Source: an uncultured Candidatus Binatia bacterium (GTDB taxonomy: Bacteria > Desulfobacterota > Binatia > UBA9968 > CAXXLF01). From it: a stretch of 64,000 bases of DNA. Each line of letters starts with the position of its first letter. The first letter of the stretch is position 1. A model generated the notes under the pieces. That model was not told the DNA's origin. It saw nothing but the letters and a program-made list of their open reading frames with translations, and ran no database searches. Of the stretch, positions 1 to 64,000 are shown piece by piece. Made by a program: the position numbers and the translations under genes. Where the stretch lies: NCBI GenBank assembly GCA_965218425.1, contig OZ244621.1, positions 3,584,001 to 3,648,000 of the forward strand. Direction: 5' to 3'.

Positions 1-2
1 TG

Positions 3-1172
3 GTGGCTTTCCGTGATAGCGATGGGAGGGTGGGAATGCTTGGAGCCCATTGTCCCCATAGGGGAGCCCCGCTGTTTTATGGCCGTAATGAGGAATCAGG
101 GCTGCGATGCATTTACCATGGTTGGAAGTATGATGTTGATGGCAATTGCGTGGACATGCCCAACGAACCGCCGGAGGGTAACTTCAAGGATAAGATTCAT
201 CATCTGGCGTATCCATGTCGAGAACGTGAAGGAGTGATCTGGACTTATATGGGGCGTGTCAATCCACCGCCTCCCTTGCCAGAATTAGAATGGAATCTGC
301 TACCGGAGGAGCAGCGGTACATTTCAAAGCGGATTCAATCTTGCAATTTCGCGCAAGCCTTGGAGGGGGATATCGACCAGAGCCACAACTCCTTTCTCCA
401 TGCTCCGCACAATCAGCTCCAAAAGGGAGTTGGAGAAGGCAAAGGAGTTGACCTCTGGCGAAAAGTGGATACCCATCCTCGATTCGAAGTAGAAGACACT
501 GAGTATGGAGTGTTGATCGGAGCACGGCGTGACGCAGATGAGAAATCCCACTACTGGCGTATCACGCAGTTCCTTTTTCCTTTTAATACTTTCACTGGGC
601 CCTACGGTGACAATCCCACCAGGCAGGGCAGGGCATGGATCCCCGTGGACGATGAAACCACCATGCTGCTCGCAATAAACTTCCATCCTACCAGACTACT
701 GAACCAGCAGGAGATTACCCGGTTGCGCAACGGTGCAGGAGCCGGGTTCGTCGGCGACGGCAATTTCTTGCCAGCGAGTGGCGAACCAGGGGGGGCATGG
801 CGCCCCAAAGCACGGCAGGAAAACGAATATTATTTTGACCGAACTCTCCAGCGGACGAAGTTCTTTTCTGGCATCCCAGAATTTTGGGCCCAGGATGCGG
901 CCGTACAGGAAGGTATGGGGCCCATTTACGACCGTACTAAAGAACATCTGGGAGGTAGCGACACGGCCATCATCCGGGTTCGCCGCCGGCTCATTGATGC
1001 TGCCAAAGCGTCATTGGCAGAAGGTGTTCCTCCTCCAGGAGCAAGCGACCCCTCCGTGTTTCGTGTTCGAGGAGCGGCAGCGCTATTACCCAAAGGTGCG
1101 GACTGGGTAAAGGATACAGAAGAGTTGCGAAAGGTTGTCCCCGGTGTCAACCAGTCGGCACCGGGTAGATAA
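3..1172 (+). CDS. Rieske non-heme iron oxygenase alpha subunit (phthalate 4,5-dioxygenase/LigX-like), 5' end outside window
   Basis: Rieske motif CPH...CIYH; mononuclear Fe motif EGDIDQSHNSFLH and distal AQD. Confidence 0.9.
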   Translation: MAFRDSDGRVGMLGAHCPHRGAPLFYGRNEESGLRCIYHGWKYDVDGNCVDMPNEPPEGNFKDKIHHLAYPCREREGVIWTYMGRVNPPPPLPELEWNLLPEEQRYISKRIQSCNFAQALEGDIDQSHNSFLHAPHNQLQKGVGEGKGVDLWRKVDTHPRFEVEDTEYGVLIGARRDADEKSHYWRITQFLFPFNTFTGPYGDNPTRQGRAWIPVDDETTMLLAINFHPTRLLNQQEITRLRNGAGAGFVGDGNFLPASGEPGGAWRPKARQENEYYFDRTLQRTKFFSGIPEFWAQDAAVQEGMGPIYDRTKEHLGGSDTAIIRVRRRLIDAAKASLAEGVPPPGASDPSVFRVRGAAALLPKGADWVKDTEELRKVVPGVNQSAPGR

Positions 1173-1202
1173 AGTCATCCCATATTCGTCTCATAAACAC
1201 TG

Positions 1203-3278
1203 ATGCCTAAGTGGATAGTTGGAATTGATATCGGAGGTACGTTCACCGATGTGGCAGCAATGGAGGTGGAAACCGGTAAGTTAAGAATCACAAAAGTGCC
1301 TTCCATTCCGGTAGACCCATCTCAGGCGGTGGTTTCAGGACTGCAGAGCTTATTTGAAACGGATTCTGAGATTCGAGCAGCGGACGTTGGGTTTTTTGCT
1401 CACGGCACGACGGTGGCGACCAATGCTCTTATCGAGAGCAAAGGGGCCAAGGTGGGGTTACTGATTACCCGAGGGTTTCGAGCCATTTATCAATTGCGGG
1501 GTGGGTCGCGGCCTGCGGGGTCGGATCTCATCGATAGTTTTTACGAAAAGCCCGTGGGAGTGGTGCCTCAAAGATTCACCGAGGAGGTGGGAGGCCGGGT
1601 CCTCTTTGATGGGAGTGAATTGGAGCCTCTCGATGAAGACTCGGTTCGAAACGCAACTCGGAAGTTACGCCAGCAGGGAATTAATTCCATAGCCGTCTGC
1701 TACCTTTTTTCCTTTATGAATTCGAGCCATGAGCAGCGTACGGAGAAGATTATTCACGAGGAACATCCTGAGTGCAGGGTCTCGCTCTCCAGTGTGGTTC
1801 TTCCCGTTATCCGGGAATACCAGCGGATCTCCACTACGGTACTTGACGCCTATGTAGGCCCCGTAGTCGAAACATATCTAAAGGCGCTATCAGGTCGCCT
1901 GCGTGAATCTGGGCTTGTCACCGAGCGAATGTTCATCATGCAGTCTAATGGTGGACTCATGCGTATTGACGTTGCGGCCCACTACCCAAATCAGACTTTA
2001 CTATCGGGACCCGCCGCTGGTGTTGTCTTCGGTTCCAGTATGGGAAAACTCACTGGAGAACAAAACGTCGTGACTTTCGATATGGGAGGTACGAGTACGG
2101 ATATTAGCGTGATGCCCGAGGACACCTACCAGGAGACTCGTCAAGGAAAGATCAGCGGGCATGACATTGGAACGCCGATGATCCAGATACGCACCCTCGG
2201 GGCGGGAGGGGGAACCATTGCCTGGATTGGACCCGACGGGCTACTCAAGTGCGGACCACGCTCCGCCGGTGCGTCTCCAGGCCCGGCATGTTATGGTCAT
2301 GCTGGGCAAGAGCCAACCGTTACCGACGCTAACCTGCTGCTTGGATACCTTAATCCGGACTTTTTTATCGGCGGACGTATTAAAATCGATCCTCGTCTAT
2401 CTGAACGCGCAATCATAGAATCGGTGGCTAAACCCTTGGGGATGAGCCTGCACGATGCCGTGTTGGGTATTATTCGCGTGGTCAACGTAAATATGGAGGT
2501 TGGTCTGCGGCTATCCTTTGTAGAAAAAGGTCTCGATCCGCGGAAGTTTGCTTTGGTTGCTTTTGGCGGCGCGGGGCCACTTCACGCCAGCCGGGTGGCG
2601 CGAAATATGGGGATCCCAAAGGTGATCATTCCCGCTTATCCGGGCATCAGCAGCGCCATGGGCTTGTTGCAGACTGACGTCAAACATCAGTACCTTCAGA
2701 GCCGCATGGTCTCCCTCCTGGACCTATCCGCGGAAGAGGCGAATGAATTGTTTAATGGGCTCGTTGAGTGGGCCATGGAGGAGGCCCGCAGGGAAGGATT
2801 TGGTCTCCATGAGGTGGATCTCTTGCAGCAGCTCGATCTTCGCTATCCGTATCAGGGTTACGAGCTGACGGTCACTTGTCCCGACGGTGCCTTTCAGGAA
2901 AGCAACAAACAAGCGATTAGAGGCGAGTTCGACCGGCTTCATAAGCGGATCTATGGAACCTCCGCCCCTGAAGAGGTTCCTGAAGTAGTTAACGTTAGAG
3001 TTACCTCAATCAGCCACGTCCCCAAGCTTTCACTGCCTGAGATAAAGGCCGATAGTTCGTCATCGGGGGTAGCCCATGTCGGTAAACGCCCTGCACTATT
3101 TGAAGAGTACGGAGAATACAAAGAGACGCCAGTTTACAGGCGCGCTGAACTCCTTGCTGGAAGTCGAATAGAAGGACCGGCCGTCATCGAGCAATTAGAT
3201 TCCACCACGGTGATTTTACCCCGTCAAACCGCAGAGGTGGACCGATATGGCAGCCTGGCGATTACCGTGGAGATATAA
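1203..3278 (+). CDS. hyuA: Hydantoinase/oxoprolinase A subunit (ATP-binding)
   Basis: GIDIGGTFTD, HGTTVATN, SGPAAG, DMGGTSTD, GAGGG, FGGAGPLH motifs. Confidence 0.93.
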   Translation: MPKWIVGIDIGGTFTDVAAMEVETGKLRITKVPSIPVDPSQAVVSGLQSLFETDSEIRAADVGFFAHGTTVATNALIESKGAKVGLLITRGFRAIYQLRGGSRPAGSDLIDSFYEKPVGVVPQRFTEEVGGRVLFDGSELEPLDEDSVRNATRKLRQQGINSIAVCYLFSFMNSSHEQRTEKIIHEEHPECRVSLSSVVLPVIREYQRISTTVLDAYVGPVVETYLKALSGRLRESGLVTERMFIMQSNGGLMRIDVAAHYPNQTLLSGPAAGVVFGSSMGKLTGEQNVVTFDMGGTSTDISVMPEDTYQETRQGKISGHDIGTPMIQIRTLGAGGGTIAWIGPDGLLKCGPRSAGASPGPACYGHAGQEPTVTDANLLLGYLNPDFFIGGRIKIDPRLSERAIIESVAKPLGMSLHDAVLGIIRVVNVNMEVGLRLSFVEKGLDPRKFALVAFGGAGPLHASRVARNMGIPKVIIPAYPGISSAMGLLQTDVKHQYLQSRMVSLLDLSAEEANELFNGLVEWAMEEARREGFGLHEVDLLQQLDLRYPYQGYELTVTCPDGAFQESNKQAIRGEFDRLHKRIYGTSAPEEVPEVVNVRVTSISHVPKLSLPEIKADSSSSGVAHVGKRPALFEEYGEYKETPVYRRAELLAGSRIEGPAVIEQLDSTTVILPRQTAEVDRYGSLAITVEI

Positions 3279-3280
3279 AG

Positions 3281-5041
3281 ATGGAACCTAGTACCGGATT
3301 GGATGCCATCACCCTGGAAGTTATTAAAAACCGGTTTCGGGAACTCGGCTCCACCATGGAACACCTGTTGTTCCACAGCGGTTATTCCACAATCCTCCGA
3401 GAGTCACGAGACGGATCGGCAGGAATCTGTGACCGTGATGGTTACGCGGTGGAGGCTGCAGGGACGCCTATCCACCTCTATCCGTATTATCTCGGTGTTC
3501 GCGCCGTTCTTGATGTTTACCCCGTCGAGGAGATGTTTGATGGAGACTGTTTTATTTTAACCGATCCCTATCTTGGCGGTAGCCTCCATGTGCCGGATTT
3601 AATCATTGTGACCCCGATATTCGTGGACCGCGAGGTCGTTGCCTTCAGCGTCAGCATTGCCCATAAACCGGATTTGGGCGGCCTGGTCCCTGGCTCATCC
3701 GGCGCAGGCGCAAGGGAGATCTTTCATGAGGGACTCTTGTTGCCGCCGGTGCGATATTGGACCCGTAATGGAGTTGTGAAGGAAGTCGAGGGGATCATCA
3801 AACGGAACTGCAGGATCCCCGAGGTCATTGCGGGAGACATCCGGGCCCAGGTCGGATGCACCTTGGTGGGCGCCCGGCGAATTCGTGAGCTATGCAGCGA
3901 ATACGGCACTGAAACGATCAAGACGGCCTTTTCTGAGCTTCTGCGATTGTCCGAGGAGCGTGTCAGGCGGGGACTAGCGGCGTGGCCTGACGGTGAGGAG
4001 GTAGCGGAGGGTTGGGTTGATGACGACGGTGTGGACCAAGAACGGGCTCTAGGTCTGCACGTGAAGGTAACCAAGCAAGGTGATGGGATCACTTTTGATT
4101 ACAGCCAAATGTGCGACCAGGTGAAAGGTCCGATCAATCTTCGACCCCAAACCTCTTACGTGGCAGCTGTCCTGGCGCTGTTGACCTATCTTGACCCGAC
4201 TATCCCGATCAACGACGGGATCCGGCGGCCAATCCAATTTATCAATCCCGAGGGAAAGATCACGAACCCCAAATGGCCTGCACCCGTAAATAGCTACTAC
4301 GGACTGACCCATGTCCTATACAGCACCATCGGGAGGGCGCTGGCCAAGTTCAATCCAAAGCGTGCCGTGGCCTCTGCCGGTCTGGGGCTTGGTGCGATGG
4401 CAGTAGGTCATCAAGAGAACCGCCTCGGCAGGAAGGCGGTACAGTACGAGCTTTATGTGACCTCCCAAGGAGGAACGTCCGAGCACGACGGTTCCTTCGG
4501 GGTAACCATGTTGAACGGAACCCCGAACACTTCCGTGGAAATTATCGAGACCGAATTTCCAGTCCGAGTCTGTAGGCACGAGTTTGTACCGGATTCGGCA
4601 GGGGCCGGTCGCTTTCGGGGCGGCCCGGGGAATCGCAAGGAATATGAGGTCCTCGGGGATGCGGATTTGACTTTGCGACTAGGACATCAGTTCAATCATG
4701 CGGGCTGGGGTATTCTGGGAGGAAAGCCCCCGCTTACGGTGCGAGCCTATTTAAATCCAGGTACGAGACGCGAACGAGCGTTGCGGCCCCTCGAAACGGT
4801 CCACCTGAATGCGGGAGAGCGTTTCCTAATTGAAATGCCGGGAGGAGGAGGATACGGGGATCCTATTTCCAGAGACCCCCAATGGGTTTTAAGAGACGTG
4901 CTGGATGGCTACGTATCCATCGGGGCAGCGGAACGTGATTACGCGGTTGTCATAGACCGTGACGGTCTGACGGTTCAAGCGGAAAAAACTGCCCAGATTC
5001 GCAACCGACATCGTTGTGCGAAGCAGCAGATCCACCGCTAG
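3281..5041 (+). CDS. hyuB: Hydantoinase B/oxoprolinase family subunit, copy 1
   Basis: TDPYLGGSLHVPD, AHKPDLGG, EIFHEG, GAGRFRGG, PGGGGYGDP motifs. Confidence 0.92.
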   Translation: MEPSTGLDAITLEVIKNRFRELGSTMEHLLFHSGYSTILRESRDGSAGICDRDGYAVEAAGTPIHLYPYYLGVRAVLDVYPVEEMFDGDCFILTDPYLGGSLHVPDLIIVTPIFVDREVVAFSVSIAHKPDLGGLVPGSSGAGAREIFHEGLLLPPVRYWTRNGVVKEVEGIIKRNCRIPEVIAGDIRAQVGCTLVGARRIRELCSEYGTETIKTAFSELLRLSEERVRRGLAAWPDGEEVAEGWVDDDGVDQERALGLHVKVTKQGDGITFDYSQMCDQVKGPINLRPQTSYVAAVLALLTYLDPTIPINDGIRRPIQFINPEGKITNPKWPAPVNSYYGLTHVLYSTIGRALAKFNPKRAVASAGLGLGAMAVGHQENRLGRKAVQYELYVTSQGGTSEHDGSFGVTMLNGTPNTSVEIIETEFPVRVCRHEFVPDSAGAGRFRGGPGNRKEYEVLGDADLTLRLGHQFNHAGWGILGGKPPLTVRAYLNPGTRRERALRPLETVHLNAGERFLIEMPGGGGYGDPISRDPQWVLRDVLDGYVSIGAAERDYAVVIDRDGLTVQAEKTAQIRNRHRCAKQQIHR

Positions 5042-5059
5042 GCGGGAAGCAACGCTTGC

Positions 5060-6805
5060 ATGGAACTTGATGCAATTACGTTAGAGGTCATTAACAACAA
5101 ACTCAGGGAGATAGGTTCCACCATGGAGCACCTGCTGTTTCACAGCGGTTATTCCACTATCTTACGAGAATCCCGTGACGGCTCGGCCGGTATAGCCGAC
5201 CGGGAGGGCTACGCGGTGATGGCCTCCGGTAGCCCTTTGCACCTGTATCCTTACTATCTTGGCATTCGCACGATTCTCAAGAATTACCCCATCCATGAGA
5301 TGGAGGACGGCGAGAGCTTTATCCTGAACGATCCGTATCTTGGGGGTAGCCTGCATGTACCCGACATCGTCGTTGTCACACCGGTCTTTGTGGATAAAGA
5401 AGTGATAGCTTTCAGCGTGAGCATTGCTCACAAGCCGGATGTTGGCGGTATTGTACCCGGATCCTCGGGTGCCGCCTCCCGTGAGATCTTCCATGAAGGC
5501 CTGTTGTTGCCGGGCGTGCGGTATTGGACCCGCGACGGGGTCAATAGGGAAGTTGAAGCCATTGTCAAACGTAATTGCCGAATTCCAGAGGTTATCGCAG
5601 GCGATATACGTGCCCAGGTGGGCTGTACCAAGGTGGGCGCCGATTGCATTCGTGACCTCTGTGGCGAGTATGGCACGGCTACCGTCACGAAAGCGTTTTC
5701 AAAGCTTCTAGCGCTAACCGAAGAGCGCGTGCGACGTGGGCTTGCGAGCTGGCCGGACGGCGACGCCGAAGCTGAGGGTTGGGTCGATGATGATGGTGTA
5801 GACCATGAAAAACCCCTTCGTTTGCACGTAAAGGTCAGCAAGCAGGGGGAGCAAATCACTTTTGATTACAGTCAAATGAACGGCCAGGTGAAAGGGCCCA
5901 TCAACCTCCGGCCGCAATCTTCCCAGGTGGCTGCGGTGCTTGCACTGCTCACCTATTTAGACCCTACAATTCCAGTGAACGATGGTATTCGAAGACCTAT
6001 CAGGTTTATCAATCCGGAAGGAACCATCACGAATCCGCTCTGGCCAGCACCGGTCAATAGCTACTTTGGGATCTCCAACGTTTTATACGGCACCATCGGC
6101 AATGCGCTTGCCAAGTTCAATCCAAATCGGGCCGTTGGTTCTGCTGGTCTTGGTCTCGGGGCAATGGCCATTGGTCACGAGCAGAACCGTGCTGGCAGGA
6201 AAGCGGTGCAGTACGAGCTTTATGTGACCTCCCAGGGGGGCACCCCGGATCACGACGGCTCCTCGGGCACCGTGGGATTCTTCAATTTCACCCCCAACAC
6301 ACCCATTGAAATAATCGAAACCGAATTTCCGGTCCGGGTATGCAAACACGAGTGGATTACGGATTCGGCCGGTGCCGGTCGCTTTCGCGGTGGCCTAGGA
6401 AATCGTAAAGAGTACGAAGTACTCGGAGATGCGGTACTGACCCTGCGCCTAGGCCATCAGTTCAACTTCTCGGGTTGGGGTGTGCTCGGCGGCAAGGCGC
6501 CGCCCACGGTGGGGGCTCATTTAAATCCGGACACACCACTCGGACGCGGGTTGCGGCCGCTGGAGACGGTTACCCTGAGCGGGAGGGATCGTTTCCGGGT
6601 TGAAATGCCCGGGGGAGGCGGGTATGGGAATCCTTTGCTCAGGGACCCTGAATTGGTACTGGCAGACGTAATGGACGGATATGTTTCTATTGAGGCGGCT
6701 GAGCGAGATTACGGGGTCATCATTGATGGGGCTACCATGAAGGTTCATGCTGGCCAAACGGCGCGCCTCCGCTCACAACTTCCACCTCGCGATGGTGGTG
6801 GTTAG
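5060..6805 (+). CDS. hyuB: Hydantoinase B/oxoprolinase family subunit, copy 2
   Basis: Same motifs; collinear and highly similar to 3281..5041. Confidence 0.92.
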   Translation: MELDAITLEVINNKLREIGSTMEHLLFHSGYSTILRESRDGSAGIADREGYAVMASGSPLHLYPYYLGIRTILKNYPIHEMEDGESFILNDPYLGGSLHVPDIVVVTPVFVDKEVIAFSVSIAHKPDVGGIVPGSSGAASREIFHEGLLLPGVRYWTRDGVNREVEAIVKRNCRIPEVIAGDIRAQVGCTKVGADCIRDLCGEYGTATVTKAFSKLLALTEERVRRGLASWPDGDAEAEGWVDDDGVDHEKPLRLHVKVSKQGEQITFDYSQMNGQVKGPINLRPQSSQVAAVLALLTYLDPTIPVNDGIRRPIRFINPEGTITNPLWPAPVNSYFGISNVLYGTIGNALAKFNPNRAVGSAGLGLGAMAIGHEQNRAGRKAVQYELYVTSQGGTPDHDGSSGTVGFFNFTPNTPIEIIETEFPVRVCKHEWITDSAGAGRFRGGLGNRKEYEVLGDAVLTLRLGHQFNFSGWGVLGGKAPPTVGAHLNPDTPLGRGLRPLETVTLSGRDRFRVEMPGGGGYGNPLLRDPELVLADVMDGYVSIEAAERDYGVIIDGATMKVHAGQTARLRSQLPPRDGGG

Positions 6806-6847
6806 GAACAGCGGTTTGTTGAGAATCGGAAGGGAAGGCGCCACTAG

Positions 6848-7756
6848 ATGAGCGTTATGAAAATGCTTTATAGAGATGTGGACCGGACGCCGTATCTTTG
6901 CACGCTCAAGTTTACGGCGGAACATTATGGATTGGAGCTAGAACTTGAGAAATCTTCCGGACCCGATTACGGAGACCTGTTGGAGGAAGGAAAAGCGGAT
7001 GTCCTAGCGGAAAACTACTGGGGGCTGCAGAGTTACCGAGCGAGGGGCGTTCCCTTGGTCAGCGTGGCGACGTCCGTGACTTGGATGAACGAAAAACTCC
7101 TGGTCCATCCAAGCCTCTCGAGGGTGGAAGACCTCAGGGGAAAAAGATTTGCCATCCGCAAGGTCGGTCCCTCAGAGCTTGTACCCGGCCTCTGGTTGAA
7201 GGATATGGGGCTGGCGAAGGACATAGAGCAGGTGATTGTTCCGGAGGCCGAAGTGGGGCGCTGGGGAAACTGGAAGAAAGTACTTCAGGGGGAATGCCAC
7301 GGCTGCTTTGTCACGAATCTCTACGCGGATGAACCGTTGCAGGCTGGGTTAAAACACATTCCCATAAAGCCCTATGGGGTATTAGGGAACGTCACTCTGA
7401 CGGTGTCGGAAGATCTCATACAGCGCAGAAGGCAAGACGTTCAATGGCTCGTGAATGCCGCATTTGAGGCTTCCCATCTCTTCATTAACGACGAGCGTAG
7501 GACCCTGGAAATAATGGGTAAAGAACCCATGGAGCTGATGAAAATCAATGATGAAGGCCGTTTAAAGCGGGTTTATGAGATCCTCAAAGAGGAAGTATCC
7601 GAATTTCCGCTTCCAAGGGCGGAAGCCATAGCCAATACACATAGAATGAGGCTGGGCAGGTCTCCGGAATTGGCGGATTTCAATCCACTTTTAATGTGGG
7701 ATTTAAGCTTTGCTAAAGAAGGTCTTAAAACCAGGGCCGCTTCATTCCCCTCATAG
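6848..7756 (+). CDS. NMT1/THI5/SsuA-like PBP2-fold protein without signal peptide
   Basis: RVEDLRGKRFAI motif typical of this family; no hydrophobic N-terminus; paralog of 58423..59394. Confidence 0.65.
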   Translation: MSVMKMLYRDVDRTPYLCTLKFTAEHYGLELELEKSSGPDYGDLLEEGKADVLAENYWGLQSYRARGVPLVSVATSVTWMNEKLLVHPSLSRVEDLRGKRFAIRKVGPSELVPGLWLKDMGLAKDIEQVIVPEAEVGRWGNWKKVLQGECHGCFVTNLYADEPLQAGLKHIPIKPYGVLGNVTLTVSEDLIQRRRQDVQWLVNAAFEASHLFINDERRTLEIMGKEPMELMKINDEGRLKRVYEILKEEVSEFPLPRAEAIANTHRMRLGRSPELADFNPLLMWDLSFAKEGLKTRAASFPS

Positions 7757-7780
7757 CTTAACAAGGGGAACCTCCATCTA

Positions 7781-8797
7781 TCATAACGTCACGCCAGGAA
7801 ACTTCACGTCAAGCATTTCCCATCGGTCTCCGCTGTCCTCGCTATGGCAGAGTTCGCCGCTGGTGAGTTCCGCGTAAAGGTGATTGGGATCTGCCCCGTC
7901 AATTACAATCTCCACGGCAAAGCTTTTGCCCATCTCGGACAGGTTGCCGTCTAACTTCTGCCAGCTTTTTCCACCATCTTTGGTCCTCGCGATTACTGAT
8001 TCCGCGCCACTGGGACGATTCCACTGGCGAGGTTGGCCATTGGCCATGGCGGCATAGAGTATATTCGGGTTCTCTGGGTGCATCACCAGCGGCAACGAGT
8101 ATTCCTGGGAGAGATCGGCTCCCATTGGGCTCCATGTCTGGCCTGCGTCGTTGCTCTTGTAAAGGGCCCTTCCCTTGGACTTGCCCTGGCGGCAATCGTG
8201 ACCGCCTGTGGCAATGAAAATGTTGTTGGTATTCGTTGGATCGATGACGATGGTGTGAACATCGGCGTCGATCCCTTTATCCAGCAGTTTCCAGCTTTCA
8301 CCTCCGTCCGTGGATTTCAGCATGTATCCCACTTGAAGGGCTACGTAGATTGTTTTGGTATCCTTTGGGTCCACCGCGACGTCCCTCACATGGGGTTCAA
8401 CCGTCGGTACCGGATAGGTAATGGTTTCCACAAAGGGAACTGCTCTTAAGGCGTCCATTCGGGTCCAGGTCATGGCCGAGTCCCGGCTAACAAATACATC
8501 AATGGGTTCTGTTCCAGCGTAGAGCGTGTTGGGGTCGTGGGGGTCGACGGTGAGGCACCTGACTTTTCCCGGCCCTGGCTTGCCATAGCAGGGCTTTTTC
8601 CAGGATTTTCCGGCGTCGTCGCTGAGCCATACCCCGTCGCCCCTTGTTCCCGCAAAAACCCGGTTAGGCATGCCGGGAACGGAGACCGCCTTCAGGACTG
8701 ACCAATTTTTCAATGCCTGGTTTTCCACCTTCCATGATTGTCCGTTTTGGCTCGTTACAGTTACAACGCCTTCGTCTGTGCCGAAATATAGAGTCAT
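7781..8797 (-). CDS. BNR/Asp-box repeat beta-propeller protein (YCF48/VPS10-like), cytoplasmic
   Basis: Repeated S-x-D-x-G-x-x-W boxes (SDDAGKSW, STDGGESW, SNDAGQTW, TKDGGKSW, SEDSGDRW); no signal peptide. Confidence 0.85.
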   Translation of the reverse strand: MTLYFGTDEGVVTVTSQNGQSWKVENQALKNWSVLKAVSVPGMPNRVFAGTRGDGVWLSDDAGKSWKKPCYGKPGPGKVRCLTVDPHDPNTLYAGTEPIDVFVSRDSAMTWTRMDALRAVPFVETITYPVPTVEPHVRDVAVDPKDTKTIYVALQVGYMLKSTDGGESWKLLDKGIDADVHTIVIDPTNTNNIFIATGGHDCRQGKSKGRALYKSNDAGQTWSPMGADLSQEYSLPLVMHPENPNILYAAMANGQPRQWNRPSGAESVIARTKDGGKSWQKLDGNLSEMGKSFAVEIVIDGADPNHLYAELTSGELCHSEDSGDRWEMLDVKFPGVTL

Positions 8798-8973
8798 GCC
8801 ATTGACCTCCTCCAGTTTCCCATTGCGTGATTGCTAGGACGCATAGTATTAAATGCCTTGCTCAGAATCAAGCATGCTTTGTGGAAAATTTGACATGATG
8901 CGGACCCTGTATTAAAAGTGCCCGTGTCAGCTAACGGTTTGGCACAGAATGTATCCGTCCATTGGAGGACTAT

Positions 8974-9513
8974 ATGGCAGATCCGAATGTATTGCACCTG
9001 GCGCACTATACTGTCGTTGTTCGAGACATTCGTGTTGCAGAAGCCTTCTACACTAAAGTCATGGACGCAGACGTGATCCGGCGAAGTTGGAACCCTGATG
9101 AGCCAGACCCGGCGGGTGATAAGAGAGGACGGCGCTTTACCCAGCTCAAGCTCGGTAGCGTGGTCTTCGATGCCTTCGAGGAACCCTTTGGCCCCTGGCC
9201 GGAGCGACGCAATTTGACTCAGCATCCTCACTATGCCTTTGAGGTTAAGTCTCTCAAGGAATCGAGCCTGCGGCTTGACGAGCATAAGATCCCCTATGAG
9301 TGGAATACTTTTCACGGTCCTGGAGTAGGGATCTACTTCGGCGATCCGGATGGGAACCACCTTGAATACATCGAATCCCGAGGACACTCAAAAGAAGGTA
9401 TCAAGGTTGGTGATCCCGATTGGCCACGGCTCCAATACGATTTTGACCCGCAAACCGCCATGGGCACTCTAGTCGACCTGTCAACATCATCCACCGGCGT
9501 TGACGCAAGTTAA
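8974..9513 (+). CDS. VOC/glyoxalase family protein
   Basis: LAHYTVVVRD...AFY, HPHYAF, IYFGDPDGNHLE; GGAGG RBS before ATG 8974. Confidence 0.85.
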   Translation: MADPNVLHLAHYTVVVRDIRVAEAFYTKVMDADVIRRSWNPDEPDPAGDKRGRRFTQLKLGSVVFDAFEEPFGPWPERRNLTQHPHYAFEVKSLKESSLRLDEHKIPYEWNTFHGPGVGIYFGDPDGNHLEYIESRGHSKEGIKVGDPDWPRLQYDFDPQTAMGTLVDLSTSSTGVDAS

Positions 9514-9528
9514 CCGTGAGGTGACACA

Positions 9529-10443
9529 ATGAAGCTCAGGTGGGTTTCGGACGCGCCGCCCTGGAGTGGTCGAGCCGAGGCGGTGGTTGCCAAAGAGTTA
9601 GGGTTTTTCTCCGAGGCGGGTATAGAAGAAGCCGAAATTCAAATCATTCCAGGCGAACGCAATGCCATGGAGGCGCTGCTGGCCGGTGAGGCGGATCTCC
9701 TCTCGGGTATGGCCCGTAAGGCCATGATTGCCCACTCTCAGGGGTCCCCAGTCCGCATCGTCGCTCTTCCAATCCGTAAACTGAGGGCGGGCCTCGCGGT
9801 GGATCCTGCCATCGGAGACCCGAAAAATCTTACGGGCAAGACTGTCTCCGTAGGAATATTCGGTGCCATGGTTGAGCGTCTCGCCCGTATGTCCCTCCAA
9901 ATCCTCGGTGTCAACCCTGATGAGGTCAACTATATTGATGGAGGAACTGGGACCCTTCGCATGGAGCTGATTCGCAAAGGAGAATGTCAAGCTGCGGTCA
10001 TGATGAACATTAACCTCGTCGCAGCAAAGGCCGCTGGTTTTGATGTTTATGAAACCCTGAGCCAACGTTATTCCACTTATGCGTTCCACTCGTTAAGCAC
10101 AACCCACAAAGTGCTGGTGGAACAACCTGATCTGATCATTGCGGCCCTTGAGGGTTGTCTACGCGGCCATGAGGTGTTGATGGATCTTTCTCGAACCGAC
10201 GAAATCGCTCCTTATTTCACGTCACAAATCTATGGAGGGAGTCGCGAAGATTGGATCAATGAACTGAAAGAGGACATTCAGGCCTTCAATCCGAGCCATG
10301 CGCTCGAAGAAGATGCCTTTGCCAACGCGGTTCGCTTCGAGCAGGAGTTCGGATTGCTCCCGCCAGATTACGACTTTCGGGCGGTTCTAGAGGCCTGGCC
10401 CCTTGAGCGGGCCACGGCCCGGGTTAAGGCCGGGAAAGGCTAG
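9529..10443 (+). CDS. NMT1/THI5/SsuA-like PBP2-fold protein without signal peptide
   Basis: AKELGFFSEAGIE, ALLAGEAD, KNLTGKTV motifs. Confidence 0.75.
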   Translation: MKLRWVSDAPPWSGRAEAVVAKELGFFSEAGIEEAEIQIIPGERNAMEALLAGEADLLSGMARKAMIAHSQGSPVRIVALPIRKLRAGLAVDPAIGDPKNLTGKTVSVGIFGAMVERLARMSLQILGVNPDEVNYIDGGTGTLRMELIRKGECQAAVMMNINLVAAKAAGFDVYETLSQRYSTYAFHSLSTTHKVLVEQPDLIIAALEGCLRGHEVLMDLSRTDEIAPYFTSQIYGGSREDWINELKEDIQAFNPSHALEEDAFANAVRFEQEFGLLPPDYDFRAVLEAWPLERATARVKAGKG

Positions 10444-10478
10444 GCAGTATTTATCCCCCTAGCAGTCTAGAAACAGGT

Positions 10479-11612
10479 CTAGTTTTGTTTTTCCTCGTAT
10501 GACGTGGCATCGGAAGGCAATATTCTGATTCGATCTGGCGGCAACTGTGCGGAAATCTTTGCTCCGGTGTTAAGCGGGCTGCTACCTTCAACCTCTGTTT
10601 GACATCGCTCAGCCCCGATTTGTAACTCGCACTGGGTGCGATTGCCGATAAATATGGTTCGAAGAACTGTTGCGGGAAAGGTATTCGGGAGCTCATGTGA
10701 CGCTCCAGGGAATGAAACGATTTCCTCGGGACGGATGGTGAGCAAAACCTTATCGCCGGCAGAATACTGGCTATTCAAACCAGGCGCCGTGCACTCAACT
10801 TTTCCGAAGCTGCAGGTTACCACTAACGTACCCTTGGGTTGGTCCTTTTCAATAGTTCCCGAAATAAAATTAGTCTGACCGACGAATCCTGCCACGTAGG
10901 CGTTCGTTGGGTTCATGTATATACCTCGTGGCGCCTCCAGTTGCTGTATGATGCCGTTGCGCATGACCGCAATGAGGTCCGAAAGCACCAAGGCCTCTTC
11001 CTGGTCGTGGGTTACGTATAGAGTGGTCACACTGAGATCCTTGATAAGTCCCTGCAACTCGGTTCGCATGCTAACACGGAGCTTGGCGTCCAGGTTGCTG
11101 AGTGGCTCGTCCAAGAGAAGAACCGTTGGTTCGTATACAAGGGCGCGTGCCAGGGCCACCCTTTGCTGCTGGCCGCCACTTAAAAGGGGTGCGGGTCGGT
11201 CTGCCATGGAAGCCATCTGAACCCGTTCCAAGGCCTGCATGGTCCTTGGGCGCCATTCCTTCTTGGGAGCCTTGTTGGGGCCGTGCCTTAAGGGAAAGAC
11301 TACATTTTCAAATACCGACATGTGTGGCCAAATGGCGTAGGACTGGAATACCATACCGGTGCCCCGCTCATTGATAGGGACGTTGATCCCCCTCGGGGAG
11401 CTGAAGACAACATGATCCCCCAACGCGATCTCTCCTTCATTGGGTGTCTCGATACCGGCAATGCAACGCAATGTGGTGCTCTTGCCACATCCAGAAGGAC
11501 CCAGGAGGGTGAAAATCTGGCCTTTTTGCACGTCAAAGCTCACACCACAAACCGCTTCCACCGGTCCTTGATCCGAAATATAAGTTTTTCGTAGACCTTC
11601 AACTTTTAGCAT
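10479..11612 (-). CDS. ABC transporter ATP-binding protein (FbpC/PotA type, TOBE domain)
   Basis: GPSGCGKS, LSGGQQQR, LLLDEPLSNLD. Confidence 0.95.
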   Translation of the reverse strand: MLKVEGLRKTYISDQGPVEAVCGVSFDVQKGQIFTLLGPSGCGKSTTLRCIAGIETPNEGEIALGDHVVFSSPRGINVPINERGTGMVFQSYAIWPHMSVFENVVFPLRHGPNKAPKKEWRPRTMQALERVQMASMADRPAPLLSGGQQQRVALARALVYEPTVLLLDEPLSNLDAKLRVSMRTELQGLIKDLSVTTLYVTHDQEEALVLSDLIAVMRNGIIQQLEAPRGIYMNPTNAYVAGFVGQTNFISGTIEKDQPKGTLVVTCSFGKVECTAPGLNSQYSAGDKVLLTIRPEEIVSFPGASHELPNTFPATVLRTIFIGNRTQCELQIGAERCQTEVEGSSPLNTGAKISAQLPPDRIRILPSDATSYEEKQN

Positions 11613-11716
11613 AGGTACCTACCAGCTAGGAATTTTGCATTCCAAAATTATGAATTTGAATTGTCATTTCTCTCGGATCTAAAGTATCAAATAGCTTTGA
11701 TCCTTGCCGGTTTTAC

Positions 11717-13498
11717 TTAAAATCCACCTCGTTGGGTCAGTCGGCCTCCGGTAAACGCTAAGGCGACCAACAGCAACAGTCCCATAACAGACACCATAAC
11801 CACCGCAGCAGCTGAGGCTTCACCCAATTGGCCACTGTCCCATAGTCCCCAGACTGCAACCGATAGCACCATATTGTTGGTTTCAGTCAAAAATAGCGCC
11901 ATACTGACCTCCCGGAAGGTTAGCAGGGCCGTCCATAGACTTGCAAATACCAGGGAAGGTCTAACCAATGGCATAATAATGCTCCACAGGGTGGGAATAT
12001 TCCCAGCGCCACACACTCGGGCGGATTCCTCCAGCTCTGGAGTAACCTGCAAAAGGGAGGCGTTCGTAATTCGGGTCGTGTACGACAATCGATTAAGCAA
12101 GTTAGCCAATACGATTATGCCCACGGTTCCGCTAATAGGAATTGACGGGAACCAAACAGAGGCCAGGATCCCTAGCATGAATAAAGCAAATGCAAAGGCA
12201 AGACCAGGAAAGGCGTGGGGAAGCATGGCAATGGTATCCATGGTATTGCGGACTCGAAGACGGGTTCGTACAACAATCCAGGAAATCATTAAGCTGAAAA
12301 ATATGGCTAGGGCCGAAACGCTGAACAACAGCACCACGGTATTGCGCATCACGTCTTGCCCGCCAATAAACTCCATGAAGCTTCGGTAGTTCTCGAGGCT
12401 TAACTTCGATAGGGCTTTCACAGACGGCATTTGAATGATGGGCAAAAACGAAATCCAGAGCAGGACCAGCATGGGCAAGACCACTGCCAAAAGTAGGTAG
12501 AGAAGAATAAAACCCACGCCCAGATATTTAAATGGCCCTAATTCGATATCTCGGGGCCTGTAACCCTTCCCGGTAATGACCCCGTAGCGATGGGCCTTCG
12601 CCAGTACCTGATGATAGAAATACAATGCCACAAGACTCGGGGCGGCAATCATTGTGGCATAGACGCCTGCAGCGCCGTATTTGACATCCAATGAATCCGG
12701 CGTCGTGGGCCGCACTGCATAGAAAAGTTCACTGGACAGCACCGGCGCCTTTCCACCCGCGGCTCCAAGCATGGCGGGGACCTCAAATATAGAAATGGCC
12801 GTCATGAAGACGTAAATGGCCCCCCCGAGAATCCCAGGCCACATCAACGGGAGGCTGATTTTGACAAAGGTCCACCAGCGATTTGCTCCCGAAACACCGG
12901 CCACATCTTCCAAGGCTGGGTCAAGGGCCCGCATGGGACCAGAGATGAGAAAAAACATGGTCGGGGTCAGAATCAACCCCATGACCCAGGCGATACCATA
13001 AGGGTTATTTAGGTTAAGCGCCAAACTATCGATTCCAAGGAGGCCAGCCACGGCATTGTTGATGAGACCAATCCGCTCATTGACCAGCATGATCCAGCCC
13101 ATGGTTTTGACAAACCCGGGGATAATTACCACTACGGCGATCAACGTAATGAAGAGATTTCGAAATGGAATTGCGGTTCGATTGAGTAAGAACGCCAATG
13201 GACAGGCAAAGAATAGAGCAACCAGTGTAGCCCCGGACCCAACAATGATTGTATTGGGAATCACCTCAGTCAGGACATAAGGCCGGAATGCATTGGTCCA
13301 GTGGCTTAGTGTCAATCCTGGCTCGAAGGGGAGGCCAGGAACAAAGGTCATGTAAAAAACAAAGACCACCAGTGCCACAATGGCTGAAAGGACGATCCAA
13401 GACAGTGTCAGCGGCAGAGCATATGGGCCTAGCGTCGGGGTGAGGCGTTTCCTCGCGTGCTCGAGCCCTGTCCCTCTAGCGGTCTCTACACCCTCCAT
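11717..13498 (-). CDS. ABC transporter permease (fused two-domain FbpB/ThiP type)
   Basis: Many TM segments; two EAA-like loops (LEDVAGVSGA, LEESARVCGA). Confidence 0.92.
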   Translation of the reverse strand: MEGVETARGTGLEHARKRLTPTLGPYALPLTLSWIVLSAIVALVVFVFYMTFVPGLPFEPGLTLSHWTNAFRPYVLTEVIPNTIIVGSGATLVALFFACPLAFLLNRTAIPFRNLFITLIAVVVIIPGFVKTMGWIMLVNERIGLINNAVAGLLGIDSLALNLNNPYGIAWVMGLILTPTMFFLISGPMRALDPALEDVAGVSGANRWWTFVKISLPLMWPGILGGAIYVFMTAISIFEVPAMLGAAGGKAPVLSSELFYAVRPTTPDSLDVKYGAAGVYATMIAAPSLVALYFYHQVLAKAHRYGVITGKGYRPRDIELGPFKYLGVGFILLYLLLAVVLPMLVLLWISFLPIIQMPSVKALSKLSLENYRSFMEFIGGQDVMRNTVVLLFSVSALAIFFSLMISWIVVRTRLRVRNTMDTIAMLPHAFPGLAFAFALFMLGILASVWFPSIPISGTVGIIVLANLLNRLSYTTRITNASLLQVTPELEESARVCGAGNIPTLWSIIMPLVRPSLVFASLWTALLTFREVSMALFLTETNNMVLSVAVWGLWDSGQLGEASAAAVVMVSVMGLLLLVALAFTGGRLTQRGGF

Positions 13499-13534
13499 GG
13501 ATTTTCTTCAATGCGGACTGCTAGTCCTTTGTGT

Positions 13535-14083
13535 TCACGCCCTGTCATTCAAAAGCTGGCCGTTGTGAACTAATTTACCGGTGACGGGAATGGGGTTCTT
13601 GATGGTGTTTATGGTATGACATCCCTGCTCGATCCTGGCTAGCAATTGTTTAACCTTTTCCGCAGGGGCCGGGCTCCTAATATCAAACGTGTACATTACA
13701 CCCCGGCACGCCGGCGAGACATCCGCGATGCCCAGTTTCCCCCGGGTGTCGTAACTCATCCGTATATCCATCTTCGCATCGTCGATCTGAACATCCAGTT
13801 CTGACGCGTACCGCGTCAGTTGGCTGAACATTCAAAATCCCGTTGCAGCGACAAAGTACTGGAGGGGCGAGGGCGCCTTACCTCCTCCTCTCCTGGACTT
13901 CGCTTCGTCGCAGAGGATCGTATACTCTCCAACTCTCGCCTCCTTGAGTTGGTCTTCAACCAGACGAATCGCGGCCCGAGTCTGGATGGTATGACCTTCT
14001 GCGCCCGTCCTTGCCCGTTTTCGTTGCTCCTCAGTGGCATCTCGAAATTTGACCAGATCGATCTTTCCGGCCGGCTTACTCAT
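13535..14083 (-). CDS. OsmC/Ohr-family protein with in-frame UGA (probable selenocysteine, codon 84 of 182)
   Basis: ORFs 13832..14083 and 13535..13831 are in frame and joined by one TGA: PSPLQYFVAATGF-TGA-MFSQ, the position of the OsmC catalytic Cys; second Cys in EQGCH; downstream hairpin. Confidence 0.85.
13801..13819 (-). promoter_or_regulatory. Putative bacterial SECIS element
   Basis: Minus strand TGA-ATGTTCAGCCAA-CTGACGCG-GTA-CGCGTCAG: perfect 8-bp stem starting 12 nt after UGA with a G-initiated apical loop. Confidence 0.75.
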
Positions 14084-14100
14084 GATAAATGCCCTCCGCG

Positions 14101-15240
14101 CTAGCGGCGTTGCCTTATTTTCTTAGTAATGTCTCTCCTGTATGCCTTTCCTTCGTCCGTGCCGAACCATTTCAAGACTTCGAGGGACTCTGGACTGTCA
14201 TAAAAGGAAAGAAGTTTTGATCCGCTCTCCTTTAAGGTCTTCCTGGCCATTTTGTCATAATCACTTTGGCCCCAGTGAACATTGGTGTAGAAAGAGGGAG
14301 GTTGCCAAATCGCCTCTGCCTCTGGGGTTCCCATCCACATGCTAAAGAGAGTCCCCACCGCAGAATGACGAGCGCCCTTGGGAACAATGTAGAAGATCTG
14401 CGTTGTACCGGTGCCGTCCGCATACCAACGGTATCCTATTGGAGCCTCCGAATCCTTAGCCTTGGCGGAAAGATAGTGGTAGAAGTTCCCCGGGAAAAAT
14501 GCAAATTCTCCAAGGAGCAACCGGTTTTTTGCTTGCGTTGTGTGCATGACCCCGGCCGAATTCTTGCCGATCGTATCCACCGTCTTTAGCCATTTGTCTC
14601 TTTCGTAGACAAGGGTTCCTAACTCCCACTCGCTGGTAAAGATTCCCAATGCGTATTGTCCTTTATATTTTGGATTGGCCATATCGGCCCGACTCTTGGG
14701 CAGGTCTTTTTCGGAGATCAGTTTCGGGTTATAGATCATGACCTTATTTCGACCCGCAAAAGAAAAGGCATACCCAGTAAAAGGTGATGGACTCACCTCC
14801 TCTGGTTTCACCTTGCCAGAACGGACTAGAGGGTTGATCTCTGCAAGCAGAAGCTTCCAGTTGGCTATCTTCTGGGCATTTCCGGCATGCATCAATTCGA
14901 CAACATTATCGCCAGCGCCTGGGTATGTATCGTAGGGAGGTTTTCCGCCCGCCCTTAATGTAGCAAACAGCTGTGCGTAGGCTTTGGTTTGGCCTCCTTT
15001 CGCGATGTTGCTCTTGAGGTTATTGAGGCCGAACCGTTTTTTGAATGCCTTCATAAGTTTTGGGGTTACCCTGCCGGCCTGTCGGACCACCTGCGTGGTC
15101 AGGACGCCTTCTTTTTTCGCCTGAGCAATCAGCTCATCCAGGACCCTTTTGCCTTCGGTACTGGCAGCTACTGGCTGGGCCAGAGCAATGGTAATAACCA
15201 AACACAAAAAGACGCCAATACTTTTACCTAAGCTTTTCAT
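14101..15240 (-). CDS. ABC transporter extracellular solute-binding protein (Fe3+/thiamine-like)
   Basis: Signal peptide; AKKEG, YNPKLIS, NPKYKG, KGARHSA motifs. Confidence 0.85.
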   Translation of the reverse strand: MKSLGKSIGVFLCLVITIALAQPVAASTEGKRVLDELIAQAKKEGVLTTQVVRQAGRVTPKLMKAFKKRFGLNNLKSNIAKGGQTKAYAQLFATLRAGGKPPYDTYPGAGDNVVELMHAGNAQKIANWKLLLAEINPLVRSGKVKPEEVSPSPFTGYAFSFAGRNKVMIYNPKLISEKDLPKSRADMANPKYKGQYALGIFTSEWELGTLVYERDKWLKTVDTIGKNSAGVMHTTQAKNRLLLGEFAFFPGNFYHYLSAKAKDSEAPIGYRWYADGTGTTQIFYIVPKGARHSAVGTLFSMWMGTPEAEAIWQPPSFYTNVHWGQSDYDKMARKTLKESGSKLLSFYDSPESLEVLKWFGTDEGKAYRRDITKKIRQRR

Positions 15241-15306
15241 ACGGCACCCCCTTTTTCATGATTCGTTTAAGCGTATTAAGAGTAAAAATACGTTGTTCAG
15301 GCTGGC

Positions 15307-15335
15307 ACGCTAACAACGCTTGAAGTTCATGTCAA
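15307..15335 (-). promoter_or_regulatory. sigma70-type promoter for the SBP-OsmC-permease-ATPase operon
   Basis: TTGACA-17 nt-TAGCGT on minus strand. Confidence 0.55.
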
Positions 15336-15378
15336 GAGGCAAGAGAATCGACCGTGGTCTGAGGAGAGATAGGATCGC

Positions 15379-15408
15379 TTGACAACTTCCAATCTGGGTC
15401 TATATAGT
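15379..15408 (+). promoter_or_regulatory. sigma70-type promoter for aldolase 15483
   Basis: TTGACA-18 nt-TATAGT. Confidence 0.6.
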
Positions 15409-15482
15409 CCAGCGCTGATTGGAATGGAATCGCTTCCTATTTAATTGACGTGTTTAGACTTTAGTGATTAAGGAGGCAGTTT

Positions 15483-16253
15483 GTGAAGGAGTACGACCAA
15501 TTGTGCAACGATCTGCGGTTTGGAACCCGACTTCTGTTTCGCGACTTGGGGGATCCTTGGGGACATATTGCTGTCCGTTTACCGGACGGCGACAAGCGAA
15601 GTGGGTTCATACTCAAGCATGTGCGGGTTCCTCCACCGCCGGCCGACCCTAACGCTGTCATGATCTTCGACTACGATGGCGACTGCCTCGAAGGGGCGCG
15701 GACCCGCCCCTGGGAGATTCCAATTTATACTGCCATATTCAAGGCGCGCCCCGACGTCCAGAGCGTTATCCATACCCACCCTCACATCGCTACGGCCCTC
15801 ACCATGGCTGGTAAGACGGTTTTTGCGATTACCCATCAATCCGCTCAATTCGAACATGGCGTGCCGGTTTTTCCTGGGGACATGATCAACAGCAACGAAT
15901 TGGGCGAGGGCCTGGCGCAAACCCTTGGAAGCTTTCCCGCCGCGTTACTGAAAGGACATGGTGCCGTCTCTATTGGTACTACCATCGGACAAGCGGTTCA
16001 GAACACCCTCTACCTCGAGCAGGCTGCCCGCCAACAGATTCTCGCGGCGACCCTCGGCACACCAGAGGTGCTTGAGGAACGATTCATCGAATTTCATAGA
16101 AGGCCACCTGCAGGAGAGGGAGGTTTGGCCCTTTGGTACACCAAAATGCACTACGAGCAGACGGAGGTGAGGCCCATGGTAAATCGGTCCACGGCCAGTA
16201 AAGAAACCGCTAAGAGGAAGACCGCACCGGGTCCAAGGAGGAGGCGTAGGTAA
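15483..16253 (+). CDS. Class II aldolase/adducin family protein
   Basis: GHIAVR, RPDVQSVIHTHP, LLKGHG. Confidence 0.88.
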   Translation: MKEYDQLCNDLRFGTRLLFRDLGDPWGHIAVRLPDGDKRSGFILKHVRVPPPPADPNAVMIFDYDGDCLEGARTRPWEIPIYTAIFKARPDVQSVIHTHPHIATALTMAGKTVFAITHQSAQFEHGVPVFPGDMINSNELGEGLAQTLGSFPAALLKGHGAVSIGTTIGQAVQNTLYLEQAARQQILAATLGTPEVLEERFIEFHRRPPAGEGGLALWYTKMHYEQTEVRPMVNRSTASKETAKRKTAPGPRRRRR

Positions 16254-16297
16254 GACGCTTTAGATTGATCAATGGGACGATGAGACAGAGGTCCTAG

Positions 16298-17356
16298 TCA
16301 AATGTTCGGCTGGTATCCGTGACCGGCCACGTCCAGAATAAGTCGCCCGAACTGCTCGCGGCGTTCAAGTACGCGGTGTGCTTCAACGGCCCTCTCCAGC
16401 GGGAAAACATGGCTAATAGCCACCTTTAGGCGCTTAGCGGCGAGGAGCCGTAGGACTTTTTCGGCTTCATCAGGACGGCTTCCCTTGGAAAAAATGATCG
16501 TGGCTTGGGTCTGAATCATCGGGCCGAGATGGAAGTGTAGCTCGGAGGCGGCTGCATTGCCGGGTACAACGATTCTCCCACCGCATCTAAGGGCCTTCGC
16601 CAGCTCTTGAAAAGTGTTGCCACCAACGGTATCGAAAAAGAGATCGACGCCCCTTCCCTTGGTGCTCTGGTGAACCCTTTGGAGAACATCCTCTCTATTA
16701 TAGTCGATTACGACGTCCGCCCCTAGCGCTTTGACGAGGGTGGCCTTTTCCCGTCCACTGGTGGTGGCTATGATATGGGAGCCCGCATGGCGGGCAACCT
16801 GAACGCCTCCACTTGCGACAGCGCCACTGGCTGAGCGAATGAGTACGGTTTCTCCGGCCAGCATCTGGCCTCGGGTAATGAGGTTGTGCCAGGCGGTCAG
16901 CGTTCCTCCCTGAAAGGCCGCAGCCTGGTCATGACTGACCTCTGCTGGCTTTCTCATTAAACTCCGAGCAGGAACCGTAATATAATCCGCGTAGCCTCCC
17001 CAGTCAGAAACCCCTTGATAGCGCGGCTTTCGGCAGGCCTCCGGTAGGTCGCGGTGACAGATGTCGCAGCTCCCGCACGGGGTGATGTTGCGGGTGATTA
17101 CCTCGTCTCCTTCTTTCCACTCAGTAACGCCAGCTCCTAGTCCAGCGATGACCCCGCTGGATTCGCGGCCCAATTGAAAGGGGACCGGGGCTCGAAAATA
17201 GCTGCCCGTCCCAGCGTGCATTTCCAGGTCCGTTCGACGCACGCTGGTGGTGATAACTCGCAGTAACACCTCACCGTCAGACGGTTCCGGTGCGGGAACG
17301 TCCTCGAAGCGAAGCACCTCTGGCCCACCATATTCGTAAAAACGTACTGCCTTCAC
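16298..17356 (-). CDS. MDR-family (zinc-binding alcohol dehydrogenase/quinone oxidoreductase-like) protein
   Basis: MKAVRFYEYGGPEVL; structural-Zn CGSCDIC...C; Rossmann region ASGAVAS; catalytic Zn Cys/His appear replaced (TSVRRTD, LGRE). Confidence 0.88.
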   Translation of the reverse strand: MKAVRFYEYGGPEVLRFEDVPAPEPSDGEVLLRVITTSVRRTDLEMHAGTGSYFRAPVPFQLGRESSGVIAGLGAGVTEWKEGDEVITRNITPCGSCDICHRDLPEACRKPRYQGVSDWGGYADYITVPARSLMRKPAEVSHDQAAAFQGGTLTAWHNLITRGQMLAGETVLIRSASGAVASGGVQVARHAGSHIIATTSGREKATLVKALGADVVIDYNREDVLQRVHQSTKGRGVDLFFDTVGGNTFQELAKALRCGGRIVVPGNAAASELHFHLGPMIQTQATIIFSKGSRPDEAEKVLRLLAAKRLKVAISHVFPLERAVEAHRVLERREQFGRLILDVAGHGYQPNI

Positions 17357-17560
17357 TCTGCCTGTCCTCCTCGACGATTAGTCATCCTGCTGTCGAGCGG
17401 CAACGTTGTATCTAAAAGGTATATTCCGCCTCGCCGCTCCCCCCGGAAGGCTTGACGGGAAACTCACGAAGCGATATTACACCAATGAGGTTCCTACGCA
17501 AGATCCTGTGGAGGTTGGTTGTTTGGCTCTCCATGCCTTTGCGTGAAAAAGGGGATGCAT

Positions 17561-18256
17561 ATGATCACTAGAGATCTAAAATCCGGTGAGGCTTTAATTG
17601 GAGAATTGGAGGGATATCGGAGGGAGCATCGAAAAGAGTTTCCCTTTCGGAACGAGATTGGAAAGACAAAGGAGAAGATTATCGAGTCGAAACGTGCCAA
17701 GCATGCTGGAGGTTCGGATAATCATAAATTCGAGGGGGAAAGGTATCTCAACTGCACCGCCAAAACCATCCGCCGCCGGCAGCTGCGCAAACTGGTGGAT
17801 GAAGGCGGGTTGAGCACCTTTGGGGGGAAGGTTCCGAGCCATGCCATGTTGGATCGCATTGGATCCTACGAATTTGGGATAACCGATGACGAGATTACTG
17901 AACTAGAAAAAGGCGATCCATCGGCGGAGAAGCTCATTGTCAGGGGCTGGTGGGTCCATCTCAACCGGACCCAGCACTGGTCCATTGCCATAGGGAGTGG
18001 CATGGTTGTGGAGGGCGAAAAGAAAGTGGACCCCGAGAAAGAGGCCGAGGAGATTCAAACCATGAGGGAAGACTATGCGGAGATGGGTATTAAAAATTTG
18101 GACAATGCGCTCTGGTTCGCCTCGGAGCATGCGGAGGTGGACATAGATCATACTGAATTCAATGAGGCGGTCATCAAGCAATTTGTTAATACACCTGAAT
18201 TGCAAAATGAATTGAGAAAGGCATTCATCCTGCGTCTACAAAACCAGGGGTTTTGA
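17561..18256 (+). CDS. Heme-oxygenase-like diiron (PqqC/CADD/TenA-fold) protein, HDO-1
   Basis: CADD-like ligand set DE...SH, VVEGE, HAEVDIDH; GGGG RBS before ATG 17561. Confidence 0.7.
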   Translation: MITRDLKSGEALIGELEGYRREHRKEFPFRNEIGKTKEKIIESKRAKHAGGSDNHKFEGERYLNCTAKTIRRRQLRKLVDEGGLSTFGGKVPSHAMLDRIGSYEFGITDDEITELEKGDPSAEKLIVRGWWVHLNRTQHWSIAIGSGMVVEGEKKVDPEKEAEEIQTMREDYAEMGIKNLDNALWFASEHAEVDIDHTEFNEAVIKQFVNTPELQNELRKAFILRLQNQGF

Positions 18257-18282
18257 ATCGGTAGTTACCGAGGGGGTGTTAC

Positions 18283-19062
18283 ATGTCAGAGTTGCCCTAT
18301 GGACCAGAAGACCTGAAGGAACCGGCGCTGAGTGCAGAGGCCTTTATTCGGTTCCTCCAAGACGAAAAAGCGAAGAAATACCCGGAGCTGCCTCCTTTGT
18401 TTCAAAACCTCCATGAGGGTAAATACAGCAAAGAGCATTTGAAGCTGTGGGTGAAGGATATGTACCTGTATTGGGATTATGCCCTGGTTTACAGTACCGG
18501 CGCTATTTATGTGAAGACCAATGACGAAGAGGTGAGAACCCAAATACTTAGAAAGCTGGTGGATATCGAAGGAAAAGAAGTGGTCAAGGATCTAACCGGC
18601 TGGACCACGCCGGCTTACGAAGAGCTTTGGCTCCGCTTTGGTGAAGGGCTCGGAATCTCCAGGGAAGAGATTCAGTCTTGGAAATCATTCACTCGGAGCC
18701 ATTACGCCATGACAACCCTCTGCATGCTTTCCCGATGGTGGGAGTGGACTTGGTTAGACGGCGTGGCGAGTTTGTATGCTGGAGACCTCCACGGAAGGGA
18801 TTCCCTAGGTGGAGTGAGAGAGGCCATGAAAAAGCACTATGATGTTGCGGGCAATAGCTTGGAAATTTTTCGAGTCCTTGAGGAGGACGCGGCATCCCAT
18901 ATCCCTTGGGAGGAACAGGCGCTTGCCCATTGGTGCTGCACCCGGGAGAGGCAATTGACGGCGGCCAGAGCGTTTCGAAAGCGACTGGATATTGAAAATC
19001 AGCTGCTTGTGGCACCCCATCGGGCGGCCACCTCGGAACGGATGCCTCTTCAAATCCCCTAG
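18283..19062 (+). CDS. PqqC/CADD/TenA-fold protein with degenerate metal ligands, HDO-2
   Basis: EELWLRFGEGLG, WLDGVASLYAG, KHY pattern; His ligands replaced (PAY, VLEEDAASH). Confidence 0.75.
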   Translation: MSELPYGPEDLKEPALSAEAFIRFLQDEKAKKYPELPPLFQNLHEGKYSKEHLKLWVKDMYLYWDYALVYSTGAIYVKTNDEEVRTQILRKLVDIEGKEVVKDLTGWTTPAYEELWLRFGEGLGISREEIQSWKSFTRSHYAMTTLCMLSRWWEWTWLDGVASLYAGDLHGRDSLGGVREAMKKHYDVAGNSLEIFRVLEEDAASHIPWEEQALAHWCCTRERQLTAARAFRKRLDIENQLLVAPHRAATSERMPLQIP

Positions 19063-19071
19063 CGCAAGAGA

Positions 19072-19812
19072 TTGTCCCAGGAGAGATTGGAAGGAATGAT
19101 TGGAATGGACACGGAAACTCTTCGGGAGAATCTGATCCGGTGCATTCGTATGATGGACATGATCGCCCTTGTGGAGCACAACGGTCATGTGAGCGTACGA
19201 ATCCCCGGGACGGACCGGGTTCTCATCCAATCGCGTTACTCCAGTCGTGCGACACTGACATCGAAGGATATTGTCACCGTGGATCTCCGGGGAAACCTAC
19301 TGGAAGGCGAAGACGAGCCACCCAGCGAGACACCCATCCATACTTGTATCTATCGGGCGCGGAAAGACATTGGATCGGTGGCCCATCTCCACTGCCACTA
19401 TGCGGTATTGCTCAGTATGAGCGGTGTGGCCTTTGCCCCGGTATGCAACGATGGAATTCTCTTTGCCCGTGATGGCGTGCCACTTTTTCCCCATTCGTGG
19501 AACATAGGTAGCAATAAACGCGGTGAGGCCTTGGCTGAAACCTTGGGAGGCGCCAAAGCAGCGCTCATGAAAGGTCATGGAGCCGTGGTGGTATCGGAGG
19601 TCCTGGAAGGCCTGTTTCAGACTGCCTATCAACTTGAACAGAACGCGCGCTATCAGTACGAGCTCATGTTACTGGGAAAGTTACAACCCTTCACGGAAGG
19701 GGACGTTCGAAGTGCCCCGAAGCAAACCCTAGGGGCTTTGGAGGGCAAACGAAAGTGGAAAGTATGGGATTATTTTGTTTCCGTAGCCGAAAAGAGAGGC
19801 GTGTTTGATTGA
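19072..19812 (+). CDS. Class II aldolase/adducin family protein
   Basis: GHVSVR, PPSETPIH, HLH, MKGHG. Confidence 0.9.
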   Translation: MSQERLEGMIGMDTETLRENLIRCIRMMDMIALVEHNGHVSVRIPGTDRVLIQSRYSSRATLTSKDIVTVDLRGNLLEGEDEPPSETPIHTCIYRARKDIGSVAHLHCHYAVLLSMSGVAFAPVCNDGILFARDGVPLFPHSWNIGSNKRGEALAETLGGAKAALMKGHGAVVVSEVLEGLFQTAYQLEQNARYQYELMLLGKLQPFTEGDVRSAPKQTLGALEGKRKWKVWDYFVSVAEKRGVFD

Positions 19813-19839
19813 ATCTAGATGAGTATAGGAGGGGAGAAT

Positions 19840-20541
19840 ATGTCTCATCCGCTGGTACCTGGTGACGAGTTTTTAGAAGAATTGGAAGGGTTGCGCAGAA
19901 ATCATCTCAAAGGTGGACTCTTGCGGCCGCGTGCCCACCATAGGACCAAAGAGGAGGTTGCGGAGTCAAGACGAAGATATCATCGAGGAGGGGACAACAA
20001 CCACCGTTTCGAGGGCGAGAGATACTTAAACTGTACGGATAAGGCTATTCGGCGCAAGCAACTCCGTAAACTGATCGACGAAGGGGGACAAACCACGGTG
20101 GGTGGGAAGACACCCAGCCATCCCACACTCGCCCGGTGGGAATCGGAGGAGTTTGGGTTAACCGATGAGGAAATCACCCGGTTGGAAAAGGAGGATTGCG
20201 GCCCCGAAAAGCTCATTGTGTGGGGCTGGCGCGTTAACATGCATCGCACCAGCGATTGGTCCGTAGCCATCGGAAGCTCCCTGGTGGGCGAGGGGGAAAA
20301 GAGGATTCCCGAGATCAGACAACATCTCCTGGACAATGTTAAGATATTGAGAAAAGAGTACGCAGAGATGGGTATCAAAGACGTGGAGCGGGCCCTGGCC
20401 TTTAAAATTGAACACGCCGACGTGGACGTGGACCACGCAGAGCTAGGAGCGGACGTGGTGAGAAGATACGTGAATACCCCCGAACTTCAGGACGAGATGC
20501 GTAAAGCTTTCTCGTTGACGCTCCATATGCACGGATACTGA
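19840..20541 (+). CDS. Heme-oxygenase-like diiron protein HDO-3 (paralog of HDO-1)
   Basis: FEGERYLNCT shared with HDO-1; DEGG...SH, VGEGE, HADVDVDH; AGGAGG RBS. Confidence 0.7.
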   Translation: MSHPLVPGDEFLEELEGLRRNHLKGGLLRPRAHHRTKEEVAESRRRYHRGGDNNHRFEGERYLNCTDKAIRRKQLRKLIDEGGQTTVGGKTPSHPTLARWESEEFGLTDEEITRLEKEDCGPEKLIVWGWRVNMHRTSDWSVAIGSSLVGEGEKRIPEIRQHLLDNVKILRKEYAEMGIKDVERALAFKIEHADVDVDHAELGADVVRRYVNTPELQDEMRKAFSLTLHMHGY

Positions 20542-20553
20542 TCTCTTCGATTC

Positions 20554-20619
20554 ATAAATTCGGTAACGAATTTGTCCGCCTTCGCAGAAGACCACGGCCG
20601 TAAGGCCGTGGAGGCTTCA
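20554..20619 (+). repeat. Tandem GTAA-loop hairpins, resembling an IS200/IS605 right end or PATE remnant
   Basis: AAATTCG-GTAA-CGAATTT and CCACGGCC-GTAA-GGCCGTGG followed by AGGCTTCA. Confidence 0.45.
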
Positions 20620-20695
20620 TGCCCTCAGAACCTGGGCTGATCTTTCGACCCGTTGTGGGTCATGCTATTACTCTAGCCTATGGTCGATGTTGTTG

Positions 20696-22492
20696 TTAGC
20701 GTGGAGCCCGTAAGCGGCCACCCGTAAGCGGCAACGAAAGTAAAAGAATCACCCCCACGGTTACCACCATAATGACCGCCCCCGCCGATGCGGCGCCGAT
20801 ATTGCCGGCGTCCCAGGCATGCCAGACTCCCACCGCCAACACCTGATTCCTGGGACCCGAAAGAAATAGGGCCACACTGACTTCCCGAAAGGTCGACATG
20901 GCCGTCCAGATTGCGGCGAAGATCAGGGACGGCCTAATTAGCGGAACAAGGATGTACCAAATGGTACTGGTGGTAGTGGCCCCACATACGTGAGCGGACT
21001 CTTCCAGCTCCTGTTGCACCTGAATGAACGCGGCATTGGTGATACGAGTGGAATAGGTGATCCGTTCCATAAGAAGAGCGATGGCAATAATCGCAATGGT
21101 TCCGTTTAAGTAGAACCATGGCAACGATCGTTCCAGGAGAAGGGCCACGATAAAAAGGGCGAAGGCAAAGGCCAAACCCGGTATGGCGTGGGGCAGCATG
21201 GCGATATTGTCCATGAGGTGACGAGAGCGTACGCGGGTGCGCACCACTACCCACGAGATGGTTACGCTGAAGAATAAGACGAGAATCGGTACGATTACGA
21301 TTAGTTTCACCGTGTTCCAAACGACGTGGGATCCCCCAATGATGGCCATGAAGTATTCCGGATCGTAGTTGTTCAAGCTGGCTTTGGATAGGGCAGCAAT
21401 AGACGGCATGTGGACGTAGGGGAATAGGGACATCCAGCCCAGCACCGTCATTGGCATAATGGCTGCGAGCATGATGTAAAGGATGACAAATCCTAAAGCG
21501 GGATACTTGAACTTTCTGAGACCATGGGCGTGGGGCCGGTAACCCTTTCCTGAAATTACGGCAAATCGATGAGACTTTTCCAATACCCGGTGGTAAAAGT
21601 ACAGCGCCACCAGAGACGGCCCGGCGATGACCACCCCGTACACACCGGCTGCACCGTAGCTCACCAGGGTTGCCTCACCCGTAGCCGGACGGACCGCATA
21701 AAATAGTTCAGTGGCCAGAACGGGCGATTGGCCTCCCGCCGCACCCAGCATGGCCGGGACCTCGAACATGGATAGGGCGGTCATGAAATGGTAAATCGAT
21801 CCCCCCAGAACGGCGGGCCAGACCAGAGGTAGACCGACCCTTGCAAAAGTCCACCACCGATTCGCCCCGGATACAGCGGCCGCCTCTTCCAGGGAGGGAT
21901 CCATGGAGCGCATGGGACCAGACAAAAGGAAAAACATCGAAGGCGTCAGGGACAAGCCCATGACCCATGCCATCCCATAAGGGTTTGCCAGGCTAAGGGG
22001 AATGGACTCCAAACCCAATAGGCCCGCCAGGGAGTTATTGATGAGACCGATCCGTGGGTTGATCAGGAGGATCCAACCCATTGCTTTCACAAATCCCGGG
22101 ATGAGCACCACTACGGCTAGAAGGGATGTAAAAAAATCTCGAAAGGGTACATCCGTGCGGTTAAGCAACCAGGACAATGGTCCGGCGAAAACCAGAGATA
22201 CCAAGACCGTGCCGATTCCGACAATTAATGTGTTGGGGAGTACCTTGTTGAAAACATAGGGCCGAGCCAAATTTGTCCAGTGCTCTAGGGTGAGGCCGGG
22301 CTCGGTGGGAAGGAAAGGAACAAAGCTCATGTACAGGGTGACAAGGGAGAGAGAGACAATGCCACCCAGCAAAATCCAAGATACAAAAACCGGCATGGTT
22401 TGAGATCCAACCATGCCGCCAAACACTTGCCAATAGGGAAGGGCTCGGCCGGCACCTCCCCCCTTCGTAACAGTTGTTTGCGTATCTGCCAC
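20696..22492 (-). CDS. ABC transporter permease (FbpB type), paralog of 11717..13498
   Basis: TM segments, LEEAAAVSGA and LEESAHVCGA; shared FEVPAMLGAAGG. Confidence 0.92.
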   Translation of the reverse strand: MADTQTTVTKGGGAGRALPYWQVFGGMVGSQTMPVFVSWILLGGIVSLSLVTLYMSFVPFLPTEPGLTLEHWTNLARPYVFNKVLPNTLIVGIGTVLVSLVFAGPLSWLLNRTDVPFRDFFTSLLAVVVLIPGFVKAMGWILLINPRIGLINNSLAGLLGLESIPLSLANPYGMAWVMGLSLTPSMFFLLSGPMRSMDPSLEEAAAVSGANRWWTFARVGLPLVWPAVLGGSIYHFMTALSMFEVPAMLGAAGGQSPVLATELFYAVRPATGEATLVSYGAAGVYGVVIAGPSLVALYFYHRVLEKSHRFAVISGKGYRPHAHGLRKFKYPALGFVILYIMLAAIMPMTVLGWMSLFPYVHMPSIAALSKASLNNYDPEYFMAIIGGSHVVWNTVKLIVIVPILVLFFSVTISWVVVRTRVRSRHLMDNIAMLPHAIPGLAFAFALFIVALLLERSLPWFYLNGTIAIIAIALLMERITYSTRITNAAFIQVQQELEESAHVCGATTTSTIWYILVPLIRPSLIFAAIWTAMSTFREVSVALFLSGPRNQVLAVGVWHAWDAGNIGAASAGAVIMVVTVGVILLLSLPLTGGRLRAPR

Positions 22493-22533
22493 TACTTTGG
22501 ATCTGTTTCTTTGCGCGGTAAATGCGGGCTCAG

Positions 22534-23675
22534 CTAGCGTCTCTGGGTCACGGCCGCTTTGATCTTGGAACGATATTTTCTCCCCTCGTCAGTGGCCCAC
22601 CATTTTAAGGTCGCCACCGTCTCAGGTGATTGTAGATAGGATACCAATCTGCTTCCGCTCTTTTTGATAGCGGCCTTAGAACGGTTGTCGATGTCGCTCT
22701 GTCCGAAAATCAGGTTCTCCTGTGGGCTTGCAGCCTGTAGAATCGTTTGCGCCTCAGGGGTGGTCATCCACAGAGACCAAAGCGTTGCGCCAGCGGGATG
22801 CCTTGAGCCTCTGGGAAGCAGATACATCATAGGTGAAAGGGGTGTGTAATCGGAGAACCAATGGAGGCCAACGGGGGCCTTAGGGTCACGCGTTTTCACT
22901 CCCCAATACTCGGCGCTGTTCATATAGGTGTAGCATATTCTTTCAACAGGATGCGGTTAAGGGCAGGTTGAAAACGCATGACTGCGGCAGCGTTTTTTCC
23001 GATACGATCCATGGTCTTGAGCCATTTGGATTTGTCTTTGTAAACTAAAATCCCCTGTTCGAAGATATCGGTCCACGGGGCGACGGTAAACTTGCCTTTG
23101 AACTTGGGGTCAGCAAGATCGATAATGCGCCTGGGGATGGTCTTCACGGAAGCAAGCTCCTTGTGGTAAACCATTACTTTGGTACGGGATCCCCAGATAA
23201 ACGCTTGACCCCCAACTACGGAAGGGCTCACTTGGTGGGCTTTAACTGTCCCTGAGGCCACCATGGGATTCACGGCGGCAAGCAGTGGCTTCCAGTTTTT
23301 TACCGGTGTCGCATAGCCTTTTTCCACCGTCACAATAGCGTCGTTGGCACTGCCGGTTAGGGAGTGAAACTGTGGTCTCCCGCCGGCTCTAAGGGTAATC
23401 AACATCTTGGCGAATTTGCCTGCCTGGTCACCCAATGCCACATTGATTTTGAGGTTTAGGCCGAATCTTTTGTTGAAGGCCTTCACAAGCTTGGGAACCC
23501 CGGGTCCCAACTGGGTGACGGTAGCCGTGTCGAGGGTGCCTTCCTTTTTTGCTTTCTCGATCAGGTCATTTAAGAGTTTTTTTCCTTCGGAATTGGCGGA
23601 CGCATGGATAATTCCAAATGATATAAAGGCAACTGTCGATACCGCGACCATGATAAGCTTCCCTGGGGCGTTCAT
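22534..23675 (-). pseudogene. ABC solute-binding protein split by a -1 nt frameshift near 22925-22935
   Basis: ORFs 22920..23675 and 22534..22923 together align with intact paralog 14101..15240; 8 nt instead of 9 between EYA and MNS. Confidence 0.75.
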
Positions 23676-23734
23676 TGTAATCTCCTCAATTAGCGTGAAT
23701 TCGAGTTTTTTTGCGCCGGGGCAAAAGATTTACA

Positions 23735-24778
23735 CTAGGCATGGACACATTTCATATCGGTTACCGACGGGGCTTTAACATCAAACTTCATCCATGACTG
23801 ACCGTCGTCTTTGCTTCCATACAGCTCTCCGCCTCGAGTGCCGGCATATAGGACCTTTGGATCGGTTTCGTCGAAGGCAATGGCCTCGGGAAACCCTTGT
23901 GTTGCGGCGGCGAGGCCACCCTCAAGTTTTTGCCAATGGGTCCCGCCATCATCTGTCTTAACAATGAGCGACTCTGCGCCGGTATCTCTTTTTCGCCACT
24001 GGTTGGGTTGACCGTGGGCCAGCGCAGAAAAAATGACCTTGGGATTGTTGGGATGCATGACCAGGGGAACCGAATATTCCTGGGAGAACTCCATGCCGGT
24101 AGGGGTCCATTGTTCCCCACCGTCATTGCTCATGTAGAGGGCCTTGCCCTTGGTTTTACCTAGACGGCAATCGTGGCCTCCAGTGGCGATGAAGATGTTC
24201 TTAGGATTGCTGGGATTGATGACGATGGTGTGTACATCGCAATCCAGCTCCCTGTCCAGCAGTTTCCAACTGGCCCCGCCGTCCGTGGTCTTTAGAATAT
24301 AACCCACCTGAAGGGCGGCATAGATGGTTTTGGAGTCCTGGGGATCCACGACAATCTCCCTTACATGAGGCTCCACCGTTGCCACGGGGTAGGGAACCGT
24401 TGCTACAAATGGAATATCCCAAACCGAGTCGAATCGAGTCCAGCTCTTGGTGCCATCCCGACTGACAAAGATGTCGATGGGTTCGGTGCCAGCGTATACC
24501 GTGTTGGAATCATGGGGATCTAAGGCAACGGACCGAACCTTGCCCGGGCCGCGCTTGCCGTAGCAAAGCTTTTTCCAGCTCTCGCCAAAATTCTCACTAA
24601 ACCACACTCCGTCGCCACGGGTGCCGGCAAAGATCCGGTTGGGTGAAGCGGTATCCACCGCAACCTTGGGCACTTCCCACTCCTTCAGGCCGTGGTGCGC
24701 TACGTTCCAAGACTTGCCGTCGTCACTCTTTAGAGTCATGAGGCCTTTCTCTGTACCCAAGTAAAGTATTGAAGCCAT
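23735..24778 (-). CDS. BNR/Asp-box beta-propeller protein, paralog of 7781..8797
   Basis: Asp-boxes; shared AGTRGDGVW, CYGK, TVEPHVR, DVH, ATGGHDCR motifs. Confidence 0.85.
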   Translation of the reverse strand: MASILYLGTEKGLMTLKSDDGKSWNVAHHGLKEWEVPKVAVDTASPNRIFAGTRGDGVWFSENFGESWKKLCYGKRGPGKVRSVALDPHDSNTVYAGTEPIDIFVSRDGTKSWTRFDSVWDIPFVATVPYPVATVEPHVREIVVDPQDSKTIYAALQVGYILKTTDGGASWKLLDRELDCDVHTIVINPSNPKNIFIATGGHDCRLGKTKGKALYMSNDGGEQWTPTGMEFSQEYSVPLVMHPNNPKVIFSALAHGQPNQWRKRDTGAESLIVKTDDGGTHWQKLEGGLAAATQGFPEAIAFDETDPKVLYAGTRGGELYGSKDDGQSWMKFDVKAPSVTDMKCVHA

Positions 24779-24962
24779 AGCTTTTCCCTCCTCCTATAAA
24801 ATCTATATAATTTTAGGAACATCGTTATCATGGAAAGTTTAAAGCTGTCAAGGGGAGTCCAGGATTTCGTCTTGGATGGCCGTGTAAGCAAATAGACGGC
24901 TTGACACCAGCACGGTCTATCATGGCATATAGGGATTGCTGATCCGATGGGAGGCTATATTT

Positions 24963-25772
24963 ATGGAAAAAACAGTTCTTACCATGTCGTCGGACCTTCA
25001 GCTGGAAGAGGGAGTGCCGGGCCTGCCGGCTGATGAGTTCATCGCCGGCATTTGGCTGGAGCGCAGGCGATACGTAAGGGAAGGCCGGATCAAGCAGCCA
25101 CATCCTTGGAGTGTTGCTTTAGCCGAGGGTAAAGTGTCCAGAGAAGCCGTCATCGCCTACGTGAAAAACCGCCATTACTTTTTGGCCAATATCAATCGCA
25201 AGGACGCCCAGATCATCGCCAACTGTCCGGTGTCGGAGGCCAGGCGACAATTGATGCGGAAATACATCGATGAGGAGGGCCAGGATATCGTAGGAGGACA
25301 ATTGGGTCCCCATTACGAGATGTGGGTCAAAGTGGCGGAGGGGTTTGGCGTCTCCAGGGATGAGCTGAACAGTTTCAAAGATGTTTTGCCGGCCTACCGT
25401 TACACGGTGGACGCCGTCTTTAACTTTGCCAAGCACCATGGTTGGCTGGAAGGACTGGCCGCCACTTATGCTACGGAAGGGCAAATGTGGAGGCGTTATA
25501 CTCCAAAAGATGAGCACAAGGATACAAAGCTTCTGGGCGAGGGTGAGGCGCTGAAGAAATACTACGGCCTCCTGGACGGGGCGCTGGAGTTTTTCAATGT
25601 GCACAGTGACGCCAACGACGAGCACGGCGACATCTGTGAGAATATCATCAAAAAATACTGTACGACCCAGGAACTCCAGCGGAAAGCTCTAGCGGCAGCC
25701 CGGTTCAGGTGGGACAATCACGAGACGCGGCAGGATATTGTCTATCACTATTTCGTTTCAGATCGAAGCTAG
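24963..25772 (+). CDS. PqqC/CADD-like heme-oxygenase-like diiron protein HDO-4
   Basis: HPW, ANCP, IDEEG...PHYEMW, WLEGLAATYATEGQ, FFNVHSDANDEHG. Confidence 0.82.
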   Translation: MEKTVLTMSSDLQLEEGVPGLPADEFIAGIWLERRRYVREGRIKQPHPWSVALAEGKVSREAVIAYVKNRHYFLANINRKDAQIIANCPVSEARRQLMRKYIDEEGQDIVGGQLGPHYEMWVKVAEGFGVSRDELNSFKDVLPAYRYTVDAVFNFAKHHGWLEGLAATYATEGQMWRRYTPKDEHKDTKLLGEGEALKKYYGLLDGALEFFNVHSDANDEHGDICENIIKKYCTTQELQRKALAAARFRWDNHETRQDIVYHYFVSDRS

Positions 25773-25951
25773 AGGTATTGCTTCCCGTCTTGGTTGATCG
25801 CCGTCTCCCACCGAATTTGCGACTGACTCAAAAATGGCGGTGATCAACTCAACCCATCTGTGAACTTTGCCTGAAGGAGCGCACAGCATCAACTTGACAA
25901 GGTATTGGCGTAAAGCTATGAGGTATGAAAAGTCTATGGGGTCAATCCGGC

Positions 25952-26754
25952 ATGGCAACCCTTACAGAACTGAGAGATAGGGTCCGGGAAATGTACAAAG
26001 GGACTAAAACACCCTGGGCCTACCCTAGATTCCCGCAGCCACCGGAAGACTTTTTGCCCCCGGAAAAATTTCTTGAGGTGGTATCCGAAGCGGTCCTGTT
26101 TCATCACACCAAAATCAACCATCCGTTTTGTGTCAGGCTAGTGCGTGGAGAGTGGTCCAAGAGCCAGCTTCAGGCATGGGCCATTCAAGATTACCATGCG
26201 AAGGTCCAGACCCTTAGGAACGACGCCTACATCGTGGCGACGGCGTCTAATTTGGAAGAATTGCAAGAACAGCTCAAGGTGTTGATTTCTAAGTCGGGCG
26301 AGGATCTAGCGGGGGGAAGTACCCCAGCCACCCCGAACTCTGGCTGAGGTTTGCCGAGGCGCTAGGGCTTAGGCGGGAGGACGTGACAAAGTCTGAGCTC
26401 ACACCGTTGATGCAGGTGGTGCTGGACGCCAAGCGCTTTCGGTCCATGAAACAAAACGTGGGTGATCTTCCTGCGAATTTGAGGGTAGGGGAAAAGATCA
26501 ACTCTCTTGTGCACCCCATCTGGGCCGAAGCTTTTGTGGAGAAATACAAGATTGACACCAGTGCCCTGGATTTTTTCACCGCCCATGGAGAAGCGGACCA
26601 GGACCATGGGAAGCTAGGCGAGCAGATCGTTTTAAGTCGGGCGGTTACCAAAGAGGCCCAACGGGCCATCTGGCTGCATCTGAAGACGAGCCAGGGAAAG
26701 CAGTGGGTGACTTACGATGCCTTCTACCAGTCTGCTCTGCAGGCAGGTGAGTGA
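25952..26754 (+). pseudogene. PqqC/CADD-like protein HDO-5, frameshifted in a G6 run (26311-26316)
   Basis: Adding one base restores AGGKYPSHPELWLRFAEALG and joins to FFTAHGEADQDHG; N-terminal HPF motif. Confidence 0.8.
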
Positions 26755-26795
26755 GTCTAGACTCGACTCCATGGTAAGAGGGGAGTTAGAATTAC

Positions 26796-27539
26796 ATGGC
26801 CGCAACCAAAAAGACCAGTGAAACCAGTTTGAAACAACGCCTGGTGGACGGGTTGAAGGTGTTGACGGGGGAGGGCGTTTTGACAGGCTCGGGCCACCTG
26901 AGCGTGCGAATTCCCGGCACAGAGAATTTTTTAATTAACCCGAGATTCCCCGGTGTTCTGGCCACTCCCAAGGACATCTGCACGGTGAACGCGGATGGAA
27001 AACGAATTGCTGGCAAGGGTCCTATCCCTTCGGAGACTCCGATCCACAGTTGCATTTACCGCGCACGGCCGGACGTAAAGAGTGTGCTACACTGCCATCC
27101 TCGTTACTCGATCCTCTTGGGGCTGCAGGAAAAAGGATTGATCCCCTTTAATCGTGAGGCGCGGATGTTTGCGGACGGAGTGCCGGTTTTTCCCAATAGC
27201 ATTGGGATCAACACCGACGGGTTGGCCAATGTGATGGTACAGGCCCTCGGTACTCACTACGCGCTTTTTCTACGTGCCCACGGTGTCGTCGTAGTGGGTC
27301 CGGGCATCGAAGGGACCTGCGTCTCGGCGATCCAACTGGAGCGTGCTTGCCAAGACCAGATATTGCTCATGAGCTTTACGAATCCGGTCCCCATGGCGGA
27401 TAAAGAACGGGGAAGGGTCGAGGCGCGGCTGGAGAATCCGTATAGGGCTTGGCCCTATCTCCTGTACAAGCACAAGGTGAAGTCCCCTGCACGGGTTCGT
27501 GCTTCCATAAAGACGCTCAAAGAGGGCGAGCACTATTAA
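26796..27539 (+). CDS. Class II aldolase/adducin family protein
   Basis: GHLSVR, PSETPIH, RPDVKSVLHCHP, LRAHG. Confidence 0.9.
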   Translation: MAATKKTSETSLKQRLVDGLKVLTGEGVLTGSGHLSVRIPGTENFLINPRFPGVLATPKDICTVNADGKRIAGKGPIPSETPIHSCIYRARPDVKSVLHCHPRYSILLGLQEKGLIPFNREARMFADGVPVFPNSIGINTDGLANVMVQALGTHYALFLRAHGVVVVGPGIEGTCVSAIQLERACQDQILLMSFTNPVPMADKERGRVEARLENPYRAWPYLLYKHKVKSPARVRASIKTLKEGEHY

Positions 27540-27542
27540 ATC

Positions 27543-28313
27543 TCAGGCTCGGATGTCTCCATCGCCTGTGTGTGGCTTTCCCGTAAAAAAGCATGGGACC
27601 TCGCCCGCCGCGACCCGTTGGGCACCGCCGCTGTATCCGCGGCCGATGACAGGATCATGGGCCTTGAATTTTCTAAACAAGTCGAAGGCACGCTCCCAGT
27701 CCCACTTTCCGTTCTTGCGCCACAGCCAGGCCAATCGACCGGGTATCTCCTCCGACGAACGGGACAACATGGTTTTACCCTTCCATTTTGGATCGCCCAT
27801 CTCTTCCCAGGTTTTTGGCACGTCCTTAGGCGATACGAGATCCGTGTTATACATCACTTGTACTCTGGGGTTCCCCAATCCCCCCACGTATAGCCCATGG
27901 GGAGGTTGACTACCCCGAACAAAATCCTTGAGATGAGGGCATGTGTTTTTGGCAAGAAGATTTCGTCTCACGAAGATCTCCGAACCATCCTCACTGATAC
28001 CCGCCCAATCGATGGTCAAGCGCCCGGCCTTTGCCTCGAGAGACACTCGGTTGACGGTATCTTTGGTGTTCATCTCGATATCCTTGATAGTCATAAAGGG
28101 GTATCTCTTTCGGAACCCTTTTAAATCTCGCTTTAGGTCCTCTGCGATGCTACCTGAAAGCACGAGGGTCCCTTCTTTCTTAGCCTTTGCAATCATCTGA
28201 TCCCGAAGAGAACCAGCAAAGGCGTCTGGTTGACTCAGGGGACCCCAATCATTAGAGCTAAAGCGAACAGGCTCAACATATAAAATCTCGTTATTCCCTT
28301 CATGATTAGGCAT
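27543..28313 (-). pseudogene. Truncated ABC solute-binding protein (paralog of 31289..32371)
   Basis: Aligns with the paralog from SLRDQMI to AAGEVP, then ends abruptly against the convergent aldolase; no intact signal peptide. Confidence 0.7.
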
Positions 28314-28367
28314 CCTTTAAATAGCCAACGAAATCAATCTATGACAACGCTCTACATTATTTGTTAT

Positions 28368-29471
28368 TTAGGAAGAGCTGGCTATGACACGGCAGCGCTC
28401 GGGTGCCAGGTAGATGTTCACGTTTTTTCCTGGTTCTAATGAAGTGGATGGGTGGACTTTCATCCGTAGCCGCTGATCTGCCACCGACACCCAGCAGTCG
28501 AGCATCTCTCCAGTAAACACCACCGTGTCTACATGGGCCTCTAATACGTTATGATCAGGCCACGCCGTGCCTTCACAAACCGTGAGATCTTCGGGACGGA
28601 TCATTACCACCACCTCTTTGCCCTCCAAGTCATCCTCCGCCACGGCACAGCGGATGCCGCCGCTTTTTGTCTTGACCTCCCCCAGGCCATTTGGCCTGCC
28701 TGCGGACATCGCCCCAGGGAGAAAGTTGGCTAAACCGATGAAGTCCGCGACAAAACGGTTGCTGGGAACTTTATAAATATCCAGTGAAGATCCTTCCTGG
28801 ACGATCTGACCGGAACTCATGACTGCGACCCGATCCGACATGGTAAGGGCCTCTAACTGGTCATGGGTCACGTAGAGAGTGGTGATTTTCAGACGCTTGG
28901 CCAGTTCCCTGATTTCGAAACGCATATCCTCGCGCAACTTCGCGTCCAAATTGCTCAGGGGTTCATCCAGTAACAGTACCCGCGGCTCGTGAACCAAGGC
29001 ACGGGCCAGGGCAACCCTTTGCTGCTGGCCGCCGCTCAGAAAAGGGGCAGGGCGATCGGCGAAGCCTTCCAATTGAATCAACTGGAGTGCCCGCATCACC
29101 CGCTCTTTGACTTCCTTTTTCGGGACCCGCCGTTGGCCGTGAACTAGGGGGAAGGACACGTTCTGGAAAACAGTCATATGGGGCCATATGGCATAGGATT
29201 GAAAGACGATTCCGTAATCCCGTTTTGGCGCCGACACGTTGATTTGCTTCTCGCTTGAATAGACGAGTTGATCCTCGATCCAGATTTCACCCTCTTCAGG
29301 CTCTTCAAAGCCGGCGATACAGCGCAAGGTGGTAGTCTTACCACAGCCTGAAGGACCCAGCAGGGTGTAAAACTCCCCAGGCTCCACCTGGAAACTGATG
29401 CCACTGAGGGCCTGTACGGCGCCCTGATCCTGGGCAGGATAGGTCTTTTTTAGATTTGTGATTTTGATCAT
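28368..29471 (-). CDS. ABC transporter ATP-binding protein (FbpC/PotA type)
   Basis: GPSGCGKT, LSGGQQQR, LLLDEPLSNLD. Confidence 0.95.
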   Translation of the reverse strand: MIKITNLKKTYPAQDQGAVQALSGISFQVEPGEFYTLLGPSGCGKTTTLRCIAGFEEPEEGEIWIEDQLVYSSEKQINVSAPKRDYGIVFQSYAIWPHMTVFQNVSFPLVHGQRRVPKKEVKERVMRALQLIQLEGFADRPAPFLSGGQQQRVALARALVHEPRVLLLDEPLSNLDAKLREDMRFEIRELAKRLKITTLYVTHDQLEALTMSDRVAVMSSGQIVQEGSSLDIYKVPSNRFVADFIGLANFLPGAMSAGRPNGLGEVKTKSGGIRCAVAEDDLEGKEVVVMIRPEDLTVCEGTAWPDHNVLEAHVDTVVFTGEMLDCWVSVADQRLRMKVHPSTSLEPGKNVNIYLAPERCRVIASSS

Positions 29472-29472
29472 T

Positions 29473-31227
29473 TCAAGTCTCTTTCATCACGTCTGAACCG
29501 CGGGTGATACGGCGTGCCACGAGGGTCAGGGTCCCCAATGCAACGACCATGAGTACCGAAAGGGCTGCCGCCTCTCCCGGTTGTCCGGTATCCCATACCC
29601 TCCATAGGTAAACCGATAGGACCTGACTGTCTGGACCGTATAACAGGACTGCAATGGACATGACTTTGATGGTCAGGATTGATACGTACAGGGCGCCATT
29701 AACAAGCGCTGGGATCAATAGTGGTACCCAGATGACCCGCAAGGTGGTCCAAAAGCCTGCTCCGCTTGCCCAGGCGGCCTCCTCCAGCTCTTTGTGGATC
29801 TGCACCACGGCTGCATGGGTGAATCGAGAGCCGATGGGTAAATAATTAACCATGTATGCCAAGACAATAATCCAGATGGTGTTATAGAGGGGGTTATCGA
29901 AGGACAGGAAAAGAATCATAAAGGCTACGCCTACGGTGACTCCCGATACGGCGAAAGGAAGGAAGACCAAGAAGTCCAAAAGTTTGCGCCCCCTCAGGTT
30001 CGTCCGGTGGACAAACCATGAGGCCAGCACCGCAACGAACATGATGCCCCCGCCGCAGGCGACGGCTAATATGATAGTGTTCTGAATGGTGGACCAAAAA
30101 TCCCCGGCACTTACCACCTTTACGTAATTTTCAAAGCTGGCAATGGATAATGCTGCCACTGATGGGATCTGGTAGAACGGCAACAGTGAGGACCAGACCA
30201 GGATGAAAAATGGCAGGAGGACCCCTACGAAGGCGTAAAAGCCCACAAACGCATAGGCAGGGTACTTCCAGGATCCAAGGGGAATGAGACGCGGACGATA
30301 ACCTTTGCCTGCCACCACGGTGTAACGTTCCGAGTGATACAAGGCTCGCTGATAAATAACGAGTGCCGCCACGGTGATGACCACCAGGGTCATGCTGTAG
30401 GCGAAACCAAGCCCATAGTCTGGCGGGAAGGCACTGCGGAGAGAGTAGTAGATGTTGGTGCTGAAGACGAAGATGCGGGAGTTGAATCCCAGGAGCATGG
30501 GAATTTCAAAGGACTCGATGCCGCGAATGAATAGGAGCAATACAACTCCGGCGAGACCCGGTGTCAGCAGTGGAAGGGTCACCTTGGACAGAACCTTTAC
30601 CGTGGAGGCACCGCTGCCGAAGGCGGCTTCTTCCAGGGTTGGGTCCATTCGACGAATAGTTGCCCCGATTAGGAGGAAAGCCAAGGTGCTCATGCTGATC
30701 CCCTCGACCCAGATCATGGCAGGAAGCGAATAGGCGCTGAGCAGAGGGCCATCAAACCCCAGGGCTCTCCACCATTGGTTGAGTAACCCAATTCTCGGTG
30801 AGAGAAGAAAGATCCATGCAATTCCCTTGACCACACTTGGCATAATCAGCGGTACCAATACGATGACCGGTATGAACTGCCTGAAACGCATATCCGTGCG
30901 CTCGGTAATAAAGGCCAAGATCCCGCCTAGGGTCGCCGCGACCACCATGGAACCCACGGCAAACCATAACGAGTTGAGGAGCATGGTGAAGGTCCGGGGA
31001 TTGGAATATGCCTCCCAATAATTCCCCAGGGTGAAATGGCTAAGTCCGAACCCCAGGTCTCCGACGCTTACTTCACGAAAGCTGTTGAGAACCAACAGAC
31101 CCAGGGGAAAGGCCACCAGGACTCCTAGAATCAGGGTAAGAACCCAGAATCCAATCTTCCCTGCGTTGAGCCGAAGTCCCTGAAAGGCGAGAATCACGCG
31201 GGTTTGCCGGGTGGCAGATACACTCAC
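29473..31227 (-). CDS. ABC transporter permease (FbpB type)
   Basis: TM segments; LEEAAFGSGA, LEEAAWASGA. Confidence 0.92.
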   Translation of the reverse strand: MSVSATRQTRVILAFQGLRLNAGKIGFWVLTLILGVLVAFPLGLLVLNSFREVSVGDLGFGLSHFTLGNYWEAYSNPRTFTMLLNSLWFAVGSMVVAATLGGILAFITERTDMRFRQFIPVIVLVPLIMPSVVKGIAWIFLLSPRIGLLNQWWRALGFDGPLLSAYSLPAMIWVEGISMSTLAFLLIGATIRRMDPTLEEAAFGSGASTVKVLSKVTLPLLTPGLAGVVLLLFIRGIESFEIPMLLGFNSRIFVFSTNIYYSLRSAFPPDYGLGFAYSMTLVVITVAALVIYQRALYHSERYTVVAGKGYRPRLIPLGSWKYPAYAFVGFYAFVGVLLPFFILVWSSLLPFYQIPSVAALSIASFENYVKVVSAGDFWSTIQNTIILAVACGGGIMFVAVLASWFVHRTNLRGRKLLDFLVFLPFAVSGVTVGVAFMILFLSFDNPLYNTIWIIVLAYMVNYLPIGSRFTHAAVVQIHKELEEAAWASGAGFWTTLRVIWVPLLIPALVNGALYVSILTIKVMSIAVLLYGPDSQVLSVYLWRVWDTGQPGEAAALSVLMVVALGTLTLVARRITRGSDVMKET

Positions 31228-31288
31228 GGTTCAGGCCTCTTTTTCACTGATTAGCTCTTCTATTTCGTTTCCGCCGATCTTGATGCCG

Positions 31289-32371
31289 CTACTTGATGCC
31301 TAGTAGTTTGAAGAAGAAGGTTTCAGATTTCTTTTGAATCTTTGTATCAAACATCAGCTCCACGTCCATAGGCGTAGTGTTATCCACCGTGATGTCATTG
31401 TCCGTAAGCCATTTCCCGAGTTTACCGGCCTTGGCCTTTTTGTTGACTGGGACCTTAGCCGAAATAACTTCGGTGTATTCATGCTGTCCTTCGGGCGACG
31501 TGAGGTAGTCGATTAAGAGCCAGGAAGCAGATGGATGTTTAGCACCCTTGAGGATGCCAAAATTACGGAAGGTTCCGCTGAATCTAGGGAAGGCCACAAG
31601 GCCAATGGGTGCCCCTTTGAAATACATGCGAGAAGCTGGTCCCACCACGCCAAACCAAAACATCGGGACCTCGCCTGCGGCCACCCGCTTGATGCCGCCT
31701 CGATAACCCCGACCAATCATTGGTTTTTGTTTTGCCAGTTTTGTGAAGAAGTCGAAGGAGCGCTCCCAGTTCAATTTTCCACCCTTAGACCAGAAGTACG
31801 CCATTTGAGCAGGCATTTCCTCTGATGACCGAGACAACATAGTTTTGCCGGTCCATTTGGGGTCCGTCATCTCTTCCCAGGACTTGGGTATATCTTTGGG
31901 TGATACGAGCTTCGTATTATAGACTCCTTGCACTCTGGGATTCAAAAACGCCTTGATGTAAAGCCCATGCTTCGGTTGCGTTCCCGACGCGAAATCCCGT
32001 AGGTGGGGGAACTCGTGCTTGACCAACAGATTCGCCTTGGCCAAGATTTCTTCCCCATCGCTGCTGACGGCGGGCAAATCAAAGCTAAGCTTGCCGGCTT
32101 TGGATTCGGCGACGATTCGATTGATGGTATCGGCAGTGTTTCCTGCAAACGCTTTGAGTTTTAGAAATGGGTACCTCTTCTTAAATCCTTTGAGTTCATC
32201 ACGAAAATTATCGGCATTGCTGCCGGCCACAACGAATTCACCTTCTTTCTTGGCCTTCTCTATCATTTGATCGCGCAGCGAAGAACCATAAAGGGCTCCT
32301 GGTTGAAAACCCACGATTCCCACGACAAGCACTAAAACGGTCACCTGGTGTAATCTGAACACGAAACTCAT
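31289..32371 (-). CDS. ABC transporter extracellular solute-binding protein
   Basis: Signal peptide after ATG 32371 (AGAGG RBS); AKKEG, YNTKLV, DPKWTGK, AKHP. Confidence 0.85.
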   Translation of the reverse strand: MSFVFRLHQVTVLVLVVGIVGFQPGALYGSSLRDQMIEKAKKEGEFVVAGSNADNFRDELKGFKKRYPFLKLKAFAGNTADTINRIVAESKAGKLSFDLPAVSSDGEEILAKANLLVKHEFPHLRDFASGTQPKHGLYIKAFLNPRVQGVYNTKLVSPKDIPKSWEEMTDPKWTGKTMLSRSSEEMPAQMAYFWSKGGKLNWERSFDFFTKLAKQKPMIGRGYRGGIKRVAAGEVPMFWFGVVGPASRMYFKGAPIGLVAFPRFSGTFRNFGILKGAKHPSASWLLIDYLTSPEGQHEYTEVISAKVPVNKKAKAGKLGKWLTDNDITVDNTTPMDVELMFDTKIQKKSETFFFKLLGIK

Positions 32372-32527
32372 TATAATCCTCTTTTGGGTGATATCCCTTT
32401 GATATGACTGTGTTTCTATGACCGGTATGGTGTACGGCTTATTTACGAAACTAACCCGGGCAAGCAAATTGCCAAAGGGCCTTGTACTATGGCTATTGGA
32501 TTGAGTCAAGTGGCCGATTCGCCGGTC

Positions 32528-32556
32528 TTGACATTACCCAGAAGGGGGAATATAAA
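32528..32556 (+). promoter_or_regulatory. sigma70 promoter of pyr operon
   Basis: TTGACA-17 nt-TATAAA. Confidence 0.75.
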
Positions 32557-32570
32557 TATACAGGATATAA

Positions 32571-32602
32571 CCTTTTAAACTGATCCTGTGAGATCAGAAA
32601 GG
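32571..32602 (+). promoter_or_regulatory. PyrR-binding RNA hairpin (pyr attenuator)
   Basis: CCTTT-TAAA-CTGATC-CTGTGA-GATCAG-AAAGG resembles the Bacillus PyrR binding loop (CUUUAA...AGUCCAGAGAGGCU) and lies upstream of pyrR. Confidence 0.8.
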
Positions 32603-32636
32603 TATCGTGAAAAACAAGCAACTCGCAAATCATATG

Positions 32637-32673
32637 AAGACCCCCTGCGGTAGCTCCGTTGGGGTCTTTTTTT
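32637..32673 (+). terminator. Attenuator intrinsic terminator before pyrR
   Basis: AAGACCCC...GGGGTCTT followed by a T run, ending 5 nt before ATG 32678. Confidence 0.8.
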
Positions 32674-32677
32674 GTCT

Positions 32678-33265
32678 ATGGAAAGATTAGATCAGGTTTT
32701 ATTCCAGGGAGAAGACATCGAGCGGGCCACCAGTCGCATGGCCCACGAAATCCTCGAAAGTGAGGGGAATGGAGAAGGGCTGGCCCTTGTGGGGATTCAG
32801 ACCCGAGGCGCCCACTTGGTCCAAAGGATAGCCGAGAAAATCGGTTCTTTCAGCGGCACCGTTCCCCCTGTGGGGTCCATCGACGTAACCCCCTACCGCG
32901 ATGACCAGAAAGCAAAGGATGAGACTAGTCCACCCTCGGTTCAATTTCCAATCTCCATTGATGAAAAAACCTTGATCCTGGTGGACGATGTCATATACAC
33001 GGGTCGCACCATACGTGCTGCATTGGAATTGATTTTTCAACTTGGCAAGCCAAAGAGAATACTGGTGGCTGTATTGGTGGACCGGGGTGACAGGGAACTT
33101 CCCATCAAAGCGGATATCGTTGGCAAGAATGTGCGTGTGCCGGGATTGTCACGGGTCAATGTCCTGCTGAGTGAATTGGACGGGGTAGATCAGGTGACCG
33201 TAACTGAGGAGCAAGGCCTGAACCTTCACGGGGGAAATAGACCCCGAACCACAAACTCACGTTAA
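32678..33265 (+). CDS. pyrR: Bifunctional pyr operon attenuation regulator/uracil PRTase PyrR
   Basis: SRMAHEI, GIQTRG, DVTPYRDD, LVDDVIYTGRT, LVDRGDRELPI. Confidence 0.93.
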   Translation: MERLDQVLFQGEDIERATSRMAHEILESEGNGEGLALVGIQTRGAHLVQRIAEKIGSFSGTVPPVGSIDVTPYRDDQKAKDETSPPSVQFPISIDEKTLILVDDVIYTGRTIRAALELIFQLGKPKRILVAVLVDRGDRELPIKADIVGKNVRVPGLSRVNVLLSELDGVDQVTVTEEQGLNLHGGNRPRTTNSR

Positions 33266-33442
33266 TCCTTTTGGGGGAACCCCCTGGCCGGGAATGAACC
33301 ATGACTCTGAGGAGAAACTTAAAATTTGAATCCCTGTGCTCACGTACTGGGCGTTATGTTGTTCAACCTGCCTGTCGAGAGTCACTAGGTCGAGCGAGAG
33401 ACCATCGACAGGTGGTACGGGGTAAACGTTAAGGATTGAGCC

Positions 33443-35383
33443 GTGAATCAACGAGATCTCGTAACCATCGATGACCTTTCGGATGAAGAGATCGAGGAGA
33501 TCTTTCATCTAGCCGATGAAATGGAGTCCGGCGGACATCGTCTCCCAGAATCTTCCATGGTGCCGGGAAAGATTATGGCCACGCTCTTCTACGAACCCAG
33601 TACCAGGACACGTCTTTCCTTTGAATCCGCAATGCACCGACTGGGGGGGGGCGTCATCAGCTGTCCTGACATGAGGTTTTCTTCCACGGCCAAGGGGGAG
33701 AGTATCGCTGACACGGCCAAGGTGGTCTCCAGCTACGCCGACATTATGGTGGTGCGCCATTATTGGGACGGGGCGGTCCAGGCCATGGCGGAACACGCCG
33801 ATGTTCCAATGATCAATGCAGGTGACGGGAGTCATGAGCACCCAACCCAGACCCTCTGCGATCTCTATACCCTACGGAGGGAAAAGGGAAAGCTCAAGGG
33901 TTTAACCCTAGCCATTTGTGGAGACATGAAACATGGGCGAACCATCCATTCTCTCGTGTATGCCCTGGCACGGTTTGGAGTCAACGTTATTATTTTAGCC
34001 GCCAAGGGAATGGAGCTTCCCGAATACGTGATTGATCGAATGGATACTCAGTATCATTACAGCCCTGTTGCGGTTCCTTCCGGCGATCTGAACGCTGTGG
34101 TGACATCCACGGACGCGGTGTATCTCGCTCCGACTCAACCCCATCAGTTGGCCCTCTTCACACAGTCGAACCTGGACATCGAAGGTCAGTTGAGCAAGGC
34201 GGCCTCTGGGCTAAAACTGGACGCTTTCTACGTTACCCGTCAACAGAAGGAGCGTCAGACCGACAATGGTTCCGAGAACGATCAGGAGTATCCCCGGATC
34301 GACGAGAGGTTCTTAAAGATCAAGCGGTTCAAGGAAACGGTTGTGATGCACCCCTTGCCCCGGGTGGATGAACTGTCGCCGGAGGTGGACAAGGATCGAA
34401 GAGGGATCTATTTCAAGCAGGCTGCCTATGGAGTTCCCATTCGAATGGCTCTCCTGAAGTTTTTGTTCGATGCCTCGGAGGCCAAGAGGCCGCGTCCCGT
34501 GCGAAAGCAATACCTTCTCTTCGAAAATCCTGAGCCGGTGGGTCCGCAATGTCCCAATGCCAAATGCGTGACCCGTATGGAGGCCCCCTCCACTCGGCCA
34601 AGATTTGAAGTCCTGTTTACGGGTCCAGGAAGCGGGCTGATTCTCCGCTGTCTTTACTGTGATCACCAACTCCGGGTCCGTATCATCGGACATTTAAAGT
34701 CCAAGCGATATTGCTCCTACGACGCCACCTTGGAACAGACCACCCGGGAGTGGTTGAAGAGCGGAGAATTGGCCGTTTTCGATACCATAAAACAGGCCGA
34801 GGAGCAGTTTTATGAGCCCTATAAAACGGGTCCACAGCGAACGATCATGGATGAAGCTGAGATTCACGAAGCCATCCAGCACATAGCCGAACGAATTGTC
34901 AATGAGGCGGAAAGTCCCGTTCCTCTGCTCGTTCTCGGTATCCGAACCAAGGGAGTGTTTATCGCCAATCGCATGGTAGCTGAACTGGCCAGGCAGGGGA
35001 GAAAGGCGGAGGCGGGAGAGATTGAGGTATTTGGCACCCAGGGTGAAGAGGACGGCAAGCCACCCATCGCATCCGTGAACGATTCATTACCACTCAATAT
35101 AAAAAGCCGTCCCGTGGTTCTGGTGGACGACGTCATTCATACGGGTCGGACGGTGAAAAGCGCCCTTAGTATCATATTCAAATCGGGCCGGCCCCAATCC
35201 GTACGTTTGGCAGTCTTGATCGATAGGGGCCATCGCGAGGTGCCGGTAAAGCCCAATTATATAGGTAAGCACATACCGAGTTCAGAAAGGGAACGAGTTC
35301 GCGTCAAGCTACGCGAGGTGGAAAAGGATGAGCGGGATAAAGTGGTTATCTATTCGGTGATCAATCCAACGGTCCCCGGGTAG
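33443..35383 (+). CDS. pyrB: Aspartate carbamoyltransferase fused to a PyrI-type Zn domain and a PyrR-like PRTase domain
   Basis: [27 protein letters not shown]...[15 protein letters not shown] and IDRGHRE. Confidence 0.9.
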
Positions 35384-35397
35384 CGGACCCTCACTGG

Positions 35398-36522
35398 ATG
35401 AAAGCGGTACTGGCATTAGCGGACGGTGAGGTTTACGTGGGTCGATCCTTCGGTAGTGAAGGCGAGGCCGGAGGTGAGGTGGTGTTTAACACGAGCATGA
35501 CCGGATACCAGGAAATTTTGACGGATCCCTCCTATGAGGGACAAATGGTGGCCATGACCTATCCTGAAATCGGCAATGTTGGGGTTAACCCCGAGGACGT
35601 GGAGTCGCGTAAAGCTTTTGTGAAAGGATTCATTGTCAAGGAGTATTCACCTGTTCCCAGTAACTGGCGCTCTGCGGAGTCCTTGCACCGGTACATGAAA
35701 GAAAACGGCATTGTAGGCATTGAAGGGATCGACACGAGATCTCTGGTCAGACATTTGCGTGATAGCGGTTCCCAAGAAGGAATCATTTCGACGGGCGAGC
35801 AAAACCAGCAGGAACTCATTGCCAAGGCCCAAAGCTCGCCGGGTTTGCTTGGAAGAGATCTGGTGAAGGAAGTGACTTGCAAAGAGCCCTACGGCTGGGA
35901 CCGTGGAATTTGGGAGTTAGGCAAGGGCTATCAGGCGCAGGGGCAAACGGCTTACTCCGTGGTGGCCTACAACTACGGCATCAAGTTCAATATCCTACGG
36001 GGTCTGGTGGAGTCGGGATGCAATGTTAAGGTGGTTCCGGCCCGGACCTCGGCAGAGGATGTGTTGGCTGAAAACCCCGATGGGATATTTCTTTCCAATG
36101 GGCCAGGGGACCCCGATGCGGTTCCCTATGGAAAAGAAATCGTGCAGAAACTCGTTGGTGAGAAGCCTATCTTCGGGATTTGCTTGGGTCATCAGATTTT
36201 AGGTCTCGCTCTGGGGGGTAAGACCTATAAGTTGAAGTTTGGTCACCATGGCGGGAACCAACCAGTCATGAACCTAACGACAAAAAAAGTAGAGATCACG
36301 ACTCAGAATCATGGGTTTGCCGTGGACCCAGACTCATTGCAGGGATCGGCGGTGGTAACCCACCTAAACCTCAATGATCATACGGTGGAAGGGCTGGCTC
36401 ATAAGGCGCTACCCATCTTTTCCGTTCAGTATCACCCGGAATCTTCACCCGGCCCTCACGATGCCCACTACCTATTCCAGAGGTTTGTGGAGATGATGAA
36501 ACACAGAAAGAAATATGTTTAA
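35398..36522 (+). CDS. carA: Carbamoyl-phosphate synthase small subunit
   Basis: [29 protein letters not shown]. Confidence 0.97.
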
Positions 36523-36591
36523 AAACAATATATTATCATATATAACTTAAAGTATATATGAAAATGTCTGAACGCCGGATAGCCTCTTTTT

Positions 36592-39500
36592 ATGCCTAAA
36601 CGGACCGACATCAAATCAGTATTGCTCATCGGCTCAGGTCCCATTGTTATCGGTCAGGTCTGCGAGTTCGACTATTCGGGAACCCAGGCCCTCAAGGCCC
36701 TTAAAGAAGAGGGCTACCGGGTGGTTTTAGTCAACTCCAACCCGGCCACCATCATGACCGACCCTGACTTTGCGGACCGAACCTACGTTGAGCCCATCAC
36801 GGTTGACATGGTTGAAAAGATCATCGGCAAAGAGCGACCGGATGCGTTGCTTTCCACACTGGGAGGGCAGACCGCATTGAATGTTGCCATTGACCTGGCC
36901 GAGCAGGGGATCCTCCAGCAATACGGGGTGGAGATGATCGGGGCGAAGCTAGAGGCCATCAAAAAGGCAGAGGACCGTGACCTATTCAAGCTGGCAATGA
37001 GCAAGGTGGGACTGGACCTGCCCAGGAGCGGCTATGCGCACAGTTTGGACGAGGCCCTTGAGATACAACGGGAGCTCAACTTTCCACTGGTGATTCGACC
37101 TTCGCGAACCTTAGGGGGGAGCGGCGCCAGTATTGCTTATGGCCCAGAGCAATTTACCGAGGCGGTTACCTGGGGTCTGAAACTATCACCGGTACACGAG
37201 GTGCTGGTGGAGGAATCGGTCTTGGGATGGAAAGAATTTGAGCTGGAGGTCATGCGTGACCACAAGGACAATGTGGTCATCGTTTGCTCCATTGAGAACT
37301 TCGATCCCATGGGGGTTCACACGGGGGATTCCATTACCGTAGCCCCTGCCCAGACTCTCACGGACAAAGAGTATCAGATCATGAGGGATGCGGCGCTCAA
37401 GATCATACGCGAGATAGTCGTGGATACGGGTGGATCCAATATTCAGTTTGCCGTGAACCCGAACAACGGTCGACTGGTGGTGACCGAGATGAATCCACGG
37501 GTTTCCAGGAGTTCGGCCCTGGCCAGTAAGGCAACAGGCTTTCCCATTGCCAAGATCGCCGCGAAACTGGCGGTGGGTTATACCCTTGATGAAATACCAA
37601 ATGACATTACCCGGGAAACCCGGGCGTGCTTTGAGCCCACCATCGATTATGTGGTGGTAAAGATCCCCCGATTTACCTTTGAAAAGTTTCCACAGGCTAC
37701 GGATTTTCTCACCACTCAAATGAAATCCGTGGGGGAGGCCATGGCCATCGGTCGTACTTTTAAAGAAGCCCTGCAAAAGGCCGTGCGATCACTGGAAGTG
37801 GGATCCTATGGCTTTGATGAGAGGCTCATGCCTGAAGGGGACCACGAGAAAATTGACGGGTTTATCACTCAAAAACTGCAGACCCCCAATGCCCAACGCT
37901 TATGGTACTTAGCCGAAGCTTTCCGCAGGGGATATTCCGTGAGGGACCTTTTCCAGTTAACTCGAATCGACCCTTGGTTTTTAGAGCGCCTGCGCGAAAT
38001 CGTGGAGACTGAGTCCGAAATCCAGCAGTGGAATAAGGCGACACCGCCCATGGGTGAGTTTCTTTATACGGTGAAGCAGATGGGATTCTCTGATCGGCGG
38101 TTGGCTCATCTCATGGGCCGCAGTGAGGCAGAAATACGTTCATCTCGCTTGCAGTACGGAATCCGTGCGGTATTTCGCACTGTGGACACCTGCGCAGCGG
38201 AGTTTGCCGCCTACACACCCTACCTCTATTCCACCTACGATGAAGGAGAAGACGAGTCGAACCCCAGCGGACGAAAAAAAATTATGATCCTTGGGGGAGG
38301 ACCCAACCGCATCGGTCAAGGCATTGAGTTCGACTATTGCTGTGTCCACGCGGCCTTCGCCTTGAAGGAGGATGGCTACGAGACTATCATGGTCAACTGC
38401 AACCCGGAGACGGTGAGCACCGACTACGACACTTCGGATAAACTTTATTTCGAACCACTTACTTTGGAAGATGTTCTCAGCATCGTGGATGTGGAAAAAC
38501 CGGATGGGGTGATCGTTCAGTTTGGGGGACAAACCCCACTCAGGTTAGCCCTGTCTCTGGAAAAGGCCGGCGTCAAGCTCATCGGGACCTCGCCTGATAG
38601 CATCGATCTTGCGGAAGATCGGGACAGGTTTAGAGAGCTCCTCCAGGCGCTCGGTTTGAAGCAACCCGTGAGCGGCAGCGCCCGTTCCTATGAGGAGGGA
38701 AAGGAGATTGCTGAACGGATTGGCTACCCGGTTTTGGTGCGTCCCTCCTATGTTCTGGGAGGGAGGGCCATGGATATCGTTTATGATGAGACTGACCTGA
38801 AGCTCTACATGACCAATGCGGTCGCCGCTTCGCCTGAGCACCCCGTGTTGATTGACGAGTTCTTGGACGATGCCGTTGAGGTGGACGTGGACGCTTTGGC
38901 TGACGGAGAAGACGTGGTCATTGGTGGAATCATGGAGCACATCGAACGGGCTGGCGTTCACTCCGGGGATAGCGCCTGTTCACTACCGCCGAAATCCATT
39001 GATGATTGCGTCCAGGATGAAATCCGACGCCAGACGGTTTCCCTGGCCCGGGCACTTGGTGTCAGGGGGCTCATGAACGTGCAGTTTGCAGTTAAGGGAA
39101 CCGAGGTTTTTATACTAGAGGTTAACCCGCGGGCTTCTAGAACCGTGCCTTTTGTGAGCAAGGCCATAGGGATCCCCCTGGCCAAAATGGCGGCACGGGT
39201 AACGGTGGGGCAAAGGCTTAGAGACCTGGGTATGAGCTCCGAGGTCGTGCCCACCCATATCGCTGTCAAAGAATCGGTTTTTCCCTTTAGCAAGTTTCCC
39301 GGTGTGGACACCCTGCTGGGTCCGGAAATGAAATCCACCGGGGAGGTGATGGGTATCGATCATTCCTTTGGTCAGGCCTTTGCAAAGGCTCAGCTGGGAG
39401 GCGGAATGCGCTTGCCCCAGACCGGAAGGGTCTTTATCAGTATTCGCGATGAACACAAGGAAAGGGCCGGCGCCATCGCCCATAGGCTCCATAAGATTGG

Positions 39501-39849
39501 CTTTCGGGTTTTAGCCACCAAGGGCACTGCCGCGTTTTTTGAAAAGAAAAATATTCCTGCCGAGGTAATCAACAAGGTGCAGGAAGGAAGCCCGCATGTG
39601 GTGGACGCCATTCAATGCGGTGAGGTGGCCATGGTCATCAACACTCCCACGGACGCCCACTCCCAGGCCGACTCCTACTATATCCGTCGAAACGCCTTGG
39701 ACTTTCAGATTCCTTACTTTACTACCATTGCAGGCGCAGATGCGGCGGTGGAAGGGATCGAATTGTTGAAGGATGGTGATCTGGTGGTTCGAGCGCTTCA
39801 AGAATACCGGGCCACAACCCGTCGTGTTACTGAACCGTCAACTGAATGA
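36592..39849 (+). CDS. carB: Carbamoyl-phosphate synthase large subunit
   Basis: [30 protein letters not shown], duplicated ATP-grasp domains, MGS domain. Confidence 0.97.
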
Positions 39850-42047
39850 GGCAATTTCAGAACTCAGCAGTGGAAACTCCTGATTATGAGCTGACCCCTT
39901 TTTCTCCTCGAGAGTGTTTTAACGCCCTTAAAACCCCTATTCGATTCCTCAAAGGCGTGGGCCCCGCTCGGGCCGCGCTGTTCGAGAGCGTGGGCCTGCA
40001 CACGGTGGAAGATCTGTTGTATCATCTGCCGTTTCGATACGAAGACCGTAGGGAAATCAAAAAGATAAGCCAAGCAACCGTTGGGGCAGAGGATTCTTTT
40101 ATCGGTAAATTGGTGGCCCTCGATAAGAGATATGTCCCCCGGTGGAGAAGGCAGATTCTCACCGGTAAGCTTGCGGACGAAACCGGAAGTCTTCACCTAG
40201 TGTGGTTTTACCCCAAGCCTTATATTACGGAGCGGCTTACCGCTGACGGTGATTTCATGGTGTACGGTAAGGTGGAAGGCGGCAGGGGCTCGGAAAAACG
40301 AATCGCTCATCCCCAGTTTGAACCTATTGAAGACGGACAGGATAAGGACATGGAGCGAATCCTTCCGGTCTATTGGAGGCTGGGAGGGATTCCATTGGGG
40401 ATGATACGAAAACTGGTACCACAGGCCCTGAGCAAGTATCGGGACTATTTACCCAGTTTCTTGCCTTTGGCCGTGGCCCGCCGCCATGACGTAACCAACC
40501 TCAAGGAAGCCCTGACGGAAATACATCAGCCGGGCAAGGATTCCGATATTGAATCCCTGGACCGGTTTAGTTCAAAGGCGCACCGTTCCATTATCTTCGA
40601 TGAGTTTTTTTACCTTCAGGTGGGGTTGGCCCTCCAGCGTAAACACCGAACGGTACTCAAGGGAATCCCATTCTCCACCGTCCATGTGGGGATGACCGCA
40701 CAGATGCGGCGACTCACCCCGTTTCAACTCACCGGAGCACAGCAGCGCGTGTTGGAGGAGATCCATAAGGACATGGAACGTCCCCGTCCCATGCAGCGTT
40801 TGATCCAAGGGGATGTGGGTTCTGGCAAGACCATTGTCGCATGGTATGCAGCGGTGAGGGCCATAGAAAATGGTTTTCAGGCGGCGATGATGGCCCCAAC
40901 GGAGCTGCTGGCTGACCAGCATTTTAACCGTCTCAAGACCTTTGCGGACCAATTGAAGATCCCTTCGGCCCTTTTGATCGGTTCCCTTCCGGCCGCTGAA
41001 AAGAGGGAGATCACCCAGAGAACCGCAAAGGGCGAAATCAAGTTTGTGGTAGGAACCCATGCCCTCATTCAGGAGAGTGTTAGGATTCCAAAAATGGGCC
41101 TCGGTATCATCGATGAGCAGCACAGATTCGGGGTGGTGCAACGGAGCGCAATGAAGCGGCTCTCAAATTGGAGAAATTCCACTGCCTTCTCACTTCCCCA
41201 ACCTGATGTTTTGCTTATGAGTGCTACGCCCATACCAAGGAGTCTCGCCATGGTTCTGTACGGTGATATGGAGGTCTCTTCATTGGACGAGATGCCCCCC
41301 GGACGCACTCCGGTGCAGACAAGGGTTTTTAAAGAAAGCCAGCGCACACAGGTCTACGAGCTGGTCCGGGAGGAGATTCGTAAAGGTCACCAGGCCTACA
41401 TTGTCTACCCGCTGGTGGAAGAGTCAGAACGGCTCCCCCTGAAGGACGCTACGGGAATGGCCAACGAATTTTCCCAGGTGGTCTTCAAGCAGTTTCGAGT
41501 GGGATTGCTCCATGGAAGGATACCTGCTGATGAGAGGGAGCGGATCATGCGCAGGTTTAAGGAGGGTGATCTCCAAATCCTGGTGGCCACCACGGTCATC
41601 GAAGTGGGAATTGACGTGCCCAACGCTACTGTCATGATGGTGGAGCATGCAGAGCGATTTGGTCTATCGCAACTGCATCAGCTTCGGGGGAGAGTGGGTA
41701 GGGGAAAGGACCAGTCTCACTGCTTTCTACTACAATACGGTACCCAGAGCCGTGAGGCACATCGAAGGCTTCATGCAATGGAAGAATTGCAAAACGGGTT
41801 CAAGATCGCCGAGGTGGACCTCCAGCTCCGGGGCCCGGGAGAAATCCTGGGGACCCGTCAATCGGGGCTGCCAGATTTTCGGCTAGCCAGCGTGTCCCGG
41901 GACGCGGAGCTTCTCCTGGAGGCACGCAGGGAGGCGCTGGGGTGGCTTGCCACCGATCCATTCCTCAAAGGGAAAGAGTCCCGGGCAATAAAAGAGGTAT
42001 TAAAACACCGTTGGAGCGGCAGATTAGAGCTTGGAAGTATAGGGTAA
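39846..42047 (+). CDS. recG: ATP-dependent DNA helicase RecG
   Basis: [36 protein letters not shown]. Confidence 0.96.
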
Positions 42048-42206
42048 TTTGCACCGGCTAGGAGGATAGCTTATAAAATAAATAGCTTACAGCAATGGGT
42101 GATTGGTGCCAGTCGACAGCCGGTTAGGATTATCCAGGTGCCTCCCGGATTCCGGAATCTGGAAAAACATGACTCGGGCTAAAACGCGAAGCTTGAATAA
42201 ATTTAC

Positions 42207-42403
42207 AAATTCGAAACTCAAAATCCGAAACTCGAAACAATTTCAAATAGCCAAAATGCAAAACAAAAGCGTCGCTCGGTTGGTTTAGGGGCTCGGTTTT
42301 TCGTGCTTGCGGGAAATGCTAGAGCGTTTGTTGAGCCTTTTGAACATTAATAATTTAAAGTTTTGGCATTGTTTAGGATTTCGTGCTTCGGGTTTAGGAT
42401 TTT
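42207..42403. repeat. Imperfect long inverted repeat built from 7-mer units (MITE-like)
   Basis: Left arm AAATTCGAAACTCAAAATCCGAAACTCGAAACAAT vs reverse complement of right arm AAATCCTAAACCCGAAGCACGAAATCCTAAACAAT. Confidence 0.6.
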
Positions 42404-42492
42404 CCCCTTGGGGGCGTCGTGGCGGGGAAAACCCTGTATAAATCCTGCTGTTCAGCTAATTATCGGTAAGATCCTACGGGAGAGCTAATTGA

Positions 42493-43680
42493 GTGAATTT
42501 CAATCGGATCAACAGACTTCCACCATACGTCTTTAATATCATTAACGATTTGAAGCAGGAGGCGAGGCGCGGGGGGGAAGACATTGTGGACTTCGGCATG
42601 GGAAACCCGGATCAACCCAGTCCTTCCCATGTGGTGGATAAACTCATCGATGCAGCGAGGAAGCCTGCGAACCATCGCTACTCGGCTTCGCGCGGTATCT
42701 ACAAGCTACGCCTTGCCATCGCAGATTGGTACAAGAACCGGTATCAAGTGGATGTCGATGCCGACACCGAGGCCATAGTCACATTGGGATCTAAAGAGGG
42801 ATTGGGTCACCTGGTCCTGGCGATATTGGATCCGGGTGACATAGTTTTTTGTCCCAGCCCCACCTATCCCATCCATCAGTACTCGGTGATCATTGCCGGA
42901 GGTGATCTTCGGAGTATTCCACTTCATTCCAGTGAGAGTTTCTTTGAGCATCTACAGGAAGCCATCAAACAGACCTGGCCTAAACCGAAACTCCTGATCC
43001 TTAACTTTCCCCATAATCCTACAACTGAAGTGGTGGACCTGGATTTCTTCCGTCGAATCGTTGAATTTGCAAAGGAGCATGGACTCCTGGTCATCCACGA
43101 TCTGGCCTATGCGGATATTACCTTTGACGGTTATGAGCCACCGAGTTTTCTTCAAGCGCCGGGAGCTAGAGACATAGGAATTGAATTCTTTTCCCTGTCG
43201 AAAAGTTACAATATGCCGGGATGGAGGGTGGGATTTGCCGTGGGGAATCATGAGTTGGTGAATGCACTAGCTCGCATTAAGAGTTACCTGGATTACGGAA
43301 TGTTCCAACCGGTGCAAATCGCTGCAATCCAGGCCCTAAATGGGCCTCAGGACTGTGTGGAATCCATTCGGCAAACCTATTGCAATCGCCGGGACACCCT
43401 GGTGGAGGGATTGGAACGTGTGGGCTGGAAAATCAATAAGCCAAAGGCAACGATGTTTGTGTGGGCCGAAATCCCCGAACCCTGCAAGAAGATGGGCTCC
43501 GTGGAGTTTTCCAAGTTTTTATTGGAGAAGGCTAAAGTGGCAGTGTCTCCAGGGATTGGCTTTGGGGAGTATGGAGACGACTTCGTCCGTTTCGCTCTCA
43601 TCGAGAACGAGCACCGTACCCGTCAGGCGGTAAGGACCATCCGCAAGGCCCTGGGTGAAGGACCCGGCTCGTTCAAATAA
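42493..43680 (+). CDS. alaC: Class I PLP aminotransferase (AlaC/YfdZ or LL-DAP aminotransferase type)
   Basis: [40 protein letters not shown]. Confidence 0.85.
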
Positions 43681-43684
43681 CACC

Positions 43685-45082
43685 ATGGCAAAATCCAATG
43701 ACATCCGTCGGGTCAGAATAGGATTGCTGGGCTCAGGAACGGTTGGACAGGCTATCCAGGAGCTCGTCTTTGGTGGCGATCTTGCGGGCAAACTGGGAGT
43801 CGAGGTTGAGATTGTGAAAATTTTTACCCGCCACCCCGAGCAGAAAAAATCATATGCGAGCCAACCTTCTCTATTTACCACAAAGCCCCACGAGGTTACG
43901 GATCACCCCGATGTGGAGGTGGTGATCGAAGTCCTGGGCTCACGGCAAAACGAAGACTTGCCGGTTTTTAGGGACCATGTCATTCGGGCGATGGAGAAGG
44001 GCAAAGACGTCATTACGTCAGACAAGGCAATCCTGGCCACCTATGGAAATGAGATATGGGCGTCAGCCGAAAAGTACGGCCGGGAGATTGGATTTGAAGC
44101 CTCCGTGGGCGCAAGCATTCCCATCATCAAGTCGCTCAAGGAAAGCCTTGCCGCGGAAGAACCCGAAGCGATTTATGGGATTGTCAATGGAACTTGCAAC
44201 TATATCCTCACCGAGATGAAAAGCGGAGGGAAGTCCTATGAAGAATCCCTACGCGAGGCCCAGGAGCTGGGGTATGCAGAGACGAACCCGGAAATGGATG
44301 TGGCCGGCATGGACGCAGAGGCGAAACTGATCCTGTTGAGCACCGTTGCCTTTGGCCTGCAACTGGAACCAGGTGTCATTTACCGCAGAGGAATTGACGA
44401 AATCCATGCCATCGACTTTCAGTACGCTTGCGCAAAAAGGGCTAGCACCATAAAATCACTGGCCGTTGCAAGAAGCGAGGACGGGGCCATCCAGGCCTTT
44501 GTCTCCCCGGTGCTTGTACCCAATGAACATTTTTTATCGAACATCGATGGTGTTACCAACGCGATTTTCTTCAAGAGAAAAGGGAGCGAGCAGCACTCCA
44601 GCAGTGGCCACCCCGGATGGAACTATTCGTTCATCGGTCCAGGCGCAGGAGGAGGGCCCACAGCCGTGGCCATATTAGGTGACCTGTGCCATCTTGTGCG
44701 ACAACCCCGGCAGAAAGGGGTCAGTTCGAACCCCTGGAGGAAAAGGAAAGGAATTTCGGTTCAGTCTCAGGATTCCATCAGGGCAGACTTTTACGTCAGG
44801 TTTGTGGTCAAGGATCAGAGTGGAATCGTGGGAGACATCTGCCGGATCTTCGGGGACAAGGGAGTGAACATATCCGAGGTTTGGCAACTGAACCATGGTG
44901 AAAAGGAGTTGGAGGGGTTAACCTGGAAATATCACTTGACAGAAAAATCGGCGAGGATTCTTCCATTTGCGATTACATTGGAACGAACCACCATAGGACA
45001 GATAAAAAAAGCACTGGACATCATTAAAAAGAAGGATTTTATATTGGTTGAGCCCATCTGGCTGCCCATCTGGAGTCATTGA
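43685..45082 (+). CDS. hom: Homoserine dehydrogenase with C-terminal ACT domain
   Basis: GSGTVG, FEASV, GIVNGTCNYIL, AQELGYAE, GPGAGGGPTA. Confidence 0.92.
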   Translation: MAKSNDIRRVRIGLLGSGTVGQAIQELVFGGDLAGKLGVEVEIVKIFTRHPEQKKSYASQPSLFTTKPHEVTDHPDVEVVIEVLGSRQNEDLPVFRDHVIRAMEKGKDVITSDKAILATYGNEIWASAEKYGREIGFEASVGASIPIIKSLKESLAAEEPEAIYGIVNGTCNYILTEMKSGGKSYEESLREAQELGYAETNPEMDVAGMDAEAKLILLSTVAFGLQLEPGVIYRRGIDEIHAIDFQYACAKRASTIKSLAVARSEDGAIQAFVSPVLVPNEHFLSNIDGVTNAIFFKRKGSEQHSSSGHPGWNYSFIGPGAGGGPTAVAILGDLCHLVRQPRQKGVSSNPWRKRKGISVQSQDSIRADFYVRFVVKDQSGIVGDICRIFGDKGVNISEVWQLNHGEKELEGLTWKYHLTEKSARILPFAITLERTTIGQIKKALDIIKKKDFILVEPIWLPIWSH

Positions 45083-45098
45083 AGATATGGCAAACGCT

Positions 45099-46325
45099 AT
45101 GAAGTACGTCATCCTGCAAGGCGATGGCATGGCGGATTTCCCCATCGATAGCTTGGGGGGGAAGACGCCATTGGAAGCCGCAAAGACCCCCAATATGGAT
45201 TGGCTCGCGGCCCACGGGTCCTTTGGCCTTGCCTATACCATTCCAGAGGGCCTTCCCCCGGGAAGCGATGTGGGGAACATGAGCATTCTCGGTTATAGCT
45301 CTAAGACTTACTACACCGGGAGAGCACCCCTGGAAGCGGCTAGCATGGGAGTCAAACTCAACGCAACCGACGTGGCCTTCCGTTGCAATTTGGTCACGCT
45401 AAAGAACCATAAAGATACCCATATCATGGAGGACTTTGCGGCGGGACATATTCCCACGGAGGAGGCCGCCGAGATCATTGGGGATTTGGGACGTCATTTG
45501 GGAGGGGAAGGAGTCGAATTCCATCCCGGAGTGAGTTACCGCCACCTCATGGTATGGCGCAATGGCAAAGAGGAGATGAAAACCACCCCGCCCCACGATA
45601 TCAGTGATAAGGAGACCGCGCCCTATCTTCCTGAAGGTGATGGGGCCCCGTTTCTTCGCGAACTTATGGCGGCCTCGCAGCCGATTCTGGAGAATCACAC
45701 GATCAATTTAAAAAGGGAAGAGAGGGGAGAGAGAAAGGCCACTTCCATCTGGCTATGGGGGCAGGGTAAGGCTCCTCAACTGCCAACCTTGAAGGATCGA
45801 TTCGGTATCAGCGGTGCGGTCATATCGGCGGTGGATCTCGTCAAGGGATTGGGAGTCTATGCCGGGCTCGAGCGGATAGCGGTACCCGGGATCACCGGAT
45901 TCCTTGATACCAATTACCAGGGAAAGGGAGAGTACGGTTTAGAGGCATTAAAAGAGAAAGACTTGATCTTCATCCATGTGGAAGCCCCCGACGAGGCCGG
46001 CCATATGGGAAGCGCCGAAGAAAAGGTCAAGGCCATCGAAGCCTTTGACGAAAAAGTCGTCGGGACTATTGTGCGGGGCTTGGATCGCTGGCCTGATTGG
46101 AGGGTTCTTCTCCTACCAGATCATGCGACCCCCGTTGCCCTAAAAACCCATGTTGCCGGACCCGTTCCTTTTGTTCTATGCTCCTCTGGCGAGAAAGCAG
46201 AGGCCCAACCCTTCGGTTTCAATGAAACCGACGCGAATAAGAGTGGGGTTGTGGTGAAGGATGCCCACACCTTAATAGAAGGGCTCATAGAGGGGAGGAA
46301 GCCATGGATCGAAACCTCGCCCTAG
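45099..46325 (+). CDS. apgM: Cofactor-independent phosphoglycerate mutase, archaeal type (family also proposed as homoserine kinase)
   Basis: GDGMAD, KTPLEAA, PGSD, EAPDEAGH, PDHATP. Confidence 0.9.
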   Translation: MKYVILQGDGMADFPIDSLGGKTPLEAAKTPNMDWLAAHGSFGLAYTIPEGLPPGSDVGNMSILGYSSKTYYTGRAPLEAASMGVKLNATDVAFRCNLVTLKNHKDTHIMEDFAAGHIPTEEAAEIIGDLGRHLGGEGVEFHPGVSYRHLMVWRNGKEEMKTTPPHDISDKETAPYLPEGDGAPFLRELMAASQPILENHTINLKREERGERKATSIWLWGQGKAPQLPTLKDRFGISGAVISAVDLVKGLGVYAGLERIAVPGITGFLDTNYQGKGEYGLEALKEKDLIFIHVEAPDEAGHMGSAEEKVKAIEAFDEKVVGTIVRGLDRWPDWRVLLLPDHATPVALKTHVAGPVPFVLCSSGEKAEAQPFGFNETDANKSGVVVKDAHTLIEGLIEGRKPWIETSP

Positions 46326-47257
46326 AGGTAGTCCGAATCACGGAAGCGGCTGCCCTTGCCTGTGCCCGTCATATGGGGAAGGGAGATGAGAAGTTAGCGG
46401 ACCAGGCGGCGGTGGATGCCATGCGTCGAGCCTTCGACAGTGTCTCCTTCAGCGGTACCGTAGTGATTGGAGAGGGAGAGAGGGATGAAGCTCCCATGCT
46501 TTATATCGGTGAGACGGTGGGGGACAGTCAAGGGTCTGCCGTTGACATCGCCGTAGACCCTCTCGAGGGGACTACCATCTGCGCCAACGGAGGACCCAAC
46601 GCCCTTTCCGTTATAGCCATTGCCGATCAGGGAAAATTTCTACATTGCCCGGACACTTACATGGACAAGATCGCTGTGGGTGCGGAGGGGAAGGGGATCA
46701 TCGATCTCGATTATAGCCCCACAGAGAATCTCAGACTGTTGGCGGAGGCCAAGGGGCGGGGTGTGGAGGATTTGACCGTGGTTATTCTCTATCGTCCACG
46801 TCACGAGGCCTTGATCGAAGAAGTACGAAAAGCAGGTGCACGCATCAAGCTGATTAGCGATGGAGATGTTGCAGGGGCCATTGCCACCACCAAACCCGAG
46901 ACCGGGATTGATATGTTAATGGGAATCGGAGGAGCACCCGAAGGAGTCCTGGCGGCGGCGGCCCTGCGCTGTGTTGGGGGCTACATGCAGGCCCGGTTGA
47001 AGCCACGCGATCCGCAGGAAATCGAGCGAGCCAAGGCAATGGGTATCCAGGACATCGAAAAAAAGTATTTCATACAAGAGCTGGCGGACGGTGAAGTCAT
47101 GTTTGCCGCTACGGGCGTAACGGACGGAGAGTATCTCAAAGGGGTTCGATTTTTCGCCGGTGGAGCTACCACCCAGTCGCTAGTCATGAGATCAAAAACG
47201 CGGACCAGTCGCGTTGTTAACGCAACCCATAATTTCGAATTCAAGCCGGGTTATTAA
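46304..47257 (+). CDS. glpX: Class II fructose-1,6-bisphosphatase
   Basis: GEGERDEAPML, DIAVDPLEGT, DGDV, GGAPEGV, ATGVTDG. Confidence 0.96.
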   Translation: MDRNLALEVVRITEAAALACARHMGKGDEKLADQAAVDAMRRAFDSVSFSGTVVIGEGERDEAPMLYIGETVGDSQGSAVDIAVDPLEGTTICANGGPNALSVIAIADQGKFLHCPDTYMDKIAVGAEGKGIIDLDYSPTENLRLLAEAKGRGVEDLTVVILYRPRHEALIEEVRKAGARIKLISDGDVAGAIATTKPETGIDMLMGIGGAPEGVLAAAALRCVGGYMQARLKPRDPQEIERAKAMGIQDIEKKYFIQELADGEVMFAATGVTDGEYLKGVRFFAGGATTQSLVMRSKTRTSRVVNATHNFEFKPGY

Positions 47258-47272
47258 ATCTAGAGATGCTCT

Positions 47273-47509
47273 GTGGCTGCCAGCAAGACGAGAAAGAAAA
47301 GAGCCAAACCCAACAAGTTGCCTGTTGCACTTATCTTCGTGTCAGGAATCCTGCTCGCTGTACTCGCGTGGTTCTTTTGGAGCGAGCTCGAAAAATTATC
47401 CGAGCCGGTACAAAGAAAGATCGCGGCAAAGCGCACCCGGGAGAGCCCGCCGGAAGAGATTTCGGAGCAGGAACGAAAGGATCTCGACCGGCTTCTCAAG
47501 CGTCCCTGA
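47273..47509 (+). CDS. Small single-TM hypothetical membrane protein
   Basis: Basic N-terminus, one hydrophobic helix, charged tail; follows glpX in same orientation. Confidence 0.6.
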   Translation: MAASKTRKKRAKPNKLPVALIFVSGILLAVLAWFFWSELEKLSEPVQRKIAAKRTRESPPEEISEQERKDLDRLLKRP

Positions 47510-47624
47510 AGGCCACTATTTTCTTTCCGCCACACACGGTTCAGTGAGACTCCATCGACCCTGACCCTTCTGTGACCGAGCCTTTGAACATGTTACGGAG
47601 AGATTGCTGAGACAAAAATAACCG

Positions 47625-48726
47625 TCAGTCGTCCAATTCCTGTGGCGATTCAATTCTGAATGCGGCTGCGACTTTGGGATCTTTCCATCCTTTGAGCTCC
47701 AGGAGCGGAAGCAGGCTGGTGTAGTCATCCGTCCAGGGCCGTACGTGGTGATATGGCGCTGGTTTCTTCGTGGCAGCCCCCGCGATGAGCGGTATGTTTA
47801 GGAACTTCTCATTCCTTGTGAGAATCATCGAGCTACTCCCCCAATCCATATCCGTTTCCGGTTGGGAGTCGACCCGGATGGACTTCAAACCCAGATGACT
47901 TGCCAGACGTCTAATGACCGGCTCAAAATTTGGATGATAGGTATCGATCAAGGTAGCGATCACCCCATCGGCTTGAGATGCCGGAGATAGGTCTCGAAGG
48001 CTTCCACGGTTAACAGGTGTACCGGTATCGCGTCTCCAGTGAAGGCGTCGAGCAGTAAAATATCGAACTCCTGGGACGGGTCCCGTTCCATTGCCAAACG
48101 CCCATCCCCCATAATAATTTCAATCTTGGCGCGGGTATCCCTCAGGCAGGTAAAGTAGAATTCCGCCAAGCGCCGAATCTCCGGGTTGATCTCGTAGATC
48201 CTCATGGTGTCCTGCTCACGAGCGTACAGGGCTAGGGTCCCTGCGCCGAGGCCCACAAGACCGATCCGCCGTTGTTCCCGCCGGGGGAAATGCTTCAGGA
48301 CCAGTCCGGCGCCGCTGCCCGGTGAGTAATAGCCCGCGCCTCTCCGGGGCGGTAAACTGCGCTCCGTGGAGAATGCGGCCGTGGAGGAGATGCCGTTGCT
48401 CATCTGGCGAGCCGCGAAAGAGCTGCCGCACGCCGAGAACGCCGTAAAAGTTCCGTGTCCGGGCAAGGGCGGCTAGCAGAAGCGCGCCGTGCAGGACGGC
48501 CTGGTGGCGGGAGCTCAGCCGGCGGATGCTCAGGTGCACGTATGCGTAGCCACCCAACTTGAAAAAACAACGCGCAGGTGGTCCAGACCGTTGGTCCACC
48601 TGCGAACCGGGCCAGAATATACTTTATGATTAGGGGCTGAACCTGCAAGAGCAGGAACGCGGCTGTAAAAATAGTTACGGCGAACGGCAGAATGCCCAAT
48701 AAAGACGAACATGCATTATGGATCAC
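47625..48726 (-). pseudogene. Decayed fused membrane/spermidine-synthase-like methyltransferase gene
   Basis: Consecutive fragments separated by three frameshifts: FLLLQVQP..WTTC, GYAYVH..RNFYGVL..HGRILHG, GLGAGT..YEINP..DAF, PWTDDY; most TM region missing. Confidence 0.8.
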
Positions 48727-49098
48727 GGCGATCCCTCGAACCCGGGGGTGGGTTTATTGAAATTTACAAAAAATTCCTGACCAGTCGGTGAATTCAACTA
48801 GAGGTCGAACCCACTGCCGGCTCCATTGCAAGCCATAGAACCGTCAACAACCAGAGAAGGTGCTGAAGTCTGATGATTAGACTCCAAACGATTCCATATG
48901 ATCGTGTCTTAAATAGACAAAGGGAATGGTATGAGCAAAATTGGGTTGATCTTGAAGTAGAATGTTAACTAGCTTGAATGGGCAAAACGGATAGCCAAAT
49001 TGAACTATGCGAGAAATGTAGGCGTTTAAGCTGCCATTAGAAAGAGGAACGGTCCGAGTAAGAAACTCAAGCCAATGATTACCTCGCGTAGTGATGAC

Positions 49099-50235
49099 TC
49101 AAGATCCTCTTTTTAATACGTTATAAAGCCTTGCGCAGTTGTCCCAGAACATCTTTCGCCTTGAGCCGTCGCTAAGCCCATCAATCCGGAGAAAGGTGTC
49201 GATTGCCTTTGGCCAGCGCGAGTCCGCATGGGGGTAATCGGTGGAGATCACGATGTTGTCGTCTCCGATCCTCTTTACTACGTCCACCACCAGGTCTTCT
49301 TCCACATCCACGGACACAAAGCACTGCCGCAAGAAGTACTCACTGGGCTTCAGGCTCAAGGGTTCAGTGGCGTAACCATGCCGGAGCTCCCAGCGTTCGT
49401 CCAATCGATAGAGCATCCAGGGCAACCAACCGCAGTTCCCCTCCAGAAATGCCACTTTGAGTTTGGGAAATCGTTCCAGTACGCCACCGGCGCAAAAGCT
49501 CCCCACGGCCAGCATCAATTCGATGGGGTTACGGTAGGCGTTGACAAGAACACCGTCATTGGGATGTCCCCAAAAACGGCGGGCCACCTGTTCGTGGTTG
49601 GGATTGGCTGCGGGGTGGAAGCAGATGGGCACCCCCAGACGCTCGGTTTCACGCCACAGCGGGTCAAAATAATAATCATGGATATGTCTACCGTTGACGG
49701 GTTCCGAGACCAGTGCCAGACCAACGGCCCCTAGGTCATTGACGGCCCGGCGGGCCTCGTCGATTGCCAAATCCACATCGTGCAGCGTGATTAGCGCGGA
49801 GGGTTTCAATCGCTTGGGATCTTCTTTACAGAAATCGGATATCCAGCTATTCCAAGCACGGCACAGGTCCGTGGCATATTCCGGTTCAAAGTCATCATTC
49901 GTATGGATGGGGCCCGTGCGAAACAGTACGGCGATGTCCAAACCTTCCATGTCCATGGCTTTGAGTTGGTAAGCCGCATCGTAGTCACACCGAAGCGCCT
50001 CTTGATACCGGCCCGCAGCGGCATCGATGCCGGGAGAACTTTTGGAACTCGATGGGGATGCGACTCGTGGCGCCGACCCGTCGGCCAGGGTGAATTTAAC
50101 CGCTCCGTGCTTCTTTCTCGGCTCGGCGCGCGGTATACGGTCATCCCATTTTGGATTCATGTATTTTAAATAGAGGTCGTAGGGTTCGAAAACATGCATG
50201 TCGCTGTCGATGATCCTAAAACCGTTTGGGGCCAT
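49099..50235 (-). CDS. Amidohydrolase family 2 protein
   Basis: IIDSDMH, PICFHP, FLEGNCGW, STDYPHAD; AAGGAGG RBS. Confidence 0.9.
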   Translation of the reverse strand: MAPNGFRIIDSDMHVFEPYDLYLKYMNPKWDDRIPRAEPRKKHGAVKFTLADGSAPRVASPSSSKSSPGIDAAAGRYQEALRCDYDAAYQLKAMDMEGLDIAVLFRTGPIHTNDDFEPEYATDLCRAWNSWISDFCKEDPKRLKPSALITLHDVDLAIDEARRAVNDLGAVGLALVSEPVNGRHIHDYYFDPLWRETERLGVPICFHPAANPNHEQVARRFWGHPNDGVLVNAYRNPIELMLAVGSFCAGGVLERFPKLKVAFLEGNCGWLPWMLYRLDERWELRHGYATEPLSLKPSEYFLRQCFVSVDVEEDLVVDVVKRIGDDNIVISTDYPHADSRWPKAIDTFLRIDGLSDGSRRKMFWDNCARLYNVLKRGS

Positions 50236-50573
50236 TGCATCCTCCTTCTTTTCCGGTGCTCCAATCAGCAAAGCCTCGCGGTGGAAAGAGTACTGAGGCG
50301 TGTTGTCGTATACTGACCTGCTATTGGGGCTCATATCGCGCCTGGAAAACCGAGTCAAGTCATGATTACTTGATCTTCTGGAAGGTTCGCGTGGGAGAGG
50401 ATAAAACTGGCTAAAATGTTATGAAAAAGCTATGCTTTGACGGTAAAAAAATGAATCAAGTTGCTGGGTGTAGGCGAGTTGGAGCGGGCTCGGCTTGACG
50501 TCAAAAAACGTCGCTGGTAAGGAAACAGTAGCTGTACACTTTAAAAATAAAGCTACGGAGGAGGAATAAGAAG

Positions 50574-51365
50574 TTGGCCAGACTTAATGAACAAAGCATT
50601 AAACAAGCGGCGCAGGCCCTTTTTTCGGCAGAGAAAGACCGGCGTCCAATTCGTCCCTTTACCGAGCAATTCGAGGGGATCGCGCCTGAAGATGCCTATC
50701 GGATTCAGCTCGCCTTGATGGAGTTGAAAACAGCCAATGGCGCAAAGGTGGTGGGTAAGAAAATCGGCCTTACAAGCAAGGCTATGCAGCAGATGTTAAA
50801 TGTAGACCAGCCGGATTATGGTCATATCCTCGACAGTATGATTGTGTCGGATGGGAGTCTTTTCCCGGCCAATGAACTGATACAACCGAGGATCGAGCCC
50901 GAGATCGCATTCGTGTTAGACCGGGACTTAAAAGGGCCGGGTGTAACGTCGGTGCAGGTCCTCGCGGCCACAGCCTTTGTGCTGCCCGCGCTGGAGATCA
51001 TTGACAGCCGGTTCGAGAGTTGGAAGATCAAATTGAGTGACACCATTGCGGACAATGCATCATCAGCGCGCATCGTCCTCGGGGTGAGCCCGCGGCGAGT
51101 GGATCAGCTCGACCTCAGGCTCGTGGGTATGGTGATGGAGAAAAACGGCGAGGTGGTTCAGACCGGCGCCGGTGCCGCCGCCCTGGGGCATCCGGCCAAT
51201 GCCGTAGCGTGGTTGGCTAATGCTGTGGGAGATTTCGGCGTAACCCTGAATGCCGGCGAGGTCATCATGCCGGGGGCTCTTTGCGGTGCGGCCGATGTGG
51301 CCCCTGGGGACACGATTCGCGCTAGCTTCGACGGTTTGGGTACGGCCTCAGTGCGTTTCATTTAG
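50574..51365 (+). CDS. mhpD: 2-keto-4-pentenoate hydratase
   Basis: [34 protein letters not shown]. Confidence 0.9.
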
Positions 51366-51376
51366 AGGAGAATTTC

Positions 51377-52300
51377 GTGGAGAAGGTAAAGGTCGCCATC
51401 ATTGGCTCGGGAAACATTGGTACGGATCTACTTTATAAGCTCAAGCGAAGCGGTCTATTGGTCCCCGCGGTGATGGCTGGGATTGTCCCCGAATCGGAAG
51501 GCCTGGCGCGGGCCCGTAAGGAGGGACTAGTAACTACCCATGAAGGAATCGAAGGGTTGCTTAAGCTGGTTGATCAATTCGACATTGCCTTTGAGGCGAC
51601 CACCGCCAGTGCCCATATGCAAAATGCTCCCTTGCTCAAAAAGGCAAACAAGATCGCTATTGATCTCACACCTGCGGCTGTGGGCCCTTACGTGGTCCCT
51701 CTAGTCAATCTCAACGAACATCTGGGTGAACCCAACGTTAATATGGTAAGCTGCGGCGGGCAGGCCACGGTTCCCTGCGTCCATGCCATGCGACAGGTGG
51801 CGCAGGTCGAATACGCGGAGATCGTTGCAACCATCGCGAGCAAGAGTGCGGGGCCGGGGACGAGGCAGAACATCGACGAGTTTACCGACACCACGGCCCG
51901 AGGGTTAGAAACCGTGGGGGGTGCCGGGCGCGGCAAGGCGATTATCGTTTTGAATCCGGCGGAGCCGCCAGTCCTCATGCGAAATACGGTTTACGGCATT
52001 GTAGAAGAGGCGGACCCGGAGAAACTTCGGCAATCCATTGAGGCTATGGTCAAACGGACGCAGGAATATGTGGCCGGCTATCGACTCAAGGCTAAACCCC
52101 TAGTTGAAGATATTTCCGGTGACAAAAGAAAAAAGAAGGTCACGGTATTTGTTGAAGTGGAGGGAGTGGGTGACTATCTACCCAAGTACGCGGGAAATCT
52201 GGATATCATGACCTCAGCGGCCGTGAAGGTAGGAGAAGAAATCGGCAAGCATCTGGTCGCAGGGACCTGGCAGAAGAAGACCATGGAGGCACGGGCATGA
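51377..52300 (+). CDS. mhpF: Acetaldehyde dehydrogenase (acylating)
   Basis: [42 protein letters not shown]. Confidence 0.95.
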
Positions 52301-53340
52301 GCGAGAAGACCAAGATCCACATTCTAGACAGTACGTTAAGGGATGGAAGCCATGCTCTAGCCCATCAGTTTACGGCAGAGCAGGTGATTCAGGTGGTTAA
52401 AGGGCTGGACGAGGCCGGTCTCGAGATCATTGAGGTCTCTCATGGAGACGGGCTTGGGGGATCGACGGTGACCTATGGCTTCTCGAAGCAATCTGAGATG
52501 GAACTGCTGAAGGCGGCTTCTTCCGTGATCAAGAGGGCCAAGCTAGCTGTGTTGCTTCTCCCCGGTATCGGAACCAAGGAAGACCTGAAAATGGCGGCGG
52601 ATTTCGGAGCGAAGGTGGCGCAGATCGCTACCCATGTAACGGAAGCCGATATCGCCGAGCAGCATATCGGGCTTGCCAAGAAGATGGGCATGAAGGTGAT
52701 CTCCATGCTCATGATGTCCCACATGGGATCCCCCGAAAAGATCGCCGAACAGGGAAAACTCGCGGAGAGTTACGGCGCCGACGTGGTTCTAGTCACGGAT
52801 TCCGCCGGCGCTCTTATGCCCCACACTGCTAGGGAACGAATTGGTGCCTTGAGGTCAGCGGTGAAAATCGACATCGGGTTCCACGGTCACAACAACCTGT
52901 CCCTTGCGGTGGCCAACACGATTGCGGCCATCGAAGAAGGGGCTCGTTGGCTCGATGCATGCACCTGTGGTCTCGGAGCCGGTTCCGGCAACACTCCGAC
53001 GGAAGTCATTTCAGCGGTGTTGGATAAACTGGGCTATGATGCGGGTATCGACCTGTGGAAAATCATGGACGTGGCGGAAGAGATCGTGCGCCCGATCATG
53101 CTGAAGCCGGTGCGCATCGGCAAGGTGAGCCTCACCATGGGATACGCGGGGGTCTATTCGAGCTATTTGCTTCATGCGGATCGGGCTGCGGAAAAGTTCG
53201 GTGTTGACGCCAGGGATATCCTAGTTGAGATCGGCAAGCGCAAGCTGGTGGGCGGACAGGAGGACCAGATTGTTGAAGTGGCCATGGCGCTGGCAGAAAA
53301 AAAGAAGGATGGCATAGGGAGTAAAAACTTGCAGGCTTGA
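52297..53340 (+). CDS. dmpG: 4-hydroxy-2-oxovalerate aldolase
   Basis: [37 protein letters not shown]. Confidence 0.95.
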
Positions 53341-53451
53341 ACTTAAAACAGAAGGCAGCAAGACGATAAGCGCAGCGCGCAAAGCGTGAAATGCCAGCAA
53401 TCGTAGACCTATATGGATAGACGCATAGAAAGAAAACCCTGTAAGAATATT

Positions 53452-53602
53452 ACCGCGGAGGCACAGGGGGCGCAAAGAAATAAATTGTTGTTTGTCGGGA
53501 GACACCGACAAATGAAATCATTGCCCCAAATGGAGCTTTGAGTTTTTGCCCAATCGTCGTCTCCCAATCGGGCAAAATGGATTGCCTCTGCCTCTGTGCG
53601 GT
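53452..53602. repeat. Structured intergenic element with two hairpins whose loops are complementary
   Basis: TTTGTCGG-GAGACA-CCGACAAA and TTTTGCCC...GTCTCCC...GGGCAAAA inside imperfect ACCGC...GCGGT terminal inverted repeats. Confidence 0.6.
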
Positions 53603-53703
53603 GCAGTATCCGAGTTTTTATCTGCGAGAATCGGCGATAATCTGCGGTTAAGTTTTCGGAGAGAGATTCTTCTCCCAAACTCGCCCAGCCTGAGAGTTTT
53701 CAT

Positions 53704-55143
53704 CTAAGTTTTAGTTTGTTCCAATGAGACTTCTTCTATGGGTGGCTCTTGCGGTTTCTTTCCCCGTATCAGTGATGTGACCAGGGCGACGGAAATCATT
53801 ACCAGCGCGACCGTAAAGGTGTTGTTCAAGGAAGAGACAAAAGCCTGGGGGTCGTCGGTGGTGGTGGCGCCACTGTGACCGCTATAATACTGGTAAAATA
53901 GGGTCATGATGAAGGTGGAAAAGGATATTCCAGTCATATGACCAAGGTTAAAACTCACCTGGATGCTTCCATTGGCAAAGCCCCGATACACCTTGGGTAC
54001 AGAACCCATGATCGCGCCATGATTAGGAGCATTGAACAGGCCGTTCCCGAGTCCTGCGAAAGCCAGCATTAAAGCCGGCAATGCCCAGTGAGAGTCGGGC
54101 CTGAGCATGATTCCAACGAATATAGAAGCAAACATCATTAGCAGGCCGGCGGTGGCCGGAATCTGCGGCCCGATACGGTCCGCCACATGGCCGCTGATGG
54201 GCGCCAGAGTTACGGTGAAAATGGGCGCGGACATAAAGAGGATTCCCATGAATGTGGGTGACAGATGCAAGACCTCCTGCAAGTAAAAGGGCACGAGGAA
54301 ACCCTGCATAGCATGGGTGAAGGACACGATCAGCAAGGTAACACAGCTAAAAGTAAACAGGCGGATCTTAAATAGTTGGAGATTGACAATGGGACTTGAG
54401 GTTTTTAACTCCCTGACCAGAAACGCCAGGAAAAAAATCGGGAAGCCAACGTACGCCAGCACTGAAAATTCTGTCCCTAGGGCTTCCCGAACACGGGGGT
54501 TCAGCAAGAGAACCAGAGAAGTGGAGGTGGCTACCAGTAGGGCCGACCCGAGATAATCGATGGGCTGTCTTTTACTGGGTTGAATGGATCGGGTTCGATT
54601 AATATAAGCTAGGATTCCCCCTAAAGTGGCGAGAGGTACCAGAAAAAAGAAAATCACCCGCCAGTGGATGTAGTCAATGATGAGCCCCCCAATGGTGGGA
54701 CCAAGGAGGAATCCCGTGTGAAACGCAGTGGTCATGAGACCCTGCACCTTGCTCCCTTGATCATCAGGAACGGCCTCTGCAGCGAGGGCACGTCCTACGG
54801 ATTGGGTCATGGCGGCCCCCATTCCCTGGAGCATCCGGAAAAGAACCAACTGTACAACGTTTTGGGATAATCCACACAAAAGGGAGCTGACGGCAAAGAG
54901 GGCAAACCCTAAGGAATAAAGTTTCCCCCTTCCAAACATGTCACCGATTCTGCCGAAAATGAGCACGAAACCTAGGTTTGAAAGGCTAAACGAGATGAGT
55001 GCCCAGGAAACCCCGGCAATATCGGTATCCAGGGCACTGGCTACCGTAGGAAGCGAGATACCAAAGATCCGGGATGACGTGCCGGCAATAAAGTTTCCCA
55101 GCATCGTGTTGCATAAAAGTAAATAGTTGATACGCGGATCCAC
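53704..55143 (-). CDS. MFS transporter, DHA2 (14-TM) family
   Basis: GRIGDMFGR motif A, GPTIGG, IDYLG, PIVNLQLF. Confidence 0.92.
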   Translation of the reverse strand: MDPRINYLLLCNTMLGNFIAGTSSRIFGISLPTVASALDTDIAGVSWALISFSLSNLGFVLIFGRIGDMFGRGKLYSLGFALFAVSSLLCGLSQNVVQLVLFRMLQGMGAAMTQSVGRALAAEAVPDDQGSKVQGLMTTAFHTGFLLGPTIGGLIIDYIHWRVIFFFLVPLATLGGILAYINRTRSIQPSKRQPIDYLGSALLVATSTSLVLLLNPRVREALGTEFSVLAYVGFPIFFLAFLVRELKTSSPIVNLQLFKIRLFTFSCVTLLIVSFTHAMQGFLVPFYLQEVLHLSPTFMGILFMSAPIFTVTLAPISGHVADRIGPQIPATAGLLMMFASIFVGIMLRPDSHWALPALMLAFAGLGNGLFNAPNHGAIMGSVPKVYRGFANGSIQVSFNLGHMTGISFSTFIMTLFYQYYSGHSGATTTDDPQAFVSSLNNTFTVALVMISVALVTSLIRGKKPQEPPIEEVSLEQTKT

Positions 55144-55166
55144 GCAATGGATTCCTTTCTCGCGCC

Positions 55167-55196
55167 ACCATACCGGACGAGTGTCGCAAGCGTCAA
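55167..55196 (-). promoter_or_regulatory. Duplicated sigma70 promoter, copy 1
   Basis: TTGACG-18 nt-TATGGT, near-identical to the segment at about 58032-58061. Confidence 0.55.
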
Positions 55197-55309
55197 CAAA
55201 GAGTGTTATGAGAGATGGTGGTAGGCGGCTGGACGGAGTGTTGTGACGGTAACACTCTCCACCGAAAAACGTTAAATGCTGAGAGCAATGTCATGATGGA
55301 CGCCCCTGG

Positions 55310-56500
55310 ATGAAATCACACAATCCCGCCATCAGTCTTCTTGTGTTCTACGGTACCACATTTCTTTGGAACCTTACCAACGGCATGATGATGATACTGG
55401 TGCCCCTTTATGCCTTGTCACTGAACTTTTCGGTTCTAAAGATAGGGAGTGTTATCGCACTTCCCGTTCTGGCGATGTTGGGGGTTCGGTTCGTTGGGGG
55501 GGCCCTATGTGATCGTTTTGGTGAGCGTTTGATATTGCAGGTTTGTTACTGGCTGTCTGTGTTGTCGGTCGTATTTTTGCTTCAGGCCAAAGGTTTTGCT
55601 TCATTGTTTCTTTGCCAGGTGGTTGCCAATTGCTCCCGGAGTTTTTTCTGGACAGCCGCTCAATCGTTGGTCACTCAGCTCCCTGGTTCCACCGTCGGGA
55701 GAAGACTGGGGCACCTTTCCGCTTGGAACCATGGGGGCAATCTCTTGGGCATTAGCGTTGGGGGGGCATTGGCAGCTTTGCTGGGCTATTACGGATCGTT
55801 TCTCGTGTTGACGGGTGTATCCGTGGCCTGTGTGCTCCTCGCACTGCTTCTCCCCCATGTGGAAAGGAAACCCACCGGAAGGACCGTATGGCAGATCACA
55901 GCTGGCATTGGACCTTTTCTTCGGTATCCCAAGGTTTGGCTCGGCATCTTTGCATCCTTCGGTGCAGCCCTGCCGTCCACACTGACCCAATCTCTCTTTC
56001 CGGTCTATTTGTCCCAACTCGACTATGGTGAGCAGTGGATCGGTCTCACGGTATCAGGGCGCGCTTTGGGGACCATAGGGATAGTTCTGATACTGGGCCC
56101 ATTGATCACGGCGTCCAGGCTCATGGGATTCTTTGCCCTTGGAATGGCTGGCCTAGGCATCTTCATAACCGGTAGCGGTCTGTTCCGGGAGCTTTACTTG
56201 CTTGGTCCCTGTATTATTGCGGTGGGTACCGCCGGCGGAGTGTTGGATCTCTGGTATCAGGTACAGGCCACCGAGTTGAGCGAGGCGAGGGACCGATCGG
56301 TAGCCATGGCCACCACTTCACTGGGATGGCCTCTATCCCTCATCATAGCGCCCTTGCTGCTTGGCTGGCTTGCAGATACAAAGGGGTTCTCATTTACCTT
56401 CGTGGTTACCGGTACGTTTTTTATTTTGGTTGCCGGGGTAAGCTACTTATGGAGCTGGAAGGCTCGCCAGCAGGCGGCGTTAAAACCGGACCTTGGATAA
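55310..56500 (+). CDS. MFS transporter (12-TM)
   Basis: GALCDRFGER motif A; hydrophobic pattern. Confidence 0.88.
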   Translation: MKSHNPAISLLVFYGTTFLWNLTNGMMMILVPLYALSLNFSVLKIGSVIALPVLAMLGVRFVGGALCDRFGERLILQVCYWLSVLSVVFLLQAKGFASLFLCQVVANCSRSFFWTAAQSLVTQLPGSTVGRRLGHLSAWNHGGNLLGISVGGALAALLGYYGSFLVLTGVSVACVLLALLLPHVERKPTGRTVWQITAGIGPFLRYPKVWLGIFASFGAALPSTLTQSLFPVYLSQLDYGEQWIGLTVSGRALGTIGIVLILGPLITASRLMGFFALGMAGLGIFITGSGLFRELYLLGPCIIAVGTAGGVLDLWYQVQATELSEARDRSVAMATTSLGWPLSLIIAPLLLGWLADTKGFSFTFVVTGTFFILVAGVSYLWSWKARQQAALKPDLG

Positions 56501-56581
56501 AAATCTCCACCCGGGACGAAACCCTTTTTGATCTCTCATCTGACCTTTCGGTCTCATTTGTCTCATAAATAAGTTTTTTTG

Positions 56582-58009
56582 CTACGTTTTGACTGTTTCT
56601 ACAGCTTCTTCACTGGGTTGTTTTCCTCTTAAAAGGGAAGTGATCAGGGCCGTGGAGGTAATAAGGAATCCCACCAAAAAGGTGGTGTTCAAGGAGGAGA
56701 CGAAGGCCACTGGATCATCAGCGGTCACTCTTACGGTTTTTTGTCCCGTCTGCACCTGATAGGTGAGTGTCATCAGTAGAGTGGTAAAAGAGATGCCGAG
56801 GATATGGGATAGGTTAAAGGATACATTGATGGCGCCATTGGCGAAGCCGCGGTACTGGCTTGGCACAGAACCTATGATGGCGCCGTGATTGGGGGCATTA
56901 AAGATGCCGGAGCTCAAACCCGTAAAAGCCAACATTGCGGCGGGTACAATCCAATGGGAGCTGGGGGTCAAAAGGACACCGATGAAGACCGATACCATCA
57001 TCATAACGACACCCACAGTGGCCGGTATCCTTGGGCCGATGCGATCGGCCAAATGGCCGCTAAACGGAGCCAAGGAGACGGTAAAGATGGGGGCTGACAA
57101 AAACAACAGACCCATAAAAGTAGGGGAGAGGAAAAGAACCTCCTGGAGGTAGAAGGGTAGGAGAAGACCTGCCATGGAGTGGGTGAATGAAACAATCAAA
57201 AGTGTAATGGAGCTAAAGGTGAACATGCGGTTTTTGAAAAGCGCGAGATTGACAATGGGACTTGGGAACCTGTGTTCCCTCATGAGAAATGCATACAGTA
57301 GGAGTGGAAACGCAAAGTAGATGGGAATGGTAAATTCGGAAGGCAACGCCAACCGAATCCGCTGGTCGAGCACGAGGATCAAAGAAACGGTGAGTGCAAT
57401 TAATAGAAAAGCGCCGAGATAATCAATCGGTTGTTTTTTTGCCGGCTGTGAAAAGGTCTTCATCTGCCATAAGGCAAGTGCGGAGCCCACCATGGCTACG
57501 GGAACGAGGACAAAGAAAACGGCCCGCCAATGGATATAGTCAATAATCAATCCTCCGATGGTGGGACCTAGCAGGAATCCTGAATGAAAGGCCGTGGTCA
57601 TGAGACCCTGAACCTTGCTCTGTTGGTTTGCAGGCATGGCCTCGGCAGCCAGAGCCCTGGATACCGATTGGGTCATGGCCGCCCCGATCCCCTGTAAGGT
57701 TCTGAACAGGATCAACTGAACGATGTTTTGAGATAACCCGCAGAAGAGCGAGCCCAGGGCAAAGATCGCAAATCCAATCCCGTACAATCTGCCTCTGCCG
57801 TAAATGTCCCCCAATCGTCCAAACACCAGGGCTAAACCCAGACTGGTGAGGCTGAAGGAAATGAGAGCCCAGGACACACCGGCCAGATCCGTGTCTAAAG
57901 CACTGGCTACGGTGGGAAGGGAGATGGAAAAAATCCGTGATGCCAGCCCGGACATGAAGTTTCCAAGCATGGTATTACAGAGGAGCAGATAATTGGTGCG
58001 TGAATTCAA
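56582..58009 (-). CDS. MFS transporter, DHA2 family, paralog of 53704..55143
   Basis: GRLGDIYGR; TTG start at 58009 aligns with the paralog GTG start. Confidence 0.92.
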   Translation of the reverse strand: MNSRTNYLLLCNTMLGNFMSGLASRIFSISLPTVASALDTDLAGVSWALISFSLTSLGLALVFGRLGDIYGRGRLYGIGFAIFALGSLFCGLSQNIVQLILFRTLQGIGAAMTQSVSRALAAEAMPANQQSKVQGLMTTAFHSGFLLGPTIGGLIIDYIHWRAVFFVLVPVAMVGSALALWQMKTFSQPAKKQPIDYLGAFLLIALTVSLILVLDQRIRLALPSEFTIPIYFAFPLLLYAFLMREHRFPSPIVNLALFKNRMFTFSSITLLIVSFTHSMAGLLLPFYLQEVLFLSPTFMGLLFLSAPIFTVSLAPFSGHLADRIGPRIPATVGVVMMMVSVFIGVLLTPSSHWIVPAAMLAFTGLSSGIFNAPNHGAIIGSVPSQYRGFANGAINVSFNLSHILGISFTTLLMTLTYQVQTGQKTVRVTADDPVAFVSSLNTTFLVGFLITSTALITSLLRGKQPSEEAVETVKT

Positions 58010-58031
58010 AGAAGGAAAACCTTTCTTCGCC

Positions 58032-58061
58032 ACCATACCGGACGCGCGTCGCAGGCGTCAA
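58032..58061 (-). promoter_or_regulatory. Duplicated sigma70 promoter, copy 2
   Basis: TTGACG-18 nt-TATGGT then GAAAGG RBS-like sequence. Confidence 0.55.
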
Positions 58062-58422
58062 CTTAGGTTTGTCGAGGAGTTATGTGAACCTTCTTGAATC
58101 CTATACTCAGGTTATGGAATGCGCCGTCTTGTTCATGGCAAAAGAGGTCCCTGGCCGTATGGGGTTTCGCTGTTGTTGAAACCACCGATCTAAGACCACG
58201 CAGTGATTGGCTCGTATATTTGAGGAAGTGAAAAATAACCCGACTTTGAAATAGCAAAACCGCCAGCTCAGGGAATTGCGTTTCATGCCTGTCGTATAAG
58301 CGTGTATAAGGCTTATAGGGTTGACAATACCTACCTTTTACCGATATATGACTGCCTTCTACTCCCGGTAAGATCCACTTTCCGGGAGTCTATAAGTCTA
58401 CGATAACGGAGGAGAATATTTT

Positions 58423-59394
58423 ATGGACCATGGAAAAATTCGCATGCTGTGCAGTGACATCTCTCACATGTCTCTGCATTTCGTGTTTCGTGACTCGGGG
58501 GTCTCACAAAAGCACGGCTTTGAGCTGGAAGTTGACATTGCCAAGTTTAGCCTGGGAGGAAGGCCCGTTAGGGAGATGAAGGACCGGGCCCCTTGTCTCC
58601 TGGCAGGGGACTATGAGTTCTTGAGCGGGCTGCATCATGAAACCTACATTTACCGTGCAAAAGGGGACAAGCGGTTCCTCTACCTTGCCCAGACGCAAAA
58701 TGACTGGGACGACCGGCTCATTGCTCGGAAGGAGATCCACGACGCCAAGCAACTGGAGGGAAAAAAGATTTGGACCAACCGGGCCCCCTGTGTGGGTGGC
58801 AACCTTGATCACGCGCTGGCTCTGGCCGGCCTGGATACCTCACAGGTGGAATTTATCTATGGAACGGAAGATAGGGGACACGAAGCGGTGGAGAAGGTGG
58901 CTCGCGGGGAGTTGGACGCGGCCAATGTGGACATCCCCTTTGATCTTCAAGGTAAGAAAAGAGGGCTGAACGCTATTCAGCTTCCCGCCGTACCTGTCAT
59001 TCATAACACCACCATCTGTGCCAGTACGGAATTTGTCTGGAAGAATGAAGAGAAGGTTAGGGCCTTCTTAAGGGCTCTCATTGAAACCATTCACTATTTC
59101 AAAACAGAGAAGCAAAAGGTTTGCGAGATCCTGAGCCGTGAGCTAGCTCCCCTGATTAACCTGGAAGGGGACGACGAGGTGGAGTATCTGCACCAGCAGT
59201 GGAGCGAGCTGCTCAGTGCCAAGCCCTATCCGCACCCGGTGGCGGTTTGGAATGTGTATAACCTGGATGTGGCCCATGATCCCAAGGTGAATTTTATCAG
59301 CCCGCTGGAAATCTGGGACACCCATTACCTGAGGGAAATCGATGATAGTGGCTTCATCGATTCGCTATATAACGGGGGCTCGCATAAGGCATAA
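58423..59394 (+). CDS. NMT1/THI5/SsuA-like PBP2-fold protein without signal peptide
   Basis: KQLEGKKI, GELDAA, C-terminal EIDDSGFID; GGAGGAG RBS; similar to 6848..7756. Confidence 0.7.
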   Translation: MDHGKIRMLCSDISHMSLHFVFRDSGVSQKHGFELEVDIAKFSLGGRPVREMKDRAPCLLAGDYEFLSGLHHETYIYRAKGDKRFLYLAQTQNDWDDRLIARKEIHDAKQLEGKKIWTNRAPCVGGNLDHALALAGLDTSQVEFIYGTEDRGHEAVEKVARGELDAANVDIPFDLQGKKRGLNAIQLPAVPVIHNTTICASTEFVWKNEEKVRAFLRALIETIHYFKTEKQKVCEILSRELAPLINLEGDDEVEYLHQQWSELLSAKPYPHPVAVWNVYNLDVAHDPKVNFISPLEIWDTHYLREIDDSGFIDSLYNGGSHKA

Positions 59395-59457
59395 ATTGGG
59401 GGGGCAGGTTTGATTCGAAGCCTAAGGATATTTTCATTAAGTAAGGAGGGCACTGCA

Positions 59458-61014
59458 ATGGCCCGATATATATTCATAGCCTTGACGTGGGCATTGTTAA
59501 TAAACCTTTCATTCCCAGTGGATCGTGCCTTGGGTGAACCGAAACGGGGTGGCACTCTGACCATGGCCATCCGCAAGGACCTGACTATGATGAACCCATT
59601 GGTCAGGACCATGTCCACCGACCAGTCCATTCGCGAGCTGATCTATGAGTCTCTATTGACACTTGACGAAAAGGGAGACCTTAAACCGAAACTGGCTGAA
59701 ACGTGGAAAATTTCTAAAGATGGGAAGACCTATACCTTTCAACTTCGCAAAGGGGTGAAATACCACAACGGTCAGGAGATGACGGCGCGGGATGCAAAGT
59801 TTGCCATCGACTACACTTTGAATCCCGGGAACGGGGCCTATGGTCGTTCGAGACTCACCCTGGTTAAGGGAGTTGAGGCCTCTGACAAGTACACGCTAAA
59901 GGTAACGCTGAAAGACCCTAGCACGGCGTTTCTGTCCGTGCTCACGGATATTCAAGCTTTTTCCTTGATTCCCAGTGAATCCCTGAAGGAAGGAGTGGCC
60001 AAGCCCGATTCCTATCCTCCGGGAACCGGCCCGTTCAAGTTTGCGGGTTGGAAGCCAAGACAGCAGATCGTCTTTGAGCGAAACGAAAACTACTGGGGAC
60101 AAGAGCCCTATTTGGAGAAGGTGGTTCTTCGGCCCATCAGAAATGGAACGGTGAGGTTCACCGCGTTGCGGTCAGGTGATGTGGATGTCGTTGAGCGAAC
60201 CCCCTACGAATGGGTACAGCAGGTGGTGAGCGGCAAGATCAAAGAGATCGGCATTGCAGAGGCGTCCACCGCGGCCTATCGGCAGATCGTGTTCAATGTT
60301 GCGGATCCGCCCTTCGATAACAAGAAGCTCCGTCTTGCGGTGATCCACGCCCTTAACAAGAAGGAAATTCTTCAAGCGGCATACTATGGGTTTGGAGATC
60401 CGGCGGACCAAAAATACCCCAAGGGGCACGTCTGGTACGTTGATGGAGTTCCCTCGCCGCAGTACGATCTCGCCAAGGCCAAGAGACTTCTGAAGGAATC
60501 CGGGTATAAAGGCGAGCTCATCGAGGCAACCCTTCCGCAGGGAGCGACGGTTGAAACCGCCATGACCACCATCCAGGCCCAACTCAAGAAGGTTGGGGTG
60601 AACATCAAACTCAATGTGGTGGATTATGGGGCTCATCGAGACCGCGTTCGAAGGGGCGAAATGACCTTTGATTTTATGGGCAGCGATTTTTATGCAGATC
60701 CGACCATTACCTATCGTACGGAGACCGCGTGTGAACCCAACCTGAAAAAACGAACCTCCAACTGGTCGGGGTATTGCAATAAGAAGATGGATGCCCAGCT
60801 TGAAAAAATGGAAATTGAGCGAGACCCTGCAAAACGCAAAGCCATTCTCAAAATGGTGATCACCAAAAAGAACCAAGATGTTCCCATCGTGCCGGTGGGA
60901 TTCGTGCCTCGGTTTTATACCTTCCGTAAACACGTGAAGGGATTTAAAACTGACGATGACGGCGCGTTTGTTTGGTCAGGAGGCGGATTGACACATACCT
61001 GGATCGAAAAATAG
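59458..61014 (+). CDS. ABC peptide/nickel family-5 substrate-binding protein, copy 1
   Basis: PKRGGTL, SKDGKTYTFQLRKGVKYHNG, GTGPFK. Confidence 0.92.
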   Translation: MARYIFIALTWALLINLSFPVDRALGEPKRGGTLTMAIRKDLTMMNPLVRTMSTDQSIRELIYESLLTLDEKGDLKPKLAETWKISKDGKTYTFQLRKGVKYHNGQEMTARDAKFAIDYTLNPGNGAYGRSRLTLVKGVEASDKYTLKVTLKDPSTAFLSVLTDIQAFSLIPSESLKEGVAKPDSYPPGTGPFKFAGWKPRQQIVFERNENYWGQEPYLEKVVLRPIRNGTVRFTALRSGDVDVVERTPYEWVQQVVSGKIKEIGIAEASTAAYRQIVFNVADPPFDNKKLRLAVIHALNKKEILQAAYYGFGDPADQKYPKGHVWYVDGVPSPQYDLAKAKRLLKESGYKGELIEATLPQGATVETAMTTIQAQLKKVGVNIKLNVVDYGAHRDRVRRGEMTFDFMGSDFYADPTITYRTETACEPNLKKRTSNWSGYCNKKMDAQLEKMEIERDPAKRKAILKMVITKKNQDVPIVPVGFVPRFYTFRKHVKGFKTDDDGAFVWSGGGLTHTWIEK

Positions 61015-61094
61015 ATAAATCGGACGATAGGTTCGAACAAAAAGGCAAGGATCAAGTTAGACACCGGAAAAATGTTAAGGAAGGAGGCTAGATA

Positions 61095-62651
61095 ATGAAA
61101 CGTATTGTAAAACTAGCTTTGACTCCCGTTTTACTGGTTGGCTTGTTCTTGCCTGCCAAAGCTGCCTCAGATACCCCAAAGCGAGGCGGTACCCTGACCA
61201 TGGCCATCAGGAAGGACTTGAGGGTGCTAAATCCCCTCGTACGAACCAGCTCAACTGATCAATCCATCCGGGAATTGATGTTCGAATCGCTCCTCATCCT
61301 CGATGAAAAAGGGCGAATCAAGGGGAACCTGGCCGAGACTTGGAAGATTTCACCGGACGGGAAGACCTATACCTTCAAGGTGCGCGAAGGGGTCAAATTC
61401 CACAATGGCCAGGAGATGACGGCAGAGGACCTCAAGTTCGCCATCGACTACACCGTTAATCCAAAGAACAGCGCCTATGGTATCAGGCTATTGCGTTCCG
61501 TTGAGGAAGCTGAAACCTCAGGAAAATATACCCTGAAAATTCACCTCAAGAAGCCAAACCCGGCGTTTCTTTCCTTTCTAATCAACATAAAAGCCTTCTC
61601 CGCCATACCTAAAGAGTCCATACCCGAGGGAGTGAGAAAGATACGGAACTTTCCACCCGGCACAGGCCCCTTCAAGTTTGCGCAATGGCAGCCCAAACAA
61701 AGGATCGTTTTGGAGCGGTTTGACGATTACTGGGGTCATAAACCTTACGTGGACAAGGTGGTTCTTAGGCCCATCAAAAACGCTACAGTACGCTTTACTG
61801 CGTTACGGGCCGGTGACGTGGATATTGTTGAGCGCACATCCTACGAATGGGTGAACCAAGTTCAAAAGGGACGCTTCAAGGGGCTCGGGATAGCCAAGGC
61901 CAAATATGCGAACTTGAGAGGCATTACTTTCAATGTGGCCAATCCGCCTTTTAACAACAAGGTCCTCCGCCGTGCCGTAGCGCACGCCGTCAATAAAAAG
62001 GAAATCCTTAACGCCGCCTACTTTGGTTTTGGCGAACCGGACAATCAGAGGTATCCCAAAGGTCACGCCTGGCATTTTGAAGGCTTGCCCTGGCCTGATT
62101 ACGATCTCAATAAGGCCAAGGCGCTGCTCAAGGAGGCGGGGTATAAAGGTGAAGCCCTCGAATTGACCACTGCCCCAGGAGAGGTTCAGGAGACCATGGC
62201 GGCGGTATTGCAAGCTCAGCTCAAAAGGATCGGGGTTCCAGTGCGTTTGGCAATCATGGATATCTCGGCCTATAACGAGCGTGAAAGAAAAGGTCAATTT
62301 CATTTTCGTTTTCGTGGTGGAGACTTTTTTCCCGATCCATGGACCACCTACGCCCGCCATTACGTGTGTGAGGCTGATCTAAAAAGGCGCATTACCAACG
62401 TCTCCGGTTATTGTGATCCTCAAATGGAGCAATGGTTGAAGGCCGCGGAGTCGGAGCCAGACGTAGATAAGAGAAGAGAGCTGTTTCGGAAGATTATGAC
62501 CAAAGCGGCTGATGATGTGCCGCAGATTTACATCGGTTTTATTCCTCGCTTTTTTGTCTATCGTGAACACGTCAAGGGGTTTACCACCGGCCCTGACGGC
62601 CGTTTTGTGTGGTCCGGAGGTGGACTCACCCACACGTGGGTGGAGAAATAG
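61095..62651 (+). CDS. ABC peptide/nickel family-5 substrate-binding protein, copy 2
   Basis: Same motifs; signal peptide; tandem paralog. Confidence 0.92.
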   Translation: MKRIVKLALTPVLLVGLFLPAKAASDTPKRGGTLTMAIRKDLRVLNPLVRTSSTDQSIRELMFESLLILDEKGRIKGNLAETWKISPDGKTYTFKVREGVKFHNGQEMTAEDLKFAIDYTVNPKNSAYGIRLLRSVEEAETSGKYTLKIHLKKPNPAFLSFLINIKAFSAIPKESIPEGVRKIRNFPPGTGPFKFAQWQPKQRIVLERFDDYWGHKPYVDKVVLRPIKNATVRFTALRAGDVDIVERTSYEWVNQVQKGRFKGLGIAKAKYANLRGITFNVANPPFNNKVLRRAVAHAVNKKEILNAAYFGFGEPDNQRYPKGHAWHFEGLPWPDYDLNKAKALLKEAGYKGEALELTTAPGEVQETMAAVLQAQLKRIGVPVRLAIMDISAYNERERKGQFHFRFRGGDFFPDPWTTYARHYVCEADLKRRITNVSGYCDPQMEQWLKAAESEPDVDKRRELFRKIMTKAADDVPQIYIGFIPRFFVYREHVKGFTTGPDGRFVWSGGGLTHTWVEK

Positions 62652-62687
62652 CGGTTGAAATCATTGCCGGGAGAATAGTTTGCCATA

Positions 62688-63650
62688 ATGGGTCGCTACA
62701 TTATCCAACGCCTGCTACACCTGATTCCTGTCTTATTACTCGTCAGCCTTATCGTATTCTTGATCGTTCACATTATCCCCGGTGATCCGATCCTGGTCAT
62801 GTTGGGCGTGGACCCTGAGGTGGGCGCCACCTACACCGAGGAGCAGTATAAAGAACTGCAAAAGATGCTGGGCTTTGATCAACCCGTCTACATCCAATAC
62901 TTTCGTTGGCTGGGACGGGTGCTCGAGGGTGATCTTGGTCTCTCGCTGCAATCCCGGCGGCCGGTGTTGGAAATACTACTGGAACGATATCCGGCAACCA
63001 TCTATCTAGCCCTGATGGCGTTTATCACTGTCATTTTGATTGCGCTTCCTGCGGGGATTATTGCGGCTGTCCGTCAAAACACGATTGTTGACTACAGCGC
63101 CATGGGATACGCCATGTGGGGCGTGGCGATCCCTAATTTCTGGTTGGGGCTTATGCTGATCCTACTCTTCAGCCTGAAACTCGGCATACTGCCATCTATC
63201 GGTTACGCAAGTCCTCTGGAGAGCCCGTTTAAATTTCTGCAGCATGTCTTCCTCCCTGCCATCGTTCTGGGAACCTCCATGGCGGCTTCGGTCACCCGTT
63301 ACATGCGTGCCGAGATGTTGGAACAGTTGCATCAAGACTACGTGCGTACTGCTCGTGCGAAAGGGCTTCCCCCACGTCTGGTCATCGTGAAGCATGCAGC
63401 CAAGAACTCAATGATCTCAATAGTGACAGTTTTGGGCCTGGACATCGCACGTTTATTGGGCGGATCCACCATTGTAGAGACGGTTTTTACCTGGCCGGGC
63501 GTCGCCAGTCTCCTCTTGGAAGGAATTTATGCACGGGACTATCCCATCGTGCAGGGTGCAGTCCTTATTATAGCGCTCACTTATGTGGCCATTAATCTGA
63601 TCGTTGATATCTTATATAAGTGGTTGGATCCCCGGATCAAACTGGAGTAG
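62688..63650 (+). CDS. dppB: Dipeptide/oligopeptide ABC permease
   Basis: IPGDP, YVRTARAKG, ETVFTWPG, RDYPIVQG, LDPRI. Confidence 0.92.
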   Translation: MGRYIIQRLLHLIPVLLLVSLIVFLIVHIIPGDPILVMLGVDPEVGATYTEEQYKELQKMLGFDQPVYIQYFRWLGRVLEGDLGLSLQSRRPVLEILLERYPATIYLALMAFITVILIALPAGIIAAVRQNTIVDYSAMGYAMWGVAIPNFWLGLMLILLFSLKLGILPSIGYASPLESPFKFLQHVFLPAIVLGTSMAASVTRYMRAEMLEQLHQDYVRTARAKGLPPRLVIVKHAAKNSMISIVTVLGLDIARLLGGSTIVETVFTWPGVASLLLEGIYARDYPIVQGAVLIIALTYVAINLIVDILYKWLDPRIKLE

Positions 63651-63657
63651 CCAAAGT

Positions 63658-64000
63658 ATGGAAACGGCACCGATGACCCCTGATTCCCAGTTAAAGAGAG
63701 GTTACCATATCTACAGCGCGCGCCTATGGGATGCGTCCAGGGTAATTGCCCGAAATCGCCTTGCGCTCATCGGGCTGGTGATAATCTTAACCGGGATATT
63801 TGCGGCAATTTTTGCCCCTTATATAACCACCCATGACCCCTTCGAGATCAGCATCGCGGAACGTTTACAGGCGCCGAGTCGGAACCACTGGTTGGGAACT
63901 GACTTCATGGGGCGGGACACCTATACCCGTGTTGTTTATGGCGCCCGGACAGCCTTTCAAGTGGCCATTGGGGCAGTGGTTTTGGGTGCCTTCTTTGGTA
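63658..64000 (+). CDS. dppC: Dipeptide/oligopeptide ABC permease, runs off window
   Basis: Hand translation METAPMTP...APSRNHWLGTDFMGRDTYTRVVYGAR; not in supplied ORF track. Confidence 0.88.
   Translation, partial: METAPMTPDSQLKRGYHIYSARLWDASRVIARNRLALIGLVIILTGIFAAIFAPYITTHDPFEISIAERLQAPSRNHWLGTDFMGRDTYTRVVYGARTAFQVAIGAVVLGAFFG

Follow-up and report, generated by a model that had tools for sequence, protein, structure and literature searches.

Hydroperoxide reductases of the OsmC/Ohr type catalyze the thiol-dependent reduction of organic hydroperoxides. They are homodimers with the active site at the interface, and they act on hydroperoxides by a cycle of two cysteine residues, which is taken here as the model for the residue pair Sec84/Cys155 discussed below. 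A bacterial SECIS element is a stem-loop directly 3' of the UGA codon with a G in its apical loop; these rules also underlie the bSECISearch model.

OsmC-like selenoproteins were first reported in 2005 from Sargasso Sea data by Zhang, Fomenko and Gladyshev, with the motif UxxT and an assignment to COG1765 (YhfA) (accessible part of PMC1088965). They are also contained in later surveys and reviews (accessible parts of PMC1976440, PMC9312934 and PMC13188914).

The locus studied here lies in a 64,000-nt stretch of DNA (the window). On its minus strand, an OsmC-related gene (13535..14083; OsmC-Se in the following) starts with the ATG at 14083-14081, which is preceded by a GGAGGG ribosome-binding site at a distance of 8 nt (14092..14097), and comprises 182 codons plus a TGA stop (13537-13535). 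The respective translation from 14083 to 13535, MSKPAGK...PSPLQYFVAATGF-U-MFSQLTRYAS...EQGCH...DRA, shows exactly one internal TGA. This is codon 84 (13832..13834), predicted to be read as selenocysteine (Sec) within the motif U-M-F-S. Further downstream, the EQGCH motif provides Cys155 (codon 13619..13621), the presumed resolving cysteine. In the list of open reading frames, the gene is present as two halves, i.e., 13832..14083 (83 aa) and 13535..13831 (98 aa). An earlier reading made from the letters alone (the sequence-only reading) had joined these two ORFs into one frame with a single TGA at 13832-13834 and had noted that a second cysteine is kept in EQGCH. Both observations hold: the frame has 182 aa on the minus strand and the cysteine is C155 (13621-13619).

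Judged from sequence comparison, OsmC-Se is a genuine selenoprotein gene. Our main reading, to which we assign a probability of about 0.85, is that it encodes a 182-residue OsmC selenoprotein of the NF041052 type, in which codon 84 would become Sec via SelB and tRNA-Sec, Sec84 and Cys155 would form a peroxidase-like redox cycle, and the protein would be co-expressed with an importer.

We compared the protein with curated families, reading U as C. The NCBIfam model NF041052 'OsmC-related (seleno)protein' (OsmC_like_Se) matches with 149.5 bits over model positions 2-144 of 144 (curated cut-off 95 bits), and a six-frame genome search with the same model recovers the gene with 141 bits and '1 TGA' inside. 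Since the match is above the cut-off, OsmC-Se belongs to a family that is already curated as selenoprotein. The Pfam model OsmC (PF02566) matches residues 66-168, i.e., across the TGA, with 50.8 bits and an E-value of 2.3e-13 (gathering cut-off 27.5 bits). The query protein used for Pfam, NCBIfam and the related genomes carried one surplus C-terminal C (the stop TGA taken as U), which visibly did not affect the results. OsmC-Se is thus a new member of a described family and not a hidden new family. To the extent that the sequence-only reading's 'hidden' protein was meant as a new family, it has to be given up, because NF041052 models it and OsmC-like selenoproteins have been published since 2005 (PMC1088965, in its accessible part).

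Within the NF041052 family, OsmC-Se is alike in score and in carrying Sec/Cys at the conserved position, and the comparison with the family brought up no distinguishing feature. With the selenoprotein family of 2005 it shares the OsmC fold, the pattern U-x-x-(T/S), a SECIS element just downstream and the existence of Cys homologues (accessible part of PMC1088965). The motif itself differs, i.e., UxxT is given for the published OsmC-like selenoproteins (in the accessible parts of PMC1088965, PMC13188914 and PMC9312934) while the window gene shows UMFS (UxxS). The paralogues of OsmC-Se show the motifs ULLT and UMLT.

The catalytic residues were assessed in an alignment of 18 sequences (A2). The invariant positions here include U/C84 and C155 together with D59, P73, L74, Y76, F77 and Q88, while Cys58 (in CDE) is found in 16 of the 18. 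Among the orthologues, the N-terminus MSK..GKIDL is conserved as well. When compared with solved structures, the A2 profile matches 3cje (7.7e-18), 9wo1, 1lql and 1vla, and both Cys columns align in all four; the TGA falls on their first conserved Cys, which agrees with the earlier proposal that it sits at the catalytic-Cys position. In a further match, 2opl, the first Cys column is aligned and the second is without Cys. By its structure title, we take 1vla to be a 'hydroperoxide resistance protein OsmC'. Ohr structures are matched weakly (6mjn, E 0.0038; 9jx6, E 0.016), and we do not assign OsmC-Se to the Ohr subfamily. OsmC-Se falls into the same superfamily as the OsmC and Ohr organic hydroperoxide reductases (1vla, 6mjn), from which it differs by Sec in place of the first Cys, an N-terminal extension of about 40 residues, the extra conserved Cys58 and the weak match to Ohr.

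Next, we consider the codon at the Sec position among homologues. A homologue of OsmC-Se is present in 39 of 41 related genomes, the window's own genome (G000) included. The orthologues in G002, G003 and G023 are 71-78% identical and have one TGA each, while the copy in G001, which is from the same genus, reads frameshifted near codon 70 (L048:8188-8714, G001:C5). This G001 copy adjoins an XhoI-type restriction-modification pair and a group II intron reverse transcriptase. In a genus represented by 18 genomes (g5), 16 genomes have a form with 41-44% identity and one TGA, and G014 and G038 have only a more distant TGA form (about 30% identical). In addition, six loci hold Cys forms, which are uninterrupted 183-aa frames with 38-48% identity. 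At the Sec/Cys column, the genome loci show TGA in 18 cases and TGC/TGT in 6, and all 23 metagenome loci show TGA, one of them (L094) with an additional stop at codon 92. Thus, every aligned homologue has either TGA or a Cys codon at this column, as was anticipated for a Sec/Cys protein by the sequence-only reading. When 201 genomes were sampled evenly across the phylum, NF041052 was above its cut-off in two (the window's genome and G076), both with TGA, and a match with E <= 1e-20 was found in nine. The NF041052-type family is frequent only within the window's own order.

The TGA is followed by 12 nt (atgttcagccaa), which lead to ctgacgcg (13819-13812), the loop gta (13811-13809) and cgcgtcag (13808-13801). 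This perfect 8-bp stem with a GTA loop, 12 nt past the UGA, had been spotted before and is confirmed at 13819-13801. According to the fold prediction, it is the top of a longer SECIS-type stem-loop on the minus strand (about 13784..13839), whose lower stem includes the UGA and whose upper stem pairs 13819-13812 with 13808-13801 around the apical loop GUA (13811-13809). The MFE of the stem-loop 13839-13784 is -26.5 kcal/mol, with a z-score of -3.77 and 0/200 shuffled sequences being as stable. Perfect 8-bp stems with loops of 3-8 nt are rare, i.e., there are eight in the whole 64-kb window, the OsmC-Se hairpin among them. Its GUA loop begins 20 nt past the UGA, in agreement with the SECIS rules for loop and distance. 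A scan of 13600-14000 against Rfam with E-values up to 10 gave no SECIS family and four chance-level matches to unrelated families.

The hairpin was then compared between Sec and Cys forms based on local folds. In 18/18 TGA forms, the apical loop begins 19-20 nt past the UGA with a G within the first two loop bases; as the TGA forms are relatives, 10 of the 18 being from one genus with near-identical hairpins, these counts overstate independence. The stronger point for a SECIS element is therefore that the TGA forms show separate stem types, i.e., at least four distinct stem sequences (the orthologue type, the type of the 18-genome genus and those of the paralogues L021 and L024). For the Cys forms (n=6), the loop starts are scattered over 12-28 nt without a hairpin at a fixed place, and the mean energy of the local fold is -7.5 kcal/mol compared to -12.1 kcal/mol for the TGA forms. 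In the Cys form L031, nearly the same peptide (QLTRFAS) is encoded by other codons, and the hairpin is missing. Among 11 orthologues, there is almost no variation between the TGA and the end of the upper stem, even at synonymous sites. The locus offers a clean natural comparison for the co-evolution of Sec and its RNA signal, i.e., Sec forms with the hairpin versus Cys forms of the same peptide without it. Pfam, NF041052, the fold, the hairpins of all TGA forms and the structure alignment jointly bear out the earlier idea of an OsmC-family Sec/Cys protein with a SECIS-type hairpin.

Decoding of the UGA as Sec would also depend on the respective machinery, for which a search of the genome had been proposed. 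The genome is one contig of 4.46 Mb and contains selA (592 bits), selB (413 bits), selD (378 bits; G000:C1:1307623-1308549) and tRNA-Sec (76.5 bits; anticodon tca according to ARAGORN), all above their cut-offs and all within one region, 1300977-1311984. Within the 64-kb window, ARAGORN reports no tRNA, the tRNA-Sec being located elsewhere in the genome. One in-frame TGA is also present in selD, which probably makes SelD a selenoprotein as well. Five NF041052-like loci are found in the genome, two of them above the cut-off and four with one in-frame TGA; the second member above the cut-off scores 167.8 bits and the three other loci are weaker. The four OsmC_like_Se-type loci beside OsmC-Se are G000:C1:1339419-1339841, 4131050-4131463, 4139948-4140220 and 1399475-1399885, and 3/4 show an in-frame TGA with a hairpin of their own. 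At the locus starting at 4139948, model positions 4-96 alone are matched and the C-terminal part is garbled, which may reflect decay.

Given these data, we can weigh whether the gene is broken, whether two separate small genes meet at the TGA, or whether the TGA results from a sequencing error. An ATG follows directly after the TGA and the second half is callable as its own ORF; furthermore, two relatives look damaged, namely the frameshifted copy in G001 and L094 with its extra stop. The split is also found in public collections, where the two halves are held as separate short proteins (83 aa and 98 aa), as the sequence-only reading had expected from gene callers. The 83-aa half belongs to a 90%-identity cluster with 41 members; 14 of the 15 listed members have 83 aa and one has 79 aa, and one listed member is named 'hypothetical protein'. 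Against all three variants, the OsmC domain as matched by Pfam (66-168) spans the TGA, the Cys forms are single 183-aa frames, and all TGA-form relatives, even at 22-29% identity, retain the TGA together with a hairpin at the corresponding place. With regard to a sequencing error, for which TGC or TGT in the reads had been named as the telling sign, contigs from three runs of three studies (X1, X2, X3), one or more of which may be the source of the genome, cover 13000-15400 and are identical at the TGA. The sole difference of the X3 contig across this range is at position 14817. The comparative data contradict a broken gene, two genes or an error at the TGA; we regard these variants as very improbable, and keep the reading as one selenoprotein gene.

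A genome-wide reading of TGA as another residue was considered separately and rejected, because a TGA also serves as the stop of the gene itself, and the ends of most neighbouring genes are regular with translation table 11.

For annotation, the consequence is that public collections list OsmC-Se and some 40 close relatives as proteins truncated to 83 aa, with the 98-aa second half as a separate entry in one case. An organism with several selenoenzymes is thereby credited with one too few. We see the main importance of the finding here, in annotation, and consider the placement in an importer operon as minor.

With regard to function, membership in the family makes a Sec/Cys hydroperoxide reductase most likely. 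In the proposed mechanism, the UGA at codon 84 would be decoded as Sec by SelB and tRNA-Sec, steered by the stem-loop just downstream. Relative to OsmC-type hydroperoxide reductases, Sec84 corresponds in position to the first (peroxidatic) Cys, and Cys155 to the second (resolving) one. Sec84 would attack the hydroperoxide and turn into a selenenic acid, which would then form a selenenylsulfide with Cys155, and a cellular thiol reductant would recycle the pair. Since the extra Cys58 is conserved (16/18 in A2), the redox chemistry may differ from that of classical OsmC.

We next turn to the genomic surroundings. The sequence-only reading had placed OsmC-Se between the binding protein and the permease of an ABC importer, which is confirmed; all of these genes lie on the minus strand. 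The gene of the ABC solute-binding protein (14101-15240; Pfam SBP_bac_8 and SBP_bac_6) has its stop 17 nt upstream of the OsmC-Se start, and the fused double ABC permease gene (11717-13498; Pfam BPD_transp_1 in two stretches) starts 36 nt downstream of the OsmC-Se stop. The ABC ATPase gene is found at 10479-11612 on the same strand (Pfam ABC_tran and TOBE_2). Based on NCBIfam, no family is matched by the binding protein, while the matches of the permease (nearest model PhnU2-like) and of the ATPase are all below cut-off (PhnU2, PotA and similar models). The RNA run X9 covers 14447-14714, which is within the binding-protein gene. A consensus scan gave no minus-strand terminator-like site between 13498 and 14101; since the promoter and terminator scans did not exceed what shuffled sequences give, nothing beyond this absence between the three genes is taken from them. 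The gaps of 17 and 36 nt together with the lack of a terminator-like site suggest that OsmC-Se is likely co-transcribed with the importer genes.

This arrangement had led the sequence-only reading to propose that OsmC-Se may process the imported substrate. In a wider form, OsmC-Se would be a pathway-specific accessory enzyme acting on the imported compound or on the product of a neighbouring catabolic enzyme (class II aldolases, TenA/PQQC-like, 'iron-containing redox enzyme', Zn-ADH). The tight packing of the gene inside the operon fits this proposal, as does the metagenome locus L080, which has the same order of binding protein, OsmC-Se, permease and ATPase (87%, 87%, 92% and 86% identical, respectively). 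Furthermore, a class II aldolase gene overlaps the end of a 54%-identical homologue in L098 and L099. The locus L081 (1-5770; OsmC 85% identical) speaks to both sides. Upstream of OsmC-Se, it retains the TenA / aldolase / 'iron-containing redox enzyme' (HO2-like) genes as in the window; OsmC-Se is then followed directly by the ABC ATPase and a BNR-repeat gene, while binding protein and permease are absent. In L081, the transporter seems to be decaying, whereas the selenoprotein has been kept.

A direct counterexample is provided by G001. Its syntenic locus is preserved from BNR to TenA (BNR 84%, NMT1 90%, ATPase 88%, permease 88%, binding protein 81%, followed by aldolase, ADH and TenA), but has a 267-nt spacer between binding protein and permease instead of the OsmC gene. 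There, tblastn finds no OsmC match, and this result is the one the absence is based on; a pairwise DNA alignment of spacer and OsmC gene gives no meaningful similarity. The G001 copy is the frameshifted one located elsewhere. Likewise, the OsmC gene is absent from five paralogous binding-protein/permease pairs, one of which is in the window (20696-23675). Importer genes are near none of the four genome orthologues (0/4; G001, G002, G003, G023), and 21/23 metagenome loci have neither binding protein nor permease on the available contig, many contigs being short. Given the G001 operon, the five pairs, L081 and the 69-80% identical orthologues in unrelated redox contexts, the step from operon position to substrate processing is not upheld, and we consider a pathway-specific accessory enzyme unlikely.

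The placement looks like a recent, local and lineage-specific relocation that survives the loss of transporter parts, and this survival argues against the handling of an imported compound. The arrangement is found in a narrow lineage only, and OsmC-Se in the importer operon is probably a co-expressed redox or detoxifying enzyme and not a part of the transporter.

The surrounding part of the window (3281-24778) has the appearance of a catabolic island that is partly duplicated, with pairs of hydantoinase-B, NMT1/THI5-like, BNR/Sortilin-like and class II aldolase genes, a pair of HO2-like 'iron-containing redox enzyme' genes (53% identical to each other), a TenA/PQQC-like gene, a Zn-ADH and two ABC importers, the permeases of which are 61% identical. 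The paralogous binding-protein gene of the second of these importers (minus strand, 22534-23675) is split into two ORFs in different frames (query residues 1-247 and 252-379). In another paralogue (G000:C1:3901400-3902469), the break falls almost at the same point (residues 18-231 and 236-379). A frameshift, an assembly error or something recurrent may be behind this.

Finally, we compared the neighbourhoods of OsmC-Se in other genomes and in metagenome contigs. The orthologue in G002 comes after LigB-LigA, an aldo-keto reductase and GST, and those in G023 and L086 after a GntR regulator and a nitroreductase. In L094 the gene adjoins an AhpC/TSA gene, and in L091 its end is overlapped by a methionine-synthase-like gene. 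In general, the NF041052-type family accompanies oxidoreductases. In the two loci with the 54% identical homologue (L098:964-2270 and L099:1462-2768), the overlap with the class II aldolase gene amounts to 4 nt. After the G023 orthologue (L047:3667-5412), an AhpC/TSA-like gene with a TGA (WUPYC) and a DUF3179 gene with a TGA (WUPLC) follow; given these in-frame TGAs, this is a cluster of three likely selenoprotein genes.

The most repeated context is an XDH-family molybdenum-hydroxylase large-subunit gene whose end is no more than about 20 nt away from the start of the OsmC gene. It is directly upstream in 6/6 Cys-form loci (L049, L050, L051, L056, L060, L061) and in three Sec-form loci (L082, L083, L084), with 63-92% identity of the large-subunit genes among the loci. 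In G002, the same large-subunit gene is located about 5.8 kb from OsmC-Se. The variety of neighbourhoods and, in particular, this repeated coupling provide a testable lead to the substrate of an OsmC-like selenoprotein.

Two readings build on this coupling. In the first, the protein would be a sulfur or selenium carrier or a reductase for the molybdenum hydroxylase instead of a peroxidase, with the partner having been separated in the window's genome. The adjacency and the G002 locus are consistent with it, but adjacency equally fits the removal of peroxide made by the hydroxylase. Moreover, a comparison of coordinates places none of the 31 large-subunit paralogues listed for the window's genome (4.46 Mb) beside any of its five OsmC-like loci. 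A paper linking OsmC with molybdenum hydroxylases was not found in the literature covered; both terms occur in one review, in which the one OsmC passage considered is an unrelated table row. We therefore rate a carrier or hydroxylase reductase as highly unlikely, i.e., below the accessory enzyme of the importer operon.

In the second, the Sec/Cys OsmC subfamily would be a dedicated partner of oxidative catabolic enzymes, not a general stress protein, and would have been recruited to the importer operon in the window's lineage. This is doubtful, though of somewhat better standing than the accessory enzyme. If true, the subfamily could clear peroxide made by the hydroxylase or act on the Mo=S/Se ligand, and it would be kept in the importer operon of a catabolic island even where the transporter has decayed, as in L081. 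The reading as an NF041052-type selenoprotein with a Sec84/Cys155 cycle remains the one we prefer.

Among the 31 large-subunit paralogues, one (1994740-1996977) shows an in-frame TGA, and two show an in-frame TAG or TAA.

Follow-up and report, generated by a model that had tools for sequence, protein, structure and literature searches.

Does the cluster of heme-oxygenase (HO)-like genes in this uncultured Candidatus Binatia soil bacterium encode a single oxidative system, and if so, which of the genes belong to it? The window, i.e., the whole stretch of 64,000 nucleotides that was analysed, contains an island which the initial annotation described as five HO-like diiron (HDO) proteins interleaved with class II aldolases, a beta-propeller and ABC importers. 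ORF calls and a Pfam search recovered all the genes named, except that the fifth HO-like gene is frameshifted and starts at 25925. The features are as follows.

6848..10443, mixed strands: upstream extension of the island, with NMT1/THI5-like genes without signal peptides (6848-7756 and 9529-10443, plus), a second BNR propeller (7781-8797, minus) and an ORF without assigned family (8794-9387, minus)
10479..15240, minus: ABC system 1 (ATPase 10479-11612, fused permease 11717-13498, binding protein 14101-15240)
15483..16253, plus: ald1, class II aldolase-fold protein (PF00596)
16298..17356, minus: MDR-family oxidoreductase, transcribed divergently from the hdoA1-hdoB2-ald2-hdoA3 operon
17561..18256, plus: hdoA1, HO-like protein, 3-His/3-carboxylate motif complete
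18283..19062, plus: hdoB2, PqqC-like HO-fold protein, conserved downstream partner of hdoA
19072..19812, plus: ald2, putative class II aldolase-fold metalloenzyme (PF00596)
19819..20541, plus: hdoA3, second hdoA-family gene, full ligand motif
20696..22492, minus: fused double permease of ABC system 2, which has no ATPase gene of its own
22534..23675, minus: solute-binding protein 2, frameshifted in this genome
23735..24778, minus: BNR/Sortilin-type beta-propeller without signal peptide, divergent from hdoB4
24963..25772, plus: hdoB4, PqqC-like HO-fold family, E/H/E/H/N/H pattern
25925..26754, plus: hdoB5, HO-like gene, frameshifted, two frames
26796..27539, plus: ald3, class II aldolase-fold protein (PF00596)
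27543..28313, minus: SBP3b, truncated solute-binding gene
28368..32509, minus: ABC system 3 (ATPase 28368-29471, fused permease 29473-31227, binding protein 31289-32509)

Each of the three ABC systems has a fused double permease. Three island genes are disrupted in this genome, two by frameshifts and one by truncation. The genes hdoA1, hdoB2, ald2 and hdoA3 form a tight operon with intergenic gaps of 26, 9 and 6 bases. The five HO-like genes represent four families, and the complete six-ligand motif is found only in hdoA1, hdoA3 and, as judged by eye, the broken hdoB5. The HDO-HDO-aldolase unit that had been reported to occur twice is repeated in gene order only; the counterparts are 23-34% identical and belong to different families.

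The ligands of hdoA1 are E81, H94, E151, H190, D194 and H197 (231-aa numbering; the start at 17561 agrees with family members of 231 aa). They are invariant across 20 hdoA sequences and match the corresponding hdoB4-family columns in a profile alignment. By this sequence pattern, hdoA1 and hdoA3, which are 53% identical, carry the 3-His/3-carboxylate ligand set of the HDO superfamily, and metal binding by hdoA is predicted. Both proteins score below the Pfam gathering score of 28.9 bits (hdoA1 20.8, hdoA3 27.5); their fold was assigned from a structure model (pLDDT 81). The modelled protein has the seven-helix HO-like fold and is nearest to CADD (TM 0.73-0.79), followed by PqqC and UndA; UndA, BesC, HrmI and AetD are weaker matches. 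The hdoA family is small and isolated, with 16 matches at E≤1e-30 among 1.84 billion representatives, and has an invariant N-terminal motif that includes an invariant Tyr. Both the hdoA and hdoB2 families are rich in invariant Arg/Lys residues.

The hdoB2 model (pLDDT 82.6) likewise has the seven-helix HO-like fold and is nearest to PqqC (TM 0.78-0.79), with CADD at TM 0.72 and TenA structures ranking under both. The 3-His/3-carboxylate set is incomplete in the hdoB2 family. No His is invariant among 16 sequences, and three of the six ligands have been lost family-wide (the alpha-1 His, the alpha-3 His and the alpha-3 Asp). At two His and one Asp positions the profile alignment places Ala, Leu and Ala in hdoB2, and the ligand remnants are one Glu, one Asp and one variable His/Asp.

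The remaining two proteins, hdoB4 and hdoB5, were placed in the HO fold by profile and sequence homology. The hdoB4 family is highly conserved, with ligand columns E, H, E, H, N227 and H230; N227 is an invariant Asn at the third-carboxylate position, adjoined by D228. Its best sequence match is PqqC (1e-23), and in other genomes it is linked separately to NMT1/THI5-like genes and a BNR propeller. A frameshift close to a G-run at ~26310 divides hdoB5 into two frames, 25925-26347 and 26383-26754. Inspected by eye, its halves contain E..H, E and HxxxDxxH, and an intact paralogue from elsewhere in the genome has this pattern in an alignment of the paralogues. In two related Binatia genomes, G001 and G002, hdoB5 is absent from the corresponding place, and the solute-binding gene 22534-23675 is in frame. 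Contigs of runs X1, X2 and X4 (three studies, among which the source sample may be) match positions 22400-26900 throughout, without a single mismatch or gap, so the frameshifts in hdoB5 and in the solute-binding gene are probably real. hdoB4 and the broken hdoB5 are best explained as separate modules packed into the island region. The initial description of five diiron proteins is not supported in that form: among the intact genes the ligand set is complete in hdoA1 and hdoA3, while hdoB2 is short of three ligands, hdoB4 is an Asn variant and hdoB5 a pseudogene.

How do these proteins relate to known enzymes? On the PqqC model TIGR02111 (cut-off 240 bits), hdoB4 scores 102.9, hdoB2 48.7, the N-terminal half of hdoB5 25.7 and hdoA3 20.4, with no match for hdoA1; on the CADD-type model TIGR04305 (cut-off 200 bits), hdoB4 scores 74.4, hdoB2 47.2, hdoA3 25.0 and hdoA1 again nothing. 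Membership of PqqC or CADD was rejected on these scores, in line with the initial interpretation; orthology to TenA appears unlikely too. Matches to PF03070, the joint TENA/THI-4/PQQC model, span profile positions 8-106 or 11-129 of 210. Genome-wide, nothing exceeds the cut-offs for PqqC (240; best 129.9 bits) or PqqE (381; best 58.5 bits), and PQQ synthesis was rejected on these two profiles. The reported absence of pqq genes holds for these two, the ones covered by the search.

CADD (CT610) and NePabS are HDO-type self-sacrificing 4-aminobenzoate synthases (PDB 1RCW, 8VA9, 9PJ4), and PqqC is the metal-free oxidase of PQQ synthesis (PDB 1OTW, 3HLX). hdoA probably resembles CADD in its motif (E...H; E; HxxxDxxH on successive helices), whereas sequence identity is only ~16-18%. 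Unlike CADD, hdoA has a ligand-poor paralogue as its partner, is present in two copies in one operon and lies among importers and catabolic-type genes. hdoB2 and PqqC both lack a dimetal site and have many conserved basic residues. According to a 2026 review, the characterised HDOs (UndA, BesC, SznF, HrmI, AetD, FlcD/E, PolF, MboA) share the HO-like helical fold and 3H/3C ligands, and all of the roughly dozen characterised so far are biosynthetic (PMC13108848). The word 'heterodimer' is absent from that review. Those enzymes work singly, in the biosynthesis of natural products or cofactors, whereas here an uptake and catabolic-type context and a conserved second HO-fold gene are found.

Which parts of the island stay together elsewhere? 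Among 77 hdoA loci from three phyla (Binatia, Dehalococcoidia/SAR202 and Acidimicrobiales), hdoA and hdoB2 are directly adjacent in 63, hdoB2 lying directly downstream in 61 and directly upstream in two. In the remainder, hdoB2 is nearby in another arrangement (four loci), cut off by a contig end (one) or not found (nine). A search for a fused hdoA-hdoB2 protein found none, which is weak evidence. Across the phyla the hdoA-hdoB2 pair is the only conserved part of the island: class II aldolases are linked to it at three of the 77 loci, all in Binatia, BNR propellers at 10 and fused permeases at 13. Synteny extends over the whole island in G001 and G002, although among G000, G001 and G002 it may reflect only close kinship. 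The triad hdoA1-hdoB2-ald2 is seen in G001 and, at ~70% identity, in G039, which belongs to a different family; in G002 the order is hdoB2-ald2-hdoA3. Conservation of the island in relatives is supported. A single pathway joining aldolases, propeller and all importers, as initially proposed, does not agree with the restriction to the pair outside Binatia, nor with the separate linkage of hdoB4. Proximity alone is weak evidence for one pathway, since the genome is crowded with catabolic paralogues. As a whole, the initial observation is partly confirmed and its interpretation partly supported.

The catabolic-type character of the surroundings was borne out, as importers and catabolic-type enzymes adjoin and no biosynthetic machinery was seen around the island in the annotated part of the window (up to position 42000). 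In Dehalococcoidia, hdoA occurs with an HpcH/HpaI aldolase, a PEP-mutase/isocitrate-lyase family protein, Amidohydro_2, a LigXa-like Rieske protein, a CoA-transferase, an acyl-CoA dehydrogenase, ABC importers and a BNR propeller 50% identical to that of the window. The importers, lyases, decarboxylases and oxygenases around hdoA elsewhere favour catabolism. Seven of ten other HO-like loci in this genome lie beside Amidohydro_2, UbiD, Rieske or cupin genes. With 124 Amidohydro_2 and 92 Rieske matches in 4.46 Mb, however, ~40% of 9-kb segments would hold one by chance on a rough estimate. This support is therefore weak, and a large share of such a neighbourhood is to be expected by chance.

The three aldolase-fold proteins belong to PF00596 (105.2, 117.6 and 119.1 bits for ald1-3; gathering score 22.2) and score below the NCBIfam equivalog cut-offs for FucA, AraD, MtnB, PhtC, OtnC and Ru1P aldolase. 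Their best equivalog scores, to PRK06557 and PhtC, are 70-92 bits against cut-offs of 200-251 (PhtC 70.7-87.8 against 200). Compared by eye with FucA, AraD, MtnB, the decarboxylase HMPDdc, PhtC, NovR and pyruvic oxime dioxygenase, they retain the catalytic Glu position as well as the metal ligands, His-x-His and a later His, whereas Gly-His replaces Gly-Asn, presumably the phosphate-binding motif of class II aldolases. This replacement raises the suspicion, and only that, that ald1-3 act on non-phosphorylated substrates. ald2 could be a lyase, decarboxylase or oxygenase. It matches FucA/DrdA (3e-14), HMPDdc 2z7b (1e-10), NovR (5e-9) and PDB entry 8il8 (3e-7); 8ix6 and 8iqa, like 8il8 titled only 'Aldolase', give E-values similar to that of 8il8. 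ald3 has a paralogue with 61% identity elsewhere in the genome. The MDR protein matches the PIG3-type quinone oxidoreductase subfamily best, without reaching its cut-off.

The reading preferred here, with about an even chance of being right, is a mosaic catabolic island centred on a new HO-like oxygenase, hdoA/hdoB2, probably of two subunits. It builds on the fold, motifs, synteny and family size established above, and would add an hdoA-hdoB2 association, a catabolic role and a substrate class. An ABC system would import an anionic small organic molecule, proposed because of the many invariant Arg/Lys residues in both families, with a (hetero)aromatic or other carboxylate as the leading guess. 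The hdoA-hdoB2 pair would oxidise it with O2, hdoB2 acting as a non-metal subunit or in a second, metal-independent step. In Binatia, the class II aldolase-fold metalloenzyme, acting as a C-C lyase or decarboxylase, would take up the product and the MDR reductase would follow. A bolder version is doubtful: hdoA/hdoB2 would be the first two-subunit HDO and the first dedicated to catabolism, with a degenerate PqqC-like subunit as the obligate partner of its dimetal catalytic subunit, providing an anionic-substrate pocket or a coupled metal-free oxidation.

Independent catabolic cassettes might instead lie side by side, with hdoA and hdoB2 catalysing consecutive steps and forming no complex. The four HO-like families with different linkages elsewhere, the minority linkage of aldolase, BNR and permease, and a genome holding ~61 binding-protein and ~15 HO-like loci besides its Amidohydro_2 and Rieske matches all suit this reading, but the pair's adjacency across three phyla, the gaps of just 6-26 bases in the four-gene operon and the triad in another family make it unlikely. 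A biosynthetic or self-sacrificing role, in which hdoA/hdoB2 yields a small molecule or cofactor (for example a p-aminobenzoate-type product derived from its own residues, as with CADD, or a quinone resembling PQQ) and degrades no imported compound, would fit CADD and PqqC as closest structures, the invariant Tyr, the small and tightly conserved hdoA family and the biosynthetic roles of all roughly a dozen characterised HDOs (PMC13108848). It is nonetheless improbable, given the low CADD and PqqC scores, two hdoA copies in one operon, the lack of a PqqE above cut-off, and contexts that, for all their variety, never lack transport and catabolic-type genes and showed no biosynthetic machinery.

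Amine N-oxygenation by hdoA, as in SznF, HrmI and RohS, followed by nitrite release through an ald2-type Fe(II) dioxygenase like pyruvic oxime dioxygenase (POD), appears very unlikely. N-oxygenation is a major HDO activity (PMC13108848). POD belongs to PF00596 and has an Fe(II)/3-His site, and 8IL8, matched by ald2, is AfPOD (PMC11841055). However, ald2 is nearer to FucA/DrdA, HMPDdc and NovR, PODs form a tight group with mutual E < e-60 (PMC11841055), and the aldolase-pair linkage is confined to Binatia. Thiamine pyrimidine salvage by TenA-like hydrolases, ThiY/NMT1-like binders and a thiamine/Fe-type ABC importer is the remotest reading. PF03070 matches hdoB2, hdoB4 and hdoB5, and NMT1/THI5-like genes occur in the window and beside hdoB4 orthologues, but those matches are partial, the proteins are nearer to PqqC and CADD, the window's NMT1-like proteins lack signal peptides, and the genome holds ~15 such paralogues. 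An Rfam search of the window gave zero families, hence no riboswitch there, including the TPP type.

Binatia, SAR202/Dehalococcoidia and Acidimicrobiia are known as degraders of recalcitrant organic matter. If the bolder, doubtful version is true, hdoA/hdoB2 would open to these lineages compounds that are inaccessible to other oxygenases.

The window (G000:C1:3584001-3648000) belongs to a complete genome of 4.46 Mb and 54% G+C. Since the ORF listing, Pfam and NCBIfam together yield the map below, read from left to right, the gene list of the initial annotation is correct.

Genes of the island and its flanks (window coordinates, strand, description)
3-1172, LigXa-like Rieske oxygenase
1203-6805, HyuA and two HyuB (hydantoinase/oxoprolinase family)
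6848-7756, +, NMT1/THI5-like gene, signal-less
7781-8797, -, BNR propeller (upstream one)
8794-9387, -, ORF without family
9529-10443, +, NMT1-like gene
10479-15240, -, ABC system 1
15483-16253, +, ald1, class II aldolase fold
16298-17356, -, MDR reductase
17561-18256, +, hdoA1, heme-oxygenase-like (HO-like)
18283-19062, +, hdoB2, HO-like
19072-19812, +, ald2, class II aldolase fold
19819-20541, +, hdoA3, HO-like
20696-22492, -, fused permease 2
22534-23675, -, binding protein 2
23735-24778, -, BNR propeller (adjoining hdoB4)
24963-25772, +, hdoB4, HO-like
25925-26754, +, hdoB5, HO-like
26796-27539, +, ald3, class II aldolase fold
27543-28313, -, truncated binding protein gene
28368-32509, -, ABC system 3

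The Rieske and Hyu genes (hydantoinase/oxoprolinase or acetone-carboxylase type) lie immediately upstream of the island (3-6805), and the pyr operon comes next after ABC system 3. There, pyrR (32672-33265) is followed by a 646-aa ORF (region 32672-35383), an unusual fusion of aspartate carbamoyltransferase domains, a PyrI C-terminal zinc domain and a second PyrR-like phosphoribosyltransferase domain. The 197-aa ORF at 8794-9387 matches no Pfam family and shares 4 bases with the beginning of the gene for the upstream BNR propeller. Neither of the window's NMT1/THI5-fold proteins (6848-7756 and 9529-10443) has a signal peptide, so both are probably cytoplasmic enzymes rather than binders. An Rfam scan of the window returned zero families, hence no riboswitch.

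The five HO-like genes described in the initial annotation are all present, but they are four families and not one, among which hdoB2 is ligand-poor, hdoB4 is an Asn variant and hdoB5 is frameshifted. The hdoA1 and hdoA3 proteins share 53% identity, and each has 23-25% identity to hdoB4. Both remain under the Pfam gathering score, and NCBIfam returned zero matches for hdoA1. In the hdoA family alignment (n=20), E81, H94, E151, H190, D194 and H197 are invariant, as is an N-terminal motif, GGDxNH(R/K)FEGERYLN, which includes an invariant Tyr and occupies residues 48-64 of the 231-aa protein; hdoB4 has no counterpart of this motif, the aligned stretch holding other conserved sequence. The AlphaFold model of hdoA (pLDDT 81) is nearest to CADD (TM 0.73-0.79), then to PqqC and UndA. 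PDB searches with the hdoA profile and with hdoA3 alone gave chance matches only, and hdoA1 alone retrieved the CADD/NePabS-type structure 9pj4 at E 0.021.

The hdoB2 family contains zero invariant His (n=16). In a profile-profile comparison with the hdoB4 family (probability 99.6%), Ala, Leu and Ala replace two His and one Asp ligand, and the nearest structure to the hdoB2 model (pLDDT 82.6) is metal-free PqqC (TM 0.78). The hdoB4 family is strongly conserved, with 66-85% identity over Binatia and Chloroflexota, and carries an invariant Asn in place of the third carboxylate. An intact hdoB5 paralogue elsewhere in the genome, 46% identical to the N-terminal half and 52% to the C-terminal half, holds the complete ligand motif, which is also seen by eye in both hdoB5 halves. 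The initial annotation had left room for these proteins being PqqC orthologues, which is answered in the negative: all five are far under the PqqC (240 bits) and CADD (200 bits) cut-offs, and neither PqqC nor PqqE was found above cut-off in the whole G000 genome. Matches in the ESM Atlas were 'hypothetical protein' clusters only.

Conservation of the linkage, a check named in the initial annotation, holds among the closest relatives and much less beyond them. Among 41 relatives examined, true hdoA orthologues (at least 249 bits) occur only in G000, G001, G002 and G039; hdoA1 matches at 33-37% identity in 35 of the 41 were rejected as orthologues, being general HO-like paralogues. G001, of the same genus, keeps the whole island in order, apart from a missing hdoB5 and an insertion of about 10 kb ahead of ald3. 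In G002, of the same family, the island runs in the opposite orientation, lacks hdoA1 and has a fragmented permease 3, and G039, of another family, has the triad hdoA1-hdoB2-ald2 at 70-72% identity plus a lone hdoA3. A cross-phylum scan with one genome per species found hdoA relatives at 77 loci in Binatia, Chloroflexota (mostly Dehalococcoidia, including SAR202) and Acidimicrobiales. At 61 of these an hdoB2 relative lies directly downstream of hdoA on the same strand, within 400 bases; it lies directly upstream at two and nearby in another arrangement at four, one contig ends at the locus, and at nine no hdoB2 relative was found. The other island genes accompany the pair far less often: the fused permease at 13 of the 77 loci, the BNR propeller at 10, the binding protein at eight, the MDR reductase at four and the class II aldolase at three.

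The Dehalococcoidia neighbours of the pair were clustered and Pfam-scanned, leaving out those clusters whose ORFs had been called antisense to hdoB2 at GC-rich loci, and three types of neighbourhood were distinguished. The first has an HpcH/HpaI aldolase directly upstream, with acyl-CoA dehydrogenase, family III CoA-transferase, MaoC hydratase, MmgE/PrpD and an FAD enzyme. The second has Amidohydro_2 directly upstream, with a LigXa-like Rieske oxygenase, a fused Fe3+-type permease, a P450, an MMPL protein and, at five loci, also a BNR propeller 49-52% identical to that of the window. In the third, a peptide-type ABC importer lies upstream, and a PEP-mutase/isocitrate-lyase family gene and a 2-hydroxyacid dehydrogenase lie downstream. 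Each type includes an enzyme of the enolate-stabilising lyase/decarboxylase kind, and all three look like contexts of uptake and breakdown.

The hdoA family itself is small and isolated. When 1.84 billion cluster representatives were searched exhaustively with its profile, 57 matched at E≤1e-3 and 16 reached E≤1e-30; about five were full-length clusters, and the next full-length relative had only 84 bits. Longer or fused hdoA forms were searched for and none was found; two candidates were rejected, P0249 (540 aa) as a garbled read-through of two genes and P0253 (390 aa) for its unrelated N-terminal part.

Within the order, 27 of 123 genomes carry an hdoB4 orthologue (E≤1e-60), and among 151 genomes of the phylum, a sample with few Binatia, the only match was in the window's own genome. 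Outside G000, at 26 loci, a BNR propeller is near the hdoB4 orthologue at seven, an hdoB5-like gene (75% identity) at two and ald3 at one. Pfam scanning of the flanks (15 proteins from eight of the 26 loci) found an NMT1/THI5-like neighbour at all eight, on both sides in five. Thus hdoB4 forms a separate module.

Several island genes are broken. The hdoB5 gene is split over two frames near a G-run at ~26310, binding protein 2 is frameshifted in G000 and in frame in G001 and G002, and the gene at 27543-28313 is without its C-terminal third. Over 22400-26900, contigs of three runs, each from a different study and one or more possibly the source sample, agree with 0 differing letters and 0 gaps, so both frameshifts are probably genuine and not assembly errors. 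Decay and turnover of genes are seen in all three islands: G000 has its two frameshifted genes and a truncated one, G002 has permease 3 in fragments, and G001 has an extra permease gene besides its 10-kb insertion.

The organism is a paralogue-rich degrader with such cassettes all over its genome. G000 holds 124 Amidohydro_2 and 92 Rieske matches (mostly oxygenase-sized ORFs, ~400-450 aa), ~61 Fe3+/polyamine-type binding-protein loci, 47 permease loci, 15 BNR propellers, 12 class II aldolase-fold loci and ~15 HO-like loci. Seven of the 10 other HO-like loci (59 ORFs) have Amidohydro_2, UbiD, Rieske or cupin genes within 4.5 kb, and the remaining three adjoin esterases, DHDPS-type aldolases or a molybdenum hydroxylase. 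Enrichment of aromatic-catabolism neighbours was rejected after control counts, since by a rough estimate about four in 10 9-kb windows would hold such a gene by chance and the excess is not significant. About 5% of sampled words were present in RNA runs X12 and X13, which says nothing on expression.

Fold and motif (hdoA resembles CADD in fold and has the complete ligand motif, while hdoB2 is PqqC-like and ligand-poor), tight operon spacing, adjacency of the pair across phyla, and the surrounding importers and catabolic-type genes suggest a mechanism. The hdoA protein would bind two metal ions and activate O2, and hdoB2 would either form a complex with it or carry out an adjacent metal-independent step. 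The substrate may be an imported anionic small molecule; invariant Arg and Lys are numerous in both families. In Binatia, the product would pass to a class II aldolase-fold metalloenzyme and the MDR reductase. The aldolase-fold family is described as spanning aldolases, epimerases, a Mn(II) decarboxylase (HMPDdc, 2Z7B) and an Fe(II) dioxygenase (PMC11841055). The nearest solved relatives of ald2 are FucA/DrdA, HMPDdc and NovR. Because of this diversity, and because ald2 reaches no equivalog cut-off, 'aldolase' should be read here as a putative aldolase, decarboxylase or oxygenase.

The heme-oxygenase-like dimetal (HDO) superfamily is fast-growing; a 2026 review (PMC13108848) puts it at more than 10,000 sequences, of which about a dozen are validated enzymes, all of them biosynthetic and with fatty acids or amino acids as their main substrates. 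A term search of that review met 'catabol' for heme only and did not meet 'heterodimer'. At the level of titles and abstracts, no description of the hdoA, hdoB2 or hdoB4 families was found, nor was any literature linking HDO, diiron and class II aldolase. The island is real, conserved and uncharacterised. The preferred reading is a catabolic region of mosaic make-up, in which the hdoA-hdoB2 pair, a new form within the HDO superfamily, is the feature of note. If this is true, a conserved HDO subfamily consistently accompanied by a ligand-poor paralogue, and found next to uptake and degradation genes in soil and ocean bacteria that are abundant but uncultured, would widen the known scope of the superfamily to include catabolism and hetero-oligomeric assemblies. 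The pair (~230 and ~260 residues) would provide a concrete expressible target for new O2-dependent chemistry on environmental organic matter.

Follow-up and report, generated by a model that had tools for sequence, protein, structure and literature searches.

A PyrB–zinc domain–PyrR fusion is the only aspartate transcarbamylase of a Binatia bacterium and a candidate case of sensor exchange

The only aspartate transcarbamylase (ATCase) of the Binatia genome from which the window was taken (the window being the whole stretch of DNA analysed, 64 000 nucleotides) ends in a PyrR-derived domain, which is probably a ligand-sensing, dimerising regulatory module in place of the PyrI allosteric domain. 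The gene (33443..35383, plus strand; GTG start and 646 aa plus stop in the ORF list) comprised four parts in a single ORF: an ATCase catalytic chain, a PyrI-type zinc domain, a mini-domain and a full-length PyrR-like phosphoribosyltransferase (PRTase) domain. Pfam families were matched in this order, with OTCace_N at aa 4–145 (E 3e-51), OTCace split over two stretches (the better at aa 257–340, E 2e-22), PyrI_C, and Pribosyltran at aa 473–608 (E 8e-20). A sequence-only reading of the same DNA had proposed the order PyrB, zinc-only PyrI and PyrR-like domain within one chain, and this was borne out by the Pfam and NCBIfam matches; the motifs that it quoted, namely the zinc cysteines and, in the fused copy, the PRPP loop and EVFGTQGEE, were all found. 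A literature search, covering mostly titles and abstracts, returned no publication on a PyrB–PyrR or PyrB–PyrI_C fusion.

The catalytic part (33443..34477, plus strand; aa 1–345) matched NCBIfam TIGR00670 (asp_carb_tr) with 302.6 bits for the fusion protein (cut-off 236.95) and NF002032 with 289.5 bits (cut-off 263), and was predicted with pLDDT mostly of 85–96, low values being confined to aa 233–249 and 274–278. It contained approximately 40 additional residues in the aspartate-binding domain. Residues S53, R55, T56, R105, H106, H133, P134, Q136, R166, R266, Q268 and H303-P-L-P-R307 were invariant across 80 aligned sequences; they include the residues of the carbamoyl-phosphate/aspartate site motifs STRTR, HPTQ and HPLPR. 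In the closed genome (4.46 Mb, 97.3 % complete) OTCace_N matched two genes, the fusion and an ornithine carbamoyltransferase (438 bits), and with the second transcarbamylase thus accounted for, no ATCase other than the fusion is encoded there. The N-terminal nucleotide-sensing domain of PyrI, which the earlier reading had described as missing, was absent at every level searched: PF01948 was found neither in the fusion ORF by Pfam nor in the closed genome at E ≤ 1, and in none of 201 genomes of the class, whilst control genomes matched as expected.

The PyrI-type zinc domain (34514..34693, plus strand; about aa 358–417) was recognized by PyrI_C (PF02748) at aa 369–413, scoring 26.7 bits in the protein (E 5e-6) and, when the genome was scanned, 30.4 bits (gathering score 23.4), and the fusion gene was the sole match to this family in the genome. 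Its four cysteines (C370, C375, C403 and C406) were invariant in 82 sequences. The top 25 PDB matches of the zinc domain in Foldseek were all ATCase regulatory chains (rmsd 1.6–2.5 Å over 42–56 columns), and VIA-align superimposed it on 2be7_D (Z 6.7, rmsd 1.4, 47 residues aligned). Because the domain is small, the model of the zinc and mini-domains together gave no Foldseek match at E ≤ 0.001, and the fold assignments of both rest on the Foldseek ranking and VIA-align.

Between the zinc domain and the PyrR-derived domain lies a β-α-β-α mini-domain (34694..34822, plus strand; about aa 418–460, pLDDT 86–90, fold from predicted secondary structure), which the sequence-only reading had overlooked. 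It had no Pfam match, and its best structural match, N-Ada, was weak (1u8b_A, Z 4.6, rmsd 2.1, 45 residues aligned; 1eyf_A, Z 3.7), Z scores of 3.7–4.6 being of a size that chance arrangements often reach. No Cys4 zinc site was present in the mini-domain, the sole cysteine (C424) not being among the invariant columns. The same mini-domain occurred in PyrB–Zn forms of approximately 470–490 aa that lack PyrR, in which the alignment extended to about residue 466 of the query. It is linked to the PyrR-derived domain by a conserved connector, F/GYEPYKxGPQR (34808..34840, plus strand; aa 456–466), in which P459 and R466 were present in 100 % and Y460, G463 and P464 in 89–93 % of 28 fused sequences.

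The PyrR-derived domain (34838..35356, plus strand; aa 466–638) aligned end to end with the solved PyrR structures 4p81, 1a3c, 1non, 1ufr and 1w30 (E 1e-34 to 3e-29), the next-best PDB matches being HPRTs. It exceeded the cut-off of the PyrR model NF003549 (146.6 bits over aa 465–637, cut-off 138) and fell below those of NF003547 (138.7, cut-off 230), NF003548 (134.5, cut-off 218), NF003546 (110, cut-off 268) and NF003545 (93.3, cut-off 140). The PRPP/5'-phosphate-binding loop (35120..35152, plus strand; aa 560–570) was retained, with D562, D563, V564, G568 and T570 conserved in all 28 fused domains compared; the features kept were L560-V-D-D-V-I-x-T-G-R-T570, A574, G582, D594-R-G-x-R-E-x-P601, G608 and K609. 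In f7, the largest fusion-bearing family, the loop reads DDVINSGWT or DDVMNTGWT, and this replacement of the loop arginine by tryptophan could point to another ligand, or to no ligand at all.

The features that were lost became apparent when the 28 fused domains were set beside 23 stand-alone PyrRs and 48 others, the latter of which had been fetched by peptide patterns taken from the fused domain and so match it at aa 561–568 and 603–610 by construction. The RDD motif of the flexible loop was present in 100 % of the free and the other PyrRs, whereas the fused domains had G (64 %), D (46 %) and D (46 %) at these positions, and Q533-G534-E535 in the window. T18, R19, H22 and R27 of Bacillus subtilis PyrR, which we take to be the basic helix-1 residues of its RNA-binding surface, corresponded to Q479, H480, E483 and E488 in the fused domain of the window. 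R22 (numbering of the free copy) was conserved in all free and 75 % of other PyrRs and replaced by Q (50 %) or H in the fused domains; H25 was likewise found in all free, but only 44 % of other, PyrRs and was replaced by E in 46 % of fused domains. The earlier description of the fused copy, as having lost the RDD loop and the basic residues of helix 1 and kept the PRPP loop, therefore holds across the 28 fused domains. Helix 1 had a median charge of −3 in the fused domains, −1 in the free PyrRs and +1 in the others. Net charge of the core was also considered as a proxy for RNA binding and was dropped, as the medians (free −2, fused +2, other PyrRs −3) did not clearly separate the groups.

Only one further PyrR-like sequence was present in the genome, encoded by a stand-alone pyrR directly upstream (32672..33265, plus strand; 197 aa from TTG, with the ATG at 32678 as a possible true start). 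Its product scored 190.6 bits with NF003549 (cut-off 138) and retained R22, H25 and R76-D77-D78; RATSRMAHEI and DVTPYRDD, quoted previously as its RNA-binding helix and loop, were both located in it. Directly upstream of this copy is a PyrR-binding RNA element (32567..32675, plus strand), consisting of a binding hairpin followed by a terminator-like hairpin with a U-tract, in the leader of the pyrR–pyrB*–carAB cluster. Rfam RF00515 matched the leader with 48.6 bits, below its gathering score of 54; the E-value was 2.9e-4 in a search of 14 kb and 2.7e-5 in one of 1.3 kb. The terminator-like site at 32653–32665 was followed by CTTTTTTTGT. RF00515 was found just 5' of pyrR in six of eight related loci (43.6–56 bits). 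No second RF00515 site was detected at E ≤ 10 between 32300 and 33600; judged by sequence, the one site might belong to either the free or the fused PyrR.

The cluster continues with carA (35398..36522) and carB (36592..39849), both on the plus strand in the ORF list. Of 24 related loci, 23 had a carA homologue following the fusion, and the remaining one stops just past it. As had been remarked, pyrC does not lie between the fusion and carA; it was found approximately 97 kb away on the minus strand, outside the window. In more distant relatives pyrC is still situated between the two genes, so that its absence here reflects a later rearrangement.

When two copies of aa 414–646 were predicted together, an ipSAE of 0.54 was obtained in three runs, against 0.00 for the best of three controls; of 30 solved homodimers 20 attained this mark, as did one of 23 single chains. 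Contact agreement between the runs was 100 %, with a partner pLDDT of at least 78. The predicted interface was two-fold symmetric (602–602, 603–603 and 575–575) and comprised residues 571–579, 585–589 and 598–605, adjoining the PRPP loop. As PyrR dimers have already been solved, the pass may stem from likeness to these. The full-length model of the fusion had low confidence at aa 594–646 and in the connector at 462–468, so that the packing of the domains against one another cannot be read from it.

We infer from these comparisons an oligomer, ligand binding and regulation of ATCase by the fused domain, which might operate as follows. The one ATCase of the cell would have its regulatory module built into the same polypeptide. 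By analogy with the Escherichia coli holoenzyme, the PyrI-type zinc domain would dock on a catalytic chain, and the mini-domain and the GYEPYKxGPQR connector would tie it to the PyrR-derived PRTase domain. These last domains would pair on a two-fold axis, so that the fused chains form a hexamer in which three such dimers connect two catalytic trimers, and the PyrR-domain dimer would thereby do the job of the PyrI allosteric-domain dimer of E. coli. Binding of a phosphoribosyl ligand in the PRPP/nucleotide site, directly beside the predicted dimer contact, would shift ATCase activity. UMP or UTP would be the likeliest ligands, with GMP/GTP, PRPP and (p)ppGpp as possible antagonists or alternatives; PyrR is described as binding UMP/UTP and GMP/GTP (PMC7430163), and in the related HPRT (p)ppGpp is described as sitting in the PRPP site and acting through the oligomeric interface (PMC6783271). 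The free PyrR would keep the ancestral RNA-mediated attenuation of the same operon, so that feedback at the gene level and at the enzyme level would be split between the two paralogues.

Selection on the fused domain bears on whether it senses a ligand or is a structural scaffold that only dimerises, holding the trimers together for stability or cooperativity with no ligand response. All segments of the fusion are under purifying selection, dN/dS in six pairs being 0.086–0.253 for the PyrR part and 0.056–0.119 for the catalytic part; in five of the six pairs the value for the PyrR part was 0.09–0.12, which argues against a mere scaffold. The phosphate loop (DD...[ST]GxT) and DRGxRE-P, which a scaffold would not need, were also invariant or nearly so in the 28 fused domains and in the distant forms of families f7 and f9. 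We consider a scaffold unlikely on these grounds, even though the predicted homodimer passes, related PyrB–Zn(–mini-domain) enzymes do without a sensor, the loop arginine has become tryptophan in f7 and the catalytic-loop RDD motif has gone from the fused domain.

The loss of the RDD motif weighs against another possibility, that the fused domain is an active uracil (or other) phosphoribosyltransferase coupling salvage to de novo synthesis. The motif was invariant in all 71 free and other PyrRs and is not conserved in the fused copies, whilst the adjoining free PyrR retains it and could supply uracil phosphoribosyltransferase (UPRTase) activity. No upp gene was found in the closed genome, the best match to TIGR01091 being the free pyrR with 17 bits, which leaves room for a catalytic UPRTase role of one of the two PyrR copies; both aspartates of the PRPP loop are retained in the fused domain, and one PyrR equivalog cut-off was exceeded, but those of the four other PyrR models were not reached. 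An active fused enzyme is on balance improbable.

More improbable still is that the fused domain continues to bind the pyr leader RNA, or forms heterodimers with the free PyrR, and so couples the state of the enzyme to attenuation. The domain does have a full-length PyrR fold, shares R598, E599 and P601 of DRGxRE-P with the free PyrR and has kept K609, and its predicted interface falls in a region that is conserved in free PyrRs too. Nevertheless, the fused copies have Q/H and E in place of R22 and H25 of helix 1, this helix is more acidic in them, and the region has a single RF00515 site. Positions that discriminate fused from free copies were mildly enriched in the interface (four of 20 against nine of 153; Fisher p = 0.047, the positions not being independent), a weak argument for insulation of the paralogues and against their pairing.

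An artefact, in which misassembly, a frameshift or read-through joined separate pyrB, pyrI-like and pyrR genes, can be dismissed. The ORF ran uninterrupted through 24 MAG loci of many projects, further genomes and hundreds of proteins from metagenomes, and the apparent short 'split' forms proved to be contig-end cuts or gene calls from an internal Met. Across 33400–35450 the contigs of four runs, drawn from three studies, had no indel, joint or loose end and no more than one difference; two of these contigs were full length, one of which may be the window's own source. The junctions between the domains, where a stop or misassembly had been suggested as a check, were thus spanned unbroken. In X4 and X5 parts of the stretch had no contig over them, which has no weight either way.

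Candidates for other arrangements were rejected. Two proteins that look like free Zn–PyrR subunits, P0138 (327 aa) and P0247 (313 aa), start at an internal Met in the last PyrB helix, and the genome match G174 to a split form was cut by a contig end at base 10299; all were set aside as truncations, although genuine split forms may exist among shorter proteins. Frames of 808–901 aa suggesting a four-domain PyrR–PyrB–Zn–PyrR protein were, in all four loci checked, chance frames overlapping the free pyrR, which in these loci (GC 62–72 %) has its own frame and stop.

Among the best 120 homologues listed, 110 were of 629–673 aa with the same set of Pfam domains and the remaining 10 were truncated at the N-terminus. 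The fusion was present in 24 of 24 independent MAG loci (labelled Binatia or with old "Deltaproteobacteria" labels), with a free pyrR upstream in 22; the pair of free pyrR and fusion was also found in five of five complete class-level relatives and in four of four further loci. Within the class the fusion module was identified in 173 of 401 genomes, distributed over five families (f1, 3/3; f2, 56/64; f7, 93/94; f116, 19/19; f9, 1/1), a spread that the sequence-only reading had not noticed. Absent from that reading, too, was the wider family of PyrB–Zn(–mini-domain) fusions without PyrR: fusions of this kind without any sensor domain were found in other lineages, in 21 of 34 representatives scanned, which indicates that the zinc module serves some function independent of PyrR.

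In phylogenetic trees the fused copies formed one clade and the free copies another, with mirrored branching, and the fusion is vertically inherited. The earlier interpretation as a whole was supported in part; within it, an origin of the fused copy by duplication of the neighbouring pyrR is one possibility. In the best trees the fused clade was not sister to the stand-alone copies and adjoined Clostridia-type PyrRs (SH-aLRT 95), an outgroup set that had been picked by patterns from the fused domain; when the pattern columns and nine long rows were left out, an AU test did not reject fused and free copies as one clade (p = 0.275). The PyrB–PyrI_C(–mini-domain) forms without PyrR probably represent the ancestral state of the fusion.

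ATCase is a textbook model of allosteric regulation. If the fused domain is indeed a sensor, then in a widespread natural enzyme the zinc adaptor has been kept whilst the nucleotide sensor was swapped for an unrelated PRTase-fold domain. From such a direct natural experiment one could learn by what steps allosteric modules are exchanged, and how far signalling via the zinc domain puts up with a change of sensor. It would also provide a clean case of paralogue subfunctionalisation, between an RNA-binding regulator and an enzyme-bound sensor, and, for the uncultured class Binatia, a first functional entry point to pyrimidine control; the roles proposed for the fusion are open to testing by heterologous expression.

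A comparison with known systems begins with the E. coli-type (class B) holoenzyme, PyrB6–PyrI6, in which the allosteric domain of PyrI binds CTP/ATP and dimerises. A catalytic chain and a PyrI-type Cys4 zinc domain are common to this enzyme and the fusion, and both would have a docking zinc domain joined to a second, nucleotide-binding and dimerising domain. The fusion differs in that the regulatory part is on the C-terminus of the catalytic chain, PF01948 is absent and a mini-domain is inserted; whereas the allosteric domain precedes the zinc domain in E. coli PyrI, the sensor candidate of the fusion has a PRTase fold and follows it. In Thermotoga maritima the ATCase is a fused PyrB–PyrI (Chen et al. 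1998, cited in PMC4581275), and the two types of fusion are alike in having catalytic and regulatory functions in one polypeptide. The Thermotoga type, however, fuses a complete PyrI with allosteric and zinc domains, whilst the fusion in the window is without the allosteric domain; accordingly, the model of this type, NF009916, gave only 94.6 bits (cut-off 800) over aa 4–203.

The PyrB–PyrI_C(–mini-domain) fusions (about 400–490 aa, with the mini-domain in the forms of approximately 470–490 aa), some of which bear Anaerolineales or Dehalococcoidia labels and the annotation 'hypothetical protein', share the catalytic chain and zinc domain but have no PRTase domain. With PyrR (B. subtilis 1a3c, B. 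caldolyticus 1non, M. tuberculosis 1w30 and T. thermophilus 1ufr) the fused domain shares the whole-length fold, the PRPP loop and DRGxRE-P, and may share the two-fold dimer predicted for it; unlike PyrR it is not free, being at the end of an enzyme, it is without the RDD motif and the basic residues of helix 1, and no RNA site was assigned to it. HPRT, in which a regulatory nucleotide is described as taking the PRPP site (PMC6783271), likewise has a type I PRTase fold, but what is regulated in HPRT is its own PRTase activity, whereas in the fusion a PRTase-fold domain would regulate an unrelated enzyme fused to it. Bacterial ATCases are described in three quaternary types (PMC4581275), and we tentatively suggest, as a possibility somewhat short of an even chance, that the fusion represents a fourth solution to their regulation, in which a PyrR-derived PRTase-fold domain replaces the PyrI allosteric domain, serving both as the bridge between the catalytic trimers and as the reader of a phosphoribosyl ligand (UMP/UTP against GMP/GTP, PRPP or ppGpp). 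On this view an ancient pair of PyrRs would control the pathway twice, through RNA attenuation in the case of the free copy and through allostery in that of the fused one, and the PyrB–Zn–mini-domain enzymes of Chloroflexota-labelled MAGs would correspond to a sensor-less precursor.

The fusion gene (33443..35383, + strand, GTG start in the ORF listing, 646 aa) encodes an aspartate carbamoyltransferase (ATCase) catalytic chain, PyrB, followed by a PyrI-type zinc domain, a mini-domain and a PyrR-derived PRTase domain. Directly upstream lies a stand-alone ('free') pyrR (32672..33265, 197 aa), and carA (35398..36522), carB (36592..39849) and a recG-like gene follow downstream. Pfam identified OTCace_N (aa 4–145, E 3e-51), OTCace (two stretches, the best at aa 257–340), PyrI_C (aa 369–413, 26.7 bits against a gathering score of 23.4) and Pribosyltran (aa 473–608, E 8e-20). 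With NCBIfam models, the N-terminal part was assigned to aspartate carbamoyltransferase (TIGR00670, 302.6 bits, cut-off 236.95) and aa 465–637 to PyrR (NF003549, 146.6 bits, cut-off 138). The C-terminal domain fell under the cut-offs of four further PyrR models and aligned end to end with solved PyrRs (E 1e-34 to 3e-29). The ATCase–zinc–PyrR architecture proposed in the sequence-only reading was thereby confirmed, and all the motifs quoted there were found in place. The aspartate-binding domain has about 40 residues more than ATCase models of about 300 aa; these are encoded at 34139–34189 and 34250–34312 of the window (aa 233–249 and 270–290), and the structure model was of low confidence at aa 233–249 and 274–278. 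The first insert (aa 233–249) presumably stands at the place of the mobile 240s loop of E. coli ATCase.

A word-indexed protein search with aa 340–646 of the fusion returned 694 proteins at E ≤ 1e-3. Among the 120 matches listed, 110 were of 629–673 aa and carried OTCace_N, OTCace and Pribosyltran; the remaining 10 had no N-terminus and were on short contigs. Scanning a single genome for each species gave 80 loci, 24 of which matched the entire zinc–mini-domain–PyrR module at 52–92 % identity, the other 56 being ordinary PyrRs. The 24 fusion loci were labelled Candidatus Binatia (11), Deltaproteobacteria or delta proteobacterium (11), Syntrophobacteraceae (one) and Candidatus Acidiferrales (one). 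All 24 had the fusion as a single open frame; free pyrR immediately preceded it in 22, the remaining two loci being truncated on the 5′ side, and carA came after it in 23. Contigs from runs of three studies showed 0–1 differences from positions 33400–35450, with no indel, joint or loose end; two covered the entire gene, one of which may be the window's own source, and pieces from the third study bridged both domain junctions. Such recurrence means that the fusion is neither a chance event nor the misassembly that had been named as a possible refutation.

Distribution was surveyed with the zinc and mini-domain part (aa 346–466), which matched in eight genomes of a 401-genome sample of the GTDB phylum and in 173 of 401 genomes of the class (126 of the 271 high-quality ones). 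The split between families of the class is sharp: 3/3 genomes in f1, 56/64 in f2, 93/94 in f7, 19/19 in f116, 1/1 in f9 and 0/234 in 15 other families, these being counts of sampled genomes with one query, and 0/234 meaning not found among those searched. In distant class members (about 45 % identity) the pyrR–fusion pair was present in 5/5 complete loci and 4/4 further loci. The pyrC gene, whose absence from the fusion–carA interval had been noticed, is located about 97 kb away from the operon, outside the window and on the − strand (G000:C1:3716519-3717787). Since relatives in f7 keep pyrC between the two genes (TIGR00857, 372.5 bits, L094:3962-5320), the gene left the operon later, in the lineage to which the window belongs. 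In one related locus (L034:4961-8899) an ORF that begins as carA continues for 1312 aa to the locus end and may be a carA–carB fusion.

The window's genome is a single contig of 4.46 Mb, 97.3 % complete. OTCace_N was matched there only by the fusion and one other gene, and because the latter is an ornithine carbamoyltransferase (438 bits), the fusion is the sole ATCase. PyrI_C was found in the fusion only, and PyrR-like sequences only in the adjoining free pyrR and fusion. The nucleotide-sensing domain of PyrI (PF01948), already noted as absent from the protein, had no match at E ≤ 1 in this 4.46-Mb genome and was found in 0/201 genomes of the class. Upstream of free pyrR, Rfam placed a PyrR binding site (RF00515, 32567–32675; 48.6 bits, slightly short of the gathering score, 54; E 2.7e-5 when 1.3 kb was searched), with two hairpins, one for PyrR binding and one GC-rich, and a U-tract reaching into the pyrR start. 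The TTG start listed for free pyrR (32672–32680) falls within this U-tract of the leader terminator, and the actual start may be the ATG two codons on, at 32678.

Four cysteines of the fusion (C370, C375, C403 and C406) were invariant in an alignment of 82 homologues. When a structure model of aa 346–470 (pLDDT 77.3) was compared with the PDB, the top 25 Foldseek matches were all ATCase regulatory chains (rmsd 1.6–2.5 Å, 42–56 columns, probability 0.96–1.00), with E-values of 5e-3 to 0.2 that are poor because the domain is small. VIA-align, run against 48,161 representative chains, gave regulatory chains 2be7_D (Z 6.7, rmsd 1.4, 47 aligned, residues 100–146) and 2yww_B (Z 5.9) as best and second. 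As the top structural matches are ATCase regulatory chains, the cysteine-bearing segment is identified as a PyrI zinc domain. C-terminal of it, about aa 418–460, previously taken for a linker, are modelled instead as a β-α-β-α mini-domain. Its best structural match, a weak one, was the Ada methyl-phosphotriester repair domain 1u8b_A (Z 4.6, rmsd 2.1, 45 aligned), with weak likeness also to Ada domain 1eyf_A (Z 3.7); the mini-domain has a single Cys and therefore lacks an Ada-kind zinc site. A strongly conserved connector, (G/F)YEPYKxGPQR (aa 456–466), joins it to the PyrR domain.

Exhaustive searching of 1.84 billion representatives with HMMER, and a Pfam scan of 34 of the matches, yielded three three-domain forms (61, 45 and 44 % identity), six proteins with transcarbamylase domains alone at E ≤ 1e-3, four C-terminal fragments and 21 PyrB+PyrI_C proteins of 415–492 aa without a PRTase domain (P0126, P0128-P0137, P0139, P0143, P0144, P0148, P0150, P0155, P0158, P0161, P0169 and P0194). 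Those of about 470–490 aa align with the fusion until about residue 466, and hence contain the mini-domain. The few named ones belong to Dehalococcoidia and Anaerolineales MAGs and are annotated 'hypothetical protein'; a 468-aa form is present in one genome from another class of the window's phylum (L099:2273-3679, − strand). ATCases fused only to the PyrI zinc domain constitute a broader, apparently undescribed family, and the PyrR domain seems to have been joined onto a pre-existing PyrB–zinc–mini-domain enzyme, in an order of events that we infer.

Across six pairs of relatives, dN/dS (Nei–Gojobori) was 0.056–0.119 for the catalytic part, 0.059–0.348 for the zinc and mini-domains and 0.086–0.253 for the PyrR part; selection maintains all parts of the fusion. 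In PyrR-domain trees, fused and free copies each formed a clade of their own (SH-aLRT 95 and, after trimming, 100 for the fused; 88 and 80 for the free). The inner branching of the two clades was mirrored, which implies that the pyrR–fusion pair has been co-inherited since before the families diverged. Recruitment of a duplicated PyrR, as had been suggested, fared less clearly: in the best trees, for which the outgroup was biased, the fused and free clades were not sisters, but a single grouping of both was not rejected by the AU test (p = 0.275), making origin from a duplicated pyrR possible. The fusion on a contig labelled Candidatus Acidiferrales/Acidoferrales (L035, also P0121) fell within the Binatia-labelled clade, beside L031, in both PyrR trees, a position that suggests a bin label mismatch or transfer.

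The fused PyrR domains were aligned (28 fused domains, 23 free PyrRs of fusion loci and 48 other PyrRs). The PRPP loop L-V-D-D-V-I-x-T-G-R-T is kept in fused domains, with D562, D563, V564, G568 and T570 at 100 %, as are A574, G582, the block D594-R-G-x-R-E-x-P601, G608 and K609. The 48 other PyrRs were retrieved by peptide patterns from the fused domain, so that agreement at aa 561–568 and 603–610 is by construction; the R-D-D columns lie outside this bias. R-D-D was at 100 % in the 23 free and 48 other PyrRs, and the three solved PyrR sequences likewise have YRDD, whereas fused domains have G (64 %), D (46 %) and D (46 %), and the window's own has Q-G-E. In free-copy numbering, R22 (100 % in free copies, 75 % in the 48 others) is Q or H in fused domains, and H25 (100 % and only 44 %, respectively) is E; we equate these with R19 and H22 of B. 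subtilis PyrR, residues of its RNA-binding surface. Further changes affect E29, R45 (to K), D71 (to E), R115 (to K) and D148 (to N). Loss of R-D-D and of the helix-1 residues with retention of the PRPP loop, first seen in the window's copy, thus holds for 28 fused domains compared with 71 PyrRs (23 free and 48 other). RNA binding by PyrR involves a basic concave surface (PMC7430163, accessible part). In f7 and f9 relatives (L093-L097) the fused loop reads DDVINSGWT or DDVMNTGWT, and this Arg-to-Trp replacement is a lineage-specific change in f7, the largest fusion-carrying family.

Self-association was predicted with two copies of aa 414–646 in three runs with three controls. The pair reached an ipSAE of 0.54 in 3/3 runs (best control 0.00), a mark attained by 20/30 solved homodimers and 1/23 single chains, with contacts 100 % alike between runs and partner pLDDT of at least 78. 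The prediction favours self-association, although the pass may only mirror solved PyrR dimers. The predicted interface is two-fold symmetric (aa 571–579, 585–589 and 598–605) and consists of the helix directly after the PRPP loop and the R-E-x-P segment; lying beside that loop, it could plausibly allow a PRPP-site ligand to alter dimer geometry. Positions discriminating fused from free copies were mildly enriched in it (4/20 against 9/153, p = 0.047, the positions not being independent), a pattern that would be consistent with mutual insulation of the paralogues.

PyrR naturally dimerizes and binds UMP/UTP/GMP/GTP (PMC7430163, accessible part). On balance, the PyrR-derived domain is probably a ligand-sensing, trimer-bridging regulatory module, as predicted here, while the free PyrR would keep RNA attenuation of the same operon. 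UMP/UTP feedback would be the obvious guess for the ligand; other possibilities would be GMP/GTP, PRPP and (p)ppGpp. The related HPRT binds (p)ppGpp at its PRPP site (PMC6783271, accessible part), which is why this nucleotide is included. A purely scaffolding role is unlikely, although it retains some weight: relatives without the sensor exist and the f7 loop has exchanged Arg for Trp, but the phosphate loop is invariant. That the domain is an active UPRTase we consider improbable. The canonical uracil phosphoribosyltransferase gene, upp, was not found in the window's genome (the best TIGR01091 match was free pyrR, 17 bits), which would leave a PyrR copy as the only source of any UPRTase activity; against this, R-D-D is lost from the fused copy and an intact free PyrR adjoins it. 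The helix-1 changes and the single RNA site make it very improbable that the fused domain still binds RNA or pairs with the free PyrR. An artefact can in practice be ruled out.

Automatic annotation calls the fusion proteins 'aspartate carbamoyltransferase', with a compound name in one JGI record. In the literature covered, mostly outside subscription journals and in part only, and including the transcarbamylase review PMC4581275, neither an ATCase carrying a PyrR-type domain nor a PyrB–PyrI_C fusion lacking the allosteric domain was found described. In classical ATCase the PyrI zinc domain holds the catalytic chain, the allosteric domain provides both the nucleotide site and the contact to a second regulatory chain, and three regulatory dimers tie two catalytic trimers together. 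The quaternary types of ATCase have been summarized (PMC4581275, accessible part). The catalytic chain and zinc adaptor of the fusion are already known, and the sensor candidate and domain order are new: the zinc domain is common to both enzymes, but the fusion has a PyrR-type domain in place of the allosteric domain.
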